64,000 nucleotides of DNA from NCBI GenBank assembly GCA_964630055.1, contig CAZVRA010000002.1:79021-143020 (forward strand), given 5' to 3'. The stretch is from an uncultured Candidatus Saccharibacteria bacterium (lineage in GTDB: Bacteria; Patescibacteriota; Saccharimonadia; Saccharimonadales; CAZVRA01). The translations under genes were made by a program, and so were the position numbers. This document shows positions 1 to 64,000 of the stretch, piece after piece; position 1 is the stretch's first letter; the number at the start of each line of letters is the position of its first letter. Below the pieces are notes generated by a model. That model did not search any database and had not been told where the DNA came from. It was given only the letters and a program-made list of their open reading frames with translations.

Positions 1-5
1 GCTGG

Positions 6-512
6 ATGGTCAAAGGTGGCAAGTTTGTGCCGTTTACCGCCGATGGCAGTATACAAATACCGGCCGACAATCAACTTTTGGTTCTGGGCGACCAAATGTA
101 CGTTTTTAACCAAACGCGTCTGGAGCAATTGTTTGGCTACAATGCCAAAAAGTACGGCATCGCCGAAAAAAAGATGGCCGAAATAGAAGCAAATTTCAGT
201 TTTAGTTTCGACACCGGTCTTAGTTGGCAAGAAATGTTCAAAGACCAAAAAACTCTGGTCAACAAATTACAAAAGTTGGAAATAGAGGGTGTTAACCAGG
301 ACGACCTAATGGACAGAGCCGAAGAGTTAGGGCTAGACTTAATGCGAGATAGCGATGGGTCCATAATAATTATGAGCCCCAAAGATTTGGCAAAGTTTAT
401 TAATTTACTTAACGACGACTATATGGAGTCGCCATTAACCGGCAAAAAATACGAAGTTCGCAGCAAAAAACCACTAAGGATTAAGCAGAGTGATGGCCAA
501 GAGGTGGTATGA
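6..512 (+). CDS. hypothetical protein (frame open to window edge, probably 5'-truncated)
   Basis: 168-aa track ORF with no stop back to nt 1. No signature motif I can name. A 10-nt gap to the next gene suggests co-transcription. Confidence 0.4.
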   Translation: MVKGGKFVPFTADGSIQIPADNQLLVLGDQMYVFNQTRLEQLFGYNAKKYGIAEKKMAEIEANFSFSFDTGLSWQEMFKDQKTLVNKLQKLEIEGVNQDDLMDRAEELGLDLMRDSDGSIIIMSPKDLAKFINLLNDDYMESPLTGKKYEVRSKKPLRIKQSDGQEVV

Positions 513-522
513 TAAGTAAGCA

Positions 523-1146
523 ATGCGAATAAGAAATTTTCGGCGTAAGCCACAGGCAGCTAAAGCTAACTTTGCGTTTATTGATAACCAAAATTTAAAT
601 TTGGGTATTCAAAAACAGGGTTGGAAAATGGACTGGCGCAAATTCCGCAAGCTGTTAGCAGAACAGTATAATGTGTCTAAGGCGTACATGTTTATTGGTC
701 ATATGCCAGAACACGAAGACATGTACATGCAGCTGCACGACGCTGGTTATTTAATTGTTCTTAAACCAACGTTTGATATGAGTCGGCCGCAAAAACCAGA
801 AGCAGCTGTTGGCTCAAAGAGCAGCTCCCAAGAAGAAAAAAAGCCAGTAAAAGGAAATGTTGATGCTGAGCTTGTGCTGTGGGCAGTAAAAGAGTTGCCA
901 AATTACGACAAAGCGGTGATTGTTTCGGGCGATGGTGACTTTTATAGTTTGGTGGAATACCTGGATAATCAAAAAAAATTGTTCAAGATACTGGCACCCA
1001 ATATGCAATATTCTAGCCTTTATAGCCCCTACAAAGCCTATATTGATAGGCTAGATACCCTACGCAACCAGCTAGCCTACCGGCATGGGCGCAAGGCGGT
1101 CAAACCTACTTCGGCTACAGACAGAGGCAACTCTACCGCTAGCTAG
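523..1146 (+). CDS. NYN domain (LabA/DUF88-like, PIN-fold) protein
   Basis: N-terminal FAFIDNQNL and C-terminal GNVDAELVLWAV...VIVSGDGDF motifs are typical of NYN/LabA-like nucleases. A Ser/Lys-rich insert lies between them. Confidence 0.6.
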   Translation: MRIRNFRRKPQAAKANFAFIDNQNLNLGIQKQGWKMDWRKFRKLLAEQYNVSKAYMFIGHMPEHEDMYMQLHDAGYLIVLKPTFDMSRPQKPEAAVGSKSSSQEEKKPVKGNVDAELVLWAVKELPNYDKAVIVSGDGDFYSLVEYLDNQKKLFKILAPNMQYSSLYSPYKAYIDRLDTLRNQLAYRHGRKAVKPTSATDRGNSTAS

Positions 1147-1184
1147 GCTAGGGTAATTAAACATTAGCAGTTATAATAACTGCC

Positions 1185-2462
1185 ATGAGTAGTCGGAATG
1201 TTTTTCCAAAAGATTTTTTTTGGGGTGTTAGTACAGCTAGCCATCAGGTAGAAGGTGGCACTGTTAACCAGTGGAGTGTTTGGGAGCTGGCTCATGCTAA
1301 ACAGCTGGCCAAAACAGCGCATGAGCGTATAGGCTATATGCCGGCTTGGGACGATATTAAAGATCAGGCTCAGGATCCGCGTAATTATGTTTCGGGCAAG
1401 GGTGTCGATCATTACAACCGCTACGAAGAAGACTTTGGGATTGCCAAGAAACTTCAGTTTAACTCCTTTCGCTTTGGCATTGAATGGTCTAGGATAGAGC
1501 CCAAAGAAGGGCGTTGGGACGAAAAAGAGATTGACCATTACCGAGATTATATTGCCGCCATGCAGGCCAATGGGTTAGAGCCGTTTTTGAATTTATGGCA
1601 TTGGACATTACCGACATGGTTTGACCAAAAAGGCGGCTTTAAGTCTAAGGCTAATCTAAAGTACTGGGATAGTTTTGTTCAGAAAATTGCCGACGAATTT
1701 GGCCAAGATGTCTACTATGTAATAACGCTTAATGAGCCTAATGTGTTTGCTAGTTTGGGCTATGCGGTGGGCGAATGGCCACCGCAAGAAAAAAGCTGGG
1801 TCGGCGCCTCTAAGGTTATATGGAACCTGGTTTTGGCACATAGGCGAGCATATAAAATTCTAAAGAAGGCTAATCCTAGGCTACAAATTGGCGTGGCTAC
1901 TCAGCTAGCCAACATACAGCCTCGTCGCCCGCAGAGTATATCTGATGTTGTAATGACCAGGTGGATGAGATTTTTTTGGAATTGGTTCTTTTTGGATCGT
2001 ATTAGAACTCAACAGGACTTTGTTGGGTTTAACTATTATTTTAGCGATTATTACCGCTTGCATCGTCGCGAAAACCCCAAAGCGCCCCTTAATGATTTGG
2101 GATGGTATATGGAGCCGGAAGGCTTGTACCCACTAATACGCCGCGTGTGGGATCATTACCACCTGCCAATTATAGTCACCGAAAATGGCGTCGCCGACCA
2201 TAGGGATCAGTATCGACAATGGTGGATAGAAGGAACAATGGTTGCTATGGAGCGGGCTTTAAGCGATGGCATTGATTTGCGAGGCTATTTTCATTGGAGT
2301 TTGCTTGATAATTTTGAATGGAAGTATGGCTGGTGGCCCAAGTTTGGCCTGGTGGCGGTAGACCGCGAGCGCGGTATGAAGCGCACTATTAGACCAAGTG
2401 CCCGTTGGTTTGCCAAAAAAATTGTCTCTATGAAGCACGGTTCGCGGTCGACAAAGCGCTAG
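1185..2462 (+). CDS. glycoside hydrolase family 1 beta-glucosidase
   Basis: N-terminal signature FPKDFFWGVSTASHQVEGG, acid/base TLNEPN, nucleophile IVTENG. Confidence 0.9.
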   Translation: MSSRNVFPKDFFWGVSTASHQVEGGTVNQWSVWELAHAKQLAKTAHERIGYMPAWDDIKDQAQDPRNYVSGKGVDHYNRYEEDFGIAKKLQFNSFRFGIEWSRIEPKEGRWDEKEIDHYRDYIAAMQANGLEPFLNLWHWTLPTWFDQKGGFKSKANLKYWDSFVQKIADEFGQDVYYVITLNEPNVFASLGYAVGEWPPQEKSWVGASKVIWNLVLAHRRAYKILKKANPRLQIGVATQLANIQPRRPQSISDVVMTRWMRFFWNWFFLDRIRTQQDFVGFNYYFSDYYRLHRRENPKAPLNDLGWYMEPEGLYPLIRRVWDHYHLPIIVTENGVADHRDQYRQWWIEGTMVAMERALSDGIDLRGYFHWSLLDNFEWKYGWWPKFGLVAVDRERGMKRTIRPSARWFAKKIVSMKHGSRSTKR

Positions 2463-2500
2463 CGCCATAAAATATAGCGGAGCACCATATGTAGTGTTTT

Positions 2501-2528
2501 ATCCACAGGCGGTATCGAGCCTGTGGAT
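2501..2528 (+). terminator. 10-bp perfect hairpin after the GH1 gene (no U-tract)
   Basis: atccacaggc / gcctgtggat arms with an 8-nt loop, 39 nt after the GH1 stop. It lacks a T-run, so terminator function is uncertain. Confidence 0.3.
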
Positions 2529-2571
2529 AACTCGCGTCATAAACGGCATTATAGTAAAAAAGTACTTGCAT

Positions 2572-2619
2572 GTGGGTAACCGTGGGTAGTATGCTCTTGT
2601 TAGTGGGTAATCGTGGGTA
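2572..2619 (+). promoter_or_regulatory. candidate MraZ operator: four GTGGGTA boxes in two 10-bp-spaced pairs
   Basis: GTGGGTA at 2572, 2582, 2603 and 2613. The two pairs form an 18-mer (GTGGGTAA[C/T]CGTGGGTAG) repeated 31 bp apart, 130-175 bp upstream of the mraZ ATG. Confidence 0.6.
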
Positions 2620-2747
2620 GCCCGATAAAACCGCTAGAACAAAAATTATTTCTAGCAGTAGGGCCAACCGAGTAAACCGCGGCACATCGTTTTTTGGAAA
2701 ACCAAAAAACAAACAAAACAAAAAATATTAATTAACGGGAAGGTGCG

Positions 2748-3107
2748 ATGGCGACAGTCGACTACTTCGAGCGAAAGCTTGATGACAAACGACGGTTAAC
2801 AATACCGTCTGAGTTGCGCTCAGAGTTTGCAAGTGGCGTGGTAGTGACTCGTGGCTTTGGTGCCTATATACACCTGTACCCCAAATCGGTTTGGGATGAG
2901 CAGGTCGAGCCGAAACTCCAAGGCAATATCTTGGATGAAAAGACGGCCGATTTGAACGTCCAGTTCCGTATGGGCAAGTGTGAAGGACCTCTGGATCAAA
3001 AACAGGGGCGAGTCACACTTGAACAGCATTTGCTGGATCATGCGCAAATCAAGCGCGAGGTTGTGGCAGTGCGAGCAGGGCGCTACTGGCGAATTTTAGC
3101 CAAGTAG
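2748..3107 (+). CDS. mraZ: transcriptional regulator MraZ (short form)
   Basis: Two DxxxR-type SpoVT/AbrB half-domains (LDDKRRLTIPSELR and LDQKQGRVTLEQHL). First gene of the dcw cluster, upstream of rsmH. Confidence 0.7.
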   Translation: MATVDYFERKLDDKRRLTIPSELRSEFASGVVVTRGFGAYIHLYPKSVWDEQVEPKLQGNILDEKTADLNVQFRMGKCEGPLDQKQGRVTLEQHLLDHAQIKREVVAVRAGRYWRILAK

Positions 3108-3487
3108 GTTTTCCGTAATTAAAGTCAGTAGGTTCTTTAACAATTCGGTTTGGTCCAGCAATAAACAAATTGCAAGATTATGGTTTGTTGTAAAACCAAA
3201 AAACCGATAGCAACTTCAAGGTCAGCTATTCGGCAGCCAGCAAGTGGACGAGGGATTACCACTTTAAAAACCCTAGCACCTTCAATCAAAACACCTCCCA
3301 AAACTCCACCTCACACATAAGTCTCTCATTGGCCAAAGAGCTCAAACGGACATAAGCTTTACAGGGCAACCTGCAAAAACAAATTGTCCACTATCTCGGC
3401 TCTTTAGTCACAAACAAAAACAAAAATTTACATACAAAACAAAAAGCTGTCTGCTGAATAGGTGATCTTGAAACAAAAACAAAAAAG

Positions 3488-4393
3488 ATGCACCAAAACA
3501 AAAATACATCACATCAACCAGTTCTGCTAGGCCAGGTACTTCATTATTTGGCACCGCAAACAGGTGAATCATACTTAGACTTAACGGCCGGTTATGGCGG
3601 TCATGCTGAGTCTATTATGCTTCGCGCAGGCGGCCGTAGCATATTGGTAGATCGTGATGACAATGCCACCGAATTTTTGGCCCAGCAATGGGGCGGCGAT
3701 CAGGTGGCAATCCGGCACCAAGATTTTTTGACGGCCAGTCAAGAACTCGCAGCCACCGGCGAACGGTTCGATATGATATTAGCCGATTTAGGCGTATCAT
3801 CACCGCACCTTAACATTGCAAGCCGAGGTTTTTCCATCTCCAGAGATGGTCCGCTGGATATGCGTATGGACAGGCAACAGTCTTTGACTGCTGCTAACAT
3901 AGTCAACGAATATTCGGTCGAAGATATTGCGCAAATTTTGCTGCGTTACGGCGAAGAGCCAAAAGCCCGACAAATAGCTGTAGCCATTGTGGCTGCTAGA
4001 CCGCTAGCAACAACCTCACAACTTGCAGAAATTGTTGCCAGAGCCTGGCGCAAAAAGGGAATGCACAAAGTGCATCCGGCGACCAGGACGTTTCAGGCGC
4101 TGCGCATAGCAGTTAACGATGAGCTTTCCCAGCTCGAGCAAGCTTTGCCGCTTTGGCATAAGCTATTGGCTCCTGGTGGGCGCTTGGCGGTAATAAGCTT
4201 CCATAGCCTAGAGGACAGGATAGTGAAGCAATATTTTGCCGAACATGCCGGAAATCGTTATGATGCTGATTTACGCCTGCTGACCAAGAAACCAGTTCAG
4301 GCAACAACCGAAGAAGTTATTTCTAATCCGCGGTCTCGAAGCGCTAAGCTTAGAGTCGCAGTGAAAATAAAAACAAAGAAAGGGGGACTTTGA
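3488..4393 (+). CDS. rsmH: 16S rRNA (cytosine1402-N4)-methyltransferase RsmH
   Basis: HQPVLLGQVL start, SAM-binding LDLTAGYGGHA, DLGVSSPHL and SFHSLEDRIVK motifs. dcw position. Confidence 0.9.
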   Translation: MHQNKNTSHQPVLLGQVLHYLAPQTGESYLDLTAGYGGHAESIMLRAGGRSILVDRDDNATEFLAQQWGGDQVAIRHQDFLTASQELAATGERFDMILADLGVSSPHLNIASRGFSISRDGPLDMRMDRQQSLTAANIVNEYSVEDIAQILLRYGEEPKARQIAVAIVAARPLATTSQLAEIVARAWRKKGMHKVHPATRTFQALRIAVNDELSQLEQALPLWHKLLAPGGRLAVISFHSLEDRIVKQYFAEHAGNRYDADLRLLTKKPVQATTEEVISNPRSRSAKLRVAVKIKTKKGGL

Positions 4394-4604
4394 TGCCAAT
4401 CCAGGTAAAAAGCACCTCTAGGGCTTACAAAGTACGCGTTCGCGTAATATAGCCCGAGCGGCGGCCGCCAAAAAAGCGGCCGCCACCAAAAAAATGCTAT
4501 AAAATAAAATGTTTTAGCCTGTAGCTTAACCGTTTGATCAAAAATCGGTTGGGCCGCAGCCTAAAACTAAAAAAACAAAACAAAAAACAAAAAGGACAAT
4601 AAAA

Positions 4605-4952
4605 ATGACATACTCCAGCTCCTTAGCCGCTAGTCGACAACAGTATGCCGCGCGAGGCCAAAATACCAAAAGTTTTCGCACTAACGAAAGAGTAATTGGC
4701 CCAGTTAGCAATACGATTATCTTGATAGTATTAGCTTGTATTTTGGGCCTCTTATATCTGACTCAGGTGACAAAAATTAATGCCTATGGCTACAAGATTA
4801 ATGATTTGCACAAGCAGCAAACAGAACTACAGCAAGAGCATGCCGAGCTGGAAGTGGCAGCAGCTCGCTTGCAAGCACTTAGCCGCGTGCGCGATAGTCA
4901 GCAGGCAAAAAGCTTGGTTTCGGTGGCTCCAACTGCTACCATAACCAATTAG
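4605..4952 (+). CDS. ftsL: FtsL-like cell-division membrane protein
   Basis: Lies between rsmH and ftsI. Single TM (IILIVLACILGLLYLTQV) followed by a heptad-like region (LHKQQTELQQEHAELEVAAARLQ). Confidence 0.55.
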   Translation: MTYSSSLAASRQQYAARGQNTKSFRTNERVIGPVSNTIILIVLACILGLLYLTQVTKINAYGYKINDLHKQQTELQQEHAELEVAAARLQALSRVRDSQQAKSLVSVAPTATITN

Positions 4953-4954
4953 AT

Positions 4955-6736
4955 ATGCTAACGCACAATAGTTTTCAAAATCAAACTTCGAAAATAGGCT
5001 CAACCCTTGGCAGGGTTCGTACATGGTATGGGCTAGTAATTTGTGTATTGGCAATTTTTGGCATACGGCTTTTTTATTTGCAAGTAATCCGTCATGACTT
5101 TTACAAAAAAGCCGCTTTGGCTGGTCAGTTAAAAGAATACCAAATACCGGCCGAACGGGGCATTCTAGAGGCGCATGATGGCGAAGCATTAATCCCGTTG
5201 GCACTTAACGAAAGACGCTATACTTTGTTTGCCGATCCAAAGTTTATTAAGGATCCAGCCAAAGTAGCTGGTGATGTTCAAAAAATTCTTGGCGGTAGTG
5301 CTAATGACTACGAATCTAAGATGAAGGCTAGTTCTAGGTATGCTGTTCTAGCTAAAAAGCTGCCAAAAGACCAGAAGCAGCGGCTGGATAAACTAAATGT
5401 AAAGGGACTAGGGACTAGGGATGAAATAGTCAGAATATACCCGCAAGGTGATTTAGCGGCTCAAGTTTTGGGGTTTGTCAATGACGAAGGCGAAGGTAAA
5501 TATGGCGTAGAGCAGGCTCTAGATAAGGACCTAAAGGGCACTAACGGCTATCTAAAGGCTATTACGGACGCTGGTGGCGTGCCTTTGGTGGCTAACAGAG
5601 ATAATATTATTAGCGAGGCTCATGCCGGCAAGAAGACTGTTCTTAGTCTCGACATATCGATGCAGCGGCAACTAGAAGACATACTAAAATCTGGTTTAGA
5701 AAAGTCCAGATCTGGCTCTGGTAGTGCGCTTATTTTGGATCCAAACACTGGCCAAGTAAAAGCCATGGCTAACTATCCAACATATAATCCGGCTGAGTTT
5801 TATAAGGTTGATGACGCTAGTGTTTTTAATAACGCAGCTGTCAGCTCACCGCTCGAGGTAGGGTCGATTATGAAGCCGTTAACGGCGGCCGCAGCGCTTG
5901 ATCTGGGGGTGGTCAAGAAAGATACGACCTACTACGATCCAAGCCGGTTTAATATAGACGACGCTACGGTTACTAATATTGAGGAAGATGGCGGAGCTGG
6001 CACTCGCAGCGTGGCTGACATACTTCAGCTTTCCTTAAACACTGGTGCGACCTGGTTGCTAATGCAAATGGGCGACGGGCATATCAATCAGAAGGCCCGC
6101 GATTCGTGGCATAATTTTATGGTCGAACATTATCGCTTATCCAAGCCTACTGGAATAGAGCAGGGTTATGAGGCCGAAGGCACAGTTCCCAGCCCTAAGA
6201 ATGAATCTGGAATTAATATTCAATATGCCAACACAGCTTTTGGGCAGGGTATGATGGCCACGCCGCTGCAAATGGGAGCCGCCTTGGCAGCGGTAATTAA
6301 TGGCGGGACGTATTACAAACCGACGCTTTTGGATCAACAGGCCGGTGACGACGGTAAGCTCCATAAGTTGGGTCCAAAAGTGGTACGTTCAAACGTGGTT
6401 TCGGGCCAGGTAAGTCAGAGCATGGTTGAACTAATGCAGCATGTAGTCGACAAGAACTACGCTACTTATAGTATGTCAAAGCCATCACCAAATTACATGA
6501 TTGGCGGCAAAACTGGTACGGCCGAGATAACTAAGCCTGGCGGTGGCTACTACTCGGATCGTTTTAATGGTACTTTTATGGGTTTTGTGGGAGGCAATAA
6601 GCCGCAGTATGTAATTGTGGTCAGGGTGAACGAGCCCAAAATAGGTGGTTATGCCGGGTCCAAGGCGGCCGCACCTATTTTTGGTAGCTTAAGTTCGATG
6701 TTGATTAATAATTTTGGCGTTACACCCAGACAATAG
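4955..6736 (+). CDS. ftsI: penicillin-binding protein / peptidoglycan D,D-transpeptidase FtsI
   Basis: N-terminal TM, SxxK (GSIMKP), SxN (SLNTG) and KTG (GKTGTA) motifs. dcw position. Confidence 0.85.
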   Translation: MLTHNSFQNQTSKIGSTLGRVRTWYGLVICVLAIFGIRLFYLQVIRHDFYKKAALAGQLKEYQIPAERGILEAHDGEALIPLALNERRYTLFADPKFIKDPAKVAGDVQKILGGSANDYESKMKASSRYAVLAKKLPKDQKQRLDKLNVKGLGTRDEIVRIYPQGDLAAQVLGFVNDEGEGKYGVEQALDKDLKGTNGYLKAITDAGGVPLVANRDNIISEAHAGKKTVLSLDISMQRQLEDILKSGLEKSRSGSGSALILDPNTGQVKAMANYPTYNPAEFYKVDDASVFNNAAVSSPLEVGSIMKPLTAAAALDLGVVKKDTTYYDPSRFNIDDATVTNIEEDGGAGTRSVADILQLSLNTGATWLLMQMGDGHINQKARDSWHNFMVEHYRLSKPTGIEQGYEAEGTVPSPKNESGINIQYANTAFGQGMMATPLQMGAALAAVINGGTYYKPTLLDQQAGDDGKLHKLGPKVVRSNVVSGQVSQSMVELMQHVVDKNYATYSMSKPSPNYMIGGKTGTAEITKPGGGYYSDRFNGTFMGFVGGNKPQYVIVVRVNEPKIGGYAGSKAAAPIFGSLSSMLINNFGVTPRQ

Positions 6737-6800
6737 TAGCGATAATTGGCATCGAGGTAGTATAATAGTAAGATAACCGCGAAAGAGAAAAATTATTAAC

Positions 6801-7841
6801 ATGGCTCCAATTAGTATTTTGGTTGACACAACGATAGTAGTTAGGATTTTGCTTTTGGGCTCTTTAGGATTTTTCCTTGGCATGGCGCTGACGCCTTTAT
6901 ATACGTCACTGGCTTATAAATATGAATGGTGGAAAAAACCTCGGACCACTACTGTTACAGGGGAGCAGGCCAAGGTTTTTACCAAACTGCACGCGGCCAA
7001 ACACCGACGACATATTCCCACCATGGCAGGCATAATTTTTGTTGTGGCCGTTGCGTTAATAACATTGTTTACCAATTTATCTAGGCCCGAAACCTGGCTG
7101 CCACTTGCTGCTTTTGCTGGTGCTGGTTTGGTCGGCTTGGTGGACGATATTATCAACGTTCGTGGTAATGGCCTAGGTGTAGCGGGACTGCCAGCAAAGG
7201 TTAAATTACTACTTATAACATTGATTGCTGTGGTAGGTGGTTGGTGGTTTTTTGCAAAGTTGGATGTTAATTCTATTCATGTGCCTTTTGTTGGAACATG
7301 GCATTTGGGCTGGTTGATTATACCTTTGTTCACTTTTGTGGTGGTGGCAACCGCTAACGCCGTCAATATAACTGATGGATTGGATGGATTGGCGGGTGGA
7401 TTGGCGGTCATGGCTTATAGTGCCTATGCTGTGATTGCTTTTATGGAGCAGCGGTTTGGTATCGCCGGCTTTTGTCTAACTATTGTTGGAGCGCTGTTGT
7501 CTTATACCTGGTTCAATATTTTCCCGGCTAGGTTTTTTATGGGAGATGTGGGTTCATTTGCCTTGGGCACCGGGTTAGGGGTAATCGCCATGTTGACTAA
7601 TACGGTTTTACTTTTGCCAATTATTGGTTTGGTTTTTGTGGCAGAGGCAGGTTCGGTTATTCTGCAAGTTATATCCAAAAAACTAAGGAACGGCAAAAAG
7701 ATATTTAGAGTGTCGCCGCTGCATCATCATTTTGAGGCCAGTGGTTGGCCGGAAGCAAAAGTTACCATGCGTTTTTGGGTAATTGGCCAGGTTTGTGCCT
7801 TCTGCGGCCTGCTGCTATTTATACTGGGGAAGTACCTGTAA
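6801..7841 (+). CDS. mraY: phospho-N-acetylmuramoyl-pentapeptide transferase MraY
   Basis: Polytopic protein with NAVNITDGLDGLA and PLHHHFE motifs. Confidence 0.9.
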   Translation: MAPISILVDTTIVVRILLLGSLGFFLGMALTPLYTSLAYKYEWWKKPRTTTVTGEQAKVFTKLHAAKHRRHIPTMAGIIFVVAVALITLFTNLSRPETWLPLAAFAGAGLVGLVDDIINVRGNGLGVAGLPAKVKLLLITLIAVVGGWWFFAKLDVNSIHVPFVGTWHLGWLIIPLFTFVVVATANAVNITDGLDGLAGGLAVMAYSAYAVIAFMEQRFGIAGFCLTIVGALLSYTWFNIFPARFFMGDVGSFALGTGLGVIAMLTNTVLLLPIIGLVFVAEAGSVILQVISKKLRNGKKIFRVSPLHHHFEASGWPEAKVTMRFWVIGQVCAFCGLLLFILGKYL

Positions 7842-7842
7842 T

Positions 7843-9090
7843 ATGAATCAAAGGGTGGTGAGACGGCCAGTATTAAGGCCAGGTTCTACTCCCAGGCGGC
7901 ATCAACCCGACTACATTTTGTTGTTGCTTAGTGTGGGGCTTATGACGATTGGCATGGTGGTGATTTATGCCATTAGTCCAGGTTTGGCGGCCCAAAAAAA
8001 TGTTAGCGAAAACTACTACGCCAGCAAACAAATTATATCTGTTCTTATGGGTATCGCTGCCTTTATGATTACTTCGCACATACCGATATCGGTTTGGCAG
8101 AGATTCGAGCGTCCATTGCTTTATGTGGCGGCTATGGCAGCTGTGGTAGTGCGAGTTTTTGGCGAAGAAGTCAACGGGGCCTATAGGTGGATTCAGGTGG
8201 CAGGTGTGTCGTTTCAGGCTGCCGAGCTTATTAAGTTTGCACTACTGGTTTGGTTGGCCGGATTTTTAGCCCAACGGATTAAAAGCGGCCTAGTACGAGA
8301 TTGGCAGGCAACACTAAAGCCGTTACTAGTAGTTTTAGCAATAATTGCCGTGGTGGTTGCTAAGGTGCAAAGTGACCTTGGATCGGCGGCGGTTATGACT
8401 GCTATGATTGCAGCTATGGTTTTTGTGTCTGGAGTTTCTATAAAAAAATTGGCAATGGTGGGCACAATTGTTTTAGTTGCCACGGCTATTTTAATTAGCA
8501 CTACTAGTTATCGACGCAACCGATTAGCAACTTTTCTTAATCCATCGCGCGACTGCCAATCGACAGGCTACCAAGCATGCCAAGCCTTAATTGCGGTTGG
8601 ATCGGGAGGTATGATTGGTCTAGGCTTGGGGCGCAGTGTACAGGCATATGGCTATTTGCCAGAGGCCTCCAACGACTCTATTTTTGCTATTATGGCCGAG
8701 AAATTTGGTTTTGTTGGTACGGCTTTAGTTCTGGGCATGTTTGGGCTGCTGTTTAGCCGGTTAAAAAATATTATTGAACGAACATCCGATACCTATAGTC
8801 GCTTACTAGTGGTAGGCGTTTTGGCCTGGTTGAGTACGCAAACTATCATTAACATTGGAGCCATGATCGGCATGTTGCCCCTAAAAGGCATAACATTGCC
8901 TTTGATCAGCTCGGGCGGTACAAGCTTAATCTTTATCTGTGGGGCTATTGGTATGGTTTTCCAGATTTCGCGGTATACTAATTACAGTGTTTTAAGTAAC
9001 GACATAGATCAGGAGAATACATCCAATGACAATATTACTGGTAGGCGGCGGGTCAGGGGGGCATATCACCCCGGTATTGGCAGTCGCTGA
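7843..9090 (+). CDS. ftsW: SEDS-family peptidoglycan glycosyltransferase FtsW
   Basis: 10-TM profile with GITLPLISSGGTS motif. I use the ATG at 7843 (1 nt after the mraY stop) instead of the track start 7783, which overlaps mraY. Confidence 0.85.
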   Translation: MNQRVVRRPVLRPGSTPRRHQPDYILLLLSVGLMTIGMVVIYAISPGLAAQKNVSENYYASKQIISVLMGIAAFMITSHIPISVWQRFERPLLYVAAMAAVVVRVFGEEVNGAYRWIQVAGVSFQAAELIKFALLVWLAGFLAQRIKSGLVRDWQATLKPLLVVLAIIAVVVAKVQSDLGSAAVMTAMIAAMVFVSGVSIKKLAMVGTIVLVATAILISTTSYRRNRLATFLNPSRDCQSTGYQACQALIAVGSGGMIGLGLGRSVQAYGYLPEASNDSIFAIMAEKFGFVGTALVLGMFGLLFSRLKNIIERTSDTYSRLLVVGVLAWLSTQTIINIGAMIGMLPLKGITLPLISSGGTSLIFICGAIGMVFQISRYTNYSVLSNDIDQENTSNDNITGRRRVRGAYHPGIGSR

Positions 9091-10303
9091 GCAGCTAAAA
9101 GTATTGCAACCAGATTGTCGCTTAATTTATGTTATTGGTCACGATGATGCTCTAGTTGAATTGCCAAGAGATTCGGCGTTTATTGATGATGTATTCGGCA
9201 TTTCTGCTGGAAAGTTTAGACGCTATCATGGAGAAGGCTGGCGTCAATTGCTTGATATAAACACAATGTTCAAAAATATCCGCGATTTATTTAGAGTAAT
9301 GGTGGGCTTTTTTCAGTCGATAAAATTAATAAATCGTCAAAAACCGGCGGTTATTTTTATAAAGGGTGGATTTGTTGGCGTGCCTGTTGGTTTGGCGGCC
9401 GCGCTGTTGGGTGTGCCATACATTACTCACGACTCTGACGCAATTCCTGGACTGGCCAACCGGTTAATTGGCCGATGGGCTTTGGCTCATGCGGTAACCA
9501 GTGAATTGGGCAGCTACCCATATAAAAAGCACAAAATAGTCCACACTGGCGTGCCCGTAAACCCGCTATTTAGGACACCTAGCAGCAAGCAGCAACAGCT
9601 TTGGAGGCAAGAGTTAGGCATTGGTCCAAAAGATCCGGTTCTGTGCGTTACGGGAGGTGGTTTGGGCGCAACTCGTCTTAATAATCTGATAGTTGCTAGT
9701 GTTGCTAATTTGATGGCAGATTACCCTAAACTTTGGGTCTTGCATATGGCTGGACCTGGCAAAGAAAAAGATTTGGCGGCAGAGTACACGCAGGCGTTAT
9801 CGAGCGGTGAGGCTGGCAGTAGTGGAGCCGGCAGGCAGATACCAGATGATTGGCAGGGCCGGGTGCTAATTCGAGGATTCGTACCCGATTTGTATCGATA
9901 TAGCGGAGTAGCGGATGTAGTGGTGGCAAGGGCAGGGGCTAATAGCTTAGCCGATTTTGCCTTGCAGGGTAGGGCCTGCGTTATTGTGCCCAACCCCAAT
10001 TTAACCGGTGGCCATCAAACAAAAAATGCCCAAATAATTGCCAAAAAACACGCTGTTATGGTGGTTGAAGAAAAAGAAATCGCTCAACATGGAGCGAGTG
10101 TTTTGACATCGGCAATAGATAAGCTTTTGTCGTCAGAAACAGAGCGCAACCGGCTTAGTGCTGCCTTTAAGTCCGAGTCTCAACCAGATGCAGCTAGGAC
10201 GTTAACTCAATTAATTTTGGCACACATCAAGATTAACAAAGATTTTAATAAAAAATATGATGGGGTGGTAGATGATGCTGGGTCGGTTCAAGAAGAAGAC
10301 TAG
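9026..10303 (+). CDS. murG: UDP-GlcNAc:lipid I N-acetylglucosamine transferase MurG
   Basis: N-terminal GGGSGGHITP loop and C-terminal GT28 domain (ARAGANSLADF). 65-nt overlap with the ftsW end. Confidence 0.85.
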   Translation: MTILLVGGGSGGHITPVLAVAEQLKVLQPDCRLIYVIGHDDALVELPRDSAFIDDVFGISAGKFRRYHGEGWRQLLDINTMFKNIRDLFRVMVGFFQSIKLINRQKPAVIFIKGGFVGVPVGLAAALLGVPYITHDSDAIPGLANRLIGRWALAHAVTSELGSYPYKKHKIVHTGVPVNPLFRTPSSKQQQLWRQELGIGPKDPVLCVTGGGLGATRLNNLIVASVANLMADYPKLWVLHMAGPGKEKDLAAEYTQALSSGEAGSSGAGRQIPDDWQGRVLIRGFVPDLYRYSGVADVVVARAGANSLADFALQGRACVIVPNPNLTGGHQTKNAQIIAKKHAVMVVEEKEIAQHGASVLTSAIDKLLSSETERNRLSAAFKSESQPDAARTLTQLILAHIKINKDFNKKYDGVVDDAGSVQEED

Positions 10304-11210
10304 TAGTCAGTCTCGACAAATACGAGGCCAGATAGAGCGCTTTGGCAATAAGGGCTCAGCAGGTGCTTTTTCGTATCATGCCAGTCGACGAATACCTGAC
10401 AGCAACGCACAAACGGGTCGTAGCAAGAGCCAAAGCCGACCGGTCAGGCGATTGCCCTGGGTCGGCTTGGTTGCGACTGCATCTATAGTATTACTGTTTC
10501 TGGGTTTTTTGTTGCCCCTGAATGCTAACAGCAAAATTGTAGTGGTTAAAAATAACGATAATCTAGTTATGGTTCGTGATGAGCAGGAATACAAAAAAGC
10601 TGCCGACCAGCTGTTAGGTCAATCAATCATTAGTCGAAATAAGATAACATTTGATCACCAGGCGTTTAGTAAAGCTATGTTGGATCGATTTCCGGAACTT
10701 TTGGCTGCCGATGTTGGTCTGCCAGTAGTCGGTCAAACTCCTACGATACGGCTGGTTGCGTCTCCATCTGTGCTTAGAATGCGGCTGGGTAACGGCGACC
10801 AAACTATTCTGCTCGATAAGCGCGGCCGTGTATTAATGCCAATTAGTGCAGTCATTGGGCGTAAGGATGAGTTGGAGCGGTTGCCTTTGGTAATTGATGA
10901 TACTGCTTCTGCCCCAGCGGAAATGGGCAAGAATGTTATGTCTACGCAGAGTGTGCAGTTTATTAAATCTTTTACCGAACAACTAGCGGCCAAGAATATA
11001 TCGGTTAATCTTGTTAAGATGACTGGTCAGGCTAGCGAAGTTCGTTTTGAGCCAACAGGGCAGAGGTACTTCGTTAAGGCCAGTTTAATGACCGACCCCA
11101 GGGTGGCAGCGGGGGAGTATATGGCAGTTAAGCAAAAGCTGTCGGCCGATAAAAAAGAGCCGACGGAATACATTGATGTGCGTGTAGAAGAAAGAGTTTT
11201 TGTTAAGTAA
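10272..11210 (+). CDS. ftsQ: FtsQ/DivIB-like cell-division protein
   Basis: Follows murG. Basic N-terminal tail, one TM (VGLVATASIVLLFLGFLLPL) and a POTRA-sized extracytoplasmic domain. Confidence 0.5.
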   Translation: MMLGRFKKKTSSQSRQIRGQIERFGNKGSAGAFSYHASRRIPDSNAQTGRSKSQSRPVRRLPWVGLVATASIVLLFLGFLLPLNANSKIVVVKNNDNLVMVRDEQEYKKAADQLLGQSIISRNKITFDHQAFSKAMLDRFPELLAADVGLPVVGQTPTIRLVASPSVLRMRLGNGDQTILLDKRGRVLMPISAVIGRKDELERLPLVIDDTASAPAEMGKNVMSTQSVQFIKSFTEQLAAKNISVNLVKMTGQASEVRFEPTGQRYFVKASLMTDPRVAAGEYMAVKQKLSADKKEPTEYIDVRVEERVFVK

Positions 11211-11632
11211 TTGGTTGTTATCTACACTGCTATCCCCTAGCGTGTTCGCAAAATGTTCAGTTTTAAAAAAAATGATCATTGCTGAAAAACTATACTACAG
11301 CTAATAAACAACAAAAAGTCAAAAAAAACCTTTTTTAGATGGGCTGACGGGGGAAAGCTATTTTTTAGTATGAAAAACTAAAAAGTCAAAAAAATCAAAT
11401 AATCACATGTGGAAAACTTAGCGGGAGCGTGAAATATTTTTGGGATACTGACGTAAATAGATCGCGATAAGGCTACTAATAAATTTGATCTATTGTAGGT
11501 GGCCACCCAAAAGGCCTTAAGTAGTATTTTTTGTAGGAAACTATGCGCAAGCAGGCCCATGCCAAGGCTATCTCCCCTGTAGGGGCGCAAGAGTATAGGT
11601 ATGCGGTTAAGGCCAAGACCACATATATTCGA

Positions 11633-11656
11633 GTCGCACAATATACATTGTGCGAC
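11633..11656. other. perfect 10-bp hairpin in a 0.7-kb non-coding gap
   Basis: gtcgcacaat-atac-attgtgcgac. No adjacent T-run on either strand. Confidence 0.5.
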
Positions 11657-11917
11657 GTCGTGACTATATGTGCTTGTTGGGCTTGTGTTGTCGCGCCTGC
11701 CCCGACCAATGCGTAGTTTATGGATGAGTGCTTTATTAAATAAATCCTTGCCCTATTATTTTTTGATCGTACTTGCTTTTATTCTTGTTTTTGCCTTTTT
11801 TGCTGTTACTTTAAAATTATGCTGTAACACATAATTGTACTTTTATTGCCGCCTAACTAGCTAACGTGCCAAATAGCTGAAACAAGTGTTCGTAAAATGT
11901 TCGGTTAATCTACTTGA

Positions 11918-13036
11918 CTACTTTTGTTTTGTTTTGGCCTTTGACAGGCTATTTGCTGGCGCTTGTTTTTGGCTACCTGCTTTGTTGGTTGCTGCTAATG
12001 ATTCTGCTAAAGAATCCGCTAAAGAGTAAGTGGCTTTGGCGACTCTTTTAAATTGCGGCTTGCCTTGAAGGTTTAGCAGTATGGTAGTTTCTTTGACTTG
12101 GCGACTTTTTAACACGCGCTTAACGATTTCGTCTCTGTGTAATGGTTTTTTGGCTTTTTTAAGTACCTCGGTAATTATGTCGGAGACAGTGCCTTTTTCG
12201 TAGCCCCATTCTTTTAGCGCATAAATGCCGCGACCAATTAGTACAAAACGATGGTCTTTTATAAGCTCGTTGTGAATGGCTTGTGTGGTGACATCTTTGC
12301 GCTTAAAATCCGAAGCCTTTATGGCTTTTGCGATATCGTTAAAGTGCATTGATTTTTTGTTGTCGTGCAGAATTACGTAAATTTTATCGCGGATATTTTT
12401 GGGGTTTACTAGTGGCCAGCGCACCAATCCCCAGCGACCGCCAAGGGTGGCTAGGTGTTTGCTACTACTGGCAACCGACGCTACATGATTGCTGTTATCG
12501 TGCTTAATAGCAGTTGCTACGGCGTCGATTTTTATGGGTTGGCCAATCTTTTTTATGGCAATGATAATTTTGTCGACGAGTTCTTTGAATAATTTTTCGT
12601 CGTGAGCCTCTTTGATGCCGACTGAATGAAAGAAATGGTCGTTGTCGTCGATAACAATAAGCCGTGGGCATAATGTAGCGACAAAAGCTACCCTGGCCTG
12701 CTCGAGGCGGTCGTTGTTGCCAACCAGGCGGTTGGTGAGCTCGTTTAGACGAGCCACGTTGCCGCTGGCTTGTAGCTCGGTTAAAATAGCCTGCTCCATG
12801 TCGGTGATATGAGGCAGGTCCTTCCCTGTTTCTTTAAGCTTGGTAACTACAGCTTTTTCTAGCTGACGCACGCGTTCTCGGGTGATACCGAGTAGTTCGC
12901 CAATTTGCTCTAGTGTTTCGCGGCGATCGAACAAGCCAAAGCGACGAGAAACGATTTCTCGTTCACGGTCGCGTTCTATGGTGTCTAATATATCTTCTAT
13001 TATCTGTTCTAAGGCCTGTTTGTTGGTGTGTGACAT
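11918..13036 (-). CDS. sigma-70 region-4-like HTH protein with HARE-HTH-like C-terminal domains
   Basis: N-terminus REREIVSRRFGL...TLEQIGELLGITRERVRQLEKAV resembles sigma region 4. Later MHFNDIAKAI...DHRFVLIGRGIYALKEW resembles HARE-HTH (RNAP delta-like). Confidence 0.5.
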   Translation of the reverse strand: MSHTNKQALEQIIEDILDTIERDREREIVSRRFGLFDRRETLEQIGELLGITRERVRQLEKAVVTKLKETGKDLPHITDMEQAILTELQASGNVARLNELTNRLVGNNDRLEQARVAFVATLCPRLIVIDDNDHFFHSVGIKEAHDEKLFKELVDKIIIAIKKIGQPIKIDAVATAIKHDNSNHVASVASSSKHLATLGGRWGLVRWPLVNPKNIRDKIYVILHDNKKSMHFNDIAKAIKASDFKRKDVTTQAIHNELIKDHRFVLIGRGIYALKEWGYEKGTVSDIITEVLKKAKKPLHRDEIVKRVLKSRQVKETTILLNLQGKPQFKRVAKATYSLADSLAESLAATNKAGSQKQAPANSLSKAKTKQK

Positions 13037-13312
13037 TTGTGCCTATCCTTTTCGGGTAGAAGCCTGTCTGCTTATCAAAAAGATTAGAGACGGCCAAATT
13101 ACTGTAAACATCATATAACTATATAACCAAGCATAGAAAAAGTCAATGCCCTTTACTATGTTCTAGCCCCAACCCTCATGGTACCAATATGACTATTTTA
13201 GCAGGTTGTGGCTATTTTTGCATAAAAAGTGTATGTGAATATTACTGCAATATTTATTAGCAACAGATACAAATTTGTGGAAAAGACCTAGTTTTGTGGT
13301 TAATATTTGACA

Positions 13313-16300
13313 TTAAATTAGTCGATTAACGATGTCTTTTTGGAACTGCAATATGCCATTATAGTCACTGGAGTAGTTTTTGGTTGGTGGAAATGAAGCA
13401 TTATTGATGTGTTGCCAAACGGCCTTTATTGTCTGCGAAGTCTGCTCAAGGTCTTCTTTAGTGGGCTTCAGGCCGCGAATTAGCTCTTTGGCGCTGGCTG
13501 CCTCTAGGTAGATTATTTGAGTGTTGATTTCTTTGTTGGTCGCACGACCGCTGCTCTGTATTAATAATGCGTAAAAAAGTAATTGTTGCCTGTGCCGCCA
13601 GGCTTTGACTTGTTTGGTGCGATCTTTGGTGTACAGGCTAGTCAGGGGTTTACCGGTTTTGTAGTCGCTAATTGTTATAGATTCTTTTGTGCTATCGATG
13701 CGGTCTAATTTACCGCGTAAACGCACGCCGCCATCTAGCGTAGCACTAAAAGACTGCTCGGGCAGCCCACCTTTTGCTAGCCAGAAAGTGTCGCTAGAAA
13801 GCAAATGCTCTAGTAAGTCTTGGCCATGCTTTAGGTAGCGTAGATGGTCATTTTGGGGCAAAAATTGCTCCTTGAGACTAGTCTCAAAAGCGTCCAGAGC
13901 GCTGCTGATAACGGCCTTGGGCTTGGCCCCCTGGTTGGTGAATAATTGGGCAATTTCTAGAGCTCTATGCATGCTGTTACCAAAGGCCATATGGGTGGTG
14001 GTTGCGGTTGGTAAGCGCATTATGTGTCGCTCAAAAAAGTAGCTTGGGCCGCCGGCTGTAACGTCCAAAAAATCTAACAAACTGGTTGCTGTAAGATGAA
14101 AATTGTCTATTATAGCGCCCAAACTAGCTTTGGATACAGCTTGATCTAGCCGTGGCCAAGCTAGGCTTTCTTGCAAGACAGCTAACTTGGTGGGCAGGCT
14201 GTTTTTGTCGGCAAAATTGGGTTCAACTACACCGTGCATCAGCGGGCTTTCGGCGACTGGTTGCCCAGCTGTATCTTGACTAAAACTACTAAAGAACAAG
14301 TTGTGTTTGGCGCGGGTGGCTGCTACAAATAAAAGTCTGGCGTAATCATCGGCATTTTCGCCAGCTGGCTGAAGCGGTAAATTTAGTGGGGGCTTGCGGC
14401 CACCGGCCACCGGTTTCCAGCTGTTGTCGACGACATCAATTATATAAACTGTATCAAACTCTAGGCCTTTGGCCTTGTGAACTGTCATTAGGTGAACCGG
14501 CCGCTCGCCAGTAATAAACATAGATTCATCGGCAATTATTTGCTCGGAATCTAGGCACAGCTGTAAGAAATCAATAAAATTATCCAGGGTCGGTTGATTT
14601 GTGCGGCTATAGCTAACAGTCAATTCTTGTAAAAGCCTAATGGCCGAAAGCGCTCTTATGTGGTCGGAAGTTGTTTGTTTGTCGGGGTTTTGGGTTTGAG
14701 CGTAGTTTGCTATTGGGCTTGTTAGGTATTGACTTGCCCTAAGACCTAAAATGTATTCTAGTATGACTGGTGCTGGCTCGTACGCCGCAGTTTTGGTCAG
14801 CCAAAGTAGCCAATCAGCGATGTTCTTGAGTTGCTTGTTGGAACTTTTTAACATAAATTTAAGCCACTGCGGATTGTGCCGATTGGTTGATGCTAGCTCC
14901 CAAAGTGTGATTGCGGGTATATCCCAGGCCGGATGACGAAGGACTTGCGACAAAAGATGGTTGATTGTTGGCTCGTCGCCACAAGATATGGCTTGCGTCA
15001 ATTGGCCGATATGTAGCACCAACTGCAGTGTAGAATGTTGCAAAACATTGTTTTGCTGCTCGTATGACAGCGGTATATTACGAGCCTGAAGTAGCTCGGC
15101 CATTTTGCGTAAGCTGGTGTGCGATCTGGCCAGCACGGCAATGTTGGCCGGTTGGTTGCCAACAGATTGCCATTGCTCGGCTATCTTGTCTGCAATAGCC
15201 GACAATTGGTGATCGGCGGTCGGATAAATTGTGTAACTTTGCTTATCGCTGGGCAGGCTTTTTATGGTGGCTTTTAGGTCTTTACTAAGCTCTGGCTGGC
15301 GCTTTACGAGCCTATCCTCGGCATGTTCAATAATATTTTGACTAATATTTAATATCTGTTGATTGGATCGATAGTTTTGACTTAGCACCACGGTTTTGGT
15401 TGTGGGATAGCTGTTTTTGAAAGATAACATGTTGTTTAGCTCGGCGCCATTGAACTTGTAAATTGCTTGGTCGTCGTCGCCAACGGCCATAAGGTTTGGC
15501 TTGCCTTCGGCTAATGGATGATCGGAAACTAATTGGGCTAGCCGCAATTGGGCGGCATTGGTGTCTTGAAATTCATCGATCAAAACGTACATAAACTGCT
15601 CCTGCACCATGGCTCGCATATCGCTATGATTTTCTAGTTGCGAAATTACCTCTATGATCATGTCGCTGTAGTCGTAATAGCCTTGTTGATGCAATTTGTT
15701 GCGGTAGGATTTATAAACATCGTTGAGGGCTAGCCACCATTCATTGCGCTGACGTTCGCTAAACATGCAGTGTTTGCCGTTTATATTTTGGACCAAAGAT
15801 TTTTTCCATTTACCGGTGTTGGTAGTTTTGTTGCTACCACTGTCTCGGTCTATGGCTGCAGCTAATGAGTCTTTGATCACCTGCCCCATATCGCGTAGTG
15901 GTGCCATGGAATTATTAATTCCCTGGTTCGGTAGAGCGTTTACGGCCGTTTGGAGCTGTGTGAGTTTTTTATAGCTCAGTGGCTGAGCGCATATTTTTGC
16001 TAATTCTGGTTCGATGACGTCGATATAGGCCAGATTAGCCTGGACCAAAGCACGCAATTTTTCTGGCGATAGGCCGGCTTCTTTGACCAATTTCAGGCCC
16101 TTTTGCACATCACGGCCAGCCGTAAACGTGCCCGCAAACTTCAGGGCCAAGGGGTTTTTAAGAGGTAGTTTTTGAAGTATGTGTTGAATTATTTCTAACT
16201 GTGAGGCATCGGGAGCAATCGTTAGTCGGGCACCGTTCCAAAAATAGTCTGGGTATTGGTTGATAATTTCGGCTGCAAAACTATGAAAGGTTTTTATTGT

Positions 16301-16579
16301 TACGCTACTGGCCTTTTGTCCGACTAGTTTTAGTAATCGTTCTTGCATGTTGATGGCTGCCTTGTTGGTGAAAGTAAGGCACAAGATTGATGAGGCGTCG
16401 CTGTCGGTGCGGCGCAATATATTGGCTACTCGCAAACTAAGAAGCTGAGTTTTGCCGGTTCCTGGACCAGCCACAACCAGGAGTGGACCATCGATGGTAT
16501 CGACAGCCTGTTTCTGCTCTGGGTTAAGCTTGGCGTACTCGAGCTGGTATTGTTTGTCTAAATCGGGTTTGGCGGGCAT
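13313..16579 (-). CDS. UvrD/PcrA-type superfamily-1 helicase with C-terminal PD-(D/E)XK nuclease domain
   Basis: Walker A AGPGTGKT, DEFQDT motif, QNYRS motif. C-terminal GKLDRID...ISDYKTGK is a RecB/Cas4-like nuclease core. Confidence 0.8.
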   Translation of the reverse strand: MPAKPDLDKQYQLEYAKLNPEQKQAVDTIDGPLLVVAGPGTGKTQLLSLRVANILRRTDSDASSILCLTFTNKAAINMQERLLKLVGQKASSVTIKTFHSFAAEIINQYPDYFWNGARLTIAPDASQLEIIQHILQKLPLKNPLALKFAGTFTAGRDVQKGLKLVKEAGLSPEKLRALVQANLAYIDVIEPELAKICAQPLSYKKLTQLQTAVNALPNQGINNSMAPLRDMGQVIKDSLAAAIDRDSGSNKTTNTGKWKKSLVQNINGKHCMFSERQRNEWWLALNDVYKSYRNKLHQQGYYDYSDMIIEVISQLENHSDMRAMVQEQFMYVLIDEFQDTNAAQLRLAQLVSDHPLAEGKPNLMAVGDDDQAIYKFNGAELNNMLSFKNSYPTTKTVVLSQNYRSNQQILNISQNIIEHAEDRLVKRQPELSKDLKATIKSLPSDKQSYTIYPTADHQLSAIADKIAEQWQSVGNQPANIAVLARSHTSLRKMAELLQARNIPLSYEQQNNVLQHSTLQLVLHIGQLTQAISCGDEPTINHLLSQVLRHPAWDIPAITLWELASTNRHNPQWLKFMLKSSNKQLKNIADWLLWLTKTAAYEPAPVILEYILGLRASQYLTSPIANYAQTQNPDKQTTSDHIRALSAIRLLQELTVSYSRTNQPTLDNFIDFLQLCLDSEQIIADESMFITGERPVHLMTVHKAKGLEFDTVYIIDVVDNSWKPVAGGRKPPLNLPLQPAGENADDYARLLFVAATRAKHNLFFSSFSQDTAGQPVAESPLMHGVVEPNFADKNSLPTKLAVLQESLAWPRLDQAVSKASLGAIIDNFHLTATSLLDFLDVTAGGPSYFFERHIMRLPTATTTHMAFGNSMHRALEIAQLFTNQGAKPKAVISSALDAFETSLKEQFLPQNDHLRYLKHGQDLLEHLLSSDTFWLAKGGLPEQSFSATLDGGVRLRGKLDRIDSTKESITISDYKTGKPLTSLYTKDRTKQVKAWRHRQQLLFYALLIQSSGRATNKEINTQIIYLEAASAKELIRGLKPTKEDLEQTSQTIKAVWQHINNASFPPTKNYSSDYNGILQFQKDIVNRLI

Positions 16580-16614
16580 GTTAATAGTATAGTTGGTTTT
16601 GCTATACTAAGCAT

Positions 16615-17886
16615 ATGCTTATTACAGACATTCTAGCTAGACAAATTTTAGATTCTAGAGGTATGCCCACAGTCGAAGTTGATGTTTTTACCGATGAAGG
16701 CGCCGGAAGAGCCGCCGTGCCATCTGGCGCTTCTACTGGATCCAAAGAGGCCCTAGAAAAGCGTGACGGCGGTCAGGCTTATGGCGGCCAAGGAGTTAGT
16801 CAGGCTGTTAATGCCATTTTGGATATTATTAAACCGGTCCTGATTGGTCACTCGGCCGATGACCAATCGGGCATAGATAAAAAGCTTCAGGAGCTTGATG
16901 GTACCGATAGCAAATCAAACCTTGGTGCCAATGCTACTCTTGCTGTTAGTTTGGCGGCGGCTATAGCTGCTGCCGACTCTGAACATAAACCGCTGTATGC
17001 GTATTTGCAGAAGTATTTTTCTGGGGCCGACCCTAAACTACCTATGCCAATGTGCAACGTTATGAACGGCGGCAAGCATGCTTTGCTTGGTAGCGACATC
17101 CAGGAAATGATGATTGTGCCAATTTCGGCCAAAACATTTGGCCATGCTATGCAGATTGTGGTTGAAGTATACCAGCATCTCAAGAAAATACTGGCTCAAA
17201 AACGTCTAACTACTTTACTGGGCGATGAAGGTGGATTCGCACCCTCCCTGCCCTCTAATCGCGCGGCGCTAGACTTGTTGATGGAGGCTATATCTGGGGC
17301 TGGTTACCAGCCTGGCAAGGACGTTGCATTAGCCTTGGACGTGGCTGCTTCGGAGCTATTTGATGAACAAACTAAAACTTACAATTTTGCCCGCGATAAA
17401 CAGCGCTATACAACCGATGGGTTGATAGCTTGGTATGCTCAGTTGCTAGATCAATACCCAATTGTATCTATAGAAGATGGGCTTGATGAGGCCGACTGGG
17501 ATGGATGGCAGATTTTTACTAAACAATTGGGCGATAGAATTTCGTTGGTTGGTGACGACCTGCTTGTAACAAATCAGCAATTTTTGCAAAGGGCTATCGA
17601 CCAGCATGTTGCTAATGCCGTGCTGATAAAGCCTAATCAGATTGGGACTTTGAGCGAGACCATAGCTACTATGAAATTGGCCCAACGCAACAGTTATAAA
17701 CAAATTGTTTCGCATCGTTCTGGCGAGACCGAGGATGTTTTTATTGCCCATTTGGCTGTGGCTAGTGGCTGTGGTTTAATTAAAACCGGCGCTCCTGCTA
17801 GGGGTGAGCGAACTGCAAAATACAATGAATTGATTAGAATTGCAGAAGAACTAAATAATCAGCCTCTTGCTAACCCATTTGTCTAG
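16615..17886 (+). CDS. eno: enolase
   Basis: Full-length match to the enolase pattern (ILDSRGMPTVEVDV, SHRSGETED, IKTGAPARGERTAKYN). Confidence 0.95.
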   Translation: MLITDILARQILDSRGMPTVEVDVFTDEGAGRAAVPSGASTGSKEALEKRDGGQAYGGQGVSQAVNAILDIIKPVLIGHSADDQSGIDKKLQELDGTDSKSNLGANATLAVSLAAAIAAADSEHKPLYAYLQKYFSGADPKLPMPMCNVMNGGKHALLGSDIQEMMIVPISAKTFGHAMQIVVEVYQHLKKILAQKRLTTLLGDEGGFAPSLPSNRAALDLLMEAISGAGYQPGKDVALALDVAASELFDEQTKTYNFARDKQRYTTDGLIAWYAQLLDQYPIVSIEDGLDEADWDGWQIFTKQLGDRISLVGDDLLVTNQQFLQRAIDQHVANAVLIKPNQIGTLSETIATMKLAQRNSYKQIVSHRSGETEDVFIAHLAVASGCGLIKTGAPARGERTAKYNELIRIAEELNNQPLANPFV

Positions 17887-17919
17887 CTTTGGTAAACCGC
17901 TTATGGCATACTATTAGCA

Positions 17920-19578
17920 ATGGCTAATATTTATATTTTTGATGCCCACAGCTTGGATCAAAAGCAACTAACCGAATTACTAACTTTGGATGACCATCAT
18001 GTTGTAAAATTTATACCAGAGAGTTTAACGTCCAAAAACGTGCCTAGTGACGCCGAAATAATCAGCATATTTGTGTCTAGTGTTGTTAGCGAGGAGATGT
18101 TGGTGGCAATGCCCCATTTGCGGTTGATTGCCTGCCGTTCGACCGGTTTTGACAACGTGGCCATGGCTGCGGCTACTGAGCGCGGAATCGTGGTTAGCAA
18201 TGTGCCGTCTTATGGCGATCATACAGTTGCCGAGTATGCCTTTACCCTGTTGCTAGCCCTGGTGCGCAAACTACCGGCTGAGCTCGCAGAAACCAAGGCG
18301 GGCGACACCAGCTACGAGAATGTTATTGGCAATGATCTGAATGGCAAAACACTTGGTGTAATTGGTGCTGGCCGAATTGGCCAGCGAACACTAGCAATTG
18401 GTCGTGGTTTTGGTATGAAGCTACTGGCTTTTGACCCCTATAAAAACGACAATCTTGCTGAGCAGCTCGAATTCACTTATGCGGAGCTGGATGACCTTTT
18501 GAAGCAAGCTGATTTTATTAGCCTGCACGTACCAATGACGGCCGCCAACAAGCACCTGATTGATGCCGAAAAGCTAGCTCTAATGAAGCCTGGGGCGATT
18601 GTAATTAACACTGCTAGGGGCGAGCTTATAGATACCCAGGCGCTGATAGAGTCGTTACAGTCTGGCCACTTGGGGGGCGCCGCGTTGGACGTACTAGAAG
18701 GCGAGAAATTGCTTTCGGTGCAAGAATCGTTGGCGCTGATGCGCAATGAGCGTGCGCCAGAAGAACAGTTAGAACATCAGCTAAAAATTGATATTTTGCT
18801 AAAGATGCCCAATGTAATTTTGACTAGTCACAACGCATTCAACACCGCTGAGGCTATTTACAGGATAAATTCGACTACTGCTGATAATATTAAAAATTAT
18901 CTTGCCGGCCGTTCTGGCAATGTTGTTAAAGCTCCATCTGCCGAAAACGGTACGCTTTATGTGGTGCGTCATGGTGAGTCGGAATGGAACGCTCTTGGTG
19001 TTTGGACCGGCTCTAGGGATGTTCATTTGTCCGAAAAAGGTTTTCATGAAGCTGCCCTTTTGGGCCGTGCTTTTGCGGACATCAAGATCGATCAGGCCTA
19101 TACTTCGCAGCAAATTAGGGCTCTGGAGACACTAGAAGGTATTTTAGGGGCTTCGCAACAGTTCGATGTGCCATTTGAACGGTCAAAAGCTCTAAACGAG
19201 CGTGACTATGGCCAGTACACGGGCAAAAACAAGTGGCAGGTGCGCGACATGATTGGCGAAGAAGCATTTAACCATGTGCGACGAGATTGGGATTACCCGG
19301 TGCCAGGTGGCGAAACGCTAAAAATGGTTTCTGATCGAGTCGTGCCCTTTTACCAGAAAAAAATTGTGCCCAAATTGACCGAGGGCAAAACTGTCTTGAT
19401 TGTTTCTCATGGCAATGCTATTCGCTCGCTCATGAAGCACATAGAAGGAGTTAGCGATAGCGGTATAGCAGAAATAGAAATGCCGATTGGCAATATAATT
19501 AAATATTCAATCGACAATGCCGGTCATTTAGTCGAAAAAGACGTCGTGACTATAGAAACTACGCCTTCCGCCGCCTAA
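17920..19578 (+). CDS. fusion: D-isomer-specific 2-hydroxyacid dehydrogenase (N) :: 2,3-BPG-dependent phosphoglycerate mutase (C)
   Basis: N-terminal NAD fold GVIGAGRIGQ with catalytic R/E/H context (NTARGELID, DVLEGE, LTSHNAF). C-terminal LYVVRHGESEWN and IVSHGNAIRSL histidine-phosphatase motifs. Confidence 0.75.
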   Translation: MANIYIFDAHSLDQKQLTELLTLDDHHVVKFIPESLTSKNVPSDAEIISIFVSSVVSEEMLVAMPHLRLIACRSTGFDNVAMAAATERGIVVSNVPSYGDHTVAEYAFTLLLALVRKLPAELAETKAGDTSYENVIGNDLNGKTLGVIGAGRIGQRTLAIGRGFGMKLLAFDPYKNDNLAEQLEFTYAELDDLLKQADFISLHVPMTAANKHLIDAEKLALMKPGAIVINTARGELIDTQALIESLQSGHLGGAALDVLEGEKLLSVQESLALMRNERAPEEQLEHQLKIDILLKMPNVILTSHNAFNTAEAIYRINSTTADNIKNYLAGRSGNVVKAPSAENGTLYVVRHGESEWNALGVWTGSRDVHLSEKGFHEAALLGRAFADIKIDQAYTSQQIRALETLEGILGASQQFDVPFERSKALNERDYGQYTGKNKWQVRDMIGEEAFNHVRRDWDYPVPGGETLKMVSDRVVPFYQKKIVPKLTEGKTVLIVSHGNAIRSLMKHIEGVSDSGIAEIEMPIGNIIKYSIDNAGHLVEKDVVTIETTPSAA

Positions 19579-19596
19579 AACCTATTTTATTATTTT

Positions 19597-20160
19597 TTAT
19601 TCTTTGCTGCGCATTAACGCCCACAAAAGACGGCCTTGCAAAAGTAGGAATACAGCATAAAAAATTGTTTCGCCGTACAGTTCTATGTTATAGCCTTCGT
19701 TAAAGTTGAGTACAAAATAAGCCAGAGCCGTGGTCATATAGACAACCGCACTTAATACACTGGCGGTTATGAGGGCTGACTTGCTCCGCAGCAGCGATGC
19801 AGTAATAATTGGCAAGCCAAACAGAATTATTGCACGACTGGCCATGCCCCTCTGTAGGTAGATGTTGGTAGCTGCAAATGCAATGTCGGTTATTATTAAT
19901 ATCCAAACCCATGCCCTTTCGGTGCCTGGCCTGGCGAGGTTGCTGCGCGAAAAAAACCAGGCTACTATGCTAACAATTGTAAGAATGGCCACCGCCAAAC
20001 CTCGTTTTAGGACAATGTCAGGCGTAATTAAGTGGCTCGAGTGGAAGGCAATAAGCTGAACCGTGTATGCAAACGCTAATATGAAGTGGATTTTGCACAC
20101 CAGGGCCAGCGACGGCCTAAGTCGACTTAACTTTTTTGCTTTGGTCATGTCTATATTCAA
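19597..20160 (-). CDS. polytopic membrane protein (5-6 TM), unknown function
   Basis: 187 aa, hydrophobic throughout. Last gene of the RR/peptide/HK/isoprenoid-synthase-like string. Confidence 0.5.
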   Translation of the reverse strand: MNIDMTKAKKLSRLRPSLALVCKIHFILAFAYTVQLIAFHSSHLITPDIVLKRGLAVAILTIVSIVAWFFSRSNLARPGTERAWVWILIITDIAFAATNIYLQRGMASRAIILFGLPIITASLLRSKSALITASVLSAVVYMTTALAYFVLNFNEGYNIELYGETIFYAVFLLLQGRLLWALMRSKE

Positions 20161-20247
20161 CCATAAGAGTTATGAGCTGGTCAATACGATGGCAAATTAC
20201 TGGTAATGGGAGTTAGGCTTTTAGGTAAGATTTAAATATCTAGATAT

Positions 20248-21594
20248 TTAAAAATATTTAAAAAATTTGTTTTGTTGTTTAACGCTAGATATTAAATTTT
20301 TGTAAAAACTTAGTTGCTCGTCAACTGGCATTATAAGAGGTTCTGGATGGATAGGCTTGGCAGAGGTAATAAATTTTGTGGCCAATTGGCAGTGCTTTAT
20401 GCCCAACATTGCCAGCTCGATAATAATTTCAGGGGTCATTTCCCTACTCAACTTGCCTGGGTTGGCCGAATATATAATTGGCCAAGCGGATTTGCGCCGG
20501 GCGGTCAGCAGTTTTTGAATAACTATGGTGACACGACCGCGCTGCATATCTTGTTGCCAGTCTTTGAGGTCATCGCTTAGCTGCCGACAGATCAAGTAGT
20601 GATGAAAGTACTGCGTTACGTCAGCTATTTTATTGGTGGCACCGGCTGCTTCTAAAATCCCTATTGGAGCTAGGATGTGACCGTAAGAGCGCCAAGCCAA
20701 ATGCGACAGATCACCGTAATTTGGCAGACTTTTTAAGTAAAATTTCTGACCCGGCAAGCTTTTGGCTTGGGCGTTTAATTGTTCCCAGGCATTTGCCTCG
20801 TCGGTTATGTTTAGCCAGCTGTCTAGCCTATTTTGGAAAAGCAAATTTTCTGGCAGAGCTTGCCTAAAATATTTATAAGCCAACCTAAGGGCGTAGTTTG
20901 CAACACTTAGCATGTATCGCTCAAGTGGCCTGTCGTTATCAATAAAATCATCGTATAGCATGTAAGCCAGCCAACCATTGATGCTGCCTAAGTTTAGGGC
21001 ATCGACTGTGTTTTGCTCGACTTCAAGGCCAAAGGCATTTTTGATAATGTCAGCAATGGTGGCTATTTGATGTGATTGGTGGGTGCTTTGCAGCCTGGAA
21101 AGTGTCAATTGGTAGCCGGCTATCAGGTTATGCAAAGACCGGTCATGTGTTTGGCTGGCGATAATGTAGGGAGTCTGCTTTTTGGTTGTTTGCTTAATAT
21201 ACTTTGGTGTGTTTTGCGGATTTGATATTTTTTGTTTATGCCACGCGGCTAAATAATTTTTATGATTTTTATCATAAGACTGGCTACTGAGTAAACTAGT
21301 GTTTTTAATAGCTTGGTCCAAAAAACTGTTTAGCGGCAATAAGCTTACCCCTTGCCTATTGAGGTAGATTGCGATCAGGGCGTTTAGCTGCACGGTGGCT
21401 GGATCAAGCCAATCATTTAATGATGATTGGCGTCGAGCTAACCTGTATGGGCCACCTGGTTTTGCCTCGTTTTTAATAAGCCATTTGACTATTTGAGCTT
21501 GGGTTTGGGCACTATTGTGATGATTTGGGGAGTTTACCTGGAGTTCTAGTAGCTTGATTATGGTTAGATTGCTCATGATAATTTGGTGATCCAT
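20248..21594 (-). CDS. isoprenyl-diphosphate-synthase-fold-like protein (ComQ-like candidate)
   Basis: Two Asp-rich motifs in IPPS order and context: MLYDDFIDNDRPLER and RQLSDDLKDWQQDMQRGR. Its start overlaps the kinase gene end by 83 nt, and no SD was seen. Confidence 0.45.
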   Translation of the reverse strand: MDHQIIMSNLTIIKLLELQVNSPNHHNSAQTQAQIVKWLIKNEAKPGGPYRLARRQSSLNDWLDPATVQLNALIAIYLNRQGVSLLPLNSFLDQAIKNTSLLSSQSYDKNHKNYLAAWHKQKISNPQNTPKYIKQTTKKQTPYIIASQTHDRSLHNLIAGYQLTLSRLQSTHQSHQIATIADIIKNAFGLEVEQNTVDALNLGSINGWLAYMLYDDFIDNDRPLERYMLSVANYALRLAYKYFRQALPENLLFQNRLDSWLNITDEANAWEQLNAQAKSLPGQKFYLKSLPNYGDLSHLAWRSYGHILAPIGILEAAGATNKIADVTQYFHHYLICRQLSDDLKDWQQDMQRGRVTIVIQKLLTARRKSAWPIIYSANPGKLSREMTPEIIIELAMLGIKHCQLATKFITSAKPIHPEPLIMPVDEQLSFYKNLISSVKQQNKFFKYF

Positions 21595-23062
21595 ATAGTA
21601 TGTCGGGCGTCATGGTTTTTGTTGACGATTTGATTGACATAGGATTTTGGCATAAATTAACAGTAAATCTGGTGCCATCAGATGGATTTGAAGTAACAGA
21701 TATATTGCCAGCAAAATCTTGTTCGACAAATTGTTTTACAAGGTGTAGACCAATGCCCATATTGGGTTGAGCCGATTTTTTGGTGCTAAAAAACGGTTTA
21801 AATATCTGATCTAGCCGATCCTCGGGTATCCCCTGGCCCCAGTCACGAACTGCTATTTCTACAAAGCCAGGCATGGTTTTGTTAATTTTGGCCGTAATTT
21901 TTACCTGTCTTTTTTCGGTTTGTGGTTTTTGTTTTTTAGAATTAGGCTGAAGGCTGTAGGATTCTATGGCATTGGCAATAAGGTTGCCAATTAGCTGACA
22001 GAACTTTGCAGAATTACCTTTAATGGTTAAGTTTGTGGGTGATAGCGAAGTGTATATTAGTTTTACGTCTGCCGAACGGGCGCGATGTTCGATGATGTTT
22101 AGTATTTGTTTTATCTCTGCATCAATCCGGAATTTATGATGGTTGGCTTCTTGTTTAAGTTGGTGCCTTGCGGCACTTATGTATGATTCAATTGTTCTAA
22201 GACTAGCCACGGTTTGTGCTAAGGCTTGCTTTTTGTTTGTTGTGCGCCTGACCTGTCTAGATTGTAGGTGGTCAAGATTAATAGTGGCGGCGGCCAGCGG
22301 GTTAGCTATGTCGTGGATTAAGCCAGCACTTAATCTGCCAAATTCGGCAAACCGTTCAAGCTCCATAATCCTTAACAATTGGGCTTCTTCGAGTTCTTTG
22401 GTGCGCTTTTTGACTGTTAACTCAAGCTGGTCTCTTTGCTCCAATAATTTACGTTCTGATGTGCGGGCACGTTTTAGGGACTGGTCTATTTCTCGGTTAG
22501 CTAACCAACTTACGAGCGCAATAACGCTATAGACCAGCGCAAAACCTAAGGCATCGGCAGCTTCTAACTTGGCTCTTAGCCAACTATAGTTAGGGCTAAG
22601 ATGCCCGTTGGCTTGCAACCAGGCAATGATACAAATTGCCATAGATTGCATTATTGCCACCAACAATCCAGACTTTGCACTGATTAGGACTCCGGCAATG
22701 ACTATTGATAGACATAGTAGAAGCTGTGCCATTGGCAAGTTGAAGCTCCATTTTAGTACTAAATGAATACCGTAAGCTTCTAGGAGTGCAAATAGTGCTG
22801 TCGCAGCTATTTTGTAATGTCCTCGACGCGACAAATACCAGAAAAAGCATAGACTTGCAGTGAAGATGCAGAGTATACCAATGGAGCTTTCTGGATTTGG
22901 CACCGATTCGGTGAATCGGTTAATTGCCGATACGATGATGGCCATTATTCCGGCAGTTGTCAGCCCGGCTAATAGTAAGTTGGTTATTAGCTCGCGGCGG
23001 TAACAATCTGGATCTGATGCTGACCTGGGTGACAGTAGTTTCTGACGCAATTTTTGTCTCAT
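21512..23062 (-). CDS. sensor histidine kinase with ~6-TM N-terminal membrane domain
   Basis: About six hydrophobic helices in the first ~190 aa with short loops, then a coiled coil. H-box LIHDIANPL, N-box NLIANAIES, G-boxes DWGQGI and GIGLHLV. Confidence 0.85.
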   Translation of the reverse strand: MRQKLRQKLLSPRSASDPDCYRRELITNLLLAGLTTAGIMAIIVSAINRFTESVPNPESSIGILCIFTASLCFFWYLSRRGHYKIAATALFALLEAYGIHLVLKWSFNLPMAQLLLCLSIVIAGVLISAKSGLLVAIMQSMAICIIAWLQANGHLSPNYSWLRAKLEAADALGFALVYSVIALVSWLANREIDQSLKRARTSERKLLEQRDQLELTVKKRTKELEEAQLLRIMELERFAEFGRLSAGLIHDIANPLAAATINLDHLQSRQVRRTTNKKQALAQTVASLRTIESYISAARHQLKQEANHHKFRIDAEIKQILNIIEHRARSADVKLIYTSLSPTNLTIKGNSAKFCQLIGNLIANAIESYSLQPNSKKQKPQTEKRQVKITAKINKTMPGFVEIAVRDWGQGIPEDRLDQIFKPFFSTKKSAQPNMGIGLHLVKQFVEQDFAGNISVTSNPSDGTRFTVNLCQNPMSIKSSTKTMTPDILYGSPNYHEQSNHNQATRTPGKLPKSSQ

Positions 23063-23104
23063 TACTCCCTAGTATAGGGGGCGGATATATTAACTATCAA
23101 TTGT

Positions 23105-23224
23105 TTATTCTTGGGACCAGGGTAAACTTTGCTCTAATAGGTTGTTAATTCCAGCCGCTTGCATTTGTTCGGTTGTACGCAATTCTGGCTGAAGAAGAAT
23201 TTGTTCTAGTGCTTGGTTTTTCAT
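23105..23224 (-). CDS. small ORF, 39 aa (MKNQALEQILLQPELRTTEQMQAAGINNLLEQSLPWSQE), candidate signalling pre-peptide
   Basis: Not in the track (below the 60-aa cutoff). ATG preceded by AGGAG with 5-nt spacing. Lies in the 216-nt gap between the RR and HK genes on the same strand. Confidence 0.45.
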   Translation of the reverse strand: MKNQALEQILLQPELRTTEQMQAAGINNLLEQSLPWSQE

Positions 23225-23278
23225 GGCTACTCCTATTAATTATAGTTTTTACGTCATTCGAAAAGATCGGTTAGTAAG

Positions 23279-23974
23279 TTAGTGTTTTTTACTTATTGTT
23301 CTTGGCGGTAGCTCAATACGATATCCCATGCCATGGACCGTCTTTATGAGGTTACGGCCAAAAGGTCTGTCGACACGGTCCCTGAGATGTTTGATATGGA
23401 CGTCTATGGTATGGAGGCCGGTGTCAGATTCGTCTGACCAAATATGGGCCGCCAAACTTGCTCTTGACACTACGATTCCAGCATTTTGCATCAGATACTC
23501 GAGTATATCGAATTCTTTGCGGCGCAATTCTATGGGGTTGCCGCTTCGCTCGACTTTGCGATTTGTGCTATCCAAGGTAAGATCGGCAATAGACATCCTG
23601 CTACGACAATAGCTGCTATCTCGGTTTCTAAGCATGGCTCTGAGCCTGGCTCTTAATTCGTCTAGACTGAATGGCTTTGTTAGGTAATCGTTGGCACCGC
23701 TATCTAGCAAAATAACCTTGCTAATTATTTTAGCTTCACCGCTGATGACTAGAATAGGCGTTTGAATGCCAAGACTTCGTAAGTGCTCGCAAACTTTGAG
23801 ACCGGGCATATCTGGCAGATTGAGGTCTAGAAGGATGCCGTCGTAACTACTAGTTTCGGCTTTTTGTATGCCGGACATGGCCGACTGGGCAGTATCGAGC
23901 GCATAATTAGGCCCAAGCGCCCTATAAAGGGCTAGCGTTAAGCTCGTATCATCCTCGATAATAAGTATTTTCAT
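23279..23974 (-). CDS. OmpR/PhoB-family response regulator
   Basis: REC domain (EDD...DLNLPDM...KP) plus a winged-helix output domain (LRRKEFDILEYL...VHGMGYRIE). Confidence 0.9.
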   Translation of the reverse strand: MKILIIEDDTSLTLALYRALGPNYALDTAQSAMSGIQKAETSSYDGILLDLNLPDMPGLKVCEHLRSLGIQTPILVISGEAKIISKVILLDSGANDYLTKPFSLDELRARLRAMLRNRDSSYCRSRMSIADLTLDSTNRKVERSGNPIELRRKEFDILEYLMQNAGIVVSRASLAAHIWSDESDTGLHTIDVHIKHLRDRVDRPFGRNLIKTVHGMGYRIELPPRTISKKH

Positions 23975-24046
23975 TTTTTAACTAAGGCTCCTTTTGCTGG
24001 CCTTATTATAGCTAATCTGCGCAGTGTCTATAGTATGCCAGCCAAA

Positions 24047-24066
24047 TGTTAAATAATTGTTAAATT
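24047..24066 (-). promoter_or_regulatory. direct-repeat box site 1 (AATTTAACAATTATTTAACA on the minus strand)
   Basis: TTTAACA repeated at 11-bp period. On the minus strand it is followed by CATACT/TACTAT at 9-11 nt and TATAAT at 36 nt. It lies 73-92 nt upstream of the RR ATG. Confidence 0.5.
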
Positions 24067-24115
24067 TTGCCAAAAATCTTTTTCTAATGGTCGATCACTC
24101 ATGAACGCATAATAT

Positions 24116-24138
24116 AATTAGCCCCAAATTAGCCCCAA
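24116..24138. repeat. tandem AATTAGCCCCAA x2 (11-bp period)
   Basis: Read directly. Lies between the RR operon upstream region and tRNA-Gln. Confidence 0.8.
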
Positions 24139-24208
24139 GATACTAAAAACATGTTAAAATATAGAACGTGTTTGGCAATTATTGATCAATTTTTGTTAAT
24201 CATTTTAA

Positions 24209-24283
24209 TAGGGCGTGGCCAAGTGGTAAGGCACTGGGTTTTGGTCCCAGCATTCGGGGGTTCGAATCCCTCCGCCCTAGCCA
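24209..24283 (+). tRNA. tRNA-Gln (UUG)
   Basis: Cloverleaf folded by hand: acceptor TAGGGCG/CGCCCTA, anticodon loop TTTTGGT, T-loop GGTTCGAATCC, encoded CCA. Confidence 0.9.
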
Positions 24284-24319
24284 AAACTAAAATCACAAAT
24301 ATAAAAACTTAGCATAGAA

Positions 24320-25615
24320 TTGTATAAACATATGCGTATAATCGAGCCTCGCAAGGTACCTGTTCGGAATCGTCGACGTTGGAGCCGATTAACGCAAGCA
24401 TTGTGCGGCATTCTGGTCATGACCTTAATTGGCTACATTGGTGCTGGACTAGTCTTTTTTTTAGCTTTCCCGCCACTGGTTCGTCCAGAGGTGCGTTCGT
24501 TTAAGACTGCTCAGACGGTTCCGGCACTACCTTGGCCCGGTTACGGGCAGGCTGCTTTTGGATCATTGGATGAGGGGTTACTTGCAAAACAACCTGCGTC
24601 AGCTGAGCAGGCTCGTCCTATTGCTAGCGTCACCAAGCTCATAACAGCACTTACTATTTTAAAAAAACATCCTTTGGCTGCCGGTCAATCTGGGCCTAAC
24701 ATACCAATTACTCAGCAAGATTTAGATAGCTACCATGATTACTACTCCAGAGGCGGTTCAGTTGTGGCTGTGGCGCCAGGCATGCAACTAAACCAATACC
24801 AAGCCTTGCAAGGTTTGTTGCTACCATCGGGCAACAATATGTCTGACACACTGGCCGTATGGGCTTATGGTTCTATGAGTGATTATCTTAAAGCAGCCAA
24901 CGACAATTTGCAGTCTTTGGGCATGACCAACTCCTCTGTGGCTGATGCTAGCGGGTTTTCCCCTAAAAGTCGGAGTACGGCGGCGGACCTTATAAAACTG
25001 GGCCAAGCTGTGTTGTCGCAACCAGTTTTAGCTGAGATTGTTGCTCAAAAACAAGCCATAGTGCCGGTTGCTGGCGAAATTGTTAATACTAATATTATTC
25101 TTGGCGCTGCCGATGATGACATCCAGATCAACGGTATCAAAACTGGCAATACAGACGAGGCCGGTGGTTGTTTTTTGGGGTCGGCTACCTACAAATACCC
25201 TGGCGGCTTAAAAACCACTGTTATAGCGGCAGTAGTTGGAGCGCCGCACCTAGATTCGGCGTTGCTATCGGCCCGAAAAATTTTGCATGATGGCAAGGCG
25301 CAGTTTGGCCAACGAACAGTTTTGCCTATGGGCAGTGTTGTAGCTGTTTACCGCTCGGCATGGGGTTCTGGTGCCGAAGCTGTGACCACCAAGGATTTGA
25401 CAATTTTTGGTTGGCTCGGTCATAAACCGTCGGTTAACGTGCAACTTAATGATATCCCTGCCGGCTACCCTGCAACCAAAGATGTTGGACGGGTTAAATT
25501 ATCTGGTGCGCAGCAGTCAAATAAGGCTGAATCATCTGTACGTTTAAGGTCTGCTATGGCAAAACCGTCACTCAACTGGCGAGTTAATCGGGTTCGTGAG
25601 CGACTCTATATGTAA
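24320..25615 (+). CDS. D-alanyl-D-alanine carboxypeptidase (peptidase S11, PBP5-like)
   Basis: N-terminal TM. SxxK (ASVTKL), SxN (PSGNN) and KTG (IKTGNT) motifs. The track start is a TTG; an ATG at 24332 is an alternative. Confidence 0.8.
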   Translation: MYKHMRIIEPRKVPVRNRRRWSRLTQALCGILVMTLIGYIGAGLVFFLAFPPLVRPEVRSFKTAQTVPALPWPGYGQAAFGSLDEGLLAKQPASAEQARPIASVTKLITALTILKKHPLAAGQSGPNIPITQQDLDSYHDYYSRGGSVVAVAPGMQLNQYQALQGLLLPSGNNMSDTLAVWAYGSMSDYLKAANDNLQSLGMTNSSVADASGFSPKSRSTAADLIKLGQAVLSQPVLAEIVAQKQAIVPVAGEIVNTNIILGAADDDIQINGIKTGNTDEAGGCFLGSATYKYPGGLKTTVIAAVVGAPHLDSALLSARKILHDGKAQFGQRTVLPMGSVVAVYRSAWGSGAEAVTTKDLTIFGWLGHKPSVNVQLNDIPAGYPATKDVGRVKLSGAQQSNKAESSVRLRSAMAKPSLNWRVNRVRERLYM

Positions 25616-25633
25616 TTTCTACATCGTAAAGCC

Positions 25634-26605
25634 TTGCCAAACACCATCGTTTTAACGTACATTTTTATAATGGCCAGAACAAAAGATTTTAATCCCGCCG
25701 ATTATATTGAGCCGCTGTGCATTAACGGCCTTGAGGGTCGGATGATGCGCGTGCCCGCTAAGGGCAAGAAAAAATCGCGCGAAATACTGTTTGTCTATGG
25801 TCATCATGCTAGTCTGGAGCGACAAGGTGGACTTATTCAGGTGCTTAATCGTTATGGGGCCGTAACTATGCCAGACCTACCGGGTTTTGGTGGCATGGAC
25901 AGTCTTTATAAGATAGGTCAAAAACCGACTGTCGATAATCTGGCGGACTATTTGGCTACTTTTATTAAATGGCGCTATAAGCGTAAGCGCATTACAATTA
26001 TTGGTTTTTCGTTTGGCTTTGCCGTCACAACCAGGATGTTGCAAAAATATCCTGAAGTAACCAAGAAAGTTGATATTTTGATCAGCGCAGTCGGCATGGT
26101 CAATCACGAAGAATTTAAATTTAGACGCCGAACTAGGTTGCTGCTAGGCGCTGGTTCTAGATTTTTTTCTGGTCGCCTGCCAGCTACTTGGGCTCGCTAT
26201 GTGGCTTTGCATCCCTTTTTTATAAGACGGGCCTACTTGTCGGTGGCCGATAAGCACGCCAAGATGAAGGATGCTTCGCCCGCCGAAAGAGATAAAAGAA
26301 TAGAGTTCGAAATAAACTTGTGGCATGCTAACGATGTGCGGACTTATATGTTTGTTGGTCGAGAAATGTTTAAAATGGATTTGTGCGCTCAGCAAGTGTC
26401 ATTACCGGTTTATCATATTGCCGTTGAAGGAGATTTATATTTTGACAATCACCTCGTGGAGCAGCATTTGGCTGTTATTTACCAAAAAGTAACTATGGTT
26501 TATGCCAAACTAGATAAGCATGCCCCAACAGTGGTGGCTTCTGCCGAAGAAGCTGCTCCAATGATACCGCCTTTAATCCGACGAGTGCTAGCGCGGCAAG
26601 ATTAG
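25634..26605 (+). CDS. alpha/beta-fold hydrolase
   Basis: Nucleophile elbow GFSFG in alpha/beta hydrolase context. An in-frame ATG at 25670 is a likelier start. Confidence 0.6.
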   Translation: MPNTIVLTYIFIMARTKDFNPADYIEPLCINGLEGRMMRVPAKGKKKSREILFVYGHHASLERQGGLIQVLNRYGAVTMPDLPGFGGMDSLYKIGQKPTVDNLADYLATFIKWRYKRKRITIIGFSFGFAVTTRMLQKYPEVTKKVDILISAVGMVNHEEFKFRRRTRLLLGAGSRFFSGRLPATWARYVALHPFFIRRAYLSVADKHAKMKDASPAERDKRIEFEINLWHANDVRTYMFVGREMFKMDLCAQQVSLPVYHIAVEGDLYFDNHLVEQHLAVIYQKVTMVYAKLDKHAPTVVASAEEAAPMIPPLIRRVLARQD

Positions 26606-26611
26606 TGTAGG

Positions 26612-29065
26612 CTAAGCGGCCTTTTTAGGCTTACGGCTGCGGTTGCCGCTAGACTTTGTGGACTTTTTTGCTGTTTGTCTAGTTGTTCGGGCAGTTGATC
26701 GGACGCCACGAGCTGGTCGTTTGCGAGCTGGCGCTTCGGCCAATAATTTTTTAGCCTGCTCGGCATCAACGGTTTTGGCATCGACATCTTTAGGAATCTT
26801 GGCATTTTTGGTGCCATCGGTTACGTACGGCCCAAAACGCCCATTCAAGACTTTTAAGCCGTTACCAAAATCGGCAATGTTCTTGGCCGCTTCGGCAGCC
26901 AGCTTGGCATCGTATAGCTCTTGAGCTTTAGCCAGGCTAATCCGATGTGGGTCCTCTGGTTTAATGCTGACAAATAATTTGCCAACCTGAATATACGGCC
27001 CAAAACGCCCAATATTGGCTTTGATTTCTTGGCCATCTTTGGTTTGACCAACTAACCGTGGTAGTTCAAAAGCTTTAGTTGCTTGCTCCAATGTTACGGT
27101 ATCTATTCGAGTGCCTTCCGGCAATGGTGCGAAGTGTGGCTTGGCGGCTTCGTCTTCGGTGGCTCCTAGCTGCAGCATGGGCCCAAAACGTCCGAATCGA
27201 GCAATAATTGGTTTGCCCGATTTGGGGTCGATGCCCACTTGTCGGCTCTCACCTACACTGCTTCGGTCTATGCTGCCCGACTGCTCTATTAACTTGTGAA
27301 ATGGCTGATAAAAATTGTGGAGCATGGTGTTGCGCTCTAGCTTATCTTCGGCAATTTGATCAAAATCTTCTTCTACATGGGCGGTAAATCCATAATCGAC
27401 GATGTTGGTAAAATGCTTGGTTAGGAAATCGCTAATGAGTTCTCCGCTAGGGGTCGGTACTAATTTGCCGCGGTCAGATCCTGATTTTTCTTGTTCGATG
27501 CTGCGTTCTACGACCTGGTTATTTGCTAATTTATTTTTGCTGCTTGGCGAGTAGCTAAGCACGATAATATCTCGCTCAACTCCTTCATTTTCGCCTCGTT
27601 GCACATAGCCACGAGTTTGAACGGTGTCGATAATCGTGGCGTATGTGCTGGGGCGGCCAATCCCCAGTTCCTCCAATTTTTTGACTAAGCTACCTTCGCT
27701 GTAGCGAGCTGGTGGTCGAGCAAAAACCTGTCGAGCCGTTGCTTGCTCTAAGGTTAGCGGATCTCCACTGGCTACTGGCGGTAGCAATATTAGGCTACTA
27801 TCTTTTTTGGTGGCATTATAAACCTTAAGAAATCCGTCAAAAATAACTACTTCGCCTTTGGCTTCGAAGGAAGTGTTTGACTTGGTGTTAATGTTTTTAT
27901 CTGAGTCTGAATTAACGGGTATGGTAATAACGGTCTTTTCGAGCTTGGCTGGTGACATCTGCGAAGCGAGTGTGCGACGGCGTATTAGATCGTATAATTT
28001 TTGGTTATAACTGTCGCTGCTAGCTTTTTGAAGAGCTATGTTGGTTGGCCTGATAGCTTCGTGAGCTTCTTGGGCGCTGGAATTTTTGGTGCGGAAATTA
28101 CGGGTCTGAACGTATTGTTTGCCGTATTCTTTTTCTATAAAGCTGGCAGCGCTGGCAATTGCCTGTTGGCTTAAGTTGACGCTATCGGTACGCATGTAGG
28201 TGATCTTACCTTCTTGGTATAGCTTTTGAGCAGCTGCCATTGTGGCTTTGCTGCTAAAACCCAGTTTAGAGTTAGCTTCTTGTTGCAAAGTGCTGGTGGT
28301 AAACGGAGCCCCAGGGTTGCGAGTAGCTGGGCTTTGGGTTACAGAGGATACGACAAAATCTTGGTTGTTTAGGCCAGCCAAAAAAGCTGCTGCCTGCTGT
28401 TCGGTATCGAATCGTTGGGATAATTCTGCGCTAAAATCTTGTTTTTTGTGCAAAAAACTAGCCGTTACTTTGAACTGGCTAGAGCTTTGGTGAGCACGAA
28501 TTTCCCGTTCGCGTTCAACCAATAACCTCACGGCTGGGCTCTGGACACGGCCGGCACTTTTGCCTCCTGGTACTTTTTGCCAGACAACTGGACTGAGCTC
28601 AAAGCCCACAATGCGGTCCAGAATTTGCCGGGCCTGCTGGGCCTTTACTAAGCTCATATCTACCGTACGCGGCTGCTTGATTGATTTTGTTATAGCATCT
28701 TTTGTTATTTCGTGAAAAACGATTCGTTTGGTGGTCTTTGGATCCAGCTTGAGGACTTCGCATAAATGCCAAGCAATTGCTTCACCTTCGCGGTCTTCAT
28801 CGGTTGCTAGCCAAACTGCCTGAGCAGATTTTGCGGCTTTTTTGAGTTCGGCAATGACTTTCTTTTTTTCGGGGTCGATTTGGTAGGTGGTCTTAAAGCC
28901 ATTACCTATATCTATTGGTGGCGAACCATCTGGATTTTTTTTGGCGATTGACCTAATATGGCCAATACTACTTAGGACATGAAAATCAGGACCCAGGTAC
29001 TTTTCGATAGTTTTTGCCTTGGCCGGACTCTCTACTATTACTAAATTGGCGGGGTTTTTACTCAT
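26612..29065 (-). CDS. topA: DNA topoisomerase I
   Basis: Toprim VESPAKAKTIEKYLG, active-site YMRTDS, three C-terminal GRFGP(Y/M) repeats and a Lys/Arg tail. Start set at MSKNPANL (29065), not the track start 29110. Confidence 0.9.
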   Translation of the reverse strand: MSKNPANLVIVESPAKAKTIEKYLGPDFHVLSSIGHIRSIAKKNPDGSPPIDIGNGFKTTYQIDPEKKKVIAELKKAAKSAQAVWLATDEDREGEAIAWHLCEVLKLDPKTTKRIVFHEITKDAITKSIKQPRTVDMSLVKAQQARQILDRIVGFELSPVVWQKVPGGKSAGRVQSPAVRLLVEREREIRAHQSSSQFKVTASFLHKKQDFSAELSQRFDTEQQAAAFLAGLNNQDFVVSSVTQSPATRNPGAPFTTSTLQQEANSKLGFSSKATMAAAQKLYQEGKITYMRTDSVNLSQQAIASAASFIEKEYGKQYVQTRNFRTKNSSAQEAHEAIRPTNIALQKASSDSYNQKLYDLIRRRTLASQMSPAKLEKTVITIPVNSDSDKNINTKSNTSFEAKGEVVIFDGFLKVYNATKKDSSLILLPPVASGDPLTLEQATARQVFARPPARYSEGSLVKKLEELGIGRPSTYATIIDTVQTRGYVQRGENEGVERDIIVLSYSPSSKNKLANNQVVERSIEQEKSGSDRGKLVPTPSGELISDFLTKHFTNIVDYGFTAHVEEDFDQIAEDKLERNTMLHNFYQPFHKLIEQSGSIDRSSVGESRQVGIDPKSGKPIIARFGRFGPMLQLGATEDEAAKPHFAPLPEGTRIDTVTLEQATKAFELPRLVGQTKDGQEIKANIGRFGPYIQVGKLFVSIKPEDPHRISLAKAQELYDAKLAAEAAKNIADFGNGLKVLNGRFGPYVTDGTKNAKIPKDVDAKTVDAEQAKKLLAEAPARKRPARGVRSTARTTRQTAKKSTKSSGNRSRKPKKAA

Positions 29066-29176
29066 GTTTATACGAATCTTTATCTTAACGGCATTTGTGT
29101 GCAAATGCAACAGCGCCTTACCTTACACGATTAGCTACCTATTGGTCAAGTAGTAGTTGCCTTAGTTTTGGTAAAT

Positions 29177-30115
29177 TTAGAGTGCCGACCATTGCCCAGG
29201 AGTTAAGCTTCTTATGTGGCCAGACAACTCTAGCATGGTTAAGGCTTGCTGCACTTGGCGCAGAGGTAACGCTGATTTTTCTAACAATTCGTTTGTATAT
29301 ATTATGCCAGAGCGAATTTGTTGGAGTAGTTTAGCCTGGACTTGGTCTTTGGGTAGCGGCAGTTCTTGAGCTGGCACGGCGTTTGGAACGATAATATCTA
29401 GAATATCTTGCAAGCTGGTGACGGGTATTGCTCCCTGCCTTATTAGCTTGTTGGTTCCTTGGCTAGTGGGACTGTTAATATTGCCAGGCACAGCAAAAAC
29501 ATCTATGCCAAGCTCCAGTGCAAACTCGGCTGTGTGCAAACTACCACTACGCTGAGCTGCTTCTGTAATGATTACTGCCTGGGCAAGGCCAGCTATAATA
29601 CGGTTTCTAGCCACAAATTGCCAGCGGCCTGGGTTAGCTGACTCCCCTGGTCCGTACTCGCTTACTAGACTGCCCTTTTGCGACAGTATTTGATGAGCCA
29701 ATGGTTGGTGGCTAGATGGATAAACATGCTCAATGCCACATGGCAATACGGCTATGGTATGACCACCGGCTGCAATAGCCGCCTGGTGCGCCAGCGAGTC
29801 GGCACCGATGGCTAGGCCACTAACAATAGTAACGCCTTTTAATGCTAGCCCACTCGCAATATAATTAGTTACCCATCGACCATAGCTACTAACTGCTCGA
29901 CTGCCTACAATAGCAACTGTTGGGCCGCCTAGCAGACGGAGTGGATCTAGACCCATATACCACAGTTGTTTAACCGCTGGTTGGACCAGGTTTAATTGCC
30001 CCAAACTTGCCGGGTTTATAGGGTGGTACTGACTTTTTGCTGGTGATTTATTGATACTCATCATGCTTATGTGCCATGCAAGTAATGCCATGACATTGTA
30101 TTGATTATTTAACAA
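29177..30115 (-). CDS. dprA: DNA processing protein DprA
   Basis: Rossmann-like core GSRAVSSYG...SGLAIGADSLAHQAA...NRIIAGL...SGSLHTAEFALELG. Start uncertain: TTG 30115 or an ATG at 30091, 30064 or 30061. Confidence 0.85.
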   Translation of the reverse strand: MLNNQYNVMALLAWHISMMSINKSPAKSQYHPINPASLGQLNLVQPAVKQLWYMGLDPLRLLGGPTVAIVGSRAVSSYGRWVTNYIASGLALKGVTIVSGLAIGADSLAHQAAIAAGGHTIAVLPCGIEHVYPSSHQPLAHQILSQKGSLVSEYGPGESANPGRWQFVARNRIIAGLAQAVIITEAAQRSGSLHTAEFALELGIDVFAVPGNINSPTSQGTNKLIRQGAIPVTSLQDILDIIVPNAVPAQELPLPKDQVQAKLLQQIRSGIIYTNELLEKSALPLRQVQQALTMLELSGHIRSLTPGQWSAL

Positions 30116-30130
30116 AATTTATTTTTAGTA

Positions 30131-30159
30131 TTGACATAAAGGCATTTATTTGCTAAAAT
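30131..30159 (+). promoter_or_regulatory. near-consensus sigma70-type promoter (TTGACA-17 nt-TAAAAT)
   Basis: TTGACA at 30131-30136, an exact 17-nt spacer, TAAAAT at 30154-30159. Confidence 0.6.
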
Positions 30160-30232
30160 CGCAAACTGTGATTCTGTATAAGCATTGCTTGCAGATACCA
30201 CGTACCTTCTACCCCAAATTCTAACCGGCAGT

Positions 30233-30252
30233 TGTTAAATAATTGTTAAATT
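30233..30252 (-). promoter_or_regulatory. direct-repeat box site 2 (identical 20-mer to site 1)
   Basis: Exact 20/20 match to 24047-24066 in the same orientation. TAGAAT lies 9 nt downstream on the minus strand, pointing at dprA. Extra TGCTAA/TGTTAG hexamers flank it. Confidence 0.5.
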
Positions 30253-30593
30253 ATCGTAATAATTGCTAAGTGTTAGATTGTTTTAGAGCGCGCGAGCCAA
30301 AGTTGTTACCCTCCACTTTTTTTCGCTGCCTCCGGTTAGCCGGATTGGGCAGCGCTCTAAGACAAACTAACCCCTTTAACCTGATGTCTGTTCCAGATTG
30401 CGTTTTCGCATTTTGGACCGACCCCAATCAGTGTGAGTACGTCAGTATGACCTCGTTTATCCTCGGATAAACCAGGCGGCGCGAGTCTTTATGGAGTTTT
30501 GGACATCGACGCTTCACCGGGTGGGTTGAAGGGTGGTTTATAGAGGTAATCCCGGCGGTGGGCCAACGAACCGGGGTATTTGCCTCTTGAAAT

Positions 30594-30633
30594 GAGCCTC
30601 TAGCGGTGCCCACCCCCTCTAGAGGCTCTTTTT
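30594..30633 (+). terminator. rho-independent terminator
   Basis: GAGCCTCTAG / CTAGAGGCTC 10-bp stem, 15-nt loop, TTTTT run. The loop GCCCACC is complementary to GGTGGGC at 30557-30563. Confidence 0.7.
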
Positions 30634-30655
30634 GTTGATTTTATGCGACAGTTTT

Positions 30656-31303
30656 ATGACAGATAATTTACCCGACAACCTACTATCTCCAAAAGTGTAT
30701 TTCGATAATGGTTTTGACAGTCTTTGCCATCAGGCGATTGAGCAATCAGTCGAGCACGGTGCGGCTAAAATTAATGGTTTCTTAGGAAAAACTTCTTTGG
30801 AGCGTTTACAAGAAAGGTGTCCATCTGACGCAGAACTTTTGGCCGCCAAGATACCGGAAATTGCTCAATTTATAACCTATTTATGCCACGACGCCAAAAA
30901 CACCTGGAGTGTTTCGGCCGAAATTGCTTATGTACAAAATACTAGTGCCTATAATCAGACAATTGTGTCTCATCTTGATCCGCCTGCTTATGGCAAGGAC
31001 GGACTTAGCCTGGTATTGCCTTTAACTGGGGCCAAAGCGCTGTTTGGAGCCGATGATGAGCGTTTTGGGGATTTAAACGGAGTGTGTACCAAGCGGCAAT
31101 CATCTTATGTTACCGAATACGGGCCTGGCGACGCTATACTCCTGCGGCAAAACGTCGCCTCGGTCAACGCCCAGCCAAAGTTAAAGCTCCAATCTTGGCA
31201 TTACGGTTTTGTAGTAGCTAAACCAGGTATGATGCCAACAGAATGGAACAGAAAAATACTATTAATTGACCTAGCTAATCCTGACGTTAGATATGCCGGC
31301 TAG
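30656..31303 (+). CDS. hypothetical protein, possible Fe(II)/2-oxoglutarate-oxygenase-like fold
   Basis: HxD (SHLDP) ... GPGDAILL ... H (SWHYG) spacing resembles the DSBH facial triad. Start moved to ATG 30656 because the track TTG 30632 lies inside the terminator T-run. Confidence 0.35.
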   Translation: MTDNLPDNLLSPKVYFDNGFDSLCHQAIEQSVEHGAAKINGFLGKTSLERLQERCPSDAELLAAKIPEIAQFITYLCHDAKNTWSVSAEIAYVQNTSAYNQTIVSHLDPPAYGKDGLSLVLPLTGAKALFGADDERFGDLNGVCTKRQSSYVTEYGPGDAILLRQNVASVNAQPKLKLQSWHYGFVVAKPGMMPTEWNRKILLIDLANPDVRYAG

Positions 31304-31940
31304 TCGTGGCCAGGCCCTGTCCAGAAACAACAGCTTCGATCAACAAGGAGACAACCTCTTTTTTTATATCGGCTAAATTATTTTGTTCTGTGGTGTTAAA
31401 TTTGGCTAGTACAAAATCGGCGCTGTCTATTTGTGGAGGATTTTTGGGGCCGATTCCGATCCGAATACGTCCAAAATCTGGCCCACAGTGTGAAATTATG
31501 GATTTTAGACCATTGTGCCCGGCACTGCCGCCACCAATTTGGCTGCGTAGCATGCCAAACGCTACGTCTAGCTCGTCGTGGACAATTATGGTAGCGCTGG
31601 AGGGTATTTTAAAGAAATGTTGCGTGGCGCCGACAGCTAGGCCACTGTCGTTCATGAAAGTGGTCGGTTTTATGGCTATAACTCGAGTGTTACCTATGGT
31701 GCCGCTGGCTAGTAGGCAGTTTAGATCTTTTTTGGTTATCCAGGGCTCGGCCTGGCCTTGGCTAAACTCGCTGTGGCTGGCTACAAGGCTGCTTAGACAG
31801 TCAAAGCCAATGTTGTGGCGTGTGCCGTCGTATTGGCGACCAGGATTGCCTAAACCGACCAGCAGCATGGTTTTTTGAACGCCAATTGTGTAAAGTGGCG
31901 CCTGGCTGGCGGGAACCGGTCGTTTTGCAAATAATCCCAT
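31287..31940 (-). CDS. pth: peptidyl-tRNA hydrolase
   Basis: LLVGLGNPGRQYDGTRHNIGF and GGSAGHNGLKS motifs. Confidence 0.9.
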   Translation of the reverse strand: MGLFAKRPVPASQAPLYTIGVQKTMLLVGLGNPGRQYDGTRHNIGFDCLSSLVASHSEFSQGQAEPWITKKDLNCLLASGTIGNTRVIAIKPTTFMNDSGLAVGATQHFFKIPSSATIIVHDELDVAFGMLRSQIGGGSAGHNGLKSIISHCGPDFGRIRIGIGPKNPPQIDSADFVLAKFNTTEQNNLADIKKEVVSLLIEAVVSGQGLATTSRHI

Positions 31941-31963
31941 TGGCTATAGTATAACCCAAAAAA

Positions 31964-33337
31964 TTAGTAGCTGACGGTTTTGCGTGGTGGTCGGTTGCGA
32001 TCGCCGTGTTTGTGGGTGTCGTGTTTTTCTATGAACCATAATTGGATTGGCGAGCCAGCGTAGTCGTATTGCTCGCGAAGGCATCTTTCTAGGTAGCGCC
32101 GGTAGCTCCAGTGAACAAAACGGGTATGGCTGCCAAAAATTTTGAAGGCTGGAATGGGGTTGTCGTCTTCCTGAACCATGTAGTTGAGTTTGGGGGCACG
32201 GTTTTTGAGGCCGGCTGGCGGGTGGCTGGCAACGACTTTACGTAGCCACCGGTTAAGATCGGCGGTTTGCAGACGCTGATTGCGGCGTTGGTCGATTTGC
32301 ATGGTTAGTTCAAATATTTGGGCAACATTTTGGCCGGTTACCGAGCTAGTAACAATTACCGGCGCCCAAGGCACAAAGTCAAAATCCTGGCGCAGCTTGG
32401 CAGCCAGCTGATCGCGGCTGAACGGTGTTTTTTCGTCTAGACTGTCCCATTTGCTAATGACCAGTATTAGGCCCTTGCCGGCTTCTTTAATCATGCCGGC
32501 GATTTTTTGGTCGAGGGCTACCTGGAGCTCGTTGACATCCATGACCAGCAGGCAGACATCGGCTTGCTCGATGGCCGACAAGCTGCGGATAACGCTAAAG
32601 CGCTCAACGCCGGGGTTAATTTTGCCGCTGCGTCTTATGCCAGCGGTGTCTAGAAGTTCGATTTCGCGTTTTTGGAATTTTATGACTGTTCGGTTGATGT
32701 CGCGCGTGGTGCCAGCGCGGTCGGCGACGACCGCCTGCTGCTTTTTGGCTAGAGTATTAAACAGGCGCGATTTACCGACGTTGGGCCGGCCTAAAATGGC
32801 TAGGCGCAGGCGGTCGTCGGCGTCGTATTCGGTAACTTGAGGTATGACAGCGGCCAGTTCGTCGAGTAAAACACCTACCCCAAGGTTTTGCTTGGCAGCG
32901 GTTAGAATAATTGGCTTAATACCAAGGCGCTGGTAATCTTCTGGCTGAGCCCGCGGTGCTTTGTCGACTTTATTAACCACCAACATGACCGGTTTTTTGC
33001 TGCGCAGAGCCAGCTTGGTCACGCGGCGATCTTCTTCGGTGATGGCGGCCGGTGCCTCTATGACCACCCAGATGACATCGGCGCTGTCGGCGGCCTGGGT
33101 AATTTGCTCCTGAATAGTAAATTCAAAATCGTCTTCGGCGTCCTTCATGCCAGCGGTGTCTATAAGCCAGAAATCGTGACCGTCGTGGTTGGCCTTGGCC
33201 CAAACGCTGTCGCGCGTGGTGCCTGGCTCGTCGGCTACAATGGCTTCGCGGCGGCCTAAAATAGCGTTAAACAGGCTACTCTTGCCAACGTTGGCGCGGC
33301 CAACTATGGCCACAATGGGTAGACGTTTTTTACTCAT
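31964..33337 (-). CDS. der: ribosome-associated GTPase Der/EngA
   Basis: Two tandem GTPase domains (GRANVGKSS...DTAG; GRPNVGKSR...DTAG) plus a KH-like C-terminus. Confidence 0.9.
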   Translation of the reverse strand: MSKKRLPIVAIVGRANVGKSSLFNAILGRREAIVADEPGTTRDSVWAKANHDGHDFWLIDTAGMKDAEDDFEFTIQEQITQAADSADVIWVVIEAPAAITEEDRRVTKLALRSKKPVMLVVNKVDKAPRAQPEDYQRLGIKPIILTAAKQNLGVGVLLDELAAVIPQVTEYDADDRLRLAILGRPNVGKSRLFNTLAKKQQAVVADRAGTTRDINRTVIKFQKREIELLDTAGIRRSGKINPGVERFSVIRSLSAIEQADVCLLVMDVNELQVALDQKIAGMIKEAGKGLILVISKWDSLDEKTPFSRDQLAAKLRQDFDFVPWAPVIVTSSVTGQNVAQIFELTMQIDQRRNQRLQTADLNRWLRKVVASHPPAGLKNRAPKLNYMVQEDDNPIPAFKIFGSHTRFVHWSYRRYLERCLREQYDYAGSPIQLWFIEKHDTHKHGDRNRPPRKTVSY

Positions 33338-33439
33338 AAGTGACTATTATAACAGAGGTAGACAAATTTGTAAAATAAAGCTTTTTATTATAAAGGATAT
33401 TGACATAACAATGGCCGAAGCATTACCATATGCAGCAAT

Positions 33440-33790
33440 ATGGCAGAAATAATAGTTACCCATAAAGATTGTGGCGATATGGCCCTTAGATCTAGGGATA
33501 TTATGATCGAAAATATTGTGACCGACGAGAATCGACTGCTACACGAGTCATATCGGTTTAGATGCCTTTTATGCAAAATTGTAGTTGTCAATAAGATAGA
33601 TAGCTTTATAGATACAATCTTGCAGGACGCTGGAGTTTCGGTCCATAAAACCATCATAACCGAAGCTGTTTTGGCCGAAGGTCCTAATATGGTTGGAGCG
33701 CCGATCAGCGAAAAAGATGTTTCTTCGATGCACCATTTGCTAAAAACAAGTCCTGATGATATAATTACAAAGTTTTTTAATCAAGACTAA
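33440..33790 (+). CDS. hypothetical protein
   Basis: 116-aa track ORF in its own intergenic context. No recognisable motif. Confidence 0.35.
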   Translation: MAEIIVTHKDCGDMALRSRDIMIENIVTDENRLLHESYRFRCLLCKIVVVNKIDSFIDTILQDAGVSVHKTIITEAVLAEGPNMVGAPISEKDVSSMHHLLKTSPDDIITKFFNQD

Positions 33791-33819
33791 AACACGTAAT
33801 TGTTATATAACAGGAAATA

Positions 33820-34341
33820 GTGGCAACAAAGGTGAGAGAACAACTTCGTAATACTAATTTGCGCTTGCGCAGTTTAGGCCCAATCGACAGGCTGATTTTA
33901 GGAGGCCTGACGCTGGGTCTTGCTGGCAGTGGCTTAGCACTGGCCTCTGAAGGTCTGGACGCGCTCCGTAGTCATGGCTGGGGCCAAGATATGTATGCTT
34001 GCCCTATTGGCTACGAAGGTCTGATAGTAGTCGAAGTGTCGTCAGATGCGGATCGTACACTTAGCCAACTTGGACAGGCGGCAATTAATAACAAGATACC
34101 AGACCCAACATCACAGAAAAAAGCCACTCCAGACTATGCCGATAAACCTGGCGAATTAGCTTGTGAAGTGCCTACGCATAGAGAGGAAACGGGTAGAGCC
34201 GTGCCTGTCTTTGATGTTCTAACCCCGGCTGGGATGGAAGCATTGGACATTAGTGTTTCGGGTGCCTTATTTCCAGGTAAAGACAGCCCGGCATTGCCAG
34301 CTGGCTTGCGCTGGCTCAAGCCCGAAGACTTTAATCGCTAA
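33820..34341 (+). CDS. hypothetical membrane-anchored protein
   Basis: 173-aa ORF (GTG start) with one N-terminal hydrophobic segment (LILGGLTLGLAGSGLALA). Confidence 0.35.
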   Translation: MATKVREQLRNTNLRLRSLGPIDRLILGGLTLGLAGSGLALASEGLDALRSHGWGQDMYACPIGYEGLIVVEVSSDADRTLSQLGQAAINNKIPDPTSQKKATPDYADKPGELACEVPTHREETGRAVPVFDVLTPAGMEALDISVSGALFPGKDSPALPAGLRWLKPEDFNR

Positions 34342-34378
34342 AGTTTGACCACTGCGACCACTGTAATTTTTGGATTAT

Positions 34379-35059
34379 TTAGGCTGGATGTTTTAAAATT
34401 GTATGAGCACCAAAAGCTAAGTCGCCTAGTTTATAGCTGCCAAAACTGATTCTGTGCAAGGCGATTACTTTAAAGCCAACAGCTGCAAAGCTGCGGCGGA
34501 TTTGTCGATTTCGCCCTTCGGTTAACTCGACCTCCCAGCGTTGATTGTTGGCATCTACTGGCCTAATTTTTATGCGACTGAGCCTAGGTTCGCCAATGTC
34601 TACCCCGCGGGCTAGTTTGGCTATAATTTGGGGGCTTAACGGCCTATCTAGGTTCACGACATACAGCTTGGACTTATTATGCGAGGGGTGGGCTAGTGAC
34701 TGAAGTAGCTGGCCGTCGTTGGTCAAAAGCAGCAGACCGGAGCTGTCTTTATCTAGCCTGCCAACAGGGTTGAGATGCTGCAGGCTGCTGGGCAGCAGGC
34801 TATAAATGGTTTGGCTGCCCTGCCCGCTTCGCGAGCAAACGTAGCCAACTGGTTTGTTGAACATTACTAAGGTGTTTTTTGGTTGTTCTGGTAGCTCTGG
34901 TAATAAATGACCGTCCAGAATAATTTGGTCATCTGGTGCTACTTGCTGTCCGGCTGCTGGTGCTTGCCCGTTGACGCTTACCCGGCCATCGGCAATAGCG
35001 CTATCGGCCGCTCGCCTAGAAAGGTTGCTAACTCGAGCGATGTGGGCGTTGATGCGCAT
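34379..35059 (-). CDS. pseudouridine synthase, RsuA/RluB family
   Basis: N-terminal S4 domain and catalytic motif GRLDKDSSGLLLLTNDG. Confidence 0.85.
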   Translation of the reverse strand: MRINAHIARVSNLSRRAADSAIADGRVSVNGQAPAAGQQVAPDDQIILDGHLLPELPEQPKNTLVMFNKPVGYVCSRSGQGSQTIYSLLPSSLQHLNPVGRLDKDSSGLLLLTNDGQLLQSLAHPSHNKSKLYVVNLDRPLSPQIIAKLARGVDIGEPRLSRIKIRPVDANNQRWEVELTEGRNRQIRRSFAAVGFKVIALHRISFGSYKLGDLAFGAHTILKHPA

Positions 35060-35086
35060 AAAGGCCTAATTACTAATTACTAATTA

Positions 35087-36058
35087 CTAATTGGGGTTAG
35101 TTGGGTTAGGCGGGATGGTTTGTGGTTTGTCTATAACGGCTTGTTCGGAACTGGCTTCTTGCTCGCTGACTTGGTTGATCACTGCCTGAGCGGTAGGTAC
35201 GGCCGCCGAAGTGGCAGCTTTGATTTTGGTTTCTTTGGCTTCTTCCTGTGCTATTAGAGCCTCCAAGTTACTGCCTTGTTGCGACAAGTCATTAATAGGT
35301 GTAATTACTTTGTTGTGAACACTAGTTTTGCTGTCGTCGGGTGTAGCGGCCGGTGCTGCTGTTGGGACGCTGGGCACAGCTGCAATCGAAGCACCAGCAG
35401 CATCGTTTGGCACGGGGGTGGGTGCTACAACTTGTTCGTTAACCACCGGTGCTGGGCTGACAGCAGCTACTGCGCTGGCCAGAACCTGATCGTTAGTAGG
35501 TGTTGGTGTTGGCGCCGGTGCGGCAGCATCCTGAGCCGCGGCTGGCTCGACAATAGTAGCGTTACTGACGCCATCTATGACTGGAGTTGGAGTTGGAGCA
35601 TCTACAGAACTATCGGTTGGCGTAGGTATAGCGGTACTTATGCCGTCGTTGCTGGTAGCTGCTGGTGCGGCTACTGGAGCCGGAGCTGTTTGACCATCCA
35701 GGACCTGTTGGGCTACTTGGACGACATCTTCTAGTGTGACTTGGGACTTAACAAGGTAGCGGTCAGCACCCAGCTTGTCGGCCCGAGTTTTGTCCTCGGC
35801 CTGGCTAAGGGCGGTCATCATAATTACTTTGGTTTCTTTGGTTTCGGGGGTGCTGCGCAGTATGTCTAGCATGTCAAAACCACTAATTTTGGGCATCATG
35901 ATGTCGCTGATGATTAGGTCGGGCTTTTCTTTAACAGCTAAGGCTAGAGCCTCTTCGCCGTCTTTGGCCGAGACAATTTCGTAGCCCTCTGCCAGTAGGC
36001 GCGCGCCGTAGATTTCTCGCAGATTATTGTCGTCTTCGACCAACATGATTTTTGCCAT
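35087..36058 (-). CDS. response-regulator receiver protein with ~200-aa Ala/Pro/Thr-rich tail, no DNA-binding domain
   Basis: REC domain (LVEDD...SDIMMP...KS) followed by low-complexity PAPVAAPAAT... sequence. Confidence 0.75.
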   Translation of the reverse strand: MAKIMLVEDDNNLREIYGARLLAEGYEIVSAKDGEEALALAVKEKPDLIISDIMMPKISGFDMLDILRSTPETKETKVIMMTALSQAEDKTRADKLGADRYLVKSQVTLEDVVQVAQQVLDGQTAPAPVAAPAATSNDGISTAIPTPTDSSVDAPTPTPVIDGVSNATIVEPAAAQDAAAPAPTPTPTNDQVLASAVAAVSPAPVVNEQVVAPTPVPNDAAGASIAAVPSVPTAAPAATPDDSKTSVHNKVITPINDLSQQGSNLEALIAQEEAKETKIKAATSAAVPTAQAVINQVSEQEASSEQAVIDKPQTIPPNPTNPN

Positions 36059-36160
36059 ACTAGGTTAATCCTTCGTGCGCTTATGTTAACTTATTAGCAT
36101 TATACCATGGTTTTTGGGCACTTTATCAACCAAAAATAAAGGGTTCAAAAAGCGCAATAA

Positions 36161-37549
36161 TTAATTAGCCGACTGGGGCCGTATAATATTGGGTTCGGCG
36201 TTTGGTTGGCTAGTAGCAGCGGCATTTTTGGCAGTTTTTTGACTGGCCTCGACAAGCTGGCTGGACGATATTCTAGGCAAATCTATATAGAACGTGCTGC
36301 CCTTGTTTAATTCGCTTTCTACCCAGATGCGGCCGTTATAAAGCTCAATTATTTTGCGGCAGATAAAAAGCCCTAGGCCGGTGCCGCCAATTGTGCGGGT
36401 GGCACGGTTGTCGATGCGATAAAATTTTTGGAACAGATGAGGTATGTCTTCGGTGGCTATGCCAGCACCGGTGTCGCGAACGTAGATTTGGACAATATCG
36501 TCGTCGCCGGTTAGGCCAATCGATATGCCGCCTTGGTTGGTATATTTTACGGCATTGTCGAATAGGTTTATTATAATTTCGCGCAAGCGTTCAGGATCGA
36601 CCATAACGTAGTACAGTGGTTTGAGCACCCTTGTGCTGCCGACTTCTTCGCCGTCATCGGTTGTTGGGAGTGGGGTTGCCCGCTGCTTATTGTCGCCCAC
36701 AATATATTCGAGCCGCAGGTTTTTTTTCTGGGCGGCAAAACGCAAATCTTCTACTAATTTGTCCAAAAAACTGCTTATTTCGGTGGCAACTGGATGGTTA
36801 CTAATACGCCCATCTTCTGCCCTGGCACTGGTTAGTAGGTCTTGGAATAATGTGCCAAGATGTTGCGTGGCTTCGTGGGCCCTTAGCAAATATTGTCGTC
36901 CGCGGTAGTCTATGGTGCTGACTTTTTCGTTTAGCGCCAGCGCCAAGTAGCCTTCGATGGCTGCCACCGGTGTGCGCATTTCGTGGCTGGCCGTGCTGAT
37001 AAATTCGGCGCGCTGCCTTTCGGCTTGGCGCTCTTTGGTGATGTCTCTAAAAACTCCGACAAGTCCGGTGATTTCGTTGTCGTCGTTTATTAATGGTGCC
37101 AGGCTGATGGCGACATTAGGTGTTTTGTTGGATTTGGTCACTAAAAGCAGGCTATCTTCGCGCAATGGTTCGCCTTGTTCTAGCACTTTTTCGAACGGGT
37201 TATCTACGTCCTGACAGGGGTGTCCTTTGTGATCGGTCAGTTTTATGACGGTGTTGTAGGCCAGGCCGCTAACTTCTTGCGGCCAGCCAGTGATTTGAGC
37301 AGCAGCTGGGTTAAACATGCGAATAATTCGATCCGAGTCGACCACAATAACGCCGTCATTTATGGAGCTTAAAATAATGTCGGATTGAACTTTTTCGGCC
37401 TGCAATTGTTCATGCAGAAGGCCATTGTTAGCTGGCGCTTGGCCGGCGCTGCCGCCCTTTTGCCGTAACTTTTGTAAAAGTAAAGATATCCCGAACACTA
37501 CTGCCGAGATAACTAGACCTATCCCACCGATAAAAAATAAAATACCCAT
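36161..37549 (-). CDS. PAS-domain sensor histidine kinase
   Basis: N-terminal TM, PAS-like region, H-box SHEMRTP, HATPase (DTGAGI, GTGLGL). Confidence 0.85.
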   Translation of the reverse strand: MGILFFIGGIGLVISAVVFGISLLLQKLRQKGGSAGQAPANNGLLHEQLQAEKVQSDIILSSINDGVIVVDSDRIIRMFNPAAAQITGWPQEVSGLAYNTVIKLTDHKGHPCQDVDNPFEKVLEQGEPLREDSLLLVTKSNKTPNVAISLAPLINDDNEITGLVGVFRDITKERQAERQRAEFISTASHEMRTPVAAIEGYLALALNEKVSTIDYRGRQYLLRAHEATQHLGTLFQDLLTSARAEDGRISNHPVATEISSFLDKLVEDLRFAAQKKNLRLEYIVGDNKQRATPLPTTDDGEEVGSTRVLKPLYYVMVDPERLREIIINLFDNAVKYTNQGGISIGLTGDDDIVQIYVRDTGAGIATEDIPHLFQKFYRIDNRATRTIGGTGLGLFICRKIIELYNGRIWVESELNKGSTFYIDLPRISSSQLVEASQKTAKNAAATSQPNAEPNIIRPQSAN

Positions 37550-37733
37550 TTAATTGCTTGTGGTTACTGATGTTAGTATATCAGACTGAGTACGGTGGTG
37601 ACAGTAGTTTTTTTGTGTTATAATCGACTTTCTGTGATTGCCTGATATTTATCATGGCCGCATACTATAAGTATGAGACCATTTGCTCACAAGATAAAAT
37701 TATACAAGTATAATTTGCACCTTACTCACTCAT

Positions 37734-37808
37734 GGCCGCATCGTCTAACGGTTAGGACACCAGGTTCTCATCCTGGCAATCGGGGTTCGATTCCCCGTGC
37801 GGTCACCA
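37734..37808 (+). tRNA. tRNA-Glu (CUC)
   Basis: GGCCGCATCGTCTAACGGTTAGGAC..., anticodon loop TTCTCAT, T-loop GGTTCGATTCC, encoded CCA. Confidence 0.9.
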
Positions 37809-37814
37809 AATTAA
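37790..37814 (+). repeat. 25-bp direct repeat copy 1 (3' part of tRNA-Glu plus 6 nt)
   Basis: attccccgtgcggtcaccaaattaa, identical to 37951-37975. Confidence 0.9.
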
Positions 37815-37817
37815 GAT

Positions 37818-37843
37818 ACCCACCACAGGTGGGTGTTTTAATT
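37818..37843 (+). terminator. hairpin plus T-run after tRNA-Glu
   Basis: ACCCACC-aca-GGTGGGT followed by GTTTTAATTT. Confidence 0.55.
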
Positions 37844-37950
37844 TGGTAGGTTTCGCTCTGGCGAAACCAGCGAACCCCGGTTCGAAGGCTAGAGCCACGC
37901 GCACAAGCTTGCTTGGAGTATGGCTCGCAAGCCGCAAGGCCAAAGGCCTT

Positions 37951-37975
37951 ATTCCCCGTGCGGTCACCAAATTAA
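37951..37975 (+). repeat. 25-bp direct repeat copy 2 (orphan tRNA-Glu 3' fragment)
   Basis: Identical 25-mer 136 bp after copy 1. It contains the stop codon of the convergent FAD-oxidase gene. Confidence 0.9.
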
Positions 37976-39564
37976 TCGTTATTACGGATGATATGGTCGG
38001 TGGTGTATTCTAGGCTGCCGCCGACTTTTTTGCCGGGGTTAAATATGCCCATGGGGTCAAACAGCTCTTTGACTTGGGCAAACAAAGTGTACATGTCATT
38101 GCCAAAAAATTGGGGCAAGAATGGTGTCCGAATAATACCATCGTTATGATCGGCACTAATGGACCCGCCCATGGCGATGGCCAGATTGTTGACGCGGGTG
38201 GCTAATTCTAGGACGGTATCGGTGGCATTGGCTTTGGACATGTTTATTAGCGGCACTAGGCGGACGCTGCCGTCGCCAATGTGGCCGGCGTAGGTGTAGA
38301 TTAATTTGTAGTCGTTTAGGATGGCTTCTAGGGCGCCCAGGTATTCGTCTAGCATATGAAGTGGCACAATGGTGTCCTCCAAAAAGGCCATGGCGCGGTG
38401 GTTTTTGTCGGGATTTTCTAGTAGCATGCGGAAACTTTTGCGGCGGATTAGCAAAAAGCTTTCGGCGACCTCTTGGTCATCTACCCACAGCACCTTACGG
38501 CCTATTTTTTCTAGGGCTGCCTGGGCTTTTTTGGTAACCGAATCGACATGTTGCTGACTGTCGCCGTCGAATATAACCATAACCACCATGTGCTTGCCTT
38601 TAGCTATGTGGGCTCGCTTGGCGTCATCCGGGTGGTATTTTTCGGCTAGTTCATATGTGTGATGGTCGAAGGTTTCGCAAGTTATTGGGTGATGATCCAT
38701 TGCTACCTGAACGGTTTCGGCCAGGTCAGACAGTTGGTCGATGGGCACCACAATCATGCGCTTGTATTCGGACATTGGCACTAGCTTGAGCTCGGCCTCG
38801 GTTACAATGCCAAGTGTGCCCTGCGCGCCCACAAAAAGACGAGCTAGGTTAAAATACTGCTGTCTAGCGCCCCAAATTTCCCACAGTGGATAGCCGGCGG
38901 CGTTTTTGACTGTTCTGGGATGTTCGTAATCTATTAGGTGTTTATTTTTTTCGAGTAGGGCGTCCATTTCGCGGTATAGCCGACCTTCAAAAGTTGGCAG
39001 TTGCTTTTTGGCCTCTAGCTGCTTAACGGTGAGCGGGCCGAATTCGTAAATTTGGCCGTCGCTGAGGGCGACCTTGAGCTTGCCGACATTTTTGCTAGTG
39101 GCACCGTAGCGGACCGATTGCTCGCCAGAAGCGTTGTTGCCAATCATGCCGCCAATACCGCAAATGTCACGCGACGAAGTATACGGTGCAAACAGGAGTT
39201 TATGGGGGTGCGTGGCTTTTTCGATGTCGATATGCATGACGCCGCCCTGGACCCAGATGGTCCGAGCAGTTTTGTCTAGGTAGCCGATATTGTTAAAATG
39301 CCGCGACATGTCTAGGATATAGCTTTCGGTTAATGACCCGCCCGACATGCACGTGCCGCCGTTGCGAGCGGTTAGTGAGACATCGGCTCCTTCCCGGCGT
39401 CGTTGAGTGACATAGTTGATTAGTTTACGGATATCTCGATCGTTTTTAGGGTGAATAACGGCGCTAGGGGTGACTTCGAATATACTAGCATCTCGGCTAT
39501 AAGCGCGGCGCGTAGCGGCCGAGCTGTCTACTTCGCCTTGTATAATATTTTTTAGATCGTTCAT
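37972..39564 (-). CDS. FAD-linked oxidase (GlcD / D-lactate dehydrogenase-like)
   Basis: PCMH-type FAD-binding domain (ARNGGTCMSGGS, GIGGMIGNNASG) plus a C-terminal FAD-oxidase domain. Confidence 0.75.
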   Translation of the reverse strand: MNDLKNIIQGEVDSSAATRRAYSRDASIFEVTPSAVIHPKNDRDIRKLINYVTQRRREGADVSLTARNGGTCMSGGSLTESYILDMSRHFNNIGYLDKTARTIWVQGGVMHIDIEKATHPHKLLFAPYTSSRDICGIGGMIGNNASGEQSVRYGATSKNVGKLKVALSDGQIYEFGPLTVKQLEAKKQLPTFEGRLYREMDALLEKNKHLIDYEHPRTVKNAAGYPLWEIWGARQQYFNLARLFVGAQGTLGIVTEAELKLVPMSEYKRMIVVPIDQLSDLAETVQVAMDHHPITCETFDHHTYELAEKYHPDDAKRAHIAKGKHMVVMVIFDGDSQQHVDSVTKKAQAALEKIGRKVLWVDDQEVAESFLLIRRKSFRMLLENPDKNHRAMAFLEDTIVPLHMLDEYLGALEAILNDYKLIYTYAGHIGDGSVRLVPLINMSKANATDTVLELATRVNNLAIAMGGSISADHNDGIIRTPFLPQFFGNDMYTLFAQVKELFDPMGIFNPGKKVGGSLEYTTDHIIRNND

Positions 39565-39593
39565 ATGCTACAATTATACCAATAAACATAAGT

Positions 39594-40790
39594 ATGATGA
39601 AAAAGAAAAGAATACTTGCAGTTGGCGGTGGTTTTGCTAGCGTAAAGCTAGCTCTTGAACTAGCCCATGATGAAAACTTTAGTGTCACATTAATGGCGCC
39701 CCATGACCAGATAGAATACCACGGAGCTTTGTATCGCAGCGCTACCGGCCGTTCGCCGCTAGAAGTCGTCATGCCCTTCCGCGAAGTTTTTGATAGCTCG
39801 CCTGACGTCAACGTGGTCAACGACTTGATGACCGAGCTAAGGGCATCGACCAAAGAAATTAAAGGCATGAGCGGCAAAACCTACGGCTATGATGCCTTGG
39901 TTTTGGGAATAGGTTACGAAAAGGAATATTTTGGCACGCGCGGTGCTCGTGAGCACACCGAATCGATGTACACTATTTATGACGCTATTGCTCTGCGCAG
40001 CAAATTGCTTAGGTTGTTTTTAAGACGTGCTGGTGGACATTGCGATGTGGTCATAGTTGGCGCTGGGCCAACTGGCGTAGAACTAGCTGGCGATATAGAA
40101 ACTTTTGCCTCGATTGTTGCCGAACAATATGGTGTCAAGGCAGCCAGACCCAAGGTCATTATAGTTGACCGCTGCGAGCACGTTTTGCCAATGCTGAGCC
40201 CGCGGGCTTCGGCCGCCGCCGAAGAGCGTTTGAAAGAATTAGGCATTAAGTTTATTGGCCGACATGCAGTTGACCGCTGCACCTCGCGCCATATCGCACT
40301 AAAGGGTGGCCGCATATTGCCGGCCGATGTTATTGTTTGGACGGCTGGTAGTCGGGCTAATCCGTTTTTTGAGCGCTACCCCGATATATTTGCGCTTGAT
40401 CCCAAAAAGCGTGTAGTCGTGGGCGAATATTTGCAGGCCAACAACCCCAATATATATGTGCTGGGCGATGCTGCCAGCACACCTTTTAGTGGCATGGCGC
40501 AGACGGCAATTAGCGATGCCTTGCAGCTGGCTGCCAACTTTAAACGCTATGTTAGGGGGCAGGATCTGGTGCCTTACCAGCCGCAAACACCGCTGGCGGT
40601 GGTGCCTATTGGACCCGAATGGGCGGTGGTCGACCAGGTGGATGCCAAAGGTCGCAAGCACTTATTAACTGGCAAAAAAGGCTGGCAGGTGCGCCGCGAC
40701 GCCGACTATTTTGTACTGAGCAACTTTTTGCCACCGTCGCTAGCCAAAAAACACTGGGAACGCGGCCTACAAATTGCCCAAATAAAATGA
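39594..40790 (+). CDS. ndh: type II NADH dehydrogenase-like FAD/NAD(P) oxidoreductase
   Basis: Two dinucleotide folds (ILAVGGGFAS; VVIVGAGPTGVELAG) and a GD motif (YVLGDAA). Confidence 0.7.
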   Translation: MMKKKRILAVGGGFASVKLALELAHDENFSVTLMAPHDQIEYHGALYRSATGRSPLEVVMPFREVFDSSPDVNVVNDLMTELRASTKEIKGMSGKTYGYDALVLGIGYEKEYFGTRGAREHTESMYTIYDAIALRSKLLRLFLRRAGGHCDVVIVGAGPTGVELAGDIETFASIVAEQYGVKAARPKVIIVDRCEHVLPMLSPRASAAAEERLKELGIKFIGRHAVDRCTSRHIALKGGRILPADVIVWTAGSRANPFFERYPDIFALDPKKRVVVGEYLQANNPNIYVLGDAASTPFSGMAQTAISDALQLAANFKRYVRGQDLVPYQPQTPLAVVPIGPEWAVVDQVDAKGRKHLLTGKKGWQVRRDADYFVLSNFLPPSLAKKHWERGLQIAQIK

Positions 40791-41203
40791 AATAGCTAGT
40801 TGTTGGGGTTGGCCGCTTTGCAGATTGGCCGATTTGCGGTTTACAAAATTGTATAAATTACAGCAAAATTGCTATTGACCCGCCAGCCCAATGAGCGCAC
40901 AATGTTTTTAGTCATGTAGACATGAGCGATTTGGGTTTTTGGCGGCTTGCCCGCCAGCACACCTAGCGACATCGTTTACAGGCTTTATATTTATAATTAT
41001 GCAAGAACGGTATACTTCGGTCCCTGCCTTCTAAAATTATTTTAAGGTCTCGATAGCCCAGGTACGCAGGACGGCATACCAAACTTACGGCTGTCAGCCC
41101 TCCCCCGGATCGGTCGCTTTCTCGGCTAGATCTGACCCTTAAGCCCGTCCGCCTACGGATTACATCCGGATAGGCACTACTTTAATTTTTATGGGGGATC
41201 ATT

Positions 41204-41524
41204 ATGACAACTACTTTTTGTGCAACATCTGGGCGCTCGGTATCTGGCATGGGCCGCAAGACCATTAATCGTGAGGTAACGGTAACTGGTTACCATTTTG
41301 CCAATCGAGCGCGCCAGAGCTTTCCTAGCCAGATTGAGTTCGATAACCAGCGGGTAACTTTTGCCGAAGCTGGCATGCGGTATTTGGTCAAAAAAGGACG
41401 GACTTTTGTAAAGCTATTCGATGTTAGCGACGGCAGTACTACATATAGGCTACGCTACGATCCAGATCAGGTGATCTGGACATTAGTTCATACAACTCCA
41501 GAGCCAAGAGGAGCCGGGCTGTGA
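41204..41524 (+). CDS. hypothetical protein translationally coupled to umuD-like gene
   Basis: 106-aa ORF with GGGGGA SD-like sequence upstream. Its stop overlaps the next start in GTGA. Confidence 0.4.
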   Translation: MTTTFCATSGRSVSGMGRKTINREVTVTGYHFANRARQSFPSQIEFDNQRVTFAEAGMRYLVKKGRTFVKLFDVSDGSTTYRLRYDPDQVIWTLVHTTPEPRGAGL

Positions 41525-41928
41525 GCAGCCCGGCCATTCGGCCAGTCTCGGAAGAAGTCACTGTACTGGCCGAAGCTGGCGTCTCGGTGCACGACGGGTT
41601 TCCCAATGCGGGCTTCGATGGAGCGCTAACTGGCCTAGACATTACTAGGCTGCTAGTTCAGAGGCCATCTAGCACATTTTTTATGCGGGCCCAGGGCGAC
41701 AGCGGCCAAGAGCATGGCATTTGCCATAATGACGTAATGGTTATAGACCGAGCGGCTCAGCCGTTAGATTCTGATTTGGTAGTTTGGTGGCGTGATGGCT
41801 TTAATGTTTCGACAGCAAAGGTGGCTGTCAAGTTGCGGCTAGATACGCCGATATGGGGCGTGGTAACGGCCACTATTCGTTTGCGTCGCCCGCCCGAGGG
41901 TTTTGTTGGTGAGCCACGTGGCAAATAA
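41521..41928 (+). CDS. umuD: UmuD-like S24 peptidase (LexA-fold)
   Basis: GFPNAG...STFFMRAQGDSG...NDVMVIDR pattern matches UmuD GFPSPA...TFFVRVxGDSM...GDLLVVD. Lies immediately upstream of umuC. Confidence 0.65.
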   Translation: MSSPAIRPVSEEVTVLAEAGVSVHDGFPNAGFDGALTGLDITRLLVQRPSSTFFMRAQGDSGQEHGICHNDVMVIDRAAQPLDSDLVVWWRDGFNVSTAKVAVKLRLDTPIWGVVTATIRLRRPPEGFVGEPRGK

Positions 41929-43225
41929 TTTGGCTGCTCCGGCCATTGCCCTGGTCGATTGCGATAATTTCTTTGTATCTTGCGAGCGGCTATTTAGACC
42001 CGACCTGGAGGGCCGCCCAGTAGTTGTTCTTAGTAGCAACGATGGCTGCGTTGTTTCCCGGAGTCAAGAAGCCAAAGCCATAGGAATCCCCATGGGCGCG
42101 CCAGCTTTTCGTTACCGAGAGCTTTTTATTCGCCAACGAGTCGTGCAGTTTAGTGCCAATTTTGAGCTATATGGCGATGTATCACGTCGTATAGTTCGCA
42201 TACTAACAGAGCATACCCCCCGCCTAGAAGTTTATTCTATAGATGAGTCGTTCCTAGACCTGGGCGAGCTAGGTAACAATATTTGTAAGACAACATATGT
42301 CAGGCAGTTACGGCAAAGGCTGCTTGGCGAAGTCGGCATACCGGTGTCGATTGGGGTGGCTACTACCAAAACACTGGCCAAGCTAAGTGCCGCAGTGGCC
42401 AAGCGGACCACCAATTTACAGGGCGTACTAGACACAACCACTTGTTCCAAGGATGCAATCAACAACTGGCGTCGTAAGTTGCCAGTTGAAGAAGTTTGGG
42501 GTGTCGGCAGGCGTTATGGGCCGCTGCTCAGGTCGCAAGGGCTGGCTACAGCCCAGGATATGGCAACGATGCGGCCACGGCTAGCTCGTAAATTAATGGG
42601 CGTTAGGGGCGAGCAGACCTCTCGCGAGCTAAGCGGCCAGCCTTGCCTGCGCTTGCAGCCAACCGACTCCCTGCCCAAAAGCATCATGCGCACTCGCACT
42701 TTTGGCCAAGATACCAGCAGCCTAGACGTTTTAGTGGCTGCTCTAGCACGTTTTGCTTCGGTAGCTACTCATCGATTGCGGGCTTCGGGCCAGCTTGCTA
42801 CTACTGCCGGCTGGTTTACTACCAGCAGCCCGCATAAACCTGGCTATGGTTACTGGCAGCACAAAGTTAAGCTAACCGTGCCCACGGCCGATCCGGCCAT
42901 TGTTTTAGACCTCATCCGTCCTTCGATTTTTGGGCAGCATAATTCTGGTCGAATCTATCATCGGGCTGGTTTTTGGTTGGCAGACTTCGTTCCTTCCAGG
43001 AGTCTACAGACAGACTTATTTGGTCAGCTAGACCCAGCTATAGTCGATAGCCGGCGGTTGCGTTGGCAAGCTATAGATATGCTCAACAATAGATACGGAC
43101 GGCATACTATTCGTTTGGCGGCCGAAGATTTGGCTACAACTTGGCAGCCCAGCCCTAGGTGCCGTAGTCCAGCCTATACCACTAACTGGAGCGACATACC
43201 TATAGCTGCTTTCCAAGCTTTTTAG
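41903..43225 (+). CDS. umuC: Y-family translesion DNA polymerase UmuC-like
   Basis: IALVDCDNFFVSCERLFRPDL...VVVLSSNDGCVVSRS...YSIDESFLD motifs. The true start is probably GTG 41918, nearer the conserved N-terminus. Confidence 0.85.
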   Translation: MLVSHVANNLAAPAIALVDCDNFFVSCERLFRPDLEGRPVVVLSSNDGCVVSRSQEAKAIGIPMGAPAFRYRELFIRQRVVQFSANFELYGDVSRRIVRILTEHTPRLEVYSIDESFLDLGELGNNICKTTYVRQLRQRLLGEVGIPVSIGVATTKTLAKLSAAVAKRTTNLQGVLDTTTCSKDAINNWRRKLPVEEVWGVGRRYGPLLRSQGLATAQDMATMRPRLARKLMGVRGEQTSRELSGQPCLRLQPTDSLPKSIMRTRTFGQDTSSLDVLVAALARFASVATHRLRASGQLATTAGWFTTSSPHKPGYGYWQHKVKLTVPTADPAIVLDLIRPSIFGQHNSGRIYHRAGFWLADFVPSRSLQTDLFGQLDPAIVDSRRLRWQAIDMLNNRYGRHTIRLAAEDLATTWQPSPRCRSPAYTTNWSDIPIAAFQAF

Positions 43226-43249
43226 TTGGTCAAAGTACTATTCAAAGTA

Positions 43250-44548
43250 CTATGGTTTAAAGGTTGCAGCGCCTTCATTAGAAACAACCGAAAACCATGT
43301 TTGGCCAGGGTTTAGTTCTATGGTTTTGCCAGCGGCATCTTTTAGGCTTATTTGTTCTGGTCCACTGCCCTTAGTCCAAGTGCCAGTGGTAGCAACACCA
43401 TCCTGGAATACCGTTACTTTGTTGGAGCCAATATTTGCATAAACGCTATTGACCCCGTTTGGCGCAATGCCGTAGTTCATTACTAATGCAACAACTACTT
43501 TTGGAGCAATCTGAGTGCCTGACTTTTCGTCTACATGAGGTTTGCCGCCCTCGCTTCTTTTGTAGCAATTACAGCCAGCTTCGTAGTCGAAATGAGCATT
43601 GTACAGGTAGCTGCTAATAGCTAGGTCAATAGATCGGGCCGTGGGCGCAGCGCTGGCTTTTTCGGCCTTGCGTGGTAGGCTGGTGAAAGTGCTGCTGGTG
43701 TAGCCTTTGCGCTGGTTAACAGCGTCTAATTTAGACATGCTTGTGTACATATTATGAGGGGCGTATCTTGTATTGACGCGCCAGTAGGCGTCGGGGTTGG
43801 CAAATTGATCGAGGTCTTTTATGCCTTCGTCACGTATTTTGGCCAGTCCGTCAGCGCTACCTCCAACATGAGCTACCGCTGCATCAAAACCACGCAACCA
43901 GTCTATGTAGTATGGCCGTACGCTACGCACCGGTCCGATGTATTCTGGCTGGTCTTCTTGGTGGAGTGTCAAAAAGCGCGTGATGCCGCCTTCGGCAATA
44001 GCCTCAAAAACAATACCAGAGTCAATAAGTCCAGACTGAGGCCGGGCATCGGGACTGTTTTCGATCATAATGGCCGTAACTGGCCTTTTGTTGAGCTCTG
44101 TTTTTACCTCTACGCCGGTGAGCCGCGAAGGCTCGGTGGTTTTAACTGGTGCAGGCGGTGGCGGTGGCGCAACTACCGCTGGCTTGGGCTGTGGTTTTGG
44201 CCGTAAAAACCAATAGGCTACTCCTGCCACCCCTATTAATAGAGCTATAATACCCAGCACTACAGCAATCTGTTTTTTGGCGCTTAGGCCTTTAAACCAA
44301 GCCGCGGGACTGCGTCGGATCTTTTTGCTGCTTGGAGCATTGTCCTTAGAGCTATTATCTGCTGAGGTGCTGATGGTTGCCAAATTTGGAGCTTGTTCGG
44401 GCGACTCCTGAAGTTCATCCTGCTCTATGTCTTTATGCTGATCGCCGCTGTTTGGGCTAATAATTTGCGATGTTTGTTTTGCCTTGCGCCTCGGCAAGAA
44501 TTCATTATTCATGTTTTTTATTGTACCCAGGCTTGCTGGTCGATGCAA
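43250..44548 (-). CDS. DUF3048-like secreted or membrane-anchored protein
   Basis: N-terminal TM and Pro-rich linker. ENSPDARPQSGL...AEGGITRFL resembles the DUF3048 (YerB-like) family from memory. Confidence 0.5.
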   Translation of the reverse strand: MHRPASLGTIKNMNNEFLPRRKAKQTSQIISPNSGDQHKDIEQDELQESPEQAPNLATISTSADNSSKDNAPSSKKIRRSPAAWFKGLSAKKQIAVVLGIIALLIGVAGVAYWFLRPKPQPKPAVVAPPPPPAPVKTTEPSRLTGVEVKTELNKRPVTAIMIENSPDARPQSGLIDSGIVFEAIAEGGITRFLTLHQEDQPEYIGPVRSVRPYYIDWLRGFDAAVAHVGGSADGLAKIRDEGIKDLDQFANPDAYWRVNTRYAPHNMYTSMSKLDAVNQRKGYTSSTFTSLPRKAEKASAAPTARSIDLAISSYLYNAHFDYEAGCNCYKRSEGGKPHVDEKSGTQIAPKVVVALVMNYGIAPNGVNSVYANIGSNKVTVFQDGVATTGTWTKGSGPEQISLKDAAGKTIELNPGQTWFSVVSNEGAATFKP

Positions 44549-44553
44549 CCTGC

Positions 44554-45975
44554 TTATGCAAATTTTTTGAGTCGATCTATGGTCTCGGCCTTTCCGAGTA
44601 ACGCTATAGTCTCGTCCAATTGCGGACTAAACGGCGCCCAAGTAAGGTGTATTCTGATTAAGCCAAACAAAATAGCCGGTTTTTGATTGGTCGATTCCAA
44701 AAGCTCGTTTAGCGCCTGCTGAATATTGGCTGGCGTCCAGTCCGACAGGTCCGCAAACTTAGCCACCGCTTCATTCAATAGCTCTTGTCTTTGGCTGTCG
44801 CCCAGTTTTTTAAGCTGTTTGTTATTGGCAATTAGCTGTAAGTTGGGTGTAGGTTTGGCAAAAAAATAACCAAAACTGCTCAGATCAGATAGCGTCTTGA
44901 GCCGGTCTTGAGCTAGGCCCAAAACTTGCTTTTTGTAGTTTGGATCGGCATCTTTAGCCTCTGCCGGCCAAAATTCTTTGGCCAATTCACCTAGCTCGTC
45001 AAGTGTTAGCCGACGAATAAACTGCCCGTTGACCCAAAGCAAGCGTTTTTCGTCAAAGCGGGCACCTGATTTTTGCACTCGGTTCAAACTAAATTTACTT
45101 ATCAGCTCCGAGCGGCTAAAAAATTCTTGTGTTGTGCCGTCATTCCAGCCGAGGGTGGCAATAAAACTAACCAGTGCATCTGGCAAAAAACCACCGCGGA
45201 CATAATCTAGGACATCTTTGGCGCCGTCACGTTTGCCTAACTTTTTGTTACCCTGCTCGTTCATAATGTGCGGCATAGTAGCCATGACTGGTGGTTTTAA
45301 ACCCAGGGCTTCGTATAGGTTTAGGTAGCCAGGCGTGCTCGATACAAATTCTTGGCCGCGAATTATGTGGCTAATTTGCATTTCGGCATCGTCGACAATA
45401 TGGGCAAAGTTATAGGTTGGATAACCATCTGACTTTATTAATATAAAATCGTCAATAACTTCAGGCCCAGTTTGCAGGTCGCCCATAACTGCATCCTGCC
45501 AGTTATAGCTTTTTGGGTCGGATTTAAAACGAAGCGGCTGGCTGCCATCCCACTTAGGCGGATTGGCTGGCCGGTGTTCGCGGTACAAAAAAGCTCGCTT
45601 ATGGTTTTGGGCTTGCTCACGAAAAGCTTGAACTTCTTGCTGGCTGTATGGATCGGCGTAAGCGCGGCCAGCGTCAATTAATTTTTGAGCCCATTGCCGG
45701 TAAATGTCTAGTCTTTGGGACTGTTTGTATGGCCCAAACGGGCCGCCGGTATCTGGTCCTTCGTCGTAATCTAGACCGAGTATTTTGAGTGATCTGATAA
45801 GGTGCTCGGCCGATCCGGCTACCTCGCGTTTTTGGTCGGTGTCCTCTAGACGCAAAACAAATTGCCCGTTAGCCTGACGGGCAACAAGCCAGGCGAACAG
45901 AGCTGTACGAATACCGCCAACATGCAAAAAACCAGTTGGGCTGGGAGCAAAACGAGTCCGAACAGATGTCTTCAT
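44554..45975 (-). CDS. gltX: glutamyl-tRNA synthetase
   Basis: RFAPSPTGFLHVGGIRTALF (HIGH region) and KLGKRDG (KMSKS-like). Confidence 0.9.
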   Translation of the reverse strand: MKTSVRTRFAPSPTGFLHVGGIRTALFAWLVARQANGQFVLRLEDTDQKREVAGSAEHLIRSLKILGLDYDEGPDTGGPFGPYKQSQRLDIYRQWAQKLIDAGRAYADPYSQQEVQAFREQAQNHKRAFLYREHRPANPPKWDGSQPLRFKSDPKSYNWQDAVMGDLQTGPEVIDDFILIKSDGYPTYNFAHIVDDAEMQISHIIRGQEFVSSTPGYLNLYEALGLKPPVMATMPHIMNEQGNKKLGKRDGAKDVLDYVRGGFLPDALVSFIATLGWNDGTTQEFFSRSELISKFSLNRVQKSGARFDEKRLLWVNGQFIRRLTLDELGELAKEFWPAEAKDADPNYKKQVLGLAQDRLKTLSDLSSFGYFFAKPTPNLQLIANNKQLKKLGDSQRQELLNEAVAKFADLSDWTPANIQQALNELLESTNQKPAILFGLIRIHLTWAPFSPQLDETIALLGKAETIDRLKKFA

Positions 45976-46002
45976 TACAACTATTATAACAGATAAAGAT
46001 AG

Positions 46003-46968
46003 CTATAAACTATTGGCTATATGTACGACTTGCTCGCGACTCAGGTTGCTGTTGCCAATGTCTATGCGGTACTCCATGCCGTCTTTGATCCAGGCGGCGG
46101 CATTGGGCAGGAAGTATATTGTTTTGTTGCCGCTTTGCTGGCTTTCGGTGGATGTATAAGTACCACTGGGTAAGACGCTGTTGGTTACGGCTTGGCTAAG
46201 GCTAAATGAGCGGTCGTCGCTATGAGTGCCAAAACGTATCACGACCTTACCATTAGCAGCTTGTATGGGTCCGTTATGACCAAACCCGCTTGGTACGTAG
46301 CCGGGCATTTTAGCTTCAATTCCAGCGACATGTGACGCACTAGATAACCTCCAGGATTTTAAGCCTGAGTTAGTTAGGTAAGCTCCGACTACGGCCAAAG
46401 TAGCGGCAAGCGCTAAGGCGCGCCCAACGCTTAATTTTGATAATTTCTGGCTGCTTGCGCGTAAGCGTCTTTTTTTGGCAAGCCTTGGCTTGGTGTGACT
46501 ATTGGCTTGGGCCATGGCCTGATAAAAAATTTGCTGACTGCTGGCGGTTTTGGCTCTGCTGGCTACAGTACTTTTGCCGGTCATTGATTCTATTGATGAA
46601 GCTATGGTTTTTGGTCGTTGGGCTACAGTTGCATTCGGACTGTATTTTTTCCCTGCGTAAGAATTACGTAGCTGGCCAAAATGGCTAACTTGTGCCACTT
46701 TGGCGATTTTTTTGGCATTTTCGGCTCTTTGGGCGCTTCGGCTACTCTGTTTTAGCACAATTTTGGGAACAGCAATAACTCGCTGAGTTGGTTTTTGGTG
46801 CTTTGCCCGTCCAACAGTTGGATGAACGACAGGCTTTTTGAGCAATTGACGCATTAGCGTCTGGGAGCGCTGCGTCCTGGTATGCAATTTTTTAGCCGAA
46901 TAACGCTTATTGCCTATACTTTTAGCGTTAGAGCTGTGCTTTAATGCAGTTAATGCAGTTGTTGCCAT
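46003..46968 (-). CDS. hypothetical membrane protein with long basic N-terminal region
   Basis: Lys/Arg/Ser-rich first ~180 aa, one TM (ALALAATLAVVGAYL), ~120-aa C-terminal domain. Confidence 0.4.
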   Translation of the reverse strand: MATTALTALKHSSNAKSIGNKRYSAKKLHTRTQRSQTLMRQLLKKPVVHPTVGRAKHQKPTQRVIAVPKIVLKQSSRSAQRAENAKKIAKVAQVSHFGQLRNSYAGKKYSPNATVAQRPKTIASSIESMTGKSTVASRAKTASSQQIFYQAMAQANSHTKPRLAKKRRLRASSQKLSKLSVGRALALAATLAVVGAYLTNSGLKSWRLSSASHVAGIEAKMPGYVPSGFGHNGPIQAANGKVVIRFGTHSDDRSFSLSQAVTNSVLPSGTYTSTESQQSGNKTIYFLPNAAAWIKDGMEYRIDIGNSNLSREQVVHIANSL

Positions 46969-47100
46969 TGGTTGATTCCTTGGTCTACCTCTTGAGTGTT
47001 TGCGTGTGGCGTATTTCTTGTTACTCTAATTTTCCAAGTCCAAGTAGCTTACGCTTTACTGATAGTAAGTGTACCATATTTGGCCTGAGGGTGTATAATA

Positions 47101-47124
47101 TAGTCACGATTCTAGTCACGATTC
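47101..47124 (+). repeat. perfect tandem 12-bp repeat TAGTCACGATTC x2
   Basis: Read directly. It starts 2 nt after a TATAAT (47094-47099) and ends 22 nt before the PEGA-gene ATG. Confidence 0.85.
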
Positions 47125-47146
47125 CTCAAAAATCTTTTAAAACTTT

Positions 47147-48628
47147 ATGGATTATCTAGACCCTGTCAAAAAACGAAAACACGCCCGGCGTTTGACGCTA
47201 GGCTATGTTTTGTTGGCTGTTGTCATACTAACTTCTTCGTTGATCGTCCTATTTCTAACCTTGGGCTACGACATCAACCGCAAAACTGGCGAAGTAATAC
47301 AAAATGGATTGGTTTTTGTTAGCTCTCATCCAAATGGTGCGCAAGTGCTACTCGATGGCAAGTCGCAAGGTAGCGGCGAGATGCGCTTAACTATTCCGGC
47401 TGGCAAGCACAATTTAGACTTAAGGCTCGATGGCTATCATGGTTGGTCGCGGAGTTTTGATTTGGAGGGCTCAAGCGTAGAGCGCATGTCCTACCCTATA
47501 CTATTCCCCGAAAAATTAGGCATTACCGAGCTGCAAACTTACGCCGCTCCGCCTGCGCTACAGCTGCAAAGCCCAGATCGCAGATGGTTGCTGTTGCAGC
47601 AGTCTGGAACACTGATTTTTGATCAGCTAGATACCAACAACCACATGCAGGCTGTAAAAAATATAGCTTTGCCCGATGGCCTACTGACCACAGCGGCCAA
47701 GCCAGAAGATGATCGCGGCCTAGCCTTGGTAGAGTGGTCTAGCGATAACCGGCATGTGTTATTGGCGCATAACTACGATGGCAAACAAGAGTATATTATT
47801 GTTGACCGCGAGGCGCCGGCCCAAAGTTTTAATGTCAACAAAACTTTTAGCGATGTAGTTTTTTCGCAGGTAACAATGCGCGACAAACGTTTCGATAGTT
47901 TGTACCTTCACGACAAAGTAAGCCAAAACTTGTACAGCGCCGATGTTAAGTCGCGTCAGACAAAAGCTTTACTATCTGGCGTGTTAAGCTACAAAAGCTA
48001 CAAAGCCGATACCATATTGTTTGCAATTAAAGATCCGTCTGACCCGACCAAGATGCTGGTTCAGCTGCGCGAAGCAGAAAAAACATCCGATATATCTAGG
48101 CCTACTATGCAGGAAGGTCTTTTGCTAGATATGGCCGATTATGATGGTCAAAAGTATGTGGCGGTGACCGCTCCCAAAACTGGCCGGATGTATATTTACA
48201 AGAACCCAACTGACCAGCAACGTCAAACACCTTCTGTACGACCTGTTGTGGCCGCCGCACTAAACATTGCCGATGCCACCCAAATGGGCTTTTCGGCCAA
48301 TACGCAATTTGTTATGGCCCGTAGCGGTAATAAATTTGCTGTATACGATTTGTTCAAAAACCGTCGTTACTTTTATGAAATTAAGGACCTGAGCGCCGAA
48401 TCGCCTGTTATCTGGATGGATGGCCACCGATTGAATGGACTGGTGGGCGGTAAGCTGTCGGTTTGGGACTACGATGGTATTAACCAGCAGATCTTACTAG
48501 ACGTCAATGCTGGTTCACGAGCCTTTTTTGACCGCGACTACAACCGATTATTTACTGTTGGGGTCTCTAGTGCTCAGCCAGGCAAATCCGCACTCCGCTA
48601 CACTAGTCTAAGACTAGACCAAAAATAA
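47147..48628 (+). CDS. PEGA-domain membrane protein
   Basis: N-terminal TM, PEGA-like motif (SHPNGAQVLLDGKSQG...IPAGKHNLDLRLDGY), long beta-rich C-terminus. Confidence 0.6.
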   Translation: MDYLDPVKKRKHARRLTLGYVLLAVVILTSSLIVLFLTLGYDINRKTGEVIQNGLVFVSSHPNGAQVLLDGKSQGSGEMRLTIPAGKHNLDLRLDGYHGWSRSFDLEGSSVERMSYPILFPEKLGITELQTYAAPPALQLQSPDRRWLLLQQSGTLIFDQLDTNNHMQAVKNIALPDGLLTTAAKPEDDRGLALVEWSSDNRHVLLAHNYDGKQEYIIVDREAPAQSFNVNKTFSDVVFSQVTMRDKRFDSLYLHDKVSQNLYSADVKSRQTKALLSGVLSYKSYKADTILFAIKDPSDPTKMLVQLREAEKTSDISRPTMQEGLLLDMADYDGQKYVAVTAPKTGRMYIYKNPTDQQRQTPSVRPVVAAALNIADATQMGFSANTQFVMARSGNKFAVYDLFKNRRYFYEIKDLSAESPVIWMDGHRLNGLVGGKLSVWDYDGINQQILLDVNAGSRAFFDRDYNRLFTVGVSSAQPGKSALRYTSLRLDQK

Positions 48629-48642
48629 TTGACCGCTGACCC

Positions 48643-49917
48643 CTAGCGAAAAATAGAGACGATTCGGCTCCAAAGGCTAGGAGCATTGCTGGGTATGATT
48701 GACGGTTGCTGGTTGCCGTTAGCGCCAGATTTTACAGCTGTACTGGTTTTGTTGACTGCTGGATCGGGGCTAACCTGTTCGCCAATAACCACTAGCCTAT
48801 TAAGAGACGTGCCTGGCGGATCACAGGTAATTAGAGTAGCCGTTGCTGGTTTTTCGGTTTTGTCTAAGACTCCGACTTCCGTTGGTTTAACAATTTTCTT
48901 TTCGTAAACACGGTAGCTATAACGAACCTTGTTTTTGGTTAAGTAAAAAGTATCGCCTGTTTCTAGCTTATTGAGCAGCACGAAGGCAAACTTATATTGA
49001 CCCTTGTTTAATATGTTGTTGCTGGAGTGACCAAAAACCACAGCATTGCCCTGCTCGCCTGGCGACGGAGTTGTTGGGTAGTGCACCACGCCGCGCTCCA
49101 GGCCTTGTTCTATGACCGATTCTTCGATGCTGGGCATGTCGTAAACTGTTGGTATCTCGACATTAATTTTGGGAATTATAACCTTGGGCGTGGCGTCAAC
49201 AGCGGCGGTGCTGTCGGCAATAATTGGTGTAGATGTGACGCTGCGGCTAGGGGTAATAAACGGCGCAATAAATCGTTCGTTAAAAAAGCTAAAAAGCATG
49301 ATTAGCATAACCAAAGATCCTAGCCCAACGCCAAATAATGCCGACTGGAAATGCTCTTTTTTGCTGGCTTTGGTGCGAACTCGTCGCTCGGCTTTATCGA
49401 CCAGCTGTTTTTTGAGCTGGCTAATAGTTTTTCTGTCTTTGGCAGATTTATTGCTTTTGGTAGTATGCGCGGTGTTGTCGGGCTGTTTATAATCTAGGCT
49501 TGGTTCTAATATGACTCGTGGCTGGTCCTTCTTGGGCTGCGGAATAATCAAGTTTGGGTTGGCACTAACCTCGGAACTGCTGACTAAACTACCGGTGTTT
49601 TTTTGATTAGCATAGAATTCTTGCCATACCTGGTGTTTTTCGGTGTCGTTAAGGTCTTGGTAGTATTTATGCCAGGCCGCTTGTATCTCGGCCAAAGACA
49701 TGCCGGCGTCAGTTAGTTGCTGCATGTAGGCCTGGTGTTTTGATGCTGGCTGCGAAATTTGCTGGCCCGAAAATTGACCAGTCGCTCTAGGTTCGGGCTT
49801 GTTGGTGTCTGCCGGGCGGTCTATTTGCTCATAAATAGCCGAAATTTTTTGGCGCACCAAATCAGCTGCGGCGCTGGCACCAGTATCTGTAGTCGGTTCT
49901 TCACTGTTATTGGCCAT
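48643..49917 (-). CDS. sortase-family transpeptidase with long N-terminal extension
   Basis: Catalytic TLITCDP and upstream VVFGHSS. TM at about residues 190-215. Confidence 0.7.
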   Translation of the reverse strand: MANNSEEPTTDTGASAAADLVRQKISAIYEQIDRPADTNKPEPRATGQFSGQQISQPASKHQAYMQQLTDAGMSLAEIQAAWHKYYQDLNDTEKHQVWQEFYANQKNTGSLVSSSEVSANPNLIIPQPKKDQPRVILEPSLDYKQPDNTAHTTKSNKSAKDRKTISQLKKQLVDKAERRVRTKASKKEHFQSALFGVGLGSLVMLIMLFSFFNERFIAPFITPSRSVTSTPIIADSTAAVDATPKVIIPKINVEIPTVYDMPSIEESVIEQGLERGVVHYPTTPSPGEQGNAVVFGHSSNNILNKGQYKFAFVLLNKLETGDTFYLTKNKVRYSYRVYEKKIVKPTEVGVLDKTEKPATATLITCDPPGTSLNRLVVIGEQVSPDPAVNKTSTAVKSGANGNQQPSIIPSNAPSLWSRIVSIFR

Positions 49918-50083
49918 AATTCTAATGTATTTAGTATAGCACTTTTAGGTTTGCCCAGTGCCGACGACTTTACAGGCCGGTGTCCCTGGGCAGATTAACC
50001 TGTTGGTGATATAATAATCAAGTTCCAAAAGCACTTTTTGGCTTGATTAGATGCCTCGAGTCCTGTCAGAGTGCGAGCTCCGT

Positions 50084-50168
50084 GCCGGAGTGGCGGAATT
50101 GGTATACGCGCGCGACTCAAAATCGCGTGCCTCACGGCTTGAGGGTTCGAGTCCCTCCTCCGGCACCA
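50084..50168 (+). tRNA. tRNA-Leu (CAA)
   Basis: Acceptor GCCGGAG/CTCCGGC, anticodon loop CTCAAAA, long variable arm, T-loop GGTTCGAGTCC, encoded CCA. Confidence 0.9.
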
Positions 50169-50169
50169 C

Positions 50170-50205
50170 AATAATAGACCCTGCCGAAAGGTAGGGTCTA
50201 TTATT
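50170..50205. terminator. 13-bp perfect hairpin between tRNA-Leu and convergent ABC permease gene
   Basis: AATAATAGACCCT / AGGGTCTATTATT arms with a 10-nt loop. A/T-rich flanks on both sides allow bidirectional use. Confidence 0.55.
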
Positions 50206-50255
50206 TAATTAACGCACAGCAATACTTAGCGATAATAGATTGCACCAGTTGGCCG

Positions 50256-52211
50256 CTAGCGCTCATCGCGCATGTCGCGGATTGGATTGCGTTTTAGGTT
50301 GCTCAGCAGCGGAACCACAGAACTCAAACAAGCTCCGGCCAAAATTAGACCAACCAGAGTCAGCAGCTGACGGAAATTAACCCCAATCAGGCTAAACTTG
50401 CGGTCGAGGTTGGTCGCGTTAAACACTATTAGTGATTCGATCGTCATGTCTGCGGCAAGCTTCGACTGTGCCCAAGTCGCCAGCAACCAGCCAACCCCAA
50501 AGGCAAAGACCACCACGATCAGCCCCAGCATCACTGCATACAGCAGATAAATCTGGGCAATATCCAGTCGCTTGGCGCCAATCGCCCTAAACACCGCCGT
50601 CTCGCGGCGGCTATCAGCAATCACCTTGCCAATTGTACCCATCATAATGATTATCGAAATCGCCGATACAACCAGACCGGCTTTTTGAAACACATTCGCA
50701 AAAATTGTTTTGGCCTCGTCTATGGCTAGACTATTGCTGCCAAAACTACTAAGCATAAATGGTGTCCCTTTCTTTTGGCAATAACTCGTAACATCGCCTG
50801 TAGGAGGAGAAGAAAAATCTAGCTTGCAGCTTTTTTCGTCAGTAAATTTTTTGGCTTCGGCCGGACTGTTAAATTCTAAAAGTACATTTGACGAAAAGTC
50901 GACGACCTTACCGATATCTTCAAACGTAGTTTTGTATTCGGGCAAGCTGCCGGCAGATTCTAGCGGCACAAACCAGCCTGAGCCCAAATTAGAAGTCAAC
51001 AGAGAAGTCACGATAGATTTGACCGTCGCTCCGCCAAGTTCAGGCGGGTCAGGCACAATACCGACAATCCTAAAGCTGACTAACCTCTGGGTTGGGGCCA
51101 ATTTGCCAAACTTGGCGTCGAATGCGTCTTGTTTGTCGGCTAGTTTTTTGGCTTCGGCCGATCTGACATCCCTGGTGACTTTGACATCTTCGCAAGGTTT
51201 GTCAGACTTGGCGTACACCAGTTCGGGCATAACATAATCTTTGGTTGTTTTGCCCTGAGCAATAGCTGCCGCTTGCTGCTCGGCCTCGTCTTGTCGGCTT
51301 GTAGAAGCCGCATTTCGTACGCAAACTTGGAACTTCAGACCGGCGGCATTGGCACGAACCTGCTTGACCCTGTCCAACCTCGACGCCGCACTGCTGTTTG
51401 CCGGTAGCGGCGCATAACCCAGCGCTTCCTCGGCGGCGCTAAAGGGCGCAATCACCGCCACAGAACCATCAGACCCAACATCCAATGTCTGATTTGGCAG
51501 CAAAAAGGTACTAAGCAAGCCCGACTCTGCCGTCGACACATTCCGAGAAAAGTTTGCTAAACCTTTGGCCATATTATTGACCGAATTATTGACTGAGTTT
51601 TTGGAACTTTGGGCTTCTTTGCCGTCTTTAATAATATTTATGGTCGTCGTAGGGTTAGACGATTCTTGCATCGGTAACCCTGGGACAGTCAGATTAGTAA
51701 GGTTATAGCGCGCTTTAACGTTATAACTTTTTGCCGTCTGGTCTATTGACTGATAAAACCCCTTGGCCATTTCGATTCTTTTGGCTCTAAAGATTGCTGC
51801 AGTTTGAGCCGTCACAGACGCCATCGGTTTGCCGTCTTGGTCGTTGTTGCCTTCTTTGACAGATAGTTGTTCTGACTTTGCGTCATATTCGATGCCGAGT
51901 TTTTTGGCCTCGGCAGTTTTGGCGGCGATCCAATCTTTGTCCGCTTGTTTGGCTTGTGCAATAAATCCAGGATCAGAAGTAATTTTTATAGCGTCAGGCA
52001 TCCCGGCATTTTCTATTTTGGTAATGTAGCGTTTACTGAGGCCATCACTACTGAAACGATCGATGCTGTCCATCATACCATTAAACACGAGCGAAATAAA
52101 TGTCATGCCGACAAATAAAAGTCCGGCTACTACCACCGTAATCGCCAGCCGAGTTCGGCGACTTTTGAGCTTGGTCGTTGCCAGCAGTAGCGAATCGGTA
52201 ATTCTAATCAT
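50256..52211 (-). CDS. MacB/FtsX-type ABC permease with enlarged (~470-aa) extracytoplasmic domain
   Basis: N-terminal TM, long soluble domain, C-terminal FtsX-like 3-TM bundle. 4-nt overlap with the upstream ATPase gene. Confidence 0.7.
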   Translation of the reverse strand: MIRITDSLLLATTKLKSRRTRLAITVVVAGLLFVGMTFISLVFNGMMDSIDRFSSDGLSKRYITKIENAGMPDAIKITSDPGFIAQAKQADKDWIAAKTAEAKKLGIEYDAKSEQLSVKEGNNDQDGKPMASVTAQTAAIFRAKRIEMAKGFYQSIDQTAKSYNVKARYNLTNLTVPGLPMQESSNPTTTINIIKDGKEAQSSKNSVNNSVNNMAKGLANFSRNVSTAESGLLSTFLLPNQTLDVGSDGSVAVIAPFSAAEEALGYAPLPANSSAASRLDRVKQVRANAAGLKFQVCVRNAASTSRQDEAEQQAAAIAQGKTTKDYVMPELVYAKSDKPCEDVKVTRDVRSAEAKKLADKQDAFDAKFGKLAPTQRLVSFRIVGIVPDPPELGGATVKSIVTSLLTSNLGSGWFVPLESAGSLPEYKTTFEDIGKVVDFSSNVLLEFNSPAEAKKFTDEKSCKLDFSSPPTGDVTSYCQKKGTPFMLSSFGSNSLAIDEAKTIFANVFQKAGLVVSAISIIIMMGTIGKVIADSRRETAVFRAIGAKRLDIAQIYLLYAVMLGLIVVVFAFGVGWLLATWAQSKLAADMTIESLIVFNATNLDRKFSLIGVNFRQLLTLVGLILAGACLSSVVPLLSNLKRNPIRDMRDER

Positions 52212-53014
52212 ACGATCTTGCCATCCTCTAGTTTTATAGTGCGATCGGCGCGAGCCGCCAGCTCTGGATCATGAGTCACCACGATAATAGTCGTGCCGAA
52301 CTCATTCCGAACACTGTCCAGCAAATCAACGATCGCAAAGGCGTTTTTGCGATCAAGATTGCCGGTTGGTTCGTCGGCCAAGATGATTTTGGGGTTGTTT
52401 AGCAGCGCCCTAGCAATTGCCGCCCGTTGCATCTGACCACCCGAAAGCTCATTCGGTAGATGCTTCAGCCTATCGCTTAAGTCGACTCTTGCTGCCAATT
52501 CGGTGGCTTTTTGCCGGCGCAGTGCTGGTTTGGTTCGGGCAAATATACCCGGTACTTCCAGATTGCGCTTGAGGCTCAAAAATGGCTGCAAATAAAAAAA
52601 CTGAAACACAAACCCAACCGTCTGGCCACGAAACACTGCCAGGTTGCTATCAGACAGCTTGCTGATATTTTTGCCACCAACCACCACATTACCACTGGTC
52701 GGTTTGTCTAGACCACCAATAGATTGCAGCAGCGTACTCTTGCCGGAACCGCTTGGACCAGTCAGCGCTACAAACTCGCCTTGACGGACTTGCAACGAAA
52801 CCCCATTTAGCGCCGCGATGTTTTGTCGCCCAACCTTGTAGCTTTTGTACAGATCGGCAACCTCAACCAAAACGTCGCCGTATTGACGCTGCGGCTTTGG
52901 GACGCTTCTGCGCATGCGCTGCAGCTCCGCCAGCACCTGATTGATATTGTTCAGATCGCCAGCATACTTGCTCAACACTTGCTCTTCTATAGACTGTTCG
53001 GACAGATTAACCAT
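52208..53014 (-). CDS. ABC transporter ATP-binding protein (MacB/LolD-like)
   Basis: Walker [10 protein letters not shown], signature LSGGQMQR, Walker B ILADEPTG. Confidence 0.9.
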   Translation of the reverse strand: MVNLSEQSIEEQVLSKYAGDLNNINQVLAELQRMRRSVPKPQRQYGDVLVEVADLYKSYKVGRQNIAALNGVSLQVRQGEFVALTGPSGSGKSTLLQSIGGLDKPTSGNVVVGGKNISKLSDSNLAVFRGQTVGFVFQFFYLQPFLSLKRNLEVPGIFARTKPALRRQKATELAARVDLSDRLKHLPNELSGGQMQRAAIARALLNNPKIILADEPTGNLDRKNAFAIVDLLDSVRNEFGTTIIVVTHDPELAARADRTIKLEDGKIV

Positions 53015-53098
53015 TAGCTTTAATATACCTCAGGAGCCTATGCTGGCACAAAATTTTTATCCGAACAGTAACCAAATTTGCAATGCTAAAAAATCAAA

Positions 53099-54175
53099 TT
53101 AGGCAATTGCTGCCCAAAATTTGTCTGTTCTTTGATCGAGTTCGGTGCTTATGGCTAAATTGCTGGGTGATGTTTCTCGGCCGGTTGCTTGAGTCGGATC
53201 ATTGTTGGTGGCGGCCGCGTTGTAGCTTTCTATGAGGCACAAATCAATTATGGCGCTAGAAGGTGGCTGAGTCGAATTTCTGTGGTCATGTTTTTCGAAT
53301 ATATCGCCGTTTAAAAGGACGACTTTTATGTCGCTAGCGTATCGTTCGCGACCACTGCTTTTGCGAGCCGCTTTGACCTGAATTTTTGTGACTAAATTTG
53401 GTGCTACTGGCCGGTTGCTTGGCCCCATTTGCTCCAGGAGCGATATATCCCAGCTTTGATTACGGCTATTGCTTTTTGCAGACGGTCTATCTTGTCGCGG
53501 CAAGCTGGGTACAGGCAGTAAGTTTCTTGGCCGGCCGGCCCCGGCCAAACTGGACTGATCAGGGCTGAATCGTAGTTGATGCCGCATGGCAAGCATAATC
53601 AGCGATAGCTCGGCATTTAGACCAATCATAGCGTTAAATTCAGGGCCCAATTCGGGTCGCTTGCTAGGTATGACCTGGGTTGTTCGCTCCAGTGCGCTTT
53701 GCCCGATATTTAATAATGATCGGTAGATGCTGCTTTGCTCATGGCGATTGGGAAATTTTTTATCGATAATTACGCTGGCATAAATTGGTAGCATGGCTAG
53801 GCCTATTTGGCTGCGCAAACTCTGACTGGTAGGACCAAATATTTCTCCCAAATGCTCGGCTTTCTGCCATTTGTCTTGAGCTTTGGCTAGCCAGTCTTGA
53901 ACAGTTAGGGGGTTGTTGTGCTCGACAGCCGCCTCCAAAGCTACAGCGCCCGCCAGATATCGCCCGGTTGGGCTAGATATTTTGTCAAGCCTACTATATA
54001 TGTTGTCGGACACTTGCTCGTCGAAGTTGGCTGGGTCTAAATTGGCGTAATCAATAATTAGTTTGATTGCTCCTTGATGATCACGACTAGATAGCAGATT
54101 TCTATAAGGCTCTGGAGCAGTATCTTTGAGGTGCTTAGGCCTGTCAAAAGGCACAGCATTTTGTTCTGACATCAC
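53099..54175 (-). CDS. hypothetical protein
   Basis: 358-aa ORF with a coding-like profile. No motif recognised. Confidence 0.4.
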   Translation of the reverse strand: MMSEQNAVPFDRPKHLKDTAPEPYRNLLSSRDHQGAIKLIIDYANLDPANFDEQVSDNIYSRLDKISSPTGRYLAGAVALEAAVEHNNPLTVQDWLAKAQDKWQKAEHLGEIFGPTSQSLRSQIGLAMLPIYASVIIDKKFPNRHEQSSIYRSLLNIGQSALERTTQVIPSKRPELGPEFNAMIGLNAELSLIMLAMRHQLRFSPDQSSLAGAGRPRNLLPVPSLPRQDRPSAKSNSRNQSWDISLLEQMGPSNRPVAPNLVTKIQVKAARKSSGRERYASDIKVVLLNGDIFEKHDHRNSTQPPSSAIIDLCLIESYNAAATNNDPTQATGRETSPSNLAISTELDQRTDKFWAAIA

Positions 54176-54216
54176 AGTATAATACCAGAAAAGTGAGTAA
54201 AAAGCAAGTACAAGTG

Positions 54217-55032
54217 TTATTGCATTGTGGGATTAATCAGACTAGTTGTAAGGGCTGCAAAAATATTGTTTGGGTTTTGCATTTGCCACACAGCTGCCTT
54301 GGCTGCTAGCTCTGGACCAATTGTGGCATCAATTTTAGTGGTGCTAATTTGGCCGCCGTGGGCAACCACTAGGCTATTTTGATGCTCGGCAACAATACTA
54401 ATGGGGTGCTGGGTGGTTAGGTTATGTAGCGCTTTGACCAAAGTCAATAAGTCGGTAGACGAGGTAATGGCAGTTGTTAATTTGGCGGCAGTGGCCAGTT
54501 TTTGTAACTGATTTTGGGTGGCAACTACGGTAATGCCATTTGGTTTTAAGTTCGGTGCTGGGGTGGCTAGTAGGTAGTCTAGGGCGTCGCCAGATAGTAT
54601 TGTTGGCTGCGCAGTTTTTTGCAAAAAAGATTCCAAAACTATGGCGGTCTCGCTGTTGCGACCCAGATCGCCTGGCAAAAGTACGGCATCGGCCCAAGCT
54701 GCCTGATGCAGCCATTCGTCCAGAGCGCGTCGAGCAAAACTGCCGCTGGGAGTGCTCGGAGCAAAATCGGCGGTTTGCAGGGCAGCTTTGATTGACCTTG
54801 GCAAGGCGTCTGGCAACAGTACTCGCACGCTGCCGGCTCCCGCCTGGGTGGCGGCGTTGTAGCTTTTGGCGGTGTCGGCAAACCCTTGGGCATGGCCGCC
54901 AATAATTAGCAGCTTGCCGGCTTGGGTCCGGGTTTCGGGCCTGCTCCATAGCAGATCTGGAAAAAGCGGTTGGCTTCCCTGTTTGTGCCAGAAGTTTAGA
55001 GCACTATCATGGGCATTTTGAGTACTTTGCAT
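54217..55032 (-). CDS. YjeF C-terminal-like carbohydrate-kinase-fold protein (possible NAD(P)HX dehydratase)
   Basis: AGKLLIIGGHAQGFADTAKSYNAATQAGAGSVRVLLP resembles the YjeF_C N-terminal pattern. The C-terminal GD motif is not clear. Confidence 0.45.
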   Translation of the reverse strand: MQSTQNAHDSALNFWHKQGSQPLFPDLLWSRPETRTQAGKLLIIGGHAQGFADTAKSYNAATQAGAGSVRVLLPDALPRSIKAALQTADFAPSTPSGSFARRALDEWLHQAAWADAVLLPGDLGRNSETAIVLESFLQKTAQPTILSGDALDYLLATPAPNLKPNGITVVATQNQLQKLATAAKLTTAITSSTDLLTLVKALHNLTTQHPISIVAEHQNSLVVAHGGQISTTKIDATIGPELAAKAAVWQMQNPNNIFAALTTSLINPTMQ

Positions 55033-55040
55033 AAGCCATT

Positions 55041-55877
55041 TTAGGTTATTTCTATGCTTACTGGGCAGTGGTCTGAGCCCATCTGGCTAGGGTGAATCGC
55101 CGGATTTTTGACACTGCTGGCAATGCCGGCGCTAGCTAGCCAGTAGTCGATGCGCCAACCAACATTGCGGGCCCGGGCATTGGCCCAATGGGTCCACCAA
55201 CTGTAGGCATCGGCTAGGTCTGGATTAGCGGCTCTAAAAGTGTCGACAAAGCCGGCGGCCAGAAAGTCGCCAAAACGCTCGCGCTCTTGGTTGGTAAAGC
55301 CGTGTTTACCGACGTTGGGCTTGGGGTTGGCTAGGTCTATCTCGTTATGGGCAACGTTAAGGTCGCCGCAAAATAAAACTGGTTTTTTGGATCCTTTGTC
55401 ATCGATATTCTGCCCGCCAAATTTGCCGGCTTCTAGACCGCGGACGTAGGCTAGGAAGGCTGGGTCCCAGTGTTTGTAGCGCAGATCGAGCCGGCTTAGG
55501 TCGCCCTTGCTGTTGGGGGTGTAGACGTTGACCACCCAAAAGTCGGCAAATTCGGCGGCTATGACTCGGCCTTCGGCATTGGGGTCGCCGTAGGTGTCGC
55601 CAGTTAATTTGTACTGGCCGATAATGGCTTTTGGGAAGCCGTCGTGGTAGCGTAGCGCCGGTGTTTTGCTAAAAATTGCCGTGCCGCTGTAGCCGCGTTT
55701 CACGGCGCTATTCCAATGTTCGGTGTAGTCTGGCAGGTCTATTTCGACCTGGTCGCGGGCCGCTTTGGTTTCTTGCAAGCACAAAATATCTGGATTATGC
55801 TGGGCAATAAACTTGGTAAACTCACCCTTGTTAATAACGGCGCGAATTCCATTGACGTTCCAGCTATATAACTTCAT
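55041..55877 (-). CDS. xth: exodeoxyribonuclease III
   Basis: MKLYSWNVNGIRA, LQETK, GDLNVAHNEIDL and SDHCPV motifs. Confidence 0.9.
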   Translation of the reverse strand: MKLYSWNVNGIRAVINKGEFTKFIAQHNPDILCLQETKAARDQVEIDLPDYTEHWNSAVKRGYSGTAIFSKTPALRYHDGFPKAIIGQYKLTGDTYGDPNAEGRVIAAEFADFWVVNVYTPNSKGDLSRLDLRYKHWDPAFLAYVRGLEAGKFGGQNIDDKGSKKPVLFCGDLNVAHNEIDLANPKPNVGKHGFTNQERERFGDFLAAGFVDTFRAANPDLADAYSWWTHWANARARNVGWRIDYWLASAGIASSVKNPAIHPSQMGSDHCPVSIEIT

Positions 55878-55912
55878 AAAGCATAGTATAACAGATGAGA
55901 TCTACTATTAGT

Positions 55913-56965
55913 TTAGGGTATCCTCATCAGGACGGCGGTGGTGTCGTCGGCCTTGGCGCGGCTAAGTTGATTTATGCCCTGCCGAGCGGTGTCGCCGAAT
56001 ATTCGGGCTCTGTTAACCAATTGCTCGGTGGCTTTGCCGGGGTCCGAGGACTCTTGAACAATTCGTCTAATTTGATCGGTGGTTAGATTGTCGTGAACGC
56101 CGTCGCTAGTAAGCAGAATTATGTCGCCTGGCCCGACTGGCTCTATGTAGGTGTCGACATACTTGGCTGGTGCTTGGCCTAAGTTGCTGCTAATTACATT
56201 TCTGGTAGCAAATATTGCTTTTTCTTCGTCTGTTAGGCTGTTTGCATCTTGAGCGTTGGCCATTTTTTGTTGCAGGGACATGGCTGTTTGGAAGGTAGGA
56301 TTATTTTCTTGCTGGTCTTCGGCACTTGTTATTGGCTGAACCGGAGATGCTTTTACGTATTGCTTGTCGTGGTCGAGGGTTATTATTTTGATTTCTAGTT
56401 CGCCATCCAACCCAGTTGACAATTTATAGGCCCGACAATCGCCAATATTGCCAATGGCCATGTATTGACCCTGTTCGTCGGCATACAGTTTGGCAATTAA
56501 AGCTGTGGTGCCACTACCAAATTCTAGTGGTATGTCATGCACTGCGGCGGCGGCTTCGTCCAGATACTCGGTCATTAGTTCTCTGGCTGCTTGCCGGGTG
56601 GCTGGTGGCTCTTGGTCGGCGTCGGCTAGTAAATCGCTTAATACTTCGCTAGCGGTTTGAGCGGCGGTTTCGGAGGTAGCGTAGTTGCCAATGCCGTCAA
56701 AAACACCAGCCGTGCCAATTGTTTCGTCGGCAAAAGCAACATCTTTATTATGGCCTTCTACTTTGGGTAGGCTGTGACTGTAGCAATCTACCAGGGTGTC
56801 TCGCCACTGTTCGGGCCCATTTGGCTGGTCGGTTGGGTCAACGGATATGGCCGGAAACTCGGCCGTGTCGTTAATGTCTACAATTGGTACCTCACCTGTG
56901 GCCATGGGGTCGTTATTTGCTTGGTTCTGGTCTGGCTGAGGTGGTCTAATGCTATCGTTGTTCAT
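55913..56965 (-). CDS. PP2C-family Ser/Thr protein phosphatase
   Basis: GVFDGIGN, GTTALIA and LLTSDGVHDNL metal-binding Asp motifs. Confidence 0.7.
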   Translation of the reverse strand: MNNDSIRPPQPDQNQANNDPMATGEVPIVDINDTAEFPAISVDPTDQPNGPEQWRDTLVDCYSHSLPKVEGHNKDVAFADETIGTAGVFDGIGNYATSETAAQTASEVLSDLLADADQEPPATRQAARELMTEYLDEAAAAVHDIPLEFGSGTTALIAKLYADEQGQYMAIGNIGDCRAYKLSTGLDGELEIKIITLDHDKQYVKASPVQPITSAEDQQENNPTFQTAMSLQQKMANAQDANSLTDEEKAIFATRNVISSNLGQAPAKYVDTYIEPVGPGDIILLTSDGVHDNLTTDQIRRIVQESSDPGKATEQLVNRARIFGDTARQGINQLSRAKADDTTAVLMRIP

Positions 56966-57033
56966 GCTAGTATTTTAGCATGAATGTTTTTTAGGTTCGA
57001 TATTGGGCAAAAATAAAAGTTGTGGTTCAAAGC

Positions 57034-57123
57034 TGGCGGAGGAGACAGGATTTGAACCTGCGAGAGACTTGCGCCTCAACACGCTTTCCAGGCGTGCGCC
57101 TTAAACCACTCGGCCACTCCTCC
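57034..57123 (-). tRNA. tRNA-Ser (GGA)
   Basis: Reverse complement folds as GGAGGAG acceptor, anticodon loop CTGGAAA, long variable arm, T-loop GGTTCAAATCC, CCA. Confidence 0.9.
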
Positions 57124-57285
57124 AGGCAGCAATATTGTAGCATAGCTGCAGATCGGACCGACCGGTTCGATTATTTTGCCAGCAAAAAGTCGTATGCACT
57201 TTTTACTACATTTTTATCTTGCCCTTAGCTATAGTGGTAGCGTAGAATATAATAATAATATCAAAATATCAATAGGCCTCACGCT

Positions 57286-58200
57286 ATGTCCATTATTAGT
57301 CTTAAAGACATAAGTAAATTGTATGGTTTTGGAAATGCCACCACAGTAGCATTAGACGAAGTTAGTCTAGACATTGAAGCTGGCGAGTTTGTGGCGGTGA
57401 TGGGACCCAGCGGATCTGGCAAGTCCACTCTTATGCATATAATTGCTTTGCTAGACAAGCCAACACATGGCCATTATTTATTTGACGGCAAAAAAAGTTC
57501 TCACTTATTTAGCAATCAGCGAGCCAAAATTCGCCGCGATCAGATTGGCTTTGTGTTTCAGTCGTTCAACTTACTTCCTAAGTTAACGGTCATAGAAAAC
57601 GTTGCCCTACCCTTGTTCTATAAGGGGCTTAGTCGGACTAAAAGTTTGCGCCAGGCGGCGACTGTTTTAGAACAAGTTGGACTTAGCGACAGGGCTTATT
57701 TTTTGCCGCACCAGCTGAGCGGCGGCCAGGTGCAGCGGGCGGCTATTGCTCGAGCACTTATCAACAGTCCGTCTATTATTATTGCCGACGAGCCCACCGG
57801 CAACCTAGACAGTGCCTCTAGCCTGGTTATTATGGAGCTTTTGAGTGAGCTGCATAAAACTGGTCACACTATTTTGATGGTTACCCATAACCCTGGTTTG
57901 ACTCGGTTTGCTGACCGGGTGGTTTATATGCACGACGGTAGTATCGTGCACGACCAGCAAACAAAAGTTGGTGAACTGCCTGATTTTGCGCGCCAGCGGA
58001 TGATGGTTTTCCCACGGCGGCGCAGCGAAGATGATCAAGCCCGCGGCGTGTCGGAGCTCATGAAAGCCATACCACAGAACTTAAGTCGGCCGACTTCCAG
58101 TAAGACAAGGTCTAGGGTGGGCAAAAAGTCGGTGTCGGTCCGTGGCCCACGTCGGGCTAGCCGACGTAGTCGGGTTAAGCAACGTGAGGCATCACGATGA
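57286..58200 (+). CDS. ABC transporter ATP-binding protein (MacB-type) with basic C-terminal tail
   Basis: Walker [26 protein letters not shown]. ~75-aa Arg/Ser-rich tail. Confidence 0.9.
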
Positions 58201-59429
58201 CACGCGGCAATTTACGCCTGGCTGTGCGGTCGCTACGTCAAAGCCGTTCGCGTAGCATCATGACCATGTTTGGGGTTATTATTGGTGTTTCGGCGGTTAT
58301 TACTACCATGGCTCTCGGCGAAGGCCTAAAGCGGCAAGTTGTGGGACAAATTTCACAGCTAGGACGCGACCTAATAACTATCAGGCCTGGTAGGCTTGTC
58401 GAACGTGATGATTCTGGCGCCATCCGCAAGGTTAACATTGCGGCAACTTATGGCGCCGGAGCCGGCAGTTTAAGCGAGCAAGATCTAGCCACAATTAAAG
58501 GTACGGCCGGCATAAAAATACAATCGCCAGTTAGTGTCATGCAAAGCTCAGCTCAGTTATCGGATGGGCGTTCACAAGCGGTGTCGGTGTTGGGTGTCAA
58601 CGAAAAACTGCCCGAACTCATAGGCCAAAAGGTCGAAGTAGGCAGCTTTTTTGATGCCGCCGAGCAAAATCGGCACGTGGCGGTTATTGGCAAAACTGTC
58701 GCCGATGAACTATTCAGAGAAACAGCTCCTATTGGCATGACTCTTACTATACGCGGTCAGGACTACATTGTTAGAGGCGTTTTTGAAACCTTCGATACTA
58801 CTCCGTTTGGTCCGGCTATAGATATGAATCGGTCCATTTATGTGCCGTCCGGCGTGCTTAAAGAAGCGTCGGCCAATAATGTGCAAATTTTGCAGGTTTT
58901 GCTGCGCCCAACTGAACCGGCTCAAACTGACCGTTTGGTGGCGTCGCTGAACAAAAGTTTACTAGCAGCTCATGGTGGGCAGTCAGATGTTACGGTGCTT
59001 AAACAAGACGAAAACTTGCTAGTAGCCAACAAAGTCTTGCAAATTATTACTATGTTTGTGGCCAGTGTGGCTGGCATTGCCCTGCTGGTGGGCGGAGTCG
59101 GCATTATGAACATCATGCTGGCGGCAGTTAGCGAGCGAACCCACGAAATCGGCATTAGAAAAGCCGTTGGCGCCACTAACCAACAAATTTTGCGACAGTT
59201 CTTAACCGAAGCCAGTGTGCTTAGCGTAGTTGGCGGTCTGCTTGGTGTTTTGGTGGCCACAGCGGCAGTTTTCTTGATTCGCGTAACTACCAATCTTAAG
59301 CCAGTAATCAGCTGGCAAGTGTGCGTTGTAGCCGTGTCGGTATCGATAGCCATTGGGTTGATTTTTGGTATTGTGCCGGCCATTAAGGCGGCTCGCAAAG
59401 ACCCGATAGATTCTTTGCGCCGAGCTTAA
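58197..59429 (+). CDS. MacB/FtsX-type ABC permease
   Basis: MacB_PCD-like periplasmic domain between TM1 and a C-terminal FtsX bundle. 4-nt overlap with the ATPase gene. Confidence 0.85.
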   Translation: MTRGNLRLAVRSLRQSRSRSIMTMFGVIIGVSAVITTMALGEGLKRQVVGQISQLGRDLITIRPGRLVERDDSGAIRKVNIAATYGAGAGSLSEQDLATIKGTAGIKIQSPVSVMQSSAQLSDGRSQAVSVLGVNEKLPELIGQKVEVGSFFDAAEQNRHVAVIGKTVADELFRETAPIGMTLTIRGQDYIVRGVFETFDTTPFGPAIDMNRSIYVPSGVLKEASANNVQILQVLLRPTEPAQTDRLVASLNKSLLAAHGGQSDVTVLKQDENLLVANKVLQIITMFVASVAGIALLVGGVGIMNIMLAAVSERTHEIGIRKAVGATNQQILRQFLTEASVLSVVGGLLGVLVATAAVFLIRVTTNLKPVISWQVCVVAVSVSIAIGLIFGIVPAIKAARKDPIDSLRRA

Positions 59430-59481
59430 AGCCAATCAAAGCCAAATCGGCTAGCTTTTTCTTTTTTATTGGGCTTATGCT

Positions 59482-60882
59482 ATGATTGCTAATAGAATGG
59501 CCAGTCAAAAAGATCTTTTTACGAAAACTGTCGAGGTACCGGCAGAGCTGCTAGACTCAGCCGTAGAAGCAGGCATAAAGCTCAAAAATAATGCTCAGCA
59601 CATGCCTGTGCCCAATGTTGTAAAAAAGACTAGCGGTTATTGGAATATGCTGGGGCCCGGCTTAACCACTGGCGCATCCGACGACGACCCATCGGGAATT
59701 GCTACCTATTCGCAAGCTGGGGCTGCCTATGGGTTTCAGTTTTTGTGGATGGCTTTATTTACCTTTCCGCTAATGGCTATAGTGCAAGAAATGTGCGCCC
59801 GTATAGGGCTAGTCACCGGCCGTGGATTAGCAGGAAATATACGTCTTCACTTTTCGAAACGTTTGCTCAAGATATGCACATTGCTGCTTTTTATGGCCAA
59901 TGCCTTTAATATTGGCGCCGATTTAGGAGCTATGGCCCAAGGAGTGCAACTGCTGAGGCCTAGTCTGTCATTTAGCTGGCTGGTTGTTGGCTTTGCTGTG
60001 CTATGTTTGATGATGCAAGTTTTTACGCCCTATTCTCGTTATGCCAAGTACCTTAAATGGCTGGCGATGATACTGCTGGCCTACATTTTTTCGGCTATTT
60101 TGGCGCGCCTTAACTGGGGCGAAGTATTAAAAGCCACCATTACCCCAGATGTTCACTTTACCAGAGACCAGCTGCTACTAGTTTGTGCAATATTGGGCAC
60201 TACTATCTCCCCGTATTTGTTTTTTTGGCAAACATCGCAAGAGATTGAGCAGCAAATTGTTCAAGGCAAAACATCTATAGCCTCGCGCAAAGGCAGCGAT
60301 GCTGCCGAAATTCACCATATGAGAGTCGATGTTTGGTCCGGCATGATTCTGTCTAATGTGGTGATGTTTTTTATTTTGGCCGCCTGTGGCGCTGTGCTTT
60401 ACAAAAATGGCATAACTAACATAGCCACTGCCGCCCAAGCTGCCGAAGCGCTTCGGCCCTTTGCTGGCGGCGCAACTTATTACCTTTTTGCACTAGGTAT
60501 TATTGGTACGGGTATGTTGGCAATTCCGGTACTGGCTGGCTCTAGCTCATACGCTATTGCCGAAACGCTCGGTTGGCGCGGCGGTCTAAACAGCAAACTG
60601 CGGCAGGCTCGGGCTTTTTATGGTGTTATTATTATTTCTATGCTGGTGGGTCTAGGCATGAATTTTGTTGGCATCGACCCTATAAAAGCGTTAATATACT
60701 CCGCAGTCGGCAATGGTATTGTGGCTCCTCTGGTTCTTTTGCCGATAGTGCTGATTAGCAGCAATCGCAAGATTATGGGTGAATGGGTTAACCGGCCAAT
60801 AGTTACGGTATTTGGTTGGGTGGTGATTATTATCATGACAGTGGCTGGTATTGGCGCTATCGCTTCGCTGTTCATGTCATAA
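59482..60882 (+). CDS. NRAMP-family divalent metal transporter
   Basis: GPGLTTGASDDDPSGIATYSQAG signature, ~11 TM. Confidence 0.8.
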   Translation: MIANRMASQKDLFTKTVEVPAELLDSAVEAGIKLKNNAQHMPVPNVVKKTSGYWNMLGPGLTTGASDDDPSGIATYSQAGAAYGFQFLWMALFTFPLMAIVQEMCARIGLVTGRGLAGNIRLHFSKRLLKICTLLLFMANAFNIGADLGAMAQGVQLLRPSLSFSWLVVGFAVLCLMMQVFTPYSRYAKYLKWLAMILLAYIFSAILARLNWGEVLKATITPDVHFTRDQLLLVCAILGTTISPYLFFWQTSQEIEQQIVQGKTSIASRKGSDAAEIHHMRVDVWSGMILSNVVMFFILAACGAVLYKNGITNIATAAQAAEALRPFAGGATYYLFALGIIGTGMLAIPVLAGSSSYAIAETLGWRGGLNSKLRQARAFYGVIIISMLVGLGMNFVGIDPIKALIYSAVGNGIVAPLVLLPIVLISSNRKIMGEWVNRPIVTVFGWVVIIIMTVAGIGAIASLFMS

Positions 60883-60925
60883 CCATGCGATGTCATTATA
60901 CGCTGGGGTGTGACATAATATAGGC

Positions 60926-61621
60926 ATGCAATACCGGCCCCTAAAACCACGCAAACCAGATGACGACGTCAACAACACTGCGCCGGTGCGCGACCGAGCG
61001 GCCACTAGCCAGCCGCTTGATCCAAACCTTTTCAGCGAACGTTTGTATCAGTGGCTTAATAACGACCAGCCAAAGACACTGGCCGAGCTGGACAACCTCT
61101 TCGGCGAAAAAAGTTTTGCGGTGGCATTTATGCTTTTGCTGTTTTTTCCGGCCCTGCCTTTGCCCACTGGCGGCATCAGCCATGTAACAGAAATATTGGC
61201 CATAATTTTGGCTTTGCAGATGATTATTGGCCGTCGTTCCCTTTGGCTGCCCCAGAAATTGCTCCACCGGTCACTGGGCGAGACCACCGAAAAAAAAGTA
61301 TTGCCGTTTATGGTTAAACGAATTCGGTGGTTTCAGCAATTTTCACGGCCCCGACTCGGCGGTATATTAAAATTACGCTTAACACGCATTTTTATTGGCT
61401 TAATAATAATAATTTTTAGCTTAGCAGCCTTTTTTGCCGTCCCCTTTTCGGGCCTAGATACTTTGCCTTCGGTCGGCGTAGTGGTAATAGCTTTGGCCAT
61501 GCTTTTAGACGACATTGTTTTATTTTTGGCTGGACTGGGTATTGGGGCTATTGGCACCAGCCTAGTTATTGGCAGCGGGGCCGCGCTTGGCTCTGTTCTG
61601 CGCTATTTCTTTCAGGCCTAA
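60926..61621 (+). CDS. ExoD-family membrane protein
   Basis: LFGEKSFAVAFMLLLFFPALPLPTGGISHV... is typical of exopolysaccharide synthesis ExoD family proteins. Confidence 0.65.
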   Translation: MQYRPLKPRKPDDDVNNTAPVRDRAATSQPLDPNLFSERLYQWLNNDQPKTLAELDNLFGEKSFAVAFMLLLFFPALPLPTGGISHVTEILAIILALQMIIGRRSLWLPQKLLHRSLGETTEKKVLPFMVKRIRWFQQFSRPRLGGILKLRLTRIFIGLIIIIFSLAAFFAVPFSGLDTLPSVGVVVIALAMLLDDIVLFLAGLGIGAIGTSLVIGSGAALGSVLRYFFQA

Positions 61622-61692
61622 TTAGGTATCCTGCCCAAGGGGCGTGTATACTAGCATTAAAGTGCTAACCCTAATTTTAAGGATTCTAGTCA

Positions 61693-62616
61693 GTGATAAA
61701 AATTGTTCGTAGTAGCGCCAAATCACCGGAATTAACACCACTTGATAGCGTACAAAGTGGCGCCTGGCTTTTAGTAGAGTCTCCAACCAAGGCCGAGCTA
61801 GAGCATGTCGCAGCAGTTTGCCATATAGACATCGATCTGCTGCTTGATAGTATCGACCCCAATGAGTCGCCTCGCATAGAACGAGACGGCGAAACAGTTT
61901 ATATTTTTACTCGCTATTGCTTGCCCGAGCAAGAAAAATTAACTACTGCTCCTATGCTTATTGTTTATGGCCACGGTATTGTGGCGCTTATTAGCTCTCG
62001 TCCTCTACCCAGTCCTGAGCAAATTTTGGGAAGCAGCAGCGTCATGACCAGCAAACGAGCCCAGCTAATACTGCAAATACTGAGCTTTATAAATAGCGGT
62101 TTTAAACGAAGAATAAATTTGGCTAGTCGCCGAATTTGGCAACTTAGAACTCAGCTTAATAAAGAGCATATCGCCAACGAAGATTTTATTGCTTTTATAG
62201 ATATAGAGGAGGATCTTAATGACATGCTATTGGTGCTGGAGCCAATGGGTGGTGTGTTGCAGACCTTGCTAAACGGCCGTTTTATGCGTTTGTACGAAGA
62301 AGACCGCGACCTGGTTGAGGATCTGTCGCTTGGCACGAAAGAGCTAACAATATTGGCCAATTCACGACTGAGCACCCTGAGAAATATTCGCGAAGCTTAC
62401 AGCACAATTACAGCCAACAACCTAAACCGTATTTTTAAACTAATGACGAGTATTACAATTTTAATGAGCATTTTTGGTACAATGACCGGCATTTACAGTA
62501 TGAACTTATATGTGCCTTTCCAGAATCGGCAAATTGCTTTTTGGGCAGTTATGGGAATCACTTTTTCGCTTATAACTGTTGCCGCCTTTATTTTTCGGCA
62601 CAAACGTTGGCTATAA
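61693..62616 (+). CDS. CorA-like metal ion transporter (variant SMN motif)
   Basis: C-terminal two TMs with GIYSMNLYVPF in place of the canonical YGMNF. GTG start. Confidence 0.65.
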   Translation: MIKIVRSSAKSPELTPLDSVQSGAWLLVESPTKAELEHVAAVCHIDIDLLLDSIDPNESPRIERDGETVYIFTRYCLPEQEKLTTAPMLIVYGHGIVALISSRPLPSPEQILGSSSVMTSKRAQLILQILSFINSGFKRRINLASRRIWQLRTQLNKEHIANEDFIAFIDIEEDLNDMLLVLEPMGGVLQTLLNGRFMRLYEEDRDLVEDLSLGTKELTILANSRLSTLRNIREAYSTITANNLNRIFKLMTSITILMSIFGTMTGIYSMNLYVPFQNRQIAFWAVMGITFSLITVAAFIFRHKRWL

Positions 62617-62638
62617 AATAGCGGAGTAGACGCTAGTT

Positions 62639-62965
62639 TTATTTGCTATCTATGCGGTAATGTTCCTGCATGTAAAGCAGATCTTTGACGAATCTATCTA
62701 GGCTGTCGTGAATAGTTTGATTGTCGTGTTCATCTATTAGTTTATCTAGGCTTGTGGCTAATGTGGCAAAGTATTCGCCTGACCTTACTTGTAAATGAAG
62801 ATCTGAACGATTAGGGTCTAGGTGCTGGCTAAAGCTACTACTGTCTTGGTAGTCTTGCCTGTCATGCAAATAATTGGTTGTCTGGCCGTCGTGGCTTGTA
62901 GCTGGTGCAGTGGGTATTAGTTTATAGTCTTGGACTGGATCTTGAGTTATTTTGTCAGTTGGCAT
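62639..62965 (-). CDS. hypothetical acidic protein
   Basis: 108-aa ORF overlapping the radC stop by 11 nt (same strand). Confidence 0.35.
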   Translation of the reverse strand: MPTDKITQDPVQDYKLIPTAPATSHDGQTTNYLHDRQDYQDSSSFSQHLDPNRSDLHLQVRSGEYFATLATSLDKLIDEHDNQTIHDSLDRFVKDLLYMQEHYRIDSK

Positions 62966-63758
62966 CGGCTGTGTCCTGTTTAGTTGATATGTCGTTTAAT
63001 ACACTTCGAAAGGCATCGTCGGCAATTATAAGGTGGTCTAGTAGTTCTATGCCTAGTATTTGGCCGGCCTTCATTAGTTGCTTAGTTACACTTATGTCGG
63101 CTTCGGTTGGCGTTAGATTTCCAGAAGGATGGTTGTGCCCAATAATAATTGCTACGGCGCCCTGCTCTATTGCTGGGCTAAATACTTCGCGTGGGTGCAC
63201 AATATTGGCCGTTAACGATCCGACGGATATAACCTCGTCATGTATGACTTCGTGGCGACTGTTTAAATACAAACCACGGAGCTGTTCTTTGTTGCTTAAT
63301 GATATACCTTTGATATGGTCGAATGCTTGTCTAGCAGTTCGCACAAAAACTGGCCGGCCGGATCGTTTTTCGAAAAAACGTCGCCCCAATTCAAAACCAG
63401 CTATCAATTGGCAAGCCTTGGCGGTGGGTATATTTAGGGTTTGAGCTAATTTTACTGGGTCGGTTTCGTGCATTATGGCGGTTTCGCCGTATTCTTTTAA
63501 GACACGGTGCGCCATGTTCATGACATCTTCTTTTTTGGTACCAACTCCCCATAAAACCGATACAATTTCGGCCATAGACAGATTGGAGGGGCCATATTCT
63601 ATGAGGCGTTCACGGGGTCGTTGGTCGTCCGGCAGGTCGCGGACACGAAGTACATATCGGGTGTCTTCGCCAACTATAACTCCGTAGTCTGTTAGCTTGT
63701 AAGCGGTGGGTTTATAATTTACTGGGAACTTTGAATGTGATGATTGTTTGGTCGGCAT
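62955..63758 (-). CDS. radC: RadC-like JAB-domain protein
   Basis: HNHPSGNLTPTEADISVT JAMM-like motif and HhH region. Start placed at ATG 63758, because the track TTG 63827 lies inside the direct-repeat box. Confidence 0.8.
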   Translation of the reverse strand: MPTKQSSHSKFPVNYKPTAYKLTDYGVIVGEDTRYVLRVRDLPDDQRPRERLIEYGPSNLSMAEIVSVLWGVGTKKEDVMNMAHRVLKEYGETAIMHETDPVKLAQTLNIPTAKACQLIAGFELGRRFFEKRSGRPVFVRTARQAFDHIKGISLSNKEQLRGLYLNSRHEVIHDEVISVGSLTANIVHPREVFSPAIEQGAVAIIIGHNHPSGNLTPTEADISVTKQLMKAGQILGIELLDHLIIADDAFRSVLNDISTKQDTADAN

Positions 63759-63817
63759 GTCTTTAGTATAACAAGTAGTGCCTCGATACAAACCCTTAGT
63801 TTGGACTTTTTTAGAAA

Positions 63818-63837
63818 TATTTAACAAGTATTTAACA
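63818..63837 (+). promoter_or_regulatory. direct-repeat box site 3 (TATTTAACAAGTATTTAACA)
   Basis: 18/20 identity to the reverse complement of sites 1 and 2. TATTTAACAA occurs twice at 11-bp period. GATAAT lies 6 nt downstream on the plus strand. Confidence 0.45.
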
Positions 63838-63858
63838 ACTGTGGATAATTAAATATTT

Positions 63859-64000
63859 TTACCAACGGTCGTGTTCTATTGTGACAGAAGCCACTAGAGT
63901 TTTGGGTAAATCCTGATTGGCATTATCTACGTCCATTTGTGTTATGAATTCATCTATGCCTAACGAAACTGCTCCCAGGTTAACTACGCATATATTAACT
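63859..64000 (-). CDS. 3' end of a gene continuing beyond the window
   Basis: 47 stop-free codons on the minus strand ending ...ASVTIEHDRW-stop at 63859. Too short for the ORF track and the product is unknown. Confidence 0.3.
   Translation of the reverse strand, partial: VNICVVNLGAVSLGIDEFITQMDVDNANQDLPKTLVASVTIEHDRW

Follow-up and report, generated by a model that had tools for sequence, protein, structure and literature searches.

The window analysed here, a 64-kb stretch of DNA from an uncultured Candidatus Saccharibacteria bacterium, contains a 20-nt box that recurs in intergenic DNA and stands, in one of its copies, just upstream of the gene for a response regulator (RR) of the OmpR/PhoB family. 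The question raised by this locus is whether the box is the site through which the regulator acts, and on which genes. Judging from the architecture of the box and its conservation in related genomes, we consider that it is probably an operator, putatively bound by the adjacent RR, within a promoter that depends on an activator.

Copies of the box in the window

The sequence TGTTAAATAATTGTTAAATT is present without any change at 24047-24066(+) and 30233-30252(+) of the 64-kb window, and a third copy at 63818-63837(-) matches it at 18 positions out of 20. An earlier note on this DNA had reported the 20-nt identity and the third copy, and both were recovered when TGTTAAATAATTGTTAAATT was matched again against the window. 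The recurrence is also beyond chance, as the note had stated: 100 dinucleotide-preserving shuffles yielded 0 matches to TGTTAAATAATTGTTAAATT at up to 3 mismatches. At all three sites the box is composed of two 7-bp half-sites TTTAACA, placed in tandem and separated by N4, which gives the 11-bp period already described in the note. Perfect TTTAACA-N4-TTTAACA cores number three in the 64 kb and all three are intergenic, so that the motif is neither scattered over the window nor found inside genes; a scattered distribution is what the note had regarded as damaging to its proposal. When up to 3 mismatches are tolerated, 16 cores are found vs 12.5 expected, which is not above chance, and therefore only the perfect cores stand out. 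Identity among the three copies is limited to the box, their 60-nt flanks being 30-40% identical, i.e. at background level; conservation thus concerns the site itself, with no larger duplicated element around it. At each of the three sites a third, decaying 11-nt unit is also present. The note had not recognized dprA and radC as putative targets of the other two copies, the position of the second copy within an RNA gene, or the inversion of the third relative to the one gene that follows it. The coordinates of all features are collected in Table 1.

Table 1. Features of the three box-bearing loci, in window coordinates
Feature	Position	Strand	Basis
Membrane protein with six predicted helices, function unassigned, last gene of the cluster	19597..20160	-	low confidence
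448-aa protein U448, motifs YDDFID and QLSDDLKD	20248..21594	-	comparison with relatives
Histidine kinase, C-terminal HATPase domain	21512..23062	-	Pfam/NCBIfam
Small ORF, 39 aa, MKNQALEQILLQPELRTTEQMQAAGINNLLEQSLPWSQE	23105..23224	-	ribosome-binding site; orthologues in relatives
OmpR/PhoB-family RR, receiver and winged-helix Trans_reg_C domains	23279..23974	-	Pfam
Second candidate -10, TATAAT	24005-24010	-	sequence
Predicted -10, CATACT, 9 nt past the site 1 box	24032..24037	-	sequence; N9 shared by orthologous promoters
Site 1 box, AATTTAACAATTATTTAACA on the gene strand	24047..24066	-	half-sites 24064-24058 and 24053-24047
Weak extra box, TTTAACA-TGTT-TTTAGTA	24141..24158	-	matrix score 8.3; low confidence
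topA, same strand as dprA and after it	26612-29110	-	gene context
dprA (DNA-processing protein A)	29177..30091	-	Pfam, NCBIfam
Structured RNA gene, unannotated, ~470 nt	30131..30633	+	promoter, covariation, terminator
Predicted -10, TAGAAT, 9 nt past the site 2 box	30218..30223	-	sequence, relatives
Window-specific insertion of ~45 nt carrying the site 2 box	30225..30269	+	alignment with relatives
Site 2 box, identical to the site 1 20-mer, pointing to dprA	30233..30252	-	sequence
radC (RadC/JAB family)	62955..63758	-	Pfam, NCBIfam
radC core promoter and start, TGT-TATACT-AAAGAC-ATG	63756..63773	-	sequence
Site 3 box, TATTTAACAAGTATTTAACA on the + strand, inverted relative to radC	63818..63837	+	sequence
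P0121 orphan gene (217 aa), 3' end	63859..64000	-	coding score, sequence match

Predicted promoter of the response-regulator operon

Site 1 is flanked by a tRNA-Gln gene on the + strand and by the RR cluster on the - strand. The distances given earlier for this locus proved right: the box lies 73-92 nt from the RR ATG at 23974, and on the gene strand CATACT follows it after 9 nt and TATAAT after 36 nt. Inspection of the sequence revealed no usable -35 at this promoter, and transcription of the RR operon is predicted to start at about 24024-24025. The weak extra box is ~94 nt farther upstream than site 1 and might serve as an auxiliary site, with low confidence. The RR itself scores under every NCBIfam equivalog cut-off. 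The histidine kinase encoded in the same cluster has six predicted membrane helices within residues 29-184, connected by short loops, and a weak box-like site (20230-20262, low confidence) is found upstream of the gene for the six-helix membrane protein.

Conservation in related genomes

The closest homologues of the window proteins belong to Saccharibacteria metagenome-assembled genomes. For footprinting we considered every fetched locus with a close RR homologue, ten in all and here numbered L001-L007, L096, L097 and L099, in which the RR is 46-57% identical to that of the window. The arrangement 7-mer-N4-7-mer-N9-(-10) is present upstream of the orthologous RR gene in 10 of the 10 loci, with a spacer of N5 in L097 (examples in Table 2). 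The idea, put forward in the earlier note, that a tandem-repeat operator replaces the -35 of the RR's own promoter is thus well in line with the relatives, since the layout is kept at all ten orthologous loci and phylogenetic footprinting finds an equivalent box upstream of each RR orthologue; a lack of such conservation was another result that the note had named as refuting. The conservation of the box is visible only once the last base of the half-site is allowed to vary, and neither exact TTTAACA-N4-TTTAACA nor exact TTAACA-N5-TTAACA was found in the 80 relative loci fetched first. In several loci (L001-L006, L099) the hexamer downstream of the box is 7-10 nt from the RR start codon; it is therefore independently marked as a -10, and leaderless mRNAs are implied. 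Neither half-site can be taken as a -35, because their hexamers are 10 and 21 nt from the -10.

Table 2. Layout of box-bearing promoters in the window and at orthologous RR genes
Promoter	First half-site	Spacer	Second half-site	Distance to -10	-10
window RR	TTTAACA	ATTA	TTTAACA	N9	CATACT
window dprA	TTTAACA	ATTA	TTTAACA	N9	TAGAAT
L001 RR	TTTAATA	GTTT	TTTAATG	N9	GATAAT
L003 RR	TTTAATA	ATTA	TTTAATG	N9	GATACT
L004 RR	GTTAAGA	ATTA	TTTAAGA	N9	TTAAAT
L006 RR	TTTAATA	TTTT	TTTAATA	N9	TATGAT
L007 RR	TTTAAAA	AATA	TTTAACT	N9	TACTAT
L099 RR	TTTAATT	ATTT	CTTAATG	N9	AATAAT

The specificity of this layout was assessed by pattern and by matrix. The pattern made of [TG]TTAA-N6-TTTAA and, at N9 from it, a -10-like hexamer has 12 matches in the 1.44 Mb of fetched loci, 7 of them at the RR or its operon in Saccharibacteria loci, and the looser NTTAA-N6-NTTAA has 0 matches in the ~85 kb of radC loci that come from a different clade. 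With a leave-one-out position weight matrix, the RR-upstream site ranks first in 7/10 loci; it comes second in the window and in L099, and third in L004. A matrix built from the relatives only and applied to the window places the dprA site first and the RR site second among 127,934 positions. The eight best matrix matches in the window are all intergenic (8/8), intergenic DNA representing 8.5% of the window. A weaker matrix match at 47109 was dropped as a further box on account of its poor second half-site.

The box accompanies the RR gene across differing neighbourhoods, for example SOD-linked, DEAD-helicase-linked and tRNA-Gln-linked ones. Comparison of the recognition helix with the half-site gave no clear covariation: L004 and L006 have the same helix, with boxes TTAAGA vs TTTAATA. 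Boxes are also seen elsewhere in these loci. L006 has a second box, followed by N9, TAGAAT, 8 nt and a leaderless ATG, directly before the terpene-synthase-like gene of its RR cluster. In L099 an inverted box lies ~58-75 nt upstream of a leaderless polyprenyl synthase gene, an arrangement mirrored at radC in the window.

The radC site

Site 3 is located in the 100-nt gap between radC and the same-strand gene upstream of it, at -60 to -79 from the radC ATG. For radC, the ATG at 63758 is favoured over the annotated TTG at 63827 because homologues are 244-257 aa long. The extended -10 is 6 nt before this ATG, and a leaderless mRNA is therefore predicted. The frame that runs across the window end shares every residue with the C-terminus of P0121 (100% identity) and has a coding score of 15.0, vs an in-frame mean of 11.6 ± 4.4; with this gene taken as real on the - strand, a + strand gene after site 3 is rejected. 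The N9-to-(-10) geometry is absent at site 3, which is plausibly an upstream modulatory site for radC; inverted as it is, it would modulate radC from upstream, with either sign. Among the relatives, L096 has a single strong box in its 20.7 kb, GTTAATA-ATTA-TTTAATT; it is located in the 70-nt gap that precedes radC, with TATAAT 19 nt further on and then a leaderless ATG. A box at radC is thus present in two genomes, the window and L096, whose RRs are 57% identical.

The + strand of site 3 also forms a sigma-70-like promoter, in which the distal TTAACA is separated by a 17-nt spacer from GATAAT (score 10/12). Together with the agreement of TTAACA with TTGACA at 5/6 positions, this could mean that TTAACA simply serves ordinary sigma-70 promoters as a -35-like or UP-like element, or that the box is bound by another transcription factor, the RR being a generic OmpR-family member that is tied to the site by context. 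We judge such an explanation unlikely. At sites 1 and 2 and at the 10 orthologous promoters, the spacing of the hexamers from the -10 makes them unfit as a -35, and the box follows the RR gene from one genomic neighbourhood to another.

Comparison with known regulators

As in class II promoters that lack a -35, the half-sites are in tandem and about one helical turn apart at 3/3 sites; the repeat takes the place of the -35 at sites 1 and 2, and not at site 3. Promoters controlled by CiaR have the layout [TTTAAG]-N5-[TTTAAG]-N22-TSS, with the -10 placed 10 bp past the repeat, and sites on the opposite strand are functional at dlt and manLMN (PMC3091779, PMC6560143). The likeness to this Streptococcus regulator extends to several features: TTTAAN hexamers in tandem with an 11-bp period, a -10 element 10 bp past the second hexamer with no -35, a distance of ~22-23 nt between the repeat and the start of transcription (predicted here), the apparent presence of the regulator's own operon among the targets, opposite-strand sites, and a tie to competence physiology (PMC3091779, PMC6560143). 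There are differences as well. The final G of TTTAAG is essential for CiaR (PMC3091779), whereas the last base of the hexamer is C in the window and T, G or A in relatives, the CiaR-like half-site TTAAG being found in L004 only. The recognition helix is TIDVHIKHLRDRV in the window RR and VVEVYVSKVRKKL in CiaR, and the CiaR helix VVEVYVSK(V/I)RKKL is not matched by that of the window. The candidate targets here are dprA and radC, those of CiaR are htrA and the csRNAs, and the two regulators belong to different phyla.

The geometry of the box is equally that of the pho box of E. coli PhoB, an 18-bp tandem repeat (7+4+7) that replaces the -35 and lies ~10 bp upstream of the -10. In B. subtilis the PhoP box is TT(A/T/C)ACA-N5, and TTAACA is a PhoP hexamer. 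The RR, however, reaches 148.7 bits against a PhoB equivalog cut-off of 296.2, and the six-helix kinase of the window does not have the PhoR architecture. Pfam annotation revealed no pst/pho or other phosphate-related genes at the three sites.

Read on its reverse strand, the box is TGTTAA-N5-TGTTAA, a perfect fit to TGTWAH-N5-TGTWAH, the consensus of WalR (YycF). The opposite orientation might then be the functional one, with the box controlling units of the + strand, namely tRNA-Gln with a DD-carboxypeptidase in the case of site 1, and in that of site 2 the structured RNA described below. Site 3 has the WalR-type orientation relative to radC, and an RR bound at site 2, at about +70 of the RNA, would block elongation. 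The orthologous sites tell another story, all of them being TTTAAY-oriented, with N9 to a -10 that points into the RR gene, i.e. opposite to the WalR reading. Site 1, moreover, is ~150 nt upstream of the tRNA promoter, the RR reaches 112.4 bits vs a YycF cut-off of 340, and a WalK-type kinase is lacking; control of the + strand units is thus distinctly unlikely. The RR is a separate, Saccharibacteria-specific regulator that resembles the CiaR and PhoB systems in its presumed way of working.

The dprA site and its proposed origin

Site 2 combines the box with a -10-like hexamer on the dprA strand, from which transcription of dprA is predicted to start at ~30211; the start codon of dprA itself (304 aa) was taken from P0122. 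The insertion that carries this box falls within a variable linker of the RNA gene; the corresponding segment counts only 3 nt in L090 and L084. At the place of the predicted dprA -10, four relatives have TAGAAT or TAAAAT on the dprA strand, 3/4 with a TGn extension as TGT-TAGAAT or TGT-TAAAAT, which makes an extended -10; in L093, AGT precedes TAGAAT and TGT-TAAAAT is found 11 nt upstream. The window has GGT-TAGAAT at dprA, without TGn extension, and the box 9 nt upstream. Since this TAGAAT also belongs to a conserved segment of the RNA gene, its presence alone is no proof of a promoter. No box was found upstream of dprA in L081, L090, L093 and L085, and none at dprA in the 9 loci of a TopA-anchored metagenome scan. 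The nearest RR homologue, 59% identical, is not a close one, so both the TTTAACA form of the half-site and the box at dprA are known from a single genome.

From this arrangement, site 2 would be an RR-type promoter for dprA(-topA). The insertion of ~45 nt in the variable part of the RNA gene would have put the box beside a pre-existing -10, so that the dprA site would be new in this lineage, and a constitutive-looking dprA promoter with an extended -10 would have become an RR-dependent one. The locus would thereby offer a case of regulon rewiring by a short insertion.

The copies might on the other hand play no part in regulation and be remnants of a small repeat, a mobile sequence or a local duplication in tandem, a view to which the lineage-specific insertion at site 2 and the decaying third unit at each site, suggestive of slippage, lend some colour. 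It appears very improbable to us, given that the identity ends with the 20-mer, that the flanks are at background and bear no terminal repeats, and that the -10 is precisely positioned after the box at two sites, as it is in relatives.

The structured RNA gene diverging from dprA

The spacer between pth and dprA contains a conserved non-coding element, shared with L081, L084, L090 and L093, in which we recognize a structured RNA gene. Its promoter, TTGACA(30131)-17-TAAAAT(30159), scores 11/12 with a TG extension and is conserved in relatives as TTGACA-17-TA(A/G)AAT. The RNA is predicted to start at ~30167, and its 3' end is marked by a hairpin followed by T5 (30594-30633). The alignment supports 74 predicted pairs, with 95.9% of the cells paired; compensatory changes are seen in 24 pairs, vs a mean of 9.5 in 500 column shuffles and 2-6 in shifted controls, and the G·U pairs are compatible with the + strand only. 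Rfam gave no match at E<=10 for the window or at E<=1 for three relatives, which leaves out RNase P, tmRNA, 6S and SRP as the identity of this RNA.

The RNA gene and dprA are divergent, with an overlap between the 5' end of the RNA gene and the predicted dprA transcript; the latter would begin inside the RNA gene and be antisense to the first ~45 nt of the RNA. The two predicted starts, ~30211 for dprA and ~30167 for the RNA, face each other at a distance of ~45 nt, and transcriptional interference or antisense pairing between the two is therefore possible. That the site 2 sequence, which lies ~70 nt inside the predicted transcribed region and would be transcribed within the RNA if the predicted promoter is used, acts at the RNA level as a part of the structure is hardly credible, as four homologous RNAs lack the segment, no covarying helix includes it, and sites 1 and 3 lie in no RNA of this kind.

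Proposed regulation

With the box as operator of the RR, a dimer of the regulator would occupy the tandem TTTAACA half-sites at their 11-bp period. At the RR operon and at dprA the box is 9 bp upstream of the -10 and no -35 is present, so RNA polymerase should need the bound RR; the phosphorylated protein would sit at about -23 to -40. The outcome at site 1 would be positive autoregulation of the operon that comprises the RR, the 39-aa peptide, the kinase and the terpene-synthase-like gene, and at site 2 a co-induction of dprA(-topA) by the RR. Positive autoregulation and control of dprA are what we infer, on good grounds, from the shared geometry of the two promoters.

Annotated with Pfam, the remainder of the window shows no further classical competence gene, so that the perfect boxes mark the RR operon and both of the competence-associated genes present; as this category was chosen post hoc, the coincidence calls for caution. 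In pneumococcus, no late competence genes are induced more strongly than dprA and radC (PMC6560143). A search of the literature returned nothing on the regulation of DNA uptake or processing in Saccharibacteria. These bacteria are obligate episymbionts, and genetic work on them has to date depended on natural transformation. The present analysis provides several handles on the subject: a defined operator with a promoter architecture conserved in the phylum, a candidate RR, and dprA and radC as candidate targets. It also exposes an unannotated, conserved structured RNA and a set of peptide and terpenoid genes.

The peptide and terpenoid genes of the operon

The small ORF between the RR and kinase genes is present in the window and in L004, L006, L007, L096 and L099. 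Its ribosome-binding site is strong, and it is called as a 40-aa gene in relatives. The N-terminal part of the peptide is conserved (LL..ILTD..ARD) and the C-terminal part is variable, with an invariant Pro-Trp near the C-terminus in 6/6 operons, 2-7 residues following the Trp. None of these peptides has a Pfam match, the ComX family PF05952 included.

Downstream of the kinase, relatives encode a terpene-synthase-like protein of 633-643 aa. Its N-terminal half has a match (E = 3e-11) to the class II cyclase domain of drimenol synthase and bears the motif DDLDDT, and its C-terminal half contains the motifs YDDFLD and QLNDDxxD. This gene is followed in relatives by one for a short-chain polyprenyl diphosphate synthase; these PF00348 proteins resemble ordinary short-chain prenyl (FPP/GGPP) diphosphate synthases, and no PF00348 gene is present in the 64-kb window. 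U448 is equivalent to the class-I-like, C-terminal half of the terpene-synthase-like proteins of 633-643 aa, most of the class II cyclase domain being missing, and carries DDxxD-type motifs only; its single-sequence AlphaFold model has a mean pLDDT of 36, too low for the model to be used.

In its gene content the operon is reminiscent of ComQXPA, a quorum-sensing system of Bacillus where competence is under the control of a Trp-prenylated ComX peptide, a multi-pass kinase and a regulator (PMC4008528, PMC5331326). ComX-type precursors are recognized by a Trp within 5-10 residues of the C-terminus and by a gene beside the kinase (PMC4008528). In 6/6 operons examined here, a small precursor with a Trp a few residues from its C-terminus is likewise encoded beside the kinase; isoprenoid enzymes are in the operon, the kinase is multi-pass and is accompanied by an RR, and a competence-linked output is predicted. 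The parts nevertheless differ. The window peptide has no ComX family match and no homology to ComQ is seen; the window kinase matches HATPase_c and HATPase_c_5 only, without the HisKA_3 of ComP; its RR is OmpR-type (Trans_reg_C) whereas ComA is NarL-type; and the gene order is not the same. Homologues of ComX, ComQ, ComP or ComA were rejected, no homology being found.

The quorum-sensing character suggested in the earlier note is therefore a hypothesis. It is possible, though we hold it rather doubtful, that the operon forms an autoinducing circuit specific to Saccharibacteria, in which a modified and possibly prenylated Trp peptide, or a terpenoid, would be the signal and would directly switch on dprA and radC through the box. 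Such a circuit, if real, would be a functional analogue of the ComQXPA and ComCDE controls of competence, built from unrelated parts in a bacterium of the candidate phyla radiation, and at dprA it would override the divergent structured RNA gene.

Sequence elements near radC

RadC as deposited has 290 aa and starts at a TTG (window position 63827, minus strand) located within site 3, the tandem TTTAACA-N4-TTTAACA box upstream of radC. Because RadC homologues are 244-257 aa long, and in view of the arrangement TGT-TATACT-N6-ATG, we favour the ATG at 63758 as the predicted start, rather than the deposited TTG, and a leaderless mRNA. In another Saccharibacteria clade (loci L100-L105, fetched for comparison) a palindrome GTGAA-N6-TTCAC is present ~35-55 nt upstream of radC, its centre lying ~41.5 nt ahead of the leaderless ATG, which is the classic site of a CRP/FNR-type activator. 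Regulation of radC thus appears to extend throughout the phylum, with a regulator that differs by lineage. In a Patescibacteria genome (L024, 10001-11407), radC was found 93 nt after an OmpR-type regulator on the same strand; this regulator is more distant (39% identity).

Three perfect DnaA-box 9-mers were observed in the window, versus ~0.5 expected by chance in 64 kb. One (63840-63848) immediately adjoins site 3; the spacer preceding mraZ contains the two others (2499-2507 and 2522-2530), which are convergent and separated by 23 nt. The weaker box-like sites (Table) are all intergenic (3/3); taken individually, each is unconvincing.

Table. Location of the additional features, in window positions unless a comparison locus (L-number) is named.
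Feature	Position	Strand	Remarks
Weaker box-like site	20230-20262	-	upstream of six-helix membrane protein
Weaker box-like site	24141-24158	-	94 nt upstream of site 1 (regulator operon box)
Weaker box-like site	47109-47141	-	upstream of unknown 321-aa gene
Conserved small ORF, 35-40 aa	23105-23224	-	also in L004, L006, L007, L096, L099
Terpene synthase / FPP/GGPP-type synthase region	20248-21594; L096 12285-15374; L099 9643-12804; L006 12342-14273		
Structured RNA, ~470 nt	30131-30633	+	homologues in L081, L084, L090, L093
PAS kinase + receiver-only regulator (second two-component pair)	35087-37549	-	also in L090, L093

Genes of the OmpR-type operon

The conserved small ORF lies between the regulator and kinase genes. 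It has a conserved leader-like N-terminus and an invariant Pro-Trp close to the C-terminus; neither the window copy nor its relatives matched any known family. The operon of the two-component system also holds a terpene synthase, which looks bifunctional (class II DDLDDT domain and DDxxD domain), and an FPP/GGPP-type synthase. The terpene synthase of the window is truncated and has no such synthase partner. The neighbourhood of the OmpR-type operon differs in each genome; the PAS kinase/receiver-only pair keeps its synteny with rluA-der-pth-dprA-topA in relatives.

A structured RNA and other genes

The structured RNA is conserved, and Rfam 15 contains no entry for it. Covariation is seen at 24 of its pairs, and some of its single-stranded segments are rich in C, e.g. 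ACCCUCCAC and ACCCCUUUAAC. Its gene has a near-consensus sigma-70 promoter of its own and a hairpin resembling a terminator, and its neighbour, divergently oriented, is dprA or topA in every case, i.e. in the window and the four homologous loci. The window also carries a KwaB-like (Kiwa defence) fragment at its start (3-512, plus strand) and a umuD/umuC-like pair (41521-43225, plus strand).

Follow-up and report, generated by a model that had tools for sequence, protein, structure and literature searches.

Comparative analysis of a 64,000-nt stretch of DNA (the window) shows a predicted free-standing noncoding RNA gene of about 468 nt at positions 30164–30633 of the forward strand, with a strong promoter and an intrinsic terminator of its own. 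The DprA relatives belong to Saccharimonadales/Patescibacteria, and the window is thus assigned to Saccharibacteria (CPR). According to the alignments of homologous loci, the gene belongs to a family of large structured RNAs that had not been described before, and this family is shown to be conserved in Saccharibacteria at one fixed locus, in single copy. We consider it probable that this is a new family of trans-acting structured RNA, in which exposed loops are putative recognition sites. The features of the gene and its neighbours are listed in Table 1.

Table 1. Features of the RNA gene and neighbouring genes (positions in the window)
Feature	Positions	Strand	Remarks
dprA	29177–30091	−	Divergent from the RNA; Pfam PF02481 and PF17782; P0001 100% identical
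Sigma-70-type promoter	30131–30159	+	−35 TTGACA 30131–36; extended −10 TG 30151–52; −10 TAAAAT 30154–59
P1, 5' hairpin	30167–30202	+	30167–72 pairs with 30197–202; sequence variable; 5/6 pairs change on both sides
Conserved pyrimidine-rich block ACCUUCUACCCCAAAUUCUAAC	30204–30225	+	Unpaired in the consensus fold
Lineage-specific hairpin insertion	30226–30271	+	Apex of the UUCUAAC/GUUAGA helix; from alignments
P2 domain	30272–30371	+	GUUAGAUUGUUUUAGAGCG (30272–90) with CGCUCUAAGACAAACUAAC (30353–71); encloses two hairpins
Hairpin P2a	30300–30318	+	Stem AAGU/ACUU; 11-nt loop UGUUACCCUCC (30304–14) containing CCUCC
Hairpin P2b, CGCUGCC...GGCAGCG	30324–30354	+	Position conserved, sequence and length vary; present in the MFE fold
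P3 domain	30372–30533	+	CCCUUUAAC (30372–80) with GUUGAAGGG (30525–33); closes variable multi-branch region 30381–30518
G-rich strand GGGUGGG	30519–30525	+	GGGGUGGG in most relatives; exactly complementary to CCCACCC(C) of the terminal loop
P4 variable hairpin	30542–30587	+	Absent in ~40% of relatives; 9/9 pairs change on both sides; 40 sequences gapped
Terminal hairpin and intrinsic terminator	30594–30633	+	10-bp covarying stem, 15-nt loop, T-run 30629–33
215-aa ORF, function not assigned	30656–31303	+	ATG 22 nt past the T-run; not a conserved partner of the RNA
pth (peptidyl-tRNA hydrolase)	31287–31940	−	Convergent with the RNA; conserved downstream neighbour in relatives

In the promoter scoring, the promoter reaches 11/12 with the TG and a 17-nt spacer, and it is the top site within 3 kb. 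The predicted transcription start is located at about 30164–30167. The pattern TTGACA-N16-18-TAnnnT with TG is found in 106 of the 109 homologues, and the promoter is invariant in the alignments A1 and A2. It is placed back-to-back with the start region of dprA. The terminator arms GAGCCTCTAG (30594–30603) and CTAGAGGCTC (30619–30628) enclose the loop 30604–30618 and are followed by TTTTT at 30629–30633. The terminator is absent from the scan output because the scan permits loops of up to 8 nt only, and the T-run is found in 92/109 homologues. A preliminary description of this DNA had reported the near-consensus promoter, the GC-rich 10-bp stem with TTTTT, and the short distance from the T-run to the ATG at 30656, and all three agree with the present coordinates and scores.

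The same RNA was detected in all six lineages anchored independently by DprA (6/6), with nhmmer E values of 1e-25 to 1e-38 at a DprA identity of only 47–56%. A contig search with DprA peptides gave distant Firmicutes and Spirochaete DprA genes only, and zero relatives. The RNA is also present in at least 120 metagenome loci, one copy each. These loci were retrieved by a pattern taken from the RNA itself, so that part of the invariance of TTGTTTTAGAG and GTTACCCTCC comes from the search. The order of the locus is constant: dprA (or topA-dprA) is divergent, the RNA follows, and pth-der is convergent. The end of pth is located 7–70 nt past the RNA in at least 15 loci. Family members are 280–635 nt long (median 384 nt), and the version in a short clade measures about 290 nt. 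Across the homologues, the longest stretch free of stop codons has a median of 64 aa, and the differences in hairpin length are not multiples of three.

The + strand 30165–30640 folds with −177 kcal/mol against −134 ± 5.6 kcal/mol for shuffled sequences (z −7.6), and the − strand gives z −5.4 in the same test. In 97 aligned sequences, 51 of the 88 pairs change on both sides, and none of 500 shuffles was as high. As the alignment of the variable hairpins is imperfect, the following values are read with this limit: 91.5% of the cells are paired, and the pairs score 0.245 for covariation, where shuffles give 0.122 and slid partners do not exceed 0.066. The G-U wobble variants fit the + strand only. 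The structured promoter-to-terminator RNA claimed in the preliminary description is thus conserved and covarying in this comparison with shuffles, and its predicted fold is more stable than theirs.

The fold consists of a 5' hairpin, a pyrimidine-rich single strand, P2 with the CCUCC-loop hairpin, P3 with a multi-branch domain, and the 3' terminator hairpin. Nearly invariant parts are the promoter, several blocks of 10–19 nt and two C-rich hairpin loops. For the pyrimidine-rich block, no consistent partner was found in the column covariation screen, and local pairing of its UUCUAAC with GUUAGA (30272–77) is possible. The adjacent insertion is missing in many relatives, and others have a different hairpin there. 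P2 is an A/U-rich helix of 17–19 bp with nearly invariant sequence and one A.A mismatch. It is 99.7% paired, and its changes are G-U wobbles and compensatory changes at the two innermost pairs. The helix TTAGAGCGC/GCGCTCTAA, found by hand earlier, is part of the conserved P2. Of the other helices described there, the hairpin CGCTGCC/GGCAGCG keeps its position in every homologue but not its sequence, and TTTATC-ctcg-GATAAA is a hairpin but a lineage-variable one. In P2a, the stem shows an A-U to C-G change in eight sequences, and the loop is invariant in 109 sequences, partly fixed by the search pattern. P3 is accompanied by the compensatory variants GCCUUUAAC/GUUGAAGGC, CCCUUUAAG/CUUAAAGGG and CCCUUCAAC/GUUGAAGGG, and this covariation proves the long-range helix.

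In the terminal stem, 10/12 pairs change on both sides, whereas the 15-nt loop CGGUGCCCACCCCCU (30604–18) is invariant, and its motif is present in 108/109 homologues. The consensus fold leaves both UGUUACCCUCC and CGGUGCCCACCCCCU unpaired. The helix between the G-rich strand and the terminal loop is 88.9% paired with zero covariation, and this pairing is therefore unproven. The loop never varies, so the test for a pseudoknot between the loop and GGGUGGG is uninformative. The loop is unchanged in L087 and L042, whose G-rich strand is altered to GGUGAG, and in L033 and L066, where another sequence takes the place of this strand. An all-against-all column covariation screen for pseudoknots, which was noisy, gave no pairing beyond the nested helices.

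No known family accounts for the RNA. The Rfam 15 search (4227 families) of the window and of 1 kb gave no match for the RNA at the gathering score or at E<=10, tRNAs were all that was matched there and in four relatives, and ARAGORN found no tmRNA in the window. The earlier failure to match known RNAs thus stands, and the cmscan check against Rfam proposed with it gave no family match. The RNase P P4 strands (GGAAAGUCC / ACAGAA..GGCUUA) are absent from the sequence, and in the consensus fold the 5' end does not pair with the 3' end. By direct reading there is neither a GGUUCGA-type T-arm nor a CCA end, and no family of the Rfam tmRNA clan matched. The RNA is unlike 6S and Ms1 RNA in its fold, where several domains with separate 5' and 3' hairpins stand in place of one long irregular helix closed by the two ends around a large central bubble, and Rfam gave no match to them. 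We rejected SRP RNA and T-box (no Rfam match; the SRP domain IV motif is absent by reading), and membership in OLE, GOLLD, ROOL or raiA (no covariance-model match). Omega RNA/HEARO, retron and CRISPR were rejected on the single copy per contig and the invariant housekeeping neighbours, a tRNA with a group I intron on the lack of acceptor, D or T arms, a permuted tmRNA on the lack of a T-arm, and a DNA uptake sequence on one copy per 64 kb. For a CRISPR/tracr-like element, GUUUUAGAG is a coincidence, with no array and no cas gene. No description of the RNA or of the hairpin was found in the literature.

A close likeness is with OLE, GOLLD, ROOL and raiA motif RNA. These are likewise several hundred nt long, with a covariation-supported fold and invariant stretches, their own promoter and terminator, and a distribution restricted to a lineage yet widespread there, and their function is not deducible from sequence. 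The present RNA differs from them in having no sequence or structure match in Rfam 15, in its CPR Saccharibacteria host, and in a terminal loop module common to phages. Its locus is of a fixed housekeeping type, whereas GOLLD and ROOL are phage- or tRNA-linked and OLE is oap-linked.

The terminal-loop 17-mer GCGGUGCCCACCCCCUC recurs in 53 viral contigs at 50 distinct viral sites. Each viral copy of the loop sits on its own, different complementary stem: an unrelated complementary stem of at least 6 bp directly flanks the 17-mer at 44/50 viral sites, compared with 1/239 controls. The settings are phage leaders (capsid-module), the ends of tiny RNAs, and the linker of a permuted tRNA-like unit. 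The loop-bearing contigs with portal and terminase genes are genuine phages. In the Rfam search of 15 viral loci (gathering score, E<=10), tRNAs only were matched, and no G-rich partner in cis was found near the phage hairpins. Phage small RNAs with the same terminal hairpin often contain CCUCC, and the phage genes adjoining the hairpin have strong AAGGAG sites. One viral contig (L193) carries the RNA itself. Partial or full duplicates of the loop and 3' arm are located just downstream of the RNA in L014, L065 and L138, and a 115-nt accessory element is bordered by the two loop halves. The terminal hairpin resembles the lambda boxB/N and the MS2/PP7 operator hairpins in behaving as a module with a constant loop on a stem that is free to vary, and it is used in phage leaders and small RNAs. 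The loop here is different from boxB, MS2 and PP7, being 15–17 nt long and C-rich with no similarity to them, and it is common to a host RNA and many phages.

We favour a trans-acting RNA, which would most probably form the core of a ribonucleoprotein or serve as a docking RNA. The invariant 5' block, the loops UGUUACCCUCC and CGGUGCCCACCCCCU, and the strand GGGGUGGG are candidate contacts for a conserved protein or RNA partner. Because phages put the same loop on their own stems, the terminal hairpin may be taken as a portable recognition tag, which would be read by a host factor. The large RNA would then carry a single such tag, together with the sole conserved stretch that is complementary to the tag. 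A more specific proposal, to which we give a low probability, is that the RNA is a guide, scaffold or catalyst subunit of a Saccharibacteria machine that recognises GGUGCCCACCCCC-loop-tagged transcripts. Tag recognition by such a machine might use the RNA's own GGGGUGGG strand. The positions of the tag, at the 3' end of the RNA itself, in phage leaders, on tiny RNAs and in the tRNA-like linker, would resemble an RNA-processing or sorting signal. If this is true, phages plug their transcripts into a host RNA-processing hub, or compete for it.

The same loops can be read in another way, as in a base-pairing regulator of the RNAIII or RsaE-RoxS type, whose C-rich loops pair with G-rich ribosome-binding sites and repress translation. 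Staphylococcus aureus RNAIII and RsaE/RoxS are also multi-hairpin, trans-acting RNAs with unpaired C-rich loops, of which one belongs to the terminator hairpin, and this likeness is an analogy only. The invariant unpaired C-rich CCUCC loop and CCCACCCCCUC in the terminator loop fit this reading, and so do the CCUCC of the phage small RNAs and the AAGGAG of the neighbouring phage genes. However, there is no homology with RNAIII or RsaE/RoxS, the loops here are 11–15 nt long and invariant over a class-level lineage, and the use of Shine-Dalgarno sequences appears weak in this genome, since they are rare before the window ORFs (GGAG 2/49, AGGA 7/49). Many window ORFs start directly behind −10-like boxes. 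No complementary target above chance was found in the 64-kb window, and the invariant blocks of 11–19 nt and the 17-bp helix exceed what seed pairing needs. We regard the regulator as rather unlikely, though it survives best among the alternatives to an RNA serving as a core or docking platform.

Another reading, which we judge improbable, is that the loop is conserved as DNA, as the core of a site-specific recombination (att) site of the kind used by elements that insert at the 3' ends of tRNA and tmRNA genes. The duplicates of the loop and 3' arm downstream of the RNA, the accessory element between the loop halves, and the same 17-mer in phage contigs, together with the RNA in one of them, are consistent with an att site. 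Genes for tRNA, tmRNA and RNase P RNA are similar in having a single copy, a strong promoter, conserved synteny and nearby partial duplications of the 3' end, but their defining sequence and structure elements are absent here. In the phages, the 17-mer is always located between its own complementary arms, unlike the host arms. As the arms differ, recombination inside the loop would destroy both hairpins. Moreover, many phage copies are terminators of tiny RNAs or lie in mRNA leaders, and an att site leaves the rest of the 400-nt RNA without explanation.

A housekeeping RNA (RNase P, tmRNA, SRP or 6S/Ms1-type), too divergent or permuted for the Rfam models, is very improbable. A length of about 300–470 nt, a strong constitutive promoter, a single copy and a fixed locus are typical of such RNAs, and departures from the usual form, such as introns, are frequent among CPR RNAs (PMC13011429). 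The same study, on tRNA introns, used the standard tmRNA model RF00023 to search genomes of Patescibacteria (PMC13011429). Against a housekeeping RNA are the lack of any match among the 4227 families at E<=10 on 1 kb and in four relatives, the ARAGORN result without a tmRNA, and the direct reading, in which the P4 strands, the T-arm and CCA, the SRP domain IV motif and the pairing of the 5' and 3' ends are all absent.

The preliminary description had seen in this region the architecture of a riboswitch or attenuator, that is, a cis-acting leader whose response to a ligand or factor would set the amount of read-through past the terminator, into the ORF at 30656. The T-run is only 22 nt from the ATG with no promoter-like site between them, and alternative pairings are available (UUCUAAC or ACUAAC with GUUAG, and GGGUGGG with the loop). 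However, the synteny largely refutes the leader: a homologue of the downstream gene is found in the same position at only 3 of about 118 other loci (L081, L062 and L135), and in at least 15 loci the convergent pth follows instead at the short distance given above. No aptamer class was matched in Rfam. The antiterminator proposed earlier, GGTGGGC at 30557–63, does complement the loop, but it is a lineage-specific insertion, found in the window within the variable P4, and relatives do not conserve it. What is conserved as a complement of the loop is GGGTGGG at 30519–25, and GGGGUGGG complements the loop of the terminator and not its stem, with no covariation. A cis-acting leader is highly improbable. 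The 215-aa product gave zero matches in Pfam, NCBIfam and PADLOC, and an exact look-up found no record. Read-through into this ORF may occur in the present genome, where a secondary cis effect is then possible, but it is incidental to the conservation of the RNA. Finally, a protein-coding gene or a chance structure in a plain intergenic spacer has a negligible probability, as the window ORFs of 53–66 aa inside the region are not conserved, the indels are not multiples of three, and the blocks are conserved with covarying stems and a fold z of −7.6.

To our knowledge, new classes of large structured RNA are rare. New biology followed from each of RNase P, tmRNA, OLE, raiA and ROOL/GOLLD. The genomes of Saccharibacteria and other CPR bacteria are tiny, and that of the cultivated TM7x is about 94% coding. 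According to a 2022 preprint on the TM7x transcriptome, no small RNAs had been validated (10.1101/2022.03.25.485537). The role of the trans-acting RNA proposed here is likely to be central to Saccharibacteria, because all the sampled members keep it, its promoter is of the consensus type, and its blocks are more conserved than the flanking proteins. The loop hairpin common to phages is an immediate experimental handle for pull-downs and competition assays, and the loop-tagged hairpin links host RNA biology with phage infection in a little-known group.

The predicted structured RNA of about 468 nt between dprA and a 215-aa ORF (here called the big RNA) is preceded by a promoter that scores 11/12 and is the top site in 3 kb according to the promoter scan. 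The terminator was identified by direct reading; the terminator scan allows loops of up to 8 nt, and for that sole reason a terminator with a 15-nt loop was skipped. The folding energy of the interval is -177 kcal/mol versus -134 +/- 5.6 in dinucleotide shuffles (z -7.6), and that of the opposite strand stands out less (z -5.4). With the strong promoter, the 10-bp stem followed by TTTTT and this fold, the promoter-to-terminator structured element placed at 30131-30655 in the preliminary description was correctly recognized. The cmscan search proposed there was run against Rfam 15, and no family matched the big RNA at gathering score or at E<=10, indicating no known family. ARAGORN detected only four tRNAs in the window, all outside the big RNA. 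Searches of Pfam, NCBIfam and PADLOC with the 215-aa ORF found nothing.

According to the DprA homologues, the window belongs to Saccharibacteria/Saccharimonadales (Patescibacteria, CPR), and DprA of the closest relatives is only 47-57% identical to that of the window. The DNA around six such proteins from different assemblies was taken as an anchored set, which is free of RNA-pattern bias. The gene order der-pth-[gap]-dprA-topA is present in 6/6 loci, and nhmmer with the window's intergenic query gave a full-length match in each of the six (E 1e-25 to 1e-38), on the strand opposite to dprA. At the nucleotide level this intergenic segment is thus more conserved than the coding gene beside it, and this is evidence of a functional RNA. 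In the anchored alignments the promoter is invariant, and the invariant blocks, including 18 nt of TGTTAGATTGTTTTAGAG, GTTACCCTCC, CTCTAA, GGGTTGAAGGGT and 19 nt of AGCGGTGCCCACCCCCTCT, are separated by length-variable hairpins.

A pattern made of two blocks of the big RNA was used to scan JGI metagenome contigs. At least 120 contigs matched, with one match each, and the rest of the big RNA was present in 120/120 contigs among the matches listed; the invariance of the two pattern blocks is partly imposed in this set by the retrieval. After duplicate removal, 109 distinct full-length sequences were obtained among the matches listed. In these 109 listed sequences, the length from the predicted start to the T-run is 280-635 nt (median 384), TTGACA-N16-18-TAnnnT with the TG extension is kept in 106, the terminal-loop motif in 108 and a T-run of at least 4 T in 92. 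No reading frame is conserved in the 109 sequences (over all frames, the longest stretch free of stop codons has a median of 64 aa), and the hairpins of homologues differ in length by amounts not divisible by three. In public assemblies, hypothetical ORFs are called that start inside or directly after the big RNA (L017:2116-2667 and L025:2161-2478, both minus strand), and the L017 call overlaps its 3' end. The unannotated RNA gene is the probable cause of these calls, which would be over-extended or spurious.

The neighbouring proteins of the window were compared with all loci by tblastn. On its upstream side the big RNA is always flanked by divergent dprA, with topA taking its place where dprA is absent, and the downstream neighbour is convergent pth, followed by der. 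In at least 15 loci, 7-70 nt separate the pth stop from the 3' end of the big RNA (7 nt in L093, 14 in L140, 15 in L085 and L099, and 16 in L114, among others), so that read-through could control nothing there. Homologues of the 215-aa ORF lie behind the big RNA at just three other loci (L081, L062 and L135). The 22-nt gap between the T-run and the next ATG, which had pointed to a leader, riboswitch or attenuator, is real but peculiar to the source genome, and the leader reading is unsupported. The proposed antiterminator or pseudoknot strand GGTGGGC (30557-63) falls within the window-specific part of the P4 hairpin and is not conserved. The synteny indicates a free-standing gene for the big RNA.

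Coordinates of the big RNA, its flanking genes and related elements (positions without an L-number are those of the window; L-numbers are loci or contigs of relatives, L149-L201 being viral)
Feature	Position	Strand	Remark
dprA	29177-30091	minus	one flank of the big RNA; Pfam PF02481 and PF17782
Promoter	TTGACA 30131-36; TG 30151-52; TAAAAT 30154-59	plus	17-nt spacer including the extended -10 TG
Big RNA	30164-30633	plus	predicted
P1 hairpin	30167-72 with 30197-202	plus	RNAalifold
Pyrimidine-rich single strand	30204-25	plus	ACCUUCUACCCCAAAUUCUAAC; conserved; RNAalifold
P2	30272-90 with 30353-71	plus	17-19-bp A/U-rich helix, sequence nearly invariant, one A.A mismatch
P2a hairpin within P2	30300-18	plus	invariant 11-nt loop UGUUACCCUCC
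P2b hairpin within P2	30324-54	plus	variable
P3	CCCUUUAAC 30372-80 with GUUGAAGGG 30525-33	plus	closes variable multi-branch region
P4	30542-87	plus	optional hairpin
Terminal hairpin (terminator stem)	30594-603/30619-28	plus	last element of consensus fold; 10 bp, 15-nt loop
Terminator T-run	30629-33	plus	TTTTT
215-aa ORF	30656-31303	plus	other flank of the big RNA; function unassigned
Accessory element	L014:2457-2582; L017:2436-2550; L021:1792-1906, 1920-2049; L023:2268-2380, 2388-2500; L027:2460-2561; L029:3080-3193; L052:6164-6276; L125:6852-6963	same as RNA	
Viral 17-mer sites (examples)	L154:2868-2884; L195:8010-8026; L170:9508-9524		

The consensus fold was obtained by RNAalifold from our own alignment and from the alignment A3 of 97 big-RNA sequences, and the architecture is the same in both. 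In A3, 91.5% of the cells are paired in the named structure, and the MAFFT alignment of the variable hairpins understates pairing there. Both sides change in 51/88 pairs (716 cells). The covariation score is 0.245, compared with 0.122 +/- 0.003 in shuffles (0/500 reach 0.245) and at most 0.066 with partners slid by 1-3 columns. Three independent compensatory variants of P3 were found, namely GCCUUUAAC/GUUGAAGGC in the eight sequences of the short clade, CCCUUUAAG/CUUAAAGGG in about nine sequences and CCCUUCAAC/GUUGAAGGG in two; P3 is thus proven. The changes from U-A to U-G and from G-C to G-U are consistent with the plus strand only.

UUCUAAC (30219-25) is able to pair locally with GUUAGA (30272-77) in competition with the base of P2, and the apex of this local helix is the exact site of variable hairpin insertions, including 30226-71 of the window. 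The near-identical conserved hexamers UCUAAC (5', in 30219-30225) and ACUAAC (3', 30366-30371) share this GUUAGA partner. Their rivalry could be a conformational switch within the big RNA, or a three-strand arrangement. In one clade (L058, L145, L046, L037, L051, L067, L070, L073 and L137), the apex carries an insertion of about 70 nt between UUCUAAC and GUUAGA with its own conserved core ..AAUCUGAUUUAAUCAUUUUUUAAUC.., which is a clade-specific extra domain. The G-strand GGGGUGGG (30519-25) perfectly complements CCCACCCC of the terminal loop, and the loop is unchanged also in loci with a mutated or absent G-strand (L087, L042, L033 and L066). As the loop never varies, covariation neither supports nor excludes this pairing.

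Since the loop and 3' arm recur in part downstream in several relatives, IMG/VR was searched for the invariant 17-mer GCGGTGCCCACCCCCTC. The 17-mer was detected in 53 viral contigs (L149-L201), only one of which (L193) carries the big RNA itself. At 44/50 distinct viral sites, at least 6 uninterrupted bp directly flank the 17-mer, with a stem unrelated to the host stem; the corresponding value for control flanks is 1/239. The terminal-loop sequence GCGGUGCCCACCCCCUC (30604-30618) is thus an independent hairpin module on differing complementary stems. Three phage contexts were observed. In L154 and eight similar contigs, the leader GTTGAT-hairpin-second hairpin-AAAGGAG lies just 3' of the portal gene and a small 81-aa ORF. 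In L151, L163, L183, L194, L195 (which encodes a large terminase), L200, L201 and others, the hairpin and a T-run terminate very short RNAs with predicted starts right behind TAGAAT/GATATAAT boxes. In L170 and L171, the hairpin is in the linker of a permuted tRNA-like unit, between its 3' half and its 5' half. In L170:9440-9600 (minus strand) and the L171 equivalent, a TATAAT box is followed by the T-arm and the 3' strand of the acceptor, a linker that holds the conserved-loop hairpin, the 5' strand of the acceptor with the D-arm, and a T-run. This looks like a tRNA-like gene that has been circularly permuted; ARAGORN and Rfam gave no tRNA call on it. Rfam has no model for the terminal-loop hairpin, and no G-rich partner in cis was found near the phage hairpins. 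A fixed loop on free stems is the signature to be expected of a hairpin that a trans-acting factor recognizes.

An att site as the explanation of the conserved loop fits the duplications near the big RNA; it does not fit the phage stems, which are self-complementary and unrelated to that of the host. In some genomes there are additional copies, full or partial, of the terminal hairpin or loop within a few hundred nucleotides 3' of the RNA (L138:898-909, L065:5184-5195 and L014:2442-2453), reminiscent of the duplicated 3' ends at tRNA/tmRNA integration sites. Directly after the terminator, about 10 relatives carry one or two tandem copies of an accessory element of about 115 nt, which is not in the window. 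With its ends (5' GGYGCCCA, 3' ..UCUCACCCUCUnnAGGCUC-UUUUU), it looks like the loop and 3' arm of the big RNA set about 100 nt apart, and may be either a second small RNA or a scar left by duplication or integration.

These comparisons show the big RNA to be a single-copy RNA under structural constraint, with exposed elements that are invariant and putatively with a transcription unit of its own. It probably acts in trans, as a docking RNA or as the RNA at the core of an RNP. Its contacts would be made through the invariant loops, the 5' block and the G-strand, and the terminal hairpin would have a double role as terminator and as a recognition tag copied by phages. Our confidence in any specific mechanism is low. 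Pairing of C-rich loops with ribosome-binding sites, as in RNAIII or RsaE, is unlikely: an invariant loop does carry CCUCC, but Shine-Dalgarno motifs are rare 5' of the 49 window ORFs of at least 150 aa (GGAG 2/49, AGGA 7/49; starts crudely assigned to the first ATG), and no complementary site above chance was found in the 64 kb. Many predicted start codons of the window lie 5-12 nt behind -10-like boxes (TATACT, TAGAAT, TATAAT and TAAAAT), and this arrangement suggests that leaderless or very-short-leader mRNAs may be frequent in the source Saccharibacterium.

As a riboswitch/attenuator, RNase P RNA, tmRNA, 6S/Ms1, SRP RNA, T-box, OLE/GOLLD/ROOL/raiA or mobile-element guide RNA, the big RNA fails every testable defining feature. 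The resemblance to the orphan large ncRNAs is one of kind only: size, an ornate covarying fold and stretches of invariant sequence. Full-text literature searches gave no description of it, and according to a TM7x transcriptome preprint (10.1101/2022.03.25.485537), small RNAs of TM7x had yet to be validated. Our confidence is good to high that the locus encodes a functional RNA that stands alone and belongs to a new family. The most fitting description of the locus is that of a founding member of a new large structured RNA family of Saccharibacteria, with a hairpin tag shared with phages.

Follow-up and report, generated by a model that had tools for sequence, protein, structure and literature searches.

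The locus raises the question why a short sequence that stands upstream of a response regulator gene recurs beside dprA, and what the DNA that houses this second copy encodes. In the window, the whole 64-kb stretch of Saccharibacteria DNA that was analysed, the 20-mer TGTTAAATAATTGTTAAATT is present in identical form and on one strand at 24047-24066 (site 1) and 30233-30252 (site 2). The first-pass annotation, which gave both copies the same orientation and placed dprA and topA downstream of site 2 on the minus strand, is correct on both counts, the genes being recognized by their Pfam domains. A third copy, site 3, has one mismatch to the box, and the positions of all three are listed with the other features in Table 1. 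Shuffled sequence is expected to contain 0.02 copies of the perfect repeat TGTTAA-N5-TGTTAA in 64 kb, whereas three are present, each of them intergenic. The sites share a stretch of only ~22-24 bases and their flanks are unrelated, which points to a short operator-like motif and led to the rejection of a mobile-element origin for the box.

Since the TTAA core is palindromic, the orientation of the box rests on the flanking bases and on the alignment with regulator promoters described below. On the minus strand, the 20-mer is followed at site 2 by ACTGCCGGT and then TAGAAT, and at site 1 by TTTGGCTGG and then CATACT (24037-24032), with equal spacing at the two sites, as had been noted from the first reading of the sequence. 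Counted from the hexamer repeat, the arrangement is TTTAAC AATTA TTTAAC ATTTGGCTGG CATACT at site 1 and TTTAAC AATTA TTTAAC AACTGCCGGT TAGAAT at site 2, that is, N10 in both cases. This plan does not extend to site 3, where the N10 position holds AATTAA and GATAAT is found at N7.

Table 1. Features of the window discussed in the text, with their positions, strand and the basis of each assignment.
Feature	Position	Strand	Basis or remark
Site 1, putative operator core, upstream of the regulator gene	24048..24064	-	Aligns with six orthologous regulator promoters
Site 2, putative operator core TTTAAC-AATTA-TTTAAC (toward dprA)	30234..30250	-	Exact repeat of site 1
Site 3, core TTTAAC-AAGTA-TTTAAC	63820..63836	+	Copy TGTTAAATACTTGTTAA at 63821-63837 (-); one mismatch to the box
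-10-like hexamer TAGAAT, 10 nt past the site 2 core	30218..30223	-	Read from the sequence
Lineage-specific 46-nt insert extending hairpin P2, carries the box	30226..30271	+	Folds as a stem extension, z = -3.0
Structured non-coding RNA gene, ~470 nt	30166..30636	+	5' end inferred from the promoter; 3' end, hairpin then T-run
RNA-gene promoter TTGACA-17-TAAAAT, TG at 30151-30152	30131..30159	+	11/12 consensus positions
5' side of the long conserved helix, GTTAGATTGTTTTAGAGCG	30272..30290	+	Helix 1: 17 pairs, 99.7% of cells paired, 20 sequences
Terminal hairpin with invariant 17-nt loop GCGGTGCCCACCCCCTC, then T-run	30594..30633	+	Stem covaries, 10 pairs changed on both sides
OmpR/PhoB-family response regulator, presumed binder of the box	23279..23974	-	Pfam PF00072 Response_reg and PF00486 Trans_reg_C
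39-aa peptide ORF between regulator and kinase genes, C-terminus ...SLPWSQE	23105..23224	-	Translation checked
Sensor histidine kinase of the cassette	21512..23062	-	Pfam HATPase_c; 42-44% identity to kinases of orthologous cassettes
dprA	29177..30064	-	Pfam PF02481 DNA_processg_A 2.8e-65 and DprA_WH; translation checked
topA, 66 nt downstream of dprA	26612..29110	-	Pfam Topoisom_bac, Toprim, Toprim_C_rpt
radC, TATACT 6 nt before ATG	62955..63758	-	Pfam RadC 2.4e-36; NCBIfam RadC equivalog passed

Site 1 lies 73 nt from the regulator gene, which opens a cassette that runs in the order regulator, 39-aa peptide, histidine kinase and a large protein (~630 aa). Six orthologous Saccharibacteria cassettes, all of which have this gene order in common, encode regulators 52-57% identical to that of the window, and their peptide ORFs (38-41 aa in 6/6 relatives) occupy the equivalent place and contain a conserved xPW motif. 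Five of the six also carry a polyprenyl synthase (polyprenyl_synt) gene; a tblastn search with these proteins identified none in the 64-kb window. The regulator does not reach any equivalog cut-off among the NCBIfam models (112 bits against the YycF model, cut-off 340; 149 bits against the PhoB model, cut-off 296), and the solved structures closest to it are all of the OmpR family. The closest homologues of the window's DprA, regulator and RadC are from Saccharibacteria (TM7, Patescibacteria), at only 53-69% protein identity.

The six orthologous regulator genes all differ in their upstream neighbours, yet each is directly preceded by the sequence KTT(A/C)AT-N5-TTTAAT-N10-GATAAT/AATAAT. The spacer of these boxes is AATTW in five of the six and ATTTA in the remaining cassette carrier (L082), in which the distal hexamer is GTTCAT, and window sites 1 and 2, read on the minus strand, align with these boxes base for base. 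A hexamer direct repeat one helical turn (11 bp) apart is thus common to sites 1-3 and five of the six orthologues (KTTAAT-N5-TTTAAT). Furthermore, a -10-like hexamer is located at exactly N10 in 8/8 promoters (site 1, site 2 and the six orthologues), and because such hexamers, defined by the same rule as TAGAAT, make up 2.2% of all hexamers in the window, this placement is not due to chance. The recognition helix of the regulator, LHTIDVHIKHLRDRV in the window and TNTVDVHIKYLRDKI in the orthologues, differs in parallel with the hexamer, TTTAAC versus TTTAAT. Since the six orthologues and the CiaR promoters discussed below share one plan, the box most likely serves the cassette's own OmpR-family regulator as its operator.

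The distribution of the motif was examined with a matrix built from the six orthologous regulator promoters and window site 1. At a cut-off of at least 14 bits, a scan of 1.44 Mb returned 34 matches versus 8.2 expected, with matches at regulator promoters, at radC and at the window sites ranking highest; site 2 scores 22.2 bits and site 3 17.5 bits. Similarly, the regular expression KTTAAY-N5-KTTAAY has 12 matches in 1.32 Mb of loci compared with 3.05 expected from shuffled loci (~1 per 430 kb). In a metagenome scan for GTTAATAATTWTTTAAT, the matches listed were random AT-rich sequence with no regulator or radC near. Within the window, the pattern is restricted to three boxes, those of the regulator operon, dprA and radC.

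The DNA that surrounds site 2 is a conserved, uncatalogued structured RNA gene. The stretch 30100-30640 is far better conserved than DprA itself, and nhmmer detects the RNA gene at 56 of 80 Saccharibacteria loci, in divergent orientation to dprA (E down to 1e-55). These dprA loci were obtained by an alignment-based search, the search with DprA alone having given no matches. The promoter block GTATTGACA-N17-TGCTAAAAT is invariant, GTATTGACA together with TGCTA being so in 20 genomes, and the RNA alignment consists of invariant blocks with variable-length hairpins between them. RNAalifold predicts 64 pairs from a 20-sequence alignment, 26 of them compensatory. The proportion of cells that pair on the RNA structure is 97%, versus 37-53% in slid controls, none of 500 shuffles reaches the observed covariation, and the fold of the window RNA has z = -8.3. 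G-U pairs assign the RNA to the plus strand.

Other identities for this transcript were considered and set aside. A protein-coding reading of 30270-30470 was rejected on the grounds that the stop-free stretches of relatives differ in frame, place and length, and a leader or riboswitch was rejected because the downstream gene varies between loci and in roughly half of the genomes faces the RNA in convergent orientation. At gathering thresholds, Rfam 15 recognizes only tRNAs in the window and 10 relatives, and even with E allowed up to 10 no relevant match lies within 29900-30800. RNase P, tmRNA, SRP and 6S RNA likewise gave no Rfam match, and none of their hallmark sequence blocks was seen. No description of this RNA was found in the literature. 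With its length of 330-470 nt, its invariant strong promoter and its retention beside dprA throughout the class, this structured RNA may represent a new RNA family, in a phylum whose genomes are very small. The CCCACCCC loop could plausibly form a pseudoknot with GGGGTGGG; this is not claimed here, as the two sides are almost invariant and two variants occur without compensation. The first-pass annotation had passed over this RNA gene.

That annotation had also placed the box at about +67 to +86 of a divergent plus-strand transcript, which agrees with the strong promoter at 30131-30159 (TTGACA-17-TGcTAAAAT). Within the RNA the box falls in hairpin P2, the base of which is formed by the conserved ATTCTAAC (30218-30225) and GTTAGA (30272-30277). 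Among 44 relatives, the P2 loop measures 4-6 nt in 26 and is a plain 20-45-nt hairpin in 16; a boxed insert is absent in 42 of the 44, and the two others (L023 and L034) carry 63-nt inserts with a box. The hexamer TAGAAT corresponds, on the opposite strand, to the RNA block ATTCTA, which is invariant (alignment A2). A supposed cluster of TGTTAA-like hexamers beside site 2 does not hold up, as TGCTAA, TGTTAG and TGTTTT are common in the window (65, 31 and 100 copies) and are accounted for by RNA structure: TGTTAG (30271) and TGTTTT (30279) are invariant in box-less relatives and pair as the 5' helix strand with CTAAAACAAACTAAC, and TGCTAA (30264) is part of the 3' arm of the insert hairpin. They are nucleotides of the RNA rather than half-sites. 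A box-like match in Nanosynbacter (L063, L061 and L054) was discarded as the inverted repeat of hairpin P1, GGTTAA..TTAACC.

What, then, is controlled from site 2? For dprA, the ATG at 30064 is the best fit to homologues, longer versions starting at 30091 or 30115 being possible, and the dprA-topA order is kept in 67 loci. In relatives, the dprA start codon is ~20 nt from the -35 element of the RNA promoter, so that any control region of dprA must overlap the RNA gene. The box of site 2 faces dprA and stands exactly 10 nt from TAGAAT, the geometry found in the presumed autoregulatory promoters, and for this reason a regulator-dependent promoter with a start near 30211 is favoured; on the sequence, site 2 is most likely such a promoter directed toward dprA-topA. 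TAGAAT is invariant for reasons of RNA structure and is therefore not independent evidence of a promoter, which is provided only by the 10-nt placement of the box. A point against a dprA promoter is that leftward transcription would need to pass through the strong promoter of the RNA. The sequence TTAGCA-18-AATACT, on the opposite strand of the RNA promoter, was weighed as a basal dprA promoter and dropped, its last -10 base being variable (AATACC in L002). Furthermore, a box at dprA is rare: it was found in the P2 hairpin of only 2 of 44 other dprA loci, L023 and L034. Regulator, kinase and radC genes were found in none of the 80 dprA loci.

The second candidate target is radC. In the window, site 3 is 62 nt upstream of radC, in the opposite orientation and 49 nt from the radC -10 element; the ORFs to the right of site 3 (46 aa on the minus strand, 19 aa on the plus strand) gave no informative matches. 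In L082, GTTAATAATTATTTAAT is found 21 nt before TATAAT-N6-ATG of radC, and in L210, TTTAATAATTATTTAAT is found 20 nt before TATAAT-N7-ATG. The radC flanks of these two loci have diverged, and the box itself thus appears to be under selection. The box was looked for at three other radC loci, where it is absent. The earlier suggestion that the cassette may control DNA-processing genes is supported in so far as the box is present at dprA, beside the window's radC and before radC in L082 and L210; the pattern is less than clean, since the box at the window's radC faces away from its gene, unlike those of L082 and L210. No DNA-uptake genes are present in the window.

The explanation that best accounts for the whole, and which appears somewhat probable, is that site 2 would act as an operator for the OmpR-family regulator and activate a leftward dprA-topA transcript. 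Read toward dprA, site 2 consists of a pair of TTTAAC hexamers set 11 bp apart around the spacer AATTA, with TAGAAT 10 bp further on. The phosphorylated regulator would probably bind this repeat as a head-to-tail dimer and so substitute for a -35 element. The bound regulator would recruit RNA polymerase, and leftward transcription would start near 30211 and proceed into dprA-topA. The operator would be housed in the 46-nt extension of the P2 hairpin of an RNA gene presumably transcribed rightward from ~30166, P2 being the nearest freely variable DNA because dprA starts tens of bases from the RNA promoter. As the two promoters converge and overlap by ~45 nt, binding of the regulator or leftward transcription may also reduce RNA output. 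A more ambitious version is tentative and, on balance, somewhat unlikely: a peptide-sensing two-component system would directly activate both dprA-topA and radC, and from the operator in the hairpin of the new RNA it would work a dprA/RNA toggle, in which one binding event raises dprA transcription and lowers the RNA through the converging promoters.

The serious rival to a dprA promoter is control of the RNA gene itself. Here the regulator would act as a roadblock at +67 to +86, or the box would belong to an internal promoter (box-N21-23-TAGATT) that yields a 5'-shortened RNA. The box is indeed within the transcribed region, and in L023 and L034 the P2 box (TTTAAT-N5-TTTAAT) is on the RNA-sense strand, faces the RNA core and not dprA, and precedes TAGATT by 21-22 nt, nearly the spacing of the radC promoters of L082 (21 nt) and L210 (20 nt); it is this arrangement that makes control of the RNA a reading to be taken seriously. 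A P2 box in two separate lineages and in either orientation would also suit a roadblock that is independent of orientation, and with CiaR there is already an OmpR-type regulator known to control RNA genes. However, the box of the window stands 23 nt from TAGATT on the sense strand, more than 20-21, and exactly 10 nt from TAGAAT on the antisense strand, the distance found at 7/7 regulator promoters; a shortened RNA would lose the conserved 5' blocks and half of P2, and roadblocks by OmpR-family proteins are, to our knowledge, not a common mechanism. The RNA as the target of site 2 is therefore considered rather unlikely, although the two readings are not mutually exclusive. That the insert is a structural hairpin expansion only, its identity to site 1 stemming from a short sequence transfer with no regulatory effect here, would be in keeping with the unrelated 20-63-nt inserts that P2 accepts in many relatives and with the good stem formed by the window insert. 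Twenty identical bases, a third copy and the exact 10-nt placement would hardly arise without selection, and the other long inserts (63 nt, L023 and L034) are also boxed while the rest of the insert differs, at a motif density expected to give about one box per 430 kb; a purely structural role is accordingly the most improbable of the readings.

A different strand and a different regulon would be involved if the regulator resembled WalR and controlled cell-envelope genes, in which case the plus-strand TGTTAA-N5-TGTTAA would be the functional sequence and the copies at dprA and radC would be incidental or repressive. The plus strand of site 1 points to a tRNA-Gln and a D-Ala-D-Ala carboxypeptidase gene (Peptidase_S11, the next gene, at 24320), further TGTTAA hexamers occur at 24152 and 24194 upstream of the tRNA-Gln, and the orthologous cassettes lie amid glycosyltransferase, sortase and polysaccharide-deacetylase genes. 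The agreement of the plus-strand box with the WalR consensus is exact and is best regarded as coincidental, since the boxes of the orthologues (KTTAAT..TTTAAT, reverse complement ATTAAA..ATTAAM) do not fit TGTWAH and the regulator, far below the YycF cut-off, is not a YycF equivalog. In addition, the location of the box and its distance from the -10 hexamer link it to the regulator gene in seven genomes that otherwise differ in the neighbouring genes, and the link to radC recurs in three genomes. An envelope regulon of this kind is thus quite improbable, and the regulator-dependent promoter toward dprA-topA remains the preferred reading of site 2.

Natural competence is what made Saccharibacteria genetically tractable. 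No description of its regulation in these bacteria was found in literature searches, and a 2024 perspective on the phylum treats competence only as uptake machinery and as a genetic tool, the terms two-component, response regulator and quorum being absent from it. The box and its linked genes hint at peptide-sensing control of transformation-type genes in a Saccharibacterium. With a putative operator of 17 bp, a candidate for its regulator and dprA-topA and radC as candidate targets, the question of competence regulation becomes directly testable. An operator inside a variable hairpin of an RNA gene would also illustrate how regulatory sites find room in compact genomes, within DNA that is already used.

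Among known systems, a close parallel is offered by CiaR of streptococci. CiaR promoters have the sequence NTTAAG-N5-TTTAAG with a -10 element ten bases after the repeat and no -35 element (PMC3091779). The likeness to the window comprises an OmpR-family regulator, a direct repeat with a TTAA core, a 5-bp spacer and a -10 element at ten bases, and the CiaRH regulon, with its csRNA genes, is similarly linked to RNA genes and to competence. The final hexamer base is C or T in the window and the orthologues, whereas G is essential for CiaR, and the recognition helix reads (T/L)(N/H)T(V/I)DVHIK(Y/H)LRD in Saccharibacteria versus VVEVYVSKVRKKL in CiaR. Furthermore, the window operator would lie inside an RNA gene and point away from it, the cassette includes a peptide gene, and the phylum is another one.

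Two further OmpR-type systems bear on the design of the box. In the Pho box, the -35 element gives way to a pair of direct repeats, spaced by one helical turn, that lie ~10 bp upstream of the -10 element and are bound by a winged-helix regulator, and this use of direct repeats in place of a -35 element is common to the Pho box and the window box. The Pho-box core is CTGTCAT-N4-CTGTCAT, however, the window regulator remains well short of the PhoB cut-off, and there are no phosphate-related genes nearby. The consensus operator of WalR (YycF) is TGTWAH-N5-TGTWAH, which the plus-strand box of the window matches letter for letter; the differences lie in the misfit of the orthologous boxes, in a regulator that is not of the YycF type, and in the orientation that is probably functional, which is that of the opposite strand.

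The cassette, which the first-pass annotation had likened to ComQXPA, resembles that quorum-sensing system of Bacillus by analogy only and is not ComQXPA. The two have in common a gene for a small peptide, in which a Trp close to the C-terminus is conserved, beside a membrane kinase and a regulator, as well as the polyprenyl_synt gene of relatives as a counterpart of ComQ and a suspected link to transformation genes. On the other hand, the window regulator is of the OmpR type (Trans_reg_C, not GerE) and not a NarL/LuxR-type ComA, the box is a direct repeat whereas ComA-type sites are inverted repeats, the gene order differs, an extra ~630-aa protein is encoded, and the window has no polyprenyl synthase. 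Finally, the pneumococcal ComX regulon and the Haemophilus CRP-S regulon both include dprA and radC, the two genes that have a shared upstream motif in the window. This motif differs from both the ComX box and the CRP-S site, and the presumed regulator would be a two-component response regulator that acts on its targets directly.

Between dprA and pth, 56 of the 80 Saccharibacteria loci encode a structured RNA of 330–470 nt, which has a strong, invariant promoter, 26 covarying pairs and no match in Rfam 15, and in whose terminal hairpin the loop GCGGTGCCCACCCCCTC is invariant. In two other genomes (L023 and L034; L-numbers denote loci of relatives), 63-nt inserts in the same hairpin of this RNA that carries the box in the window (P2) contain TTTAAT-N5-TTTAAT, a box resembling the presumed operator of the OmpR-family regulator. 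Both boxes lie on the RNA-sense strand, 21–22 nt upstream of an invariant TAGATT, and outside the box the two inserts differ in sequence.

The recognition helix reads LHTIDVHIKHLRDRV in the window regulator and TNTVDVHIKYLRDKI in its orthologues, a difference that parallels that between the hexamers TTTAAC (window) and TTTAAT (orthologues). A reverse-oriented, box-like TTTCATAAyTwTTTAAT overlaps the regulator start codon in L083 and L204, and may represent a second autoregulatory site. In the window, two further TGTTAA hexamers, at 24152 and 24194 upstream of tRNA-Gln (24209–24283), share one intergenic region with the box at 24047–24066.

The radC ATG is preceded at 6–7 nt by TATAAT (TATACT in the window) in three genomes (L082, L210 and the window), and the gene appears to be leaderless; the regulator box is located 20–21 nt upstream of this TATAAT in L082 and L210. 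The public radC call (290 aa, homologues about 248 aa) starts within the box, and the dprA call has 304 aa (homologues about 287 aa); judged against these homologues, both look over-long at the N-terminus. In L207 and L208, the palindrome GTGAAAAACT(A/C)TTCAC stands before radC in place of the box. The opposite strand there encodes an HTH_3 gene about 1 kb upstream, and radC may be under a different regulator in these two genomes.

Box-like repeats also occur between dprA and topA in L048 and L057, the latter adjoining the topA start codon 3' of a TATAAT; these could be topA operators or else chance AT-rich matches. Within the window, the KwaB-like (Kiwa defence), NYN-domain, second two-component, Y-family polymerase and AddA-like genes all lack a box.

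Coordinates of the features in the window and in the loci of relatives
Feature	Locus	Position	Strand
Structured RNA	window	30131-30636	+
Structured RNA	L001	6154-6672	-
Structured RNA	L002	9494-9973	-
Structured RNA	L063	9560-9925	-
Box in RNA hairpin insert	L023	9781-9797	-
Box in RNA hairpin insert	L034	7825-7841	-
Box-like repeat, dprA-topA gap	L048	11324-11340	+
Box-like repeat, dprA-topA gap	L057	10821-10837	+
Recognition helix (residues about 186-201)	window	gene 23279-23974	-
Reverse box-like sequence, regulator start	L083	9990-10006	-
Reverse box-like sequence, regulator start	L204	9990-10006	-
Extra TGTTAA hexamers	window	24141-24199	+
radC upstream element	L082	1854-1870	-
radC upstream element	L210	9960-9976	+
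radC upstream element	window	63752-63760	
Palindrome region before radC	L207	9890-10000	
Palindrome region before radC	L208	9890-10000	
radC long-call region	window	62955-63827	-
dprA long-call region	window	29177-30115	-
KwaB-like fragment	window	6-512	+
NYN-domain protein	window	523-1146	+
AddA-like helicase-nuclease	window	13313-16579	-
PAS kinase + receiver protein (second two-component pair)	window	35087-37549	-
Y-family polymerase	window	41903-43225	+
Peptide ORF	window	23105-23224	-
Peptide ORF	L081	9321-9437	
Peptide ORF	L082	10711-10833	
Peptide ORF	L083	10712-10837	
Peptide ORF	L204	10710-10829	
Peptide ORF	L205	10715-10834	
Peptide ORF	L206	10721-10837	

All seven cassettes, which comprise the regulator, a kinase and a large protein, carry between the regulator and kinase genes a peptide ORF of 38–41 aa in which an xPW motif close to the C-terminus is conserved. 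The 448-aa cassette protein of the window is a shortened homologue of the relatives' protein of about 630 aa. A polyprenyl synthase is encoded two genes further along in five of the six relatives' cassettes and is absent from the window. By analogy, the peptide ORF, together with the polyprenyl synthase of the relatives, looks like a modified-peptide signal of the ComX/ComQ style.
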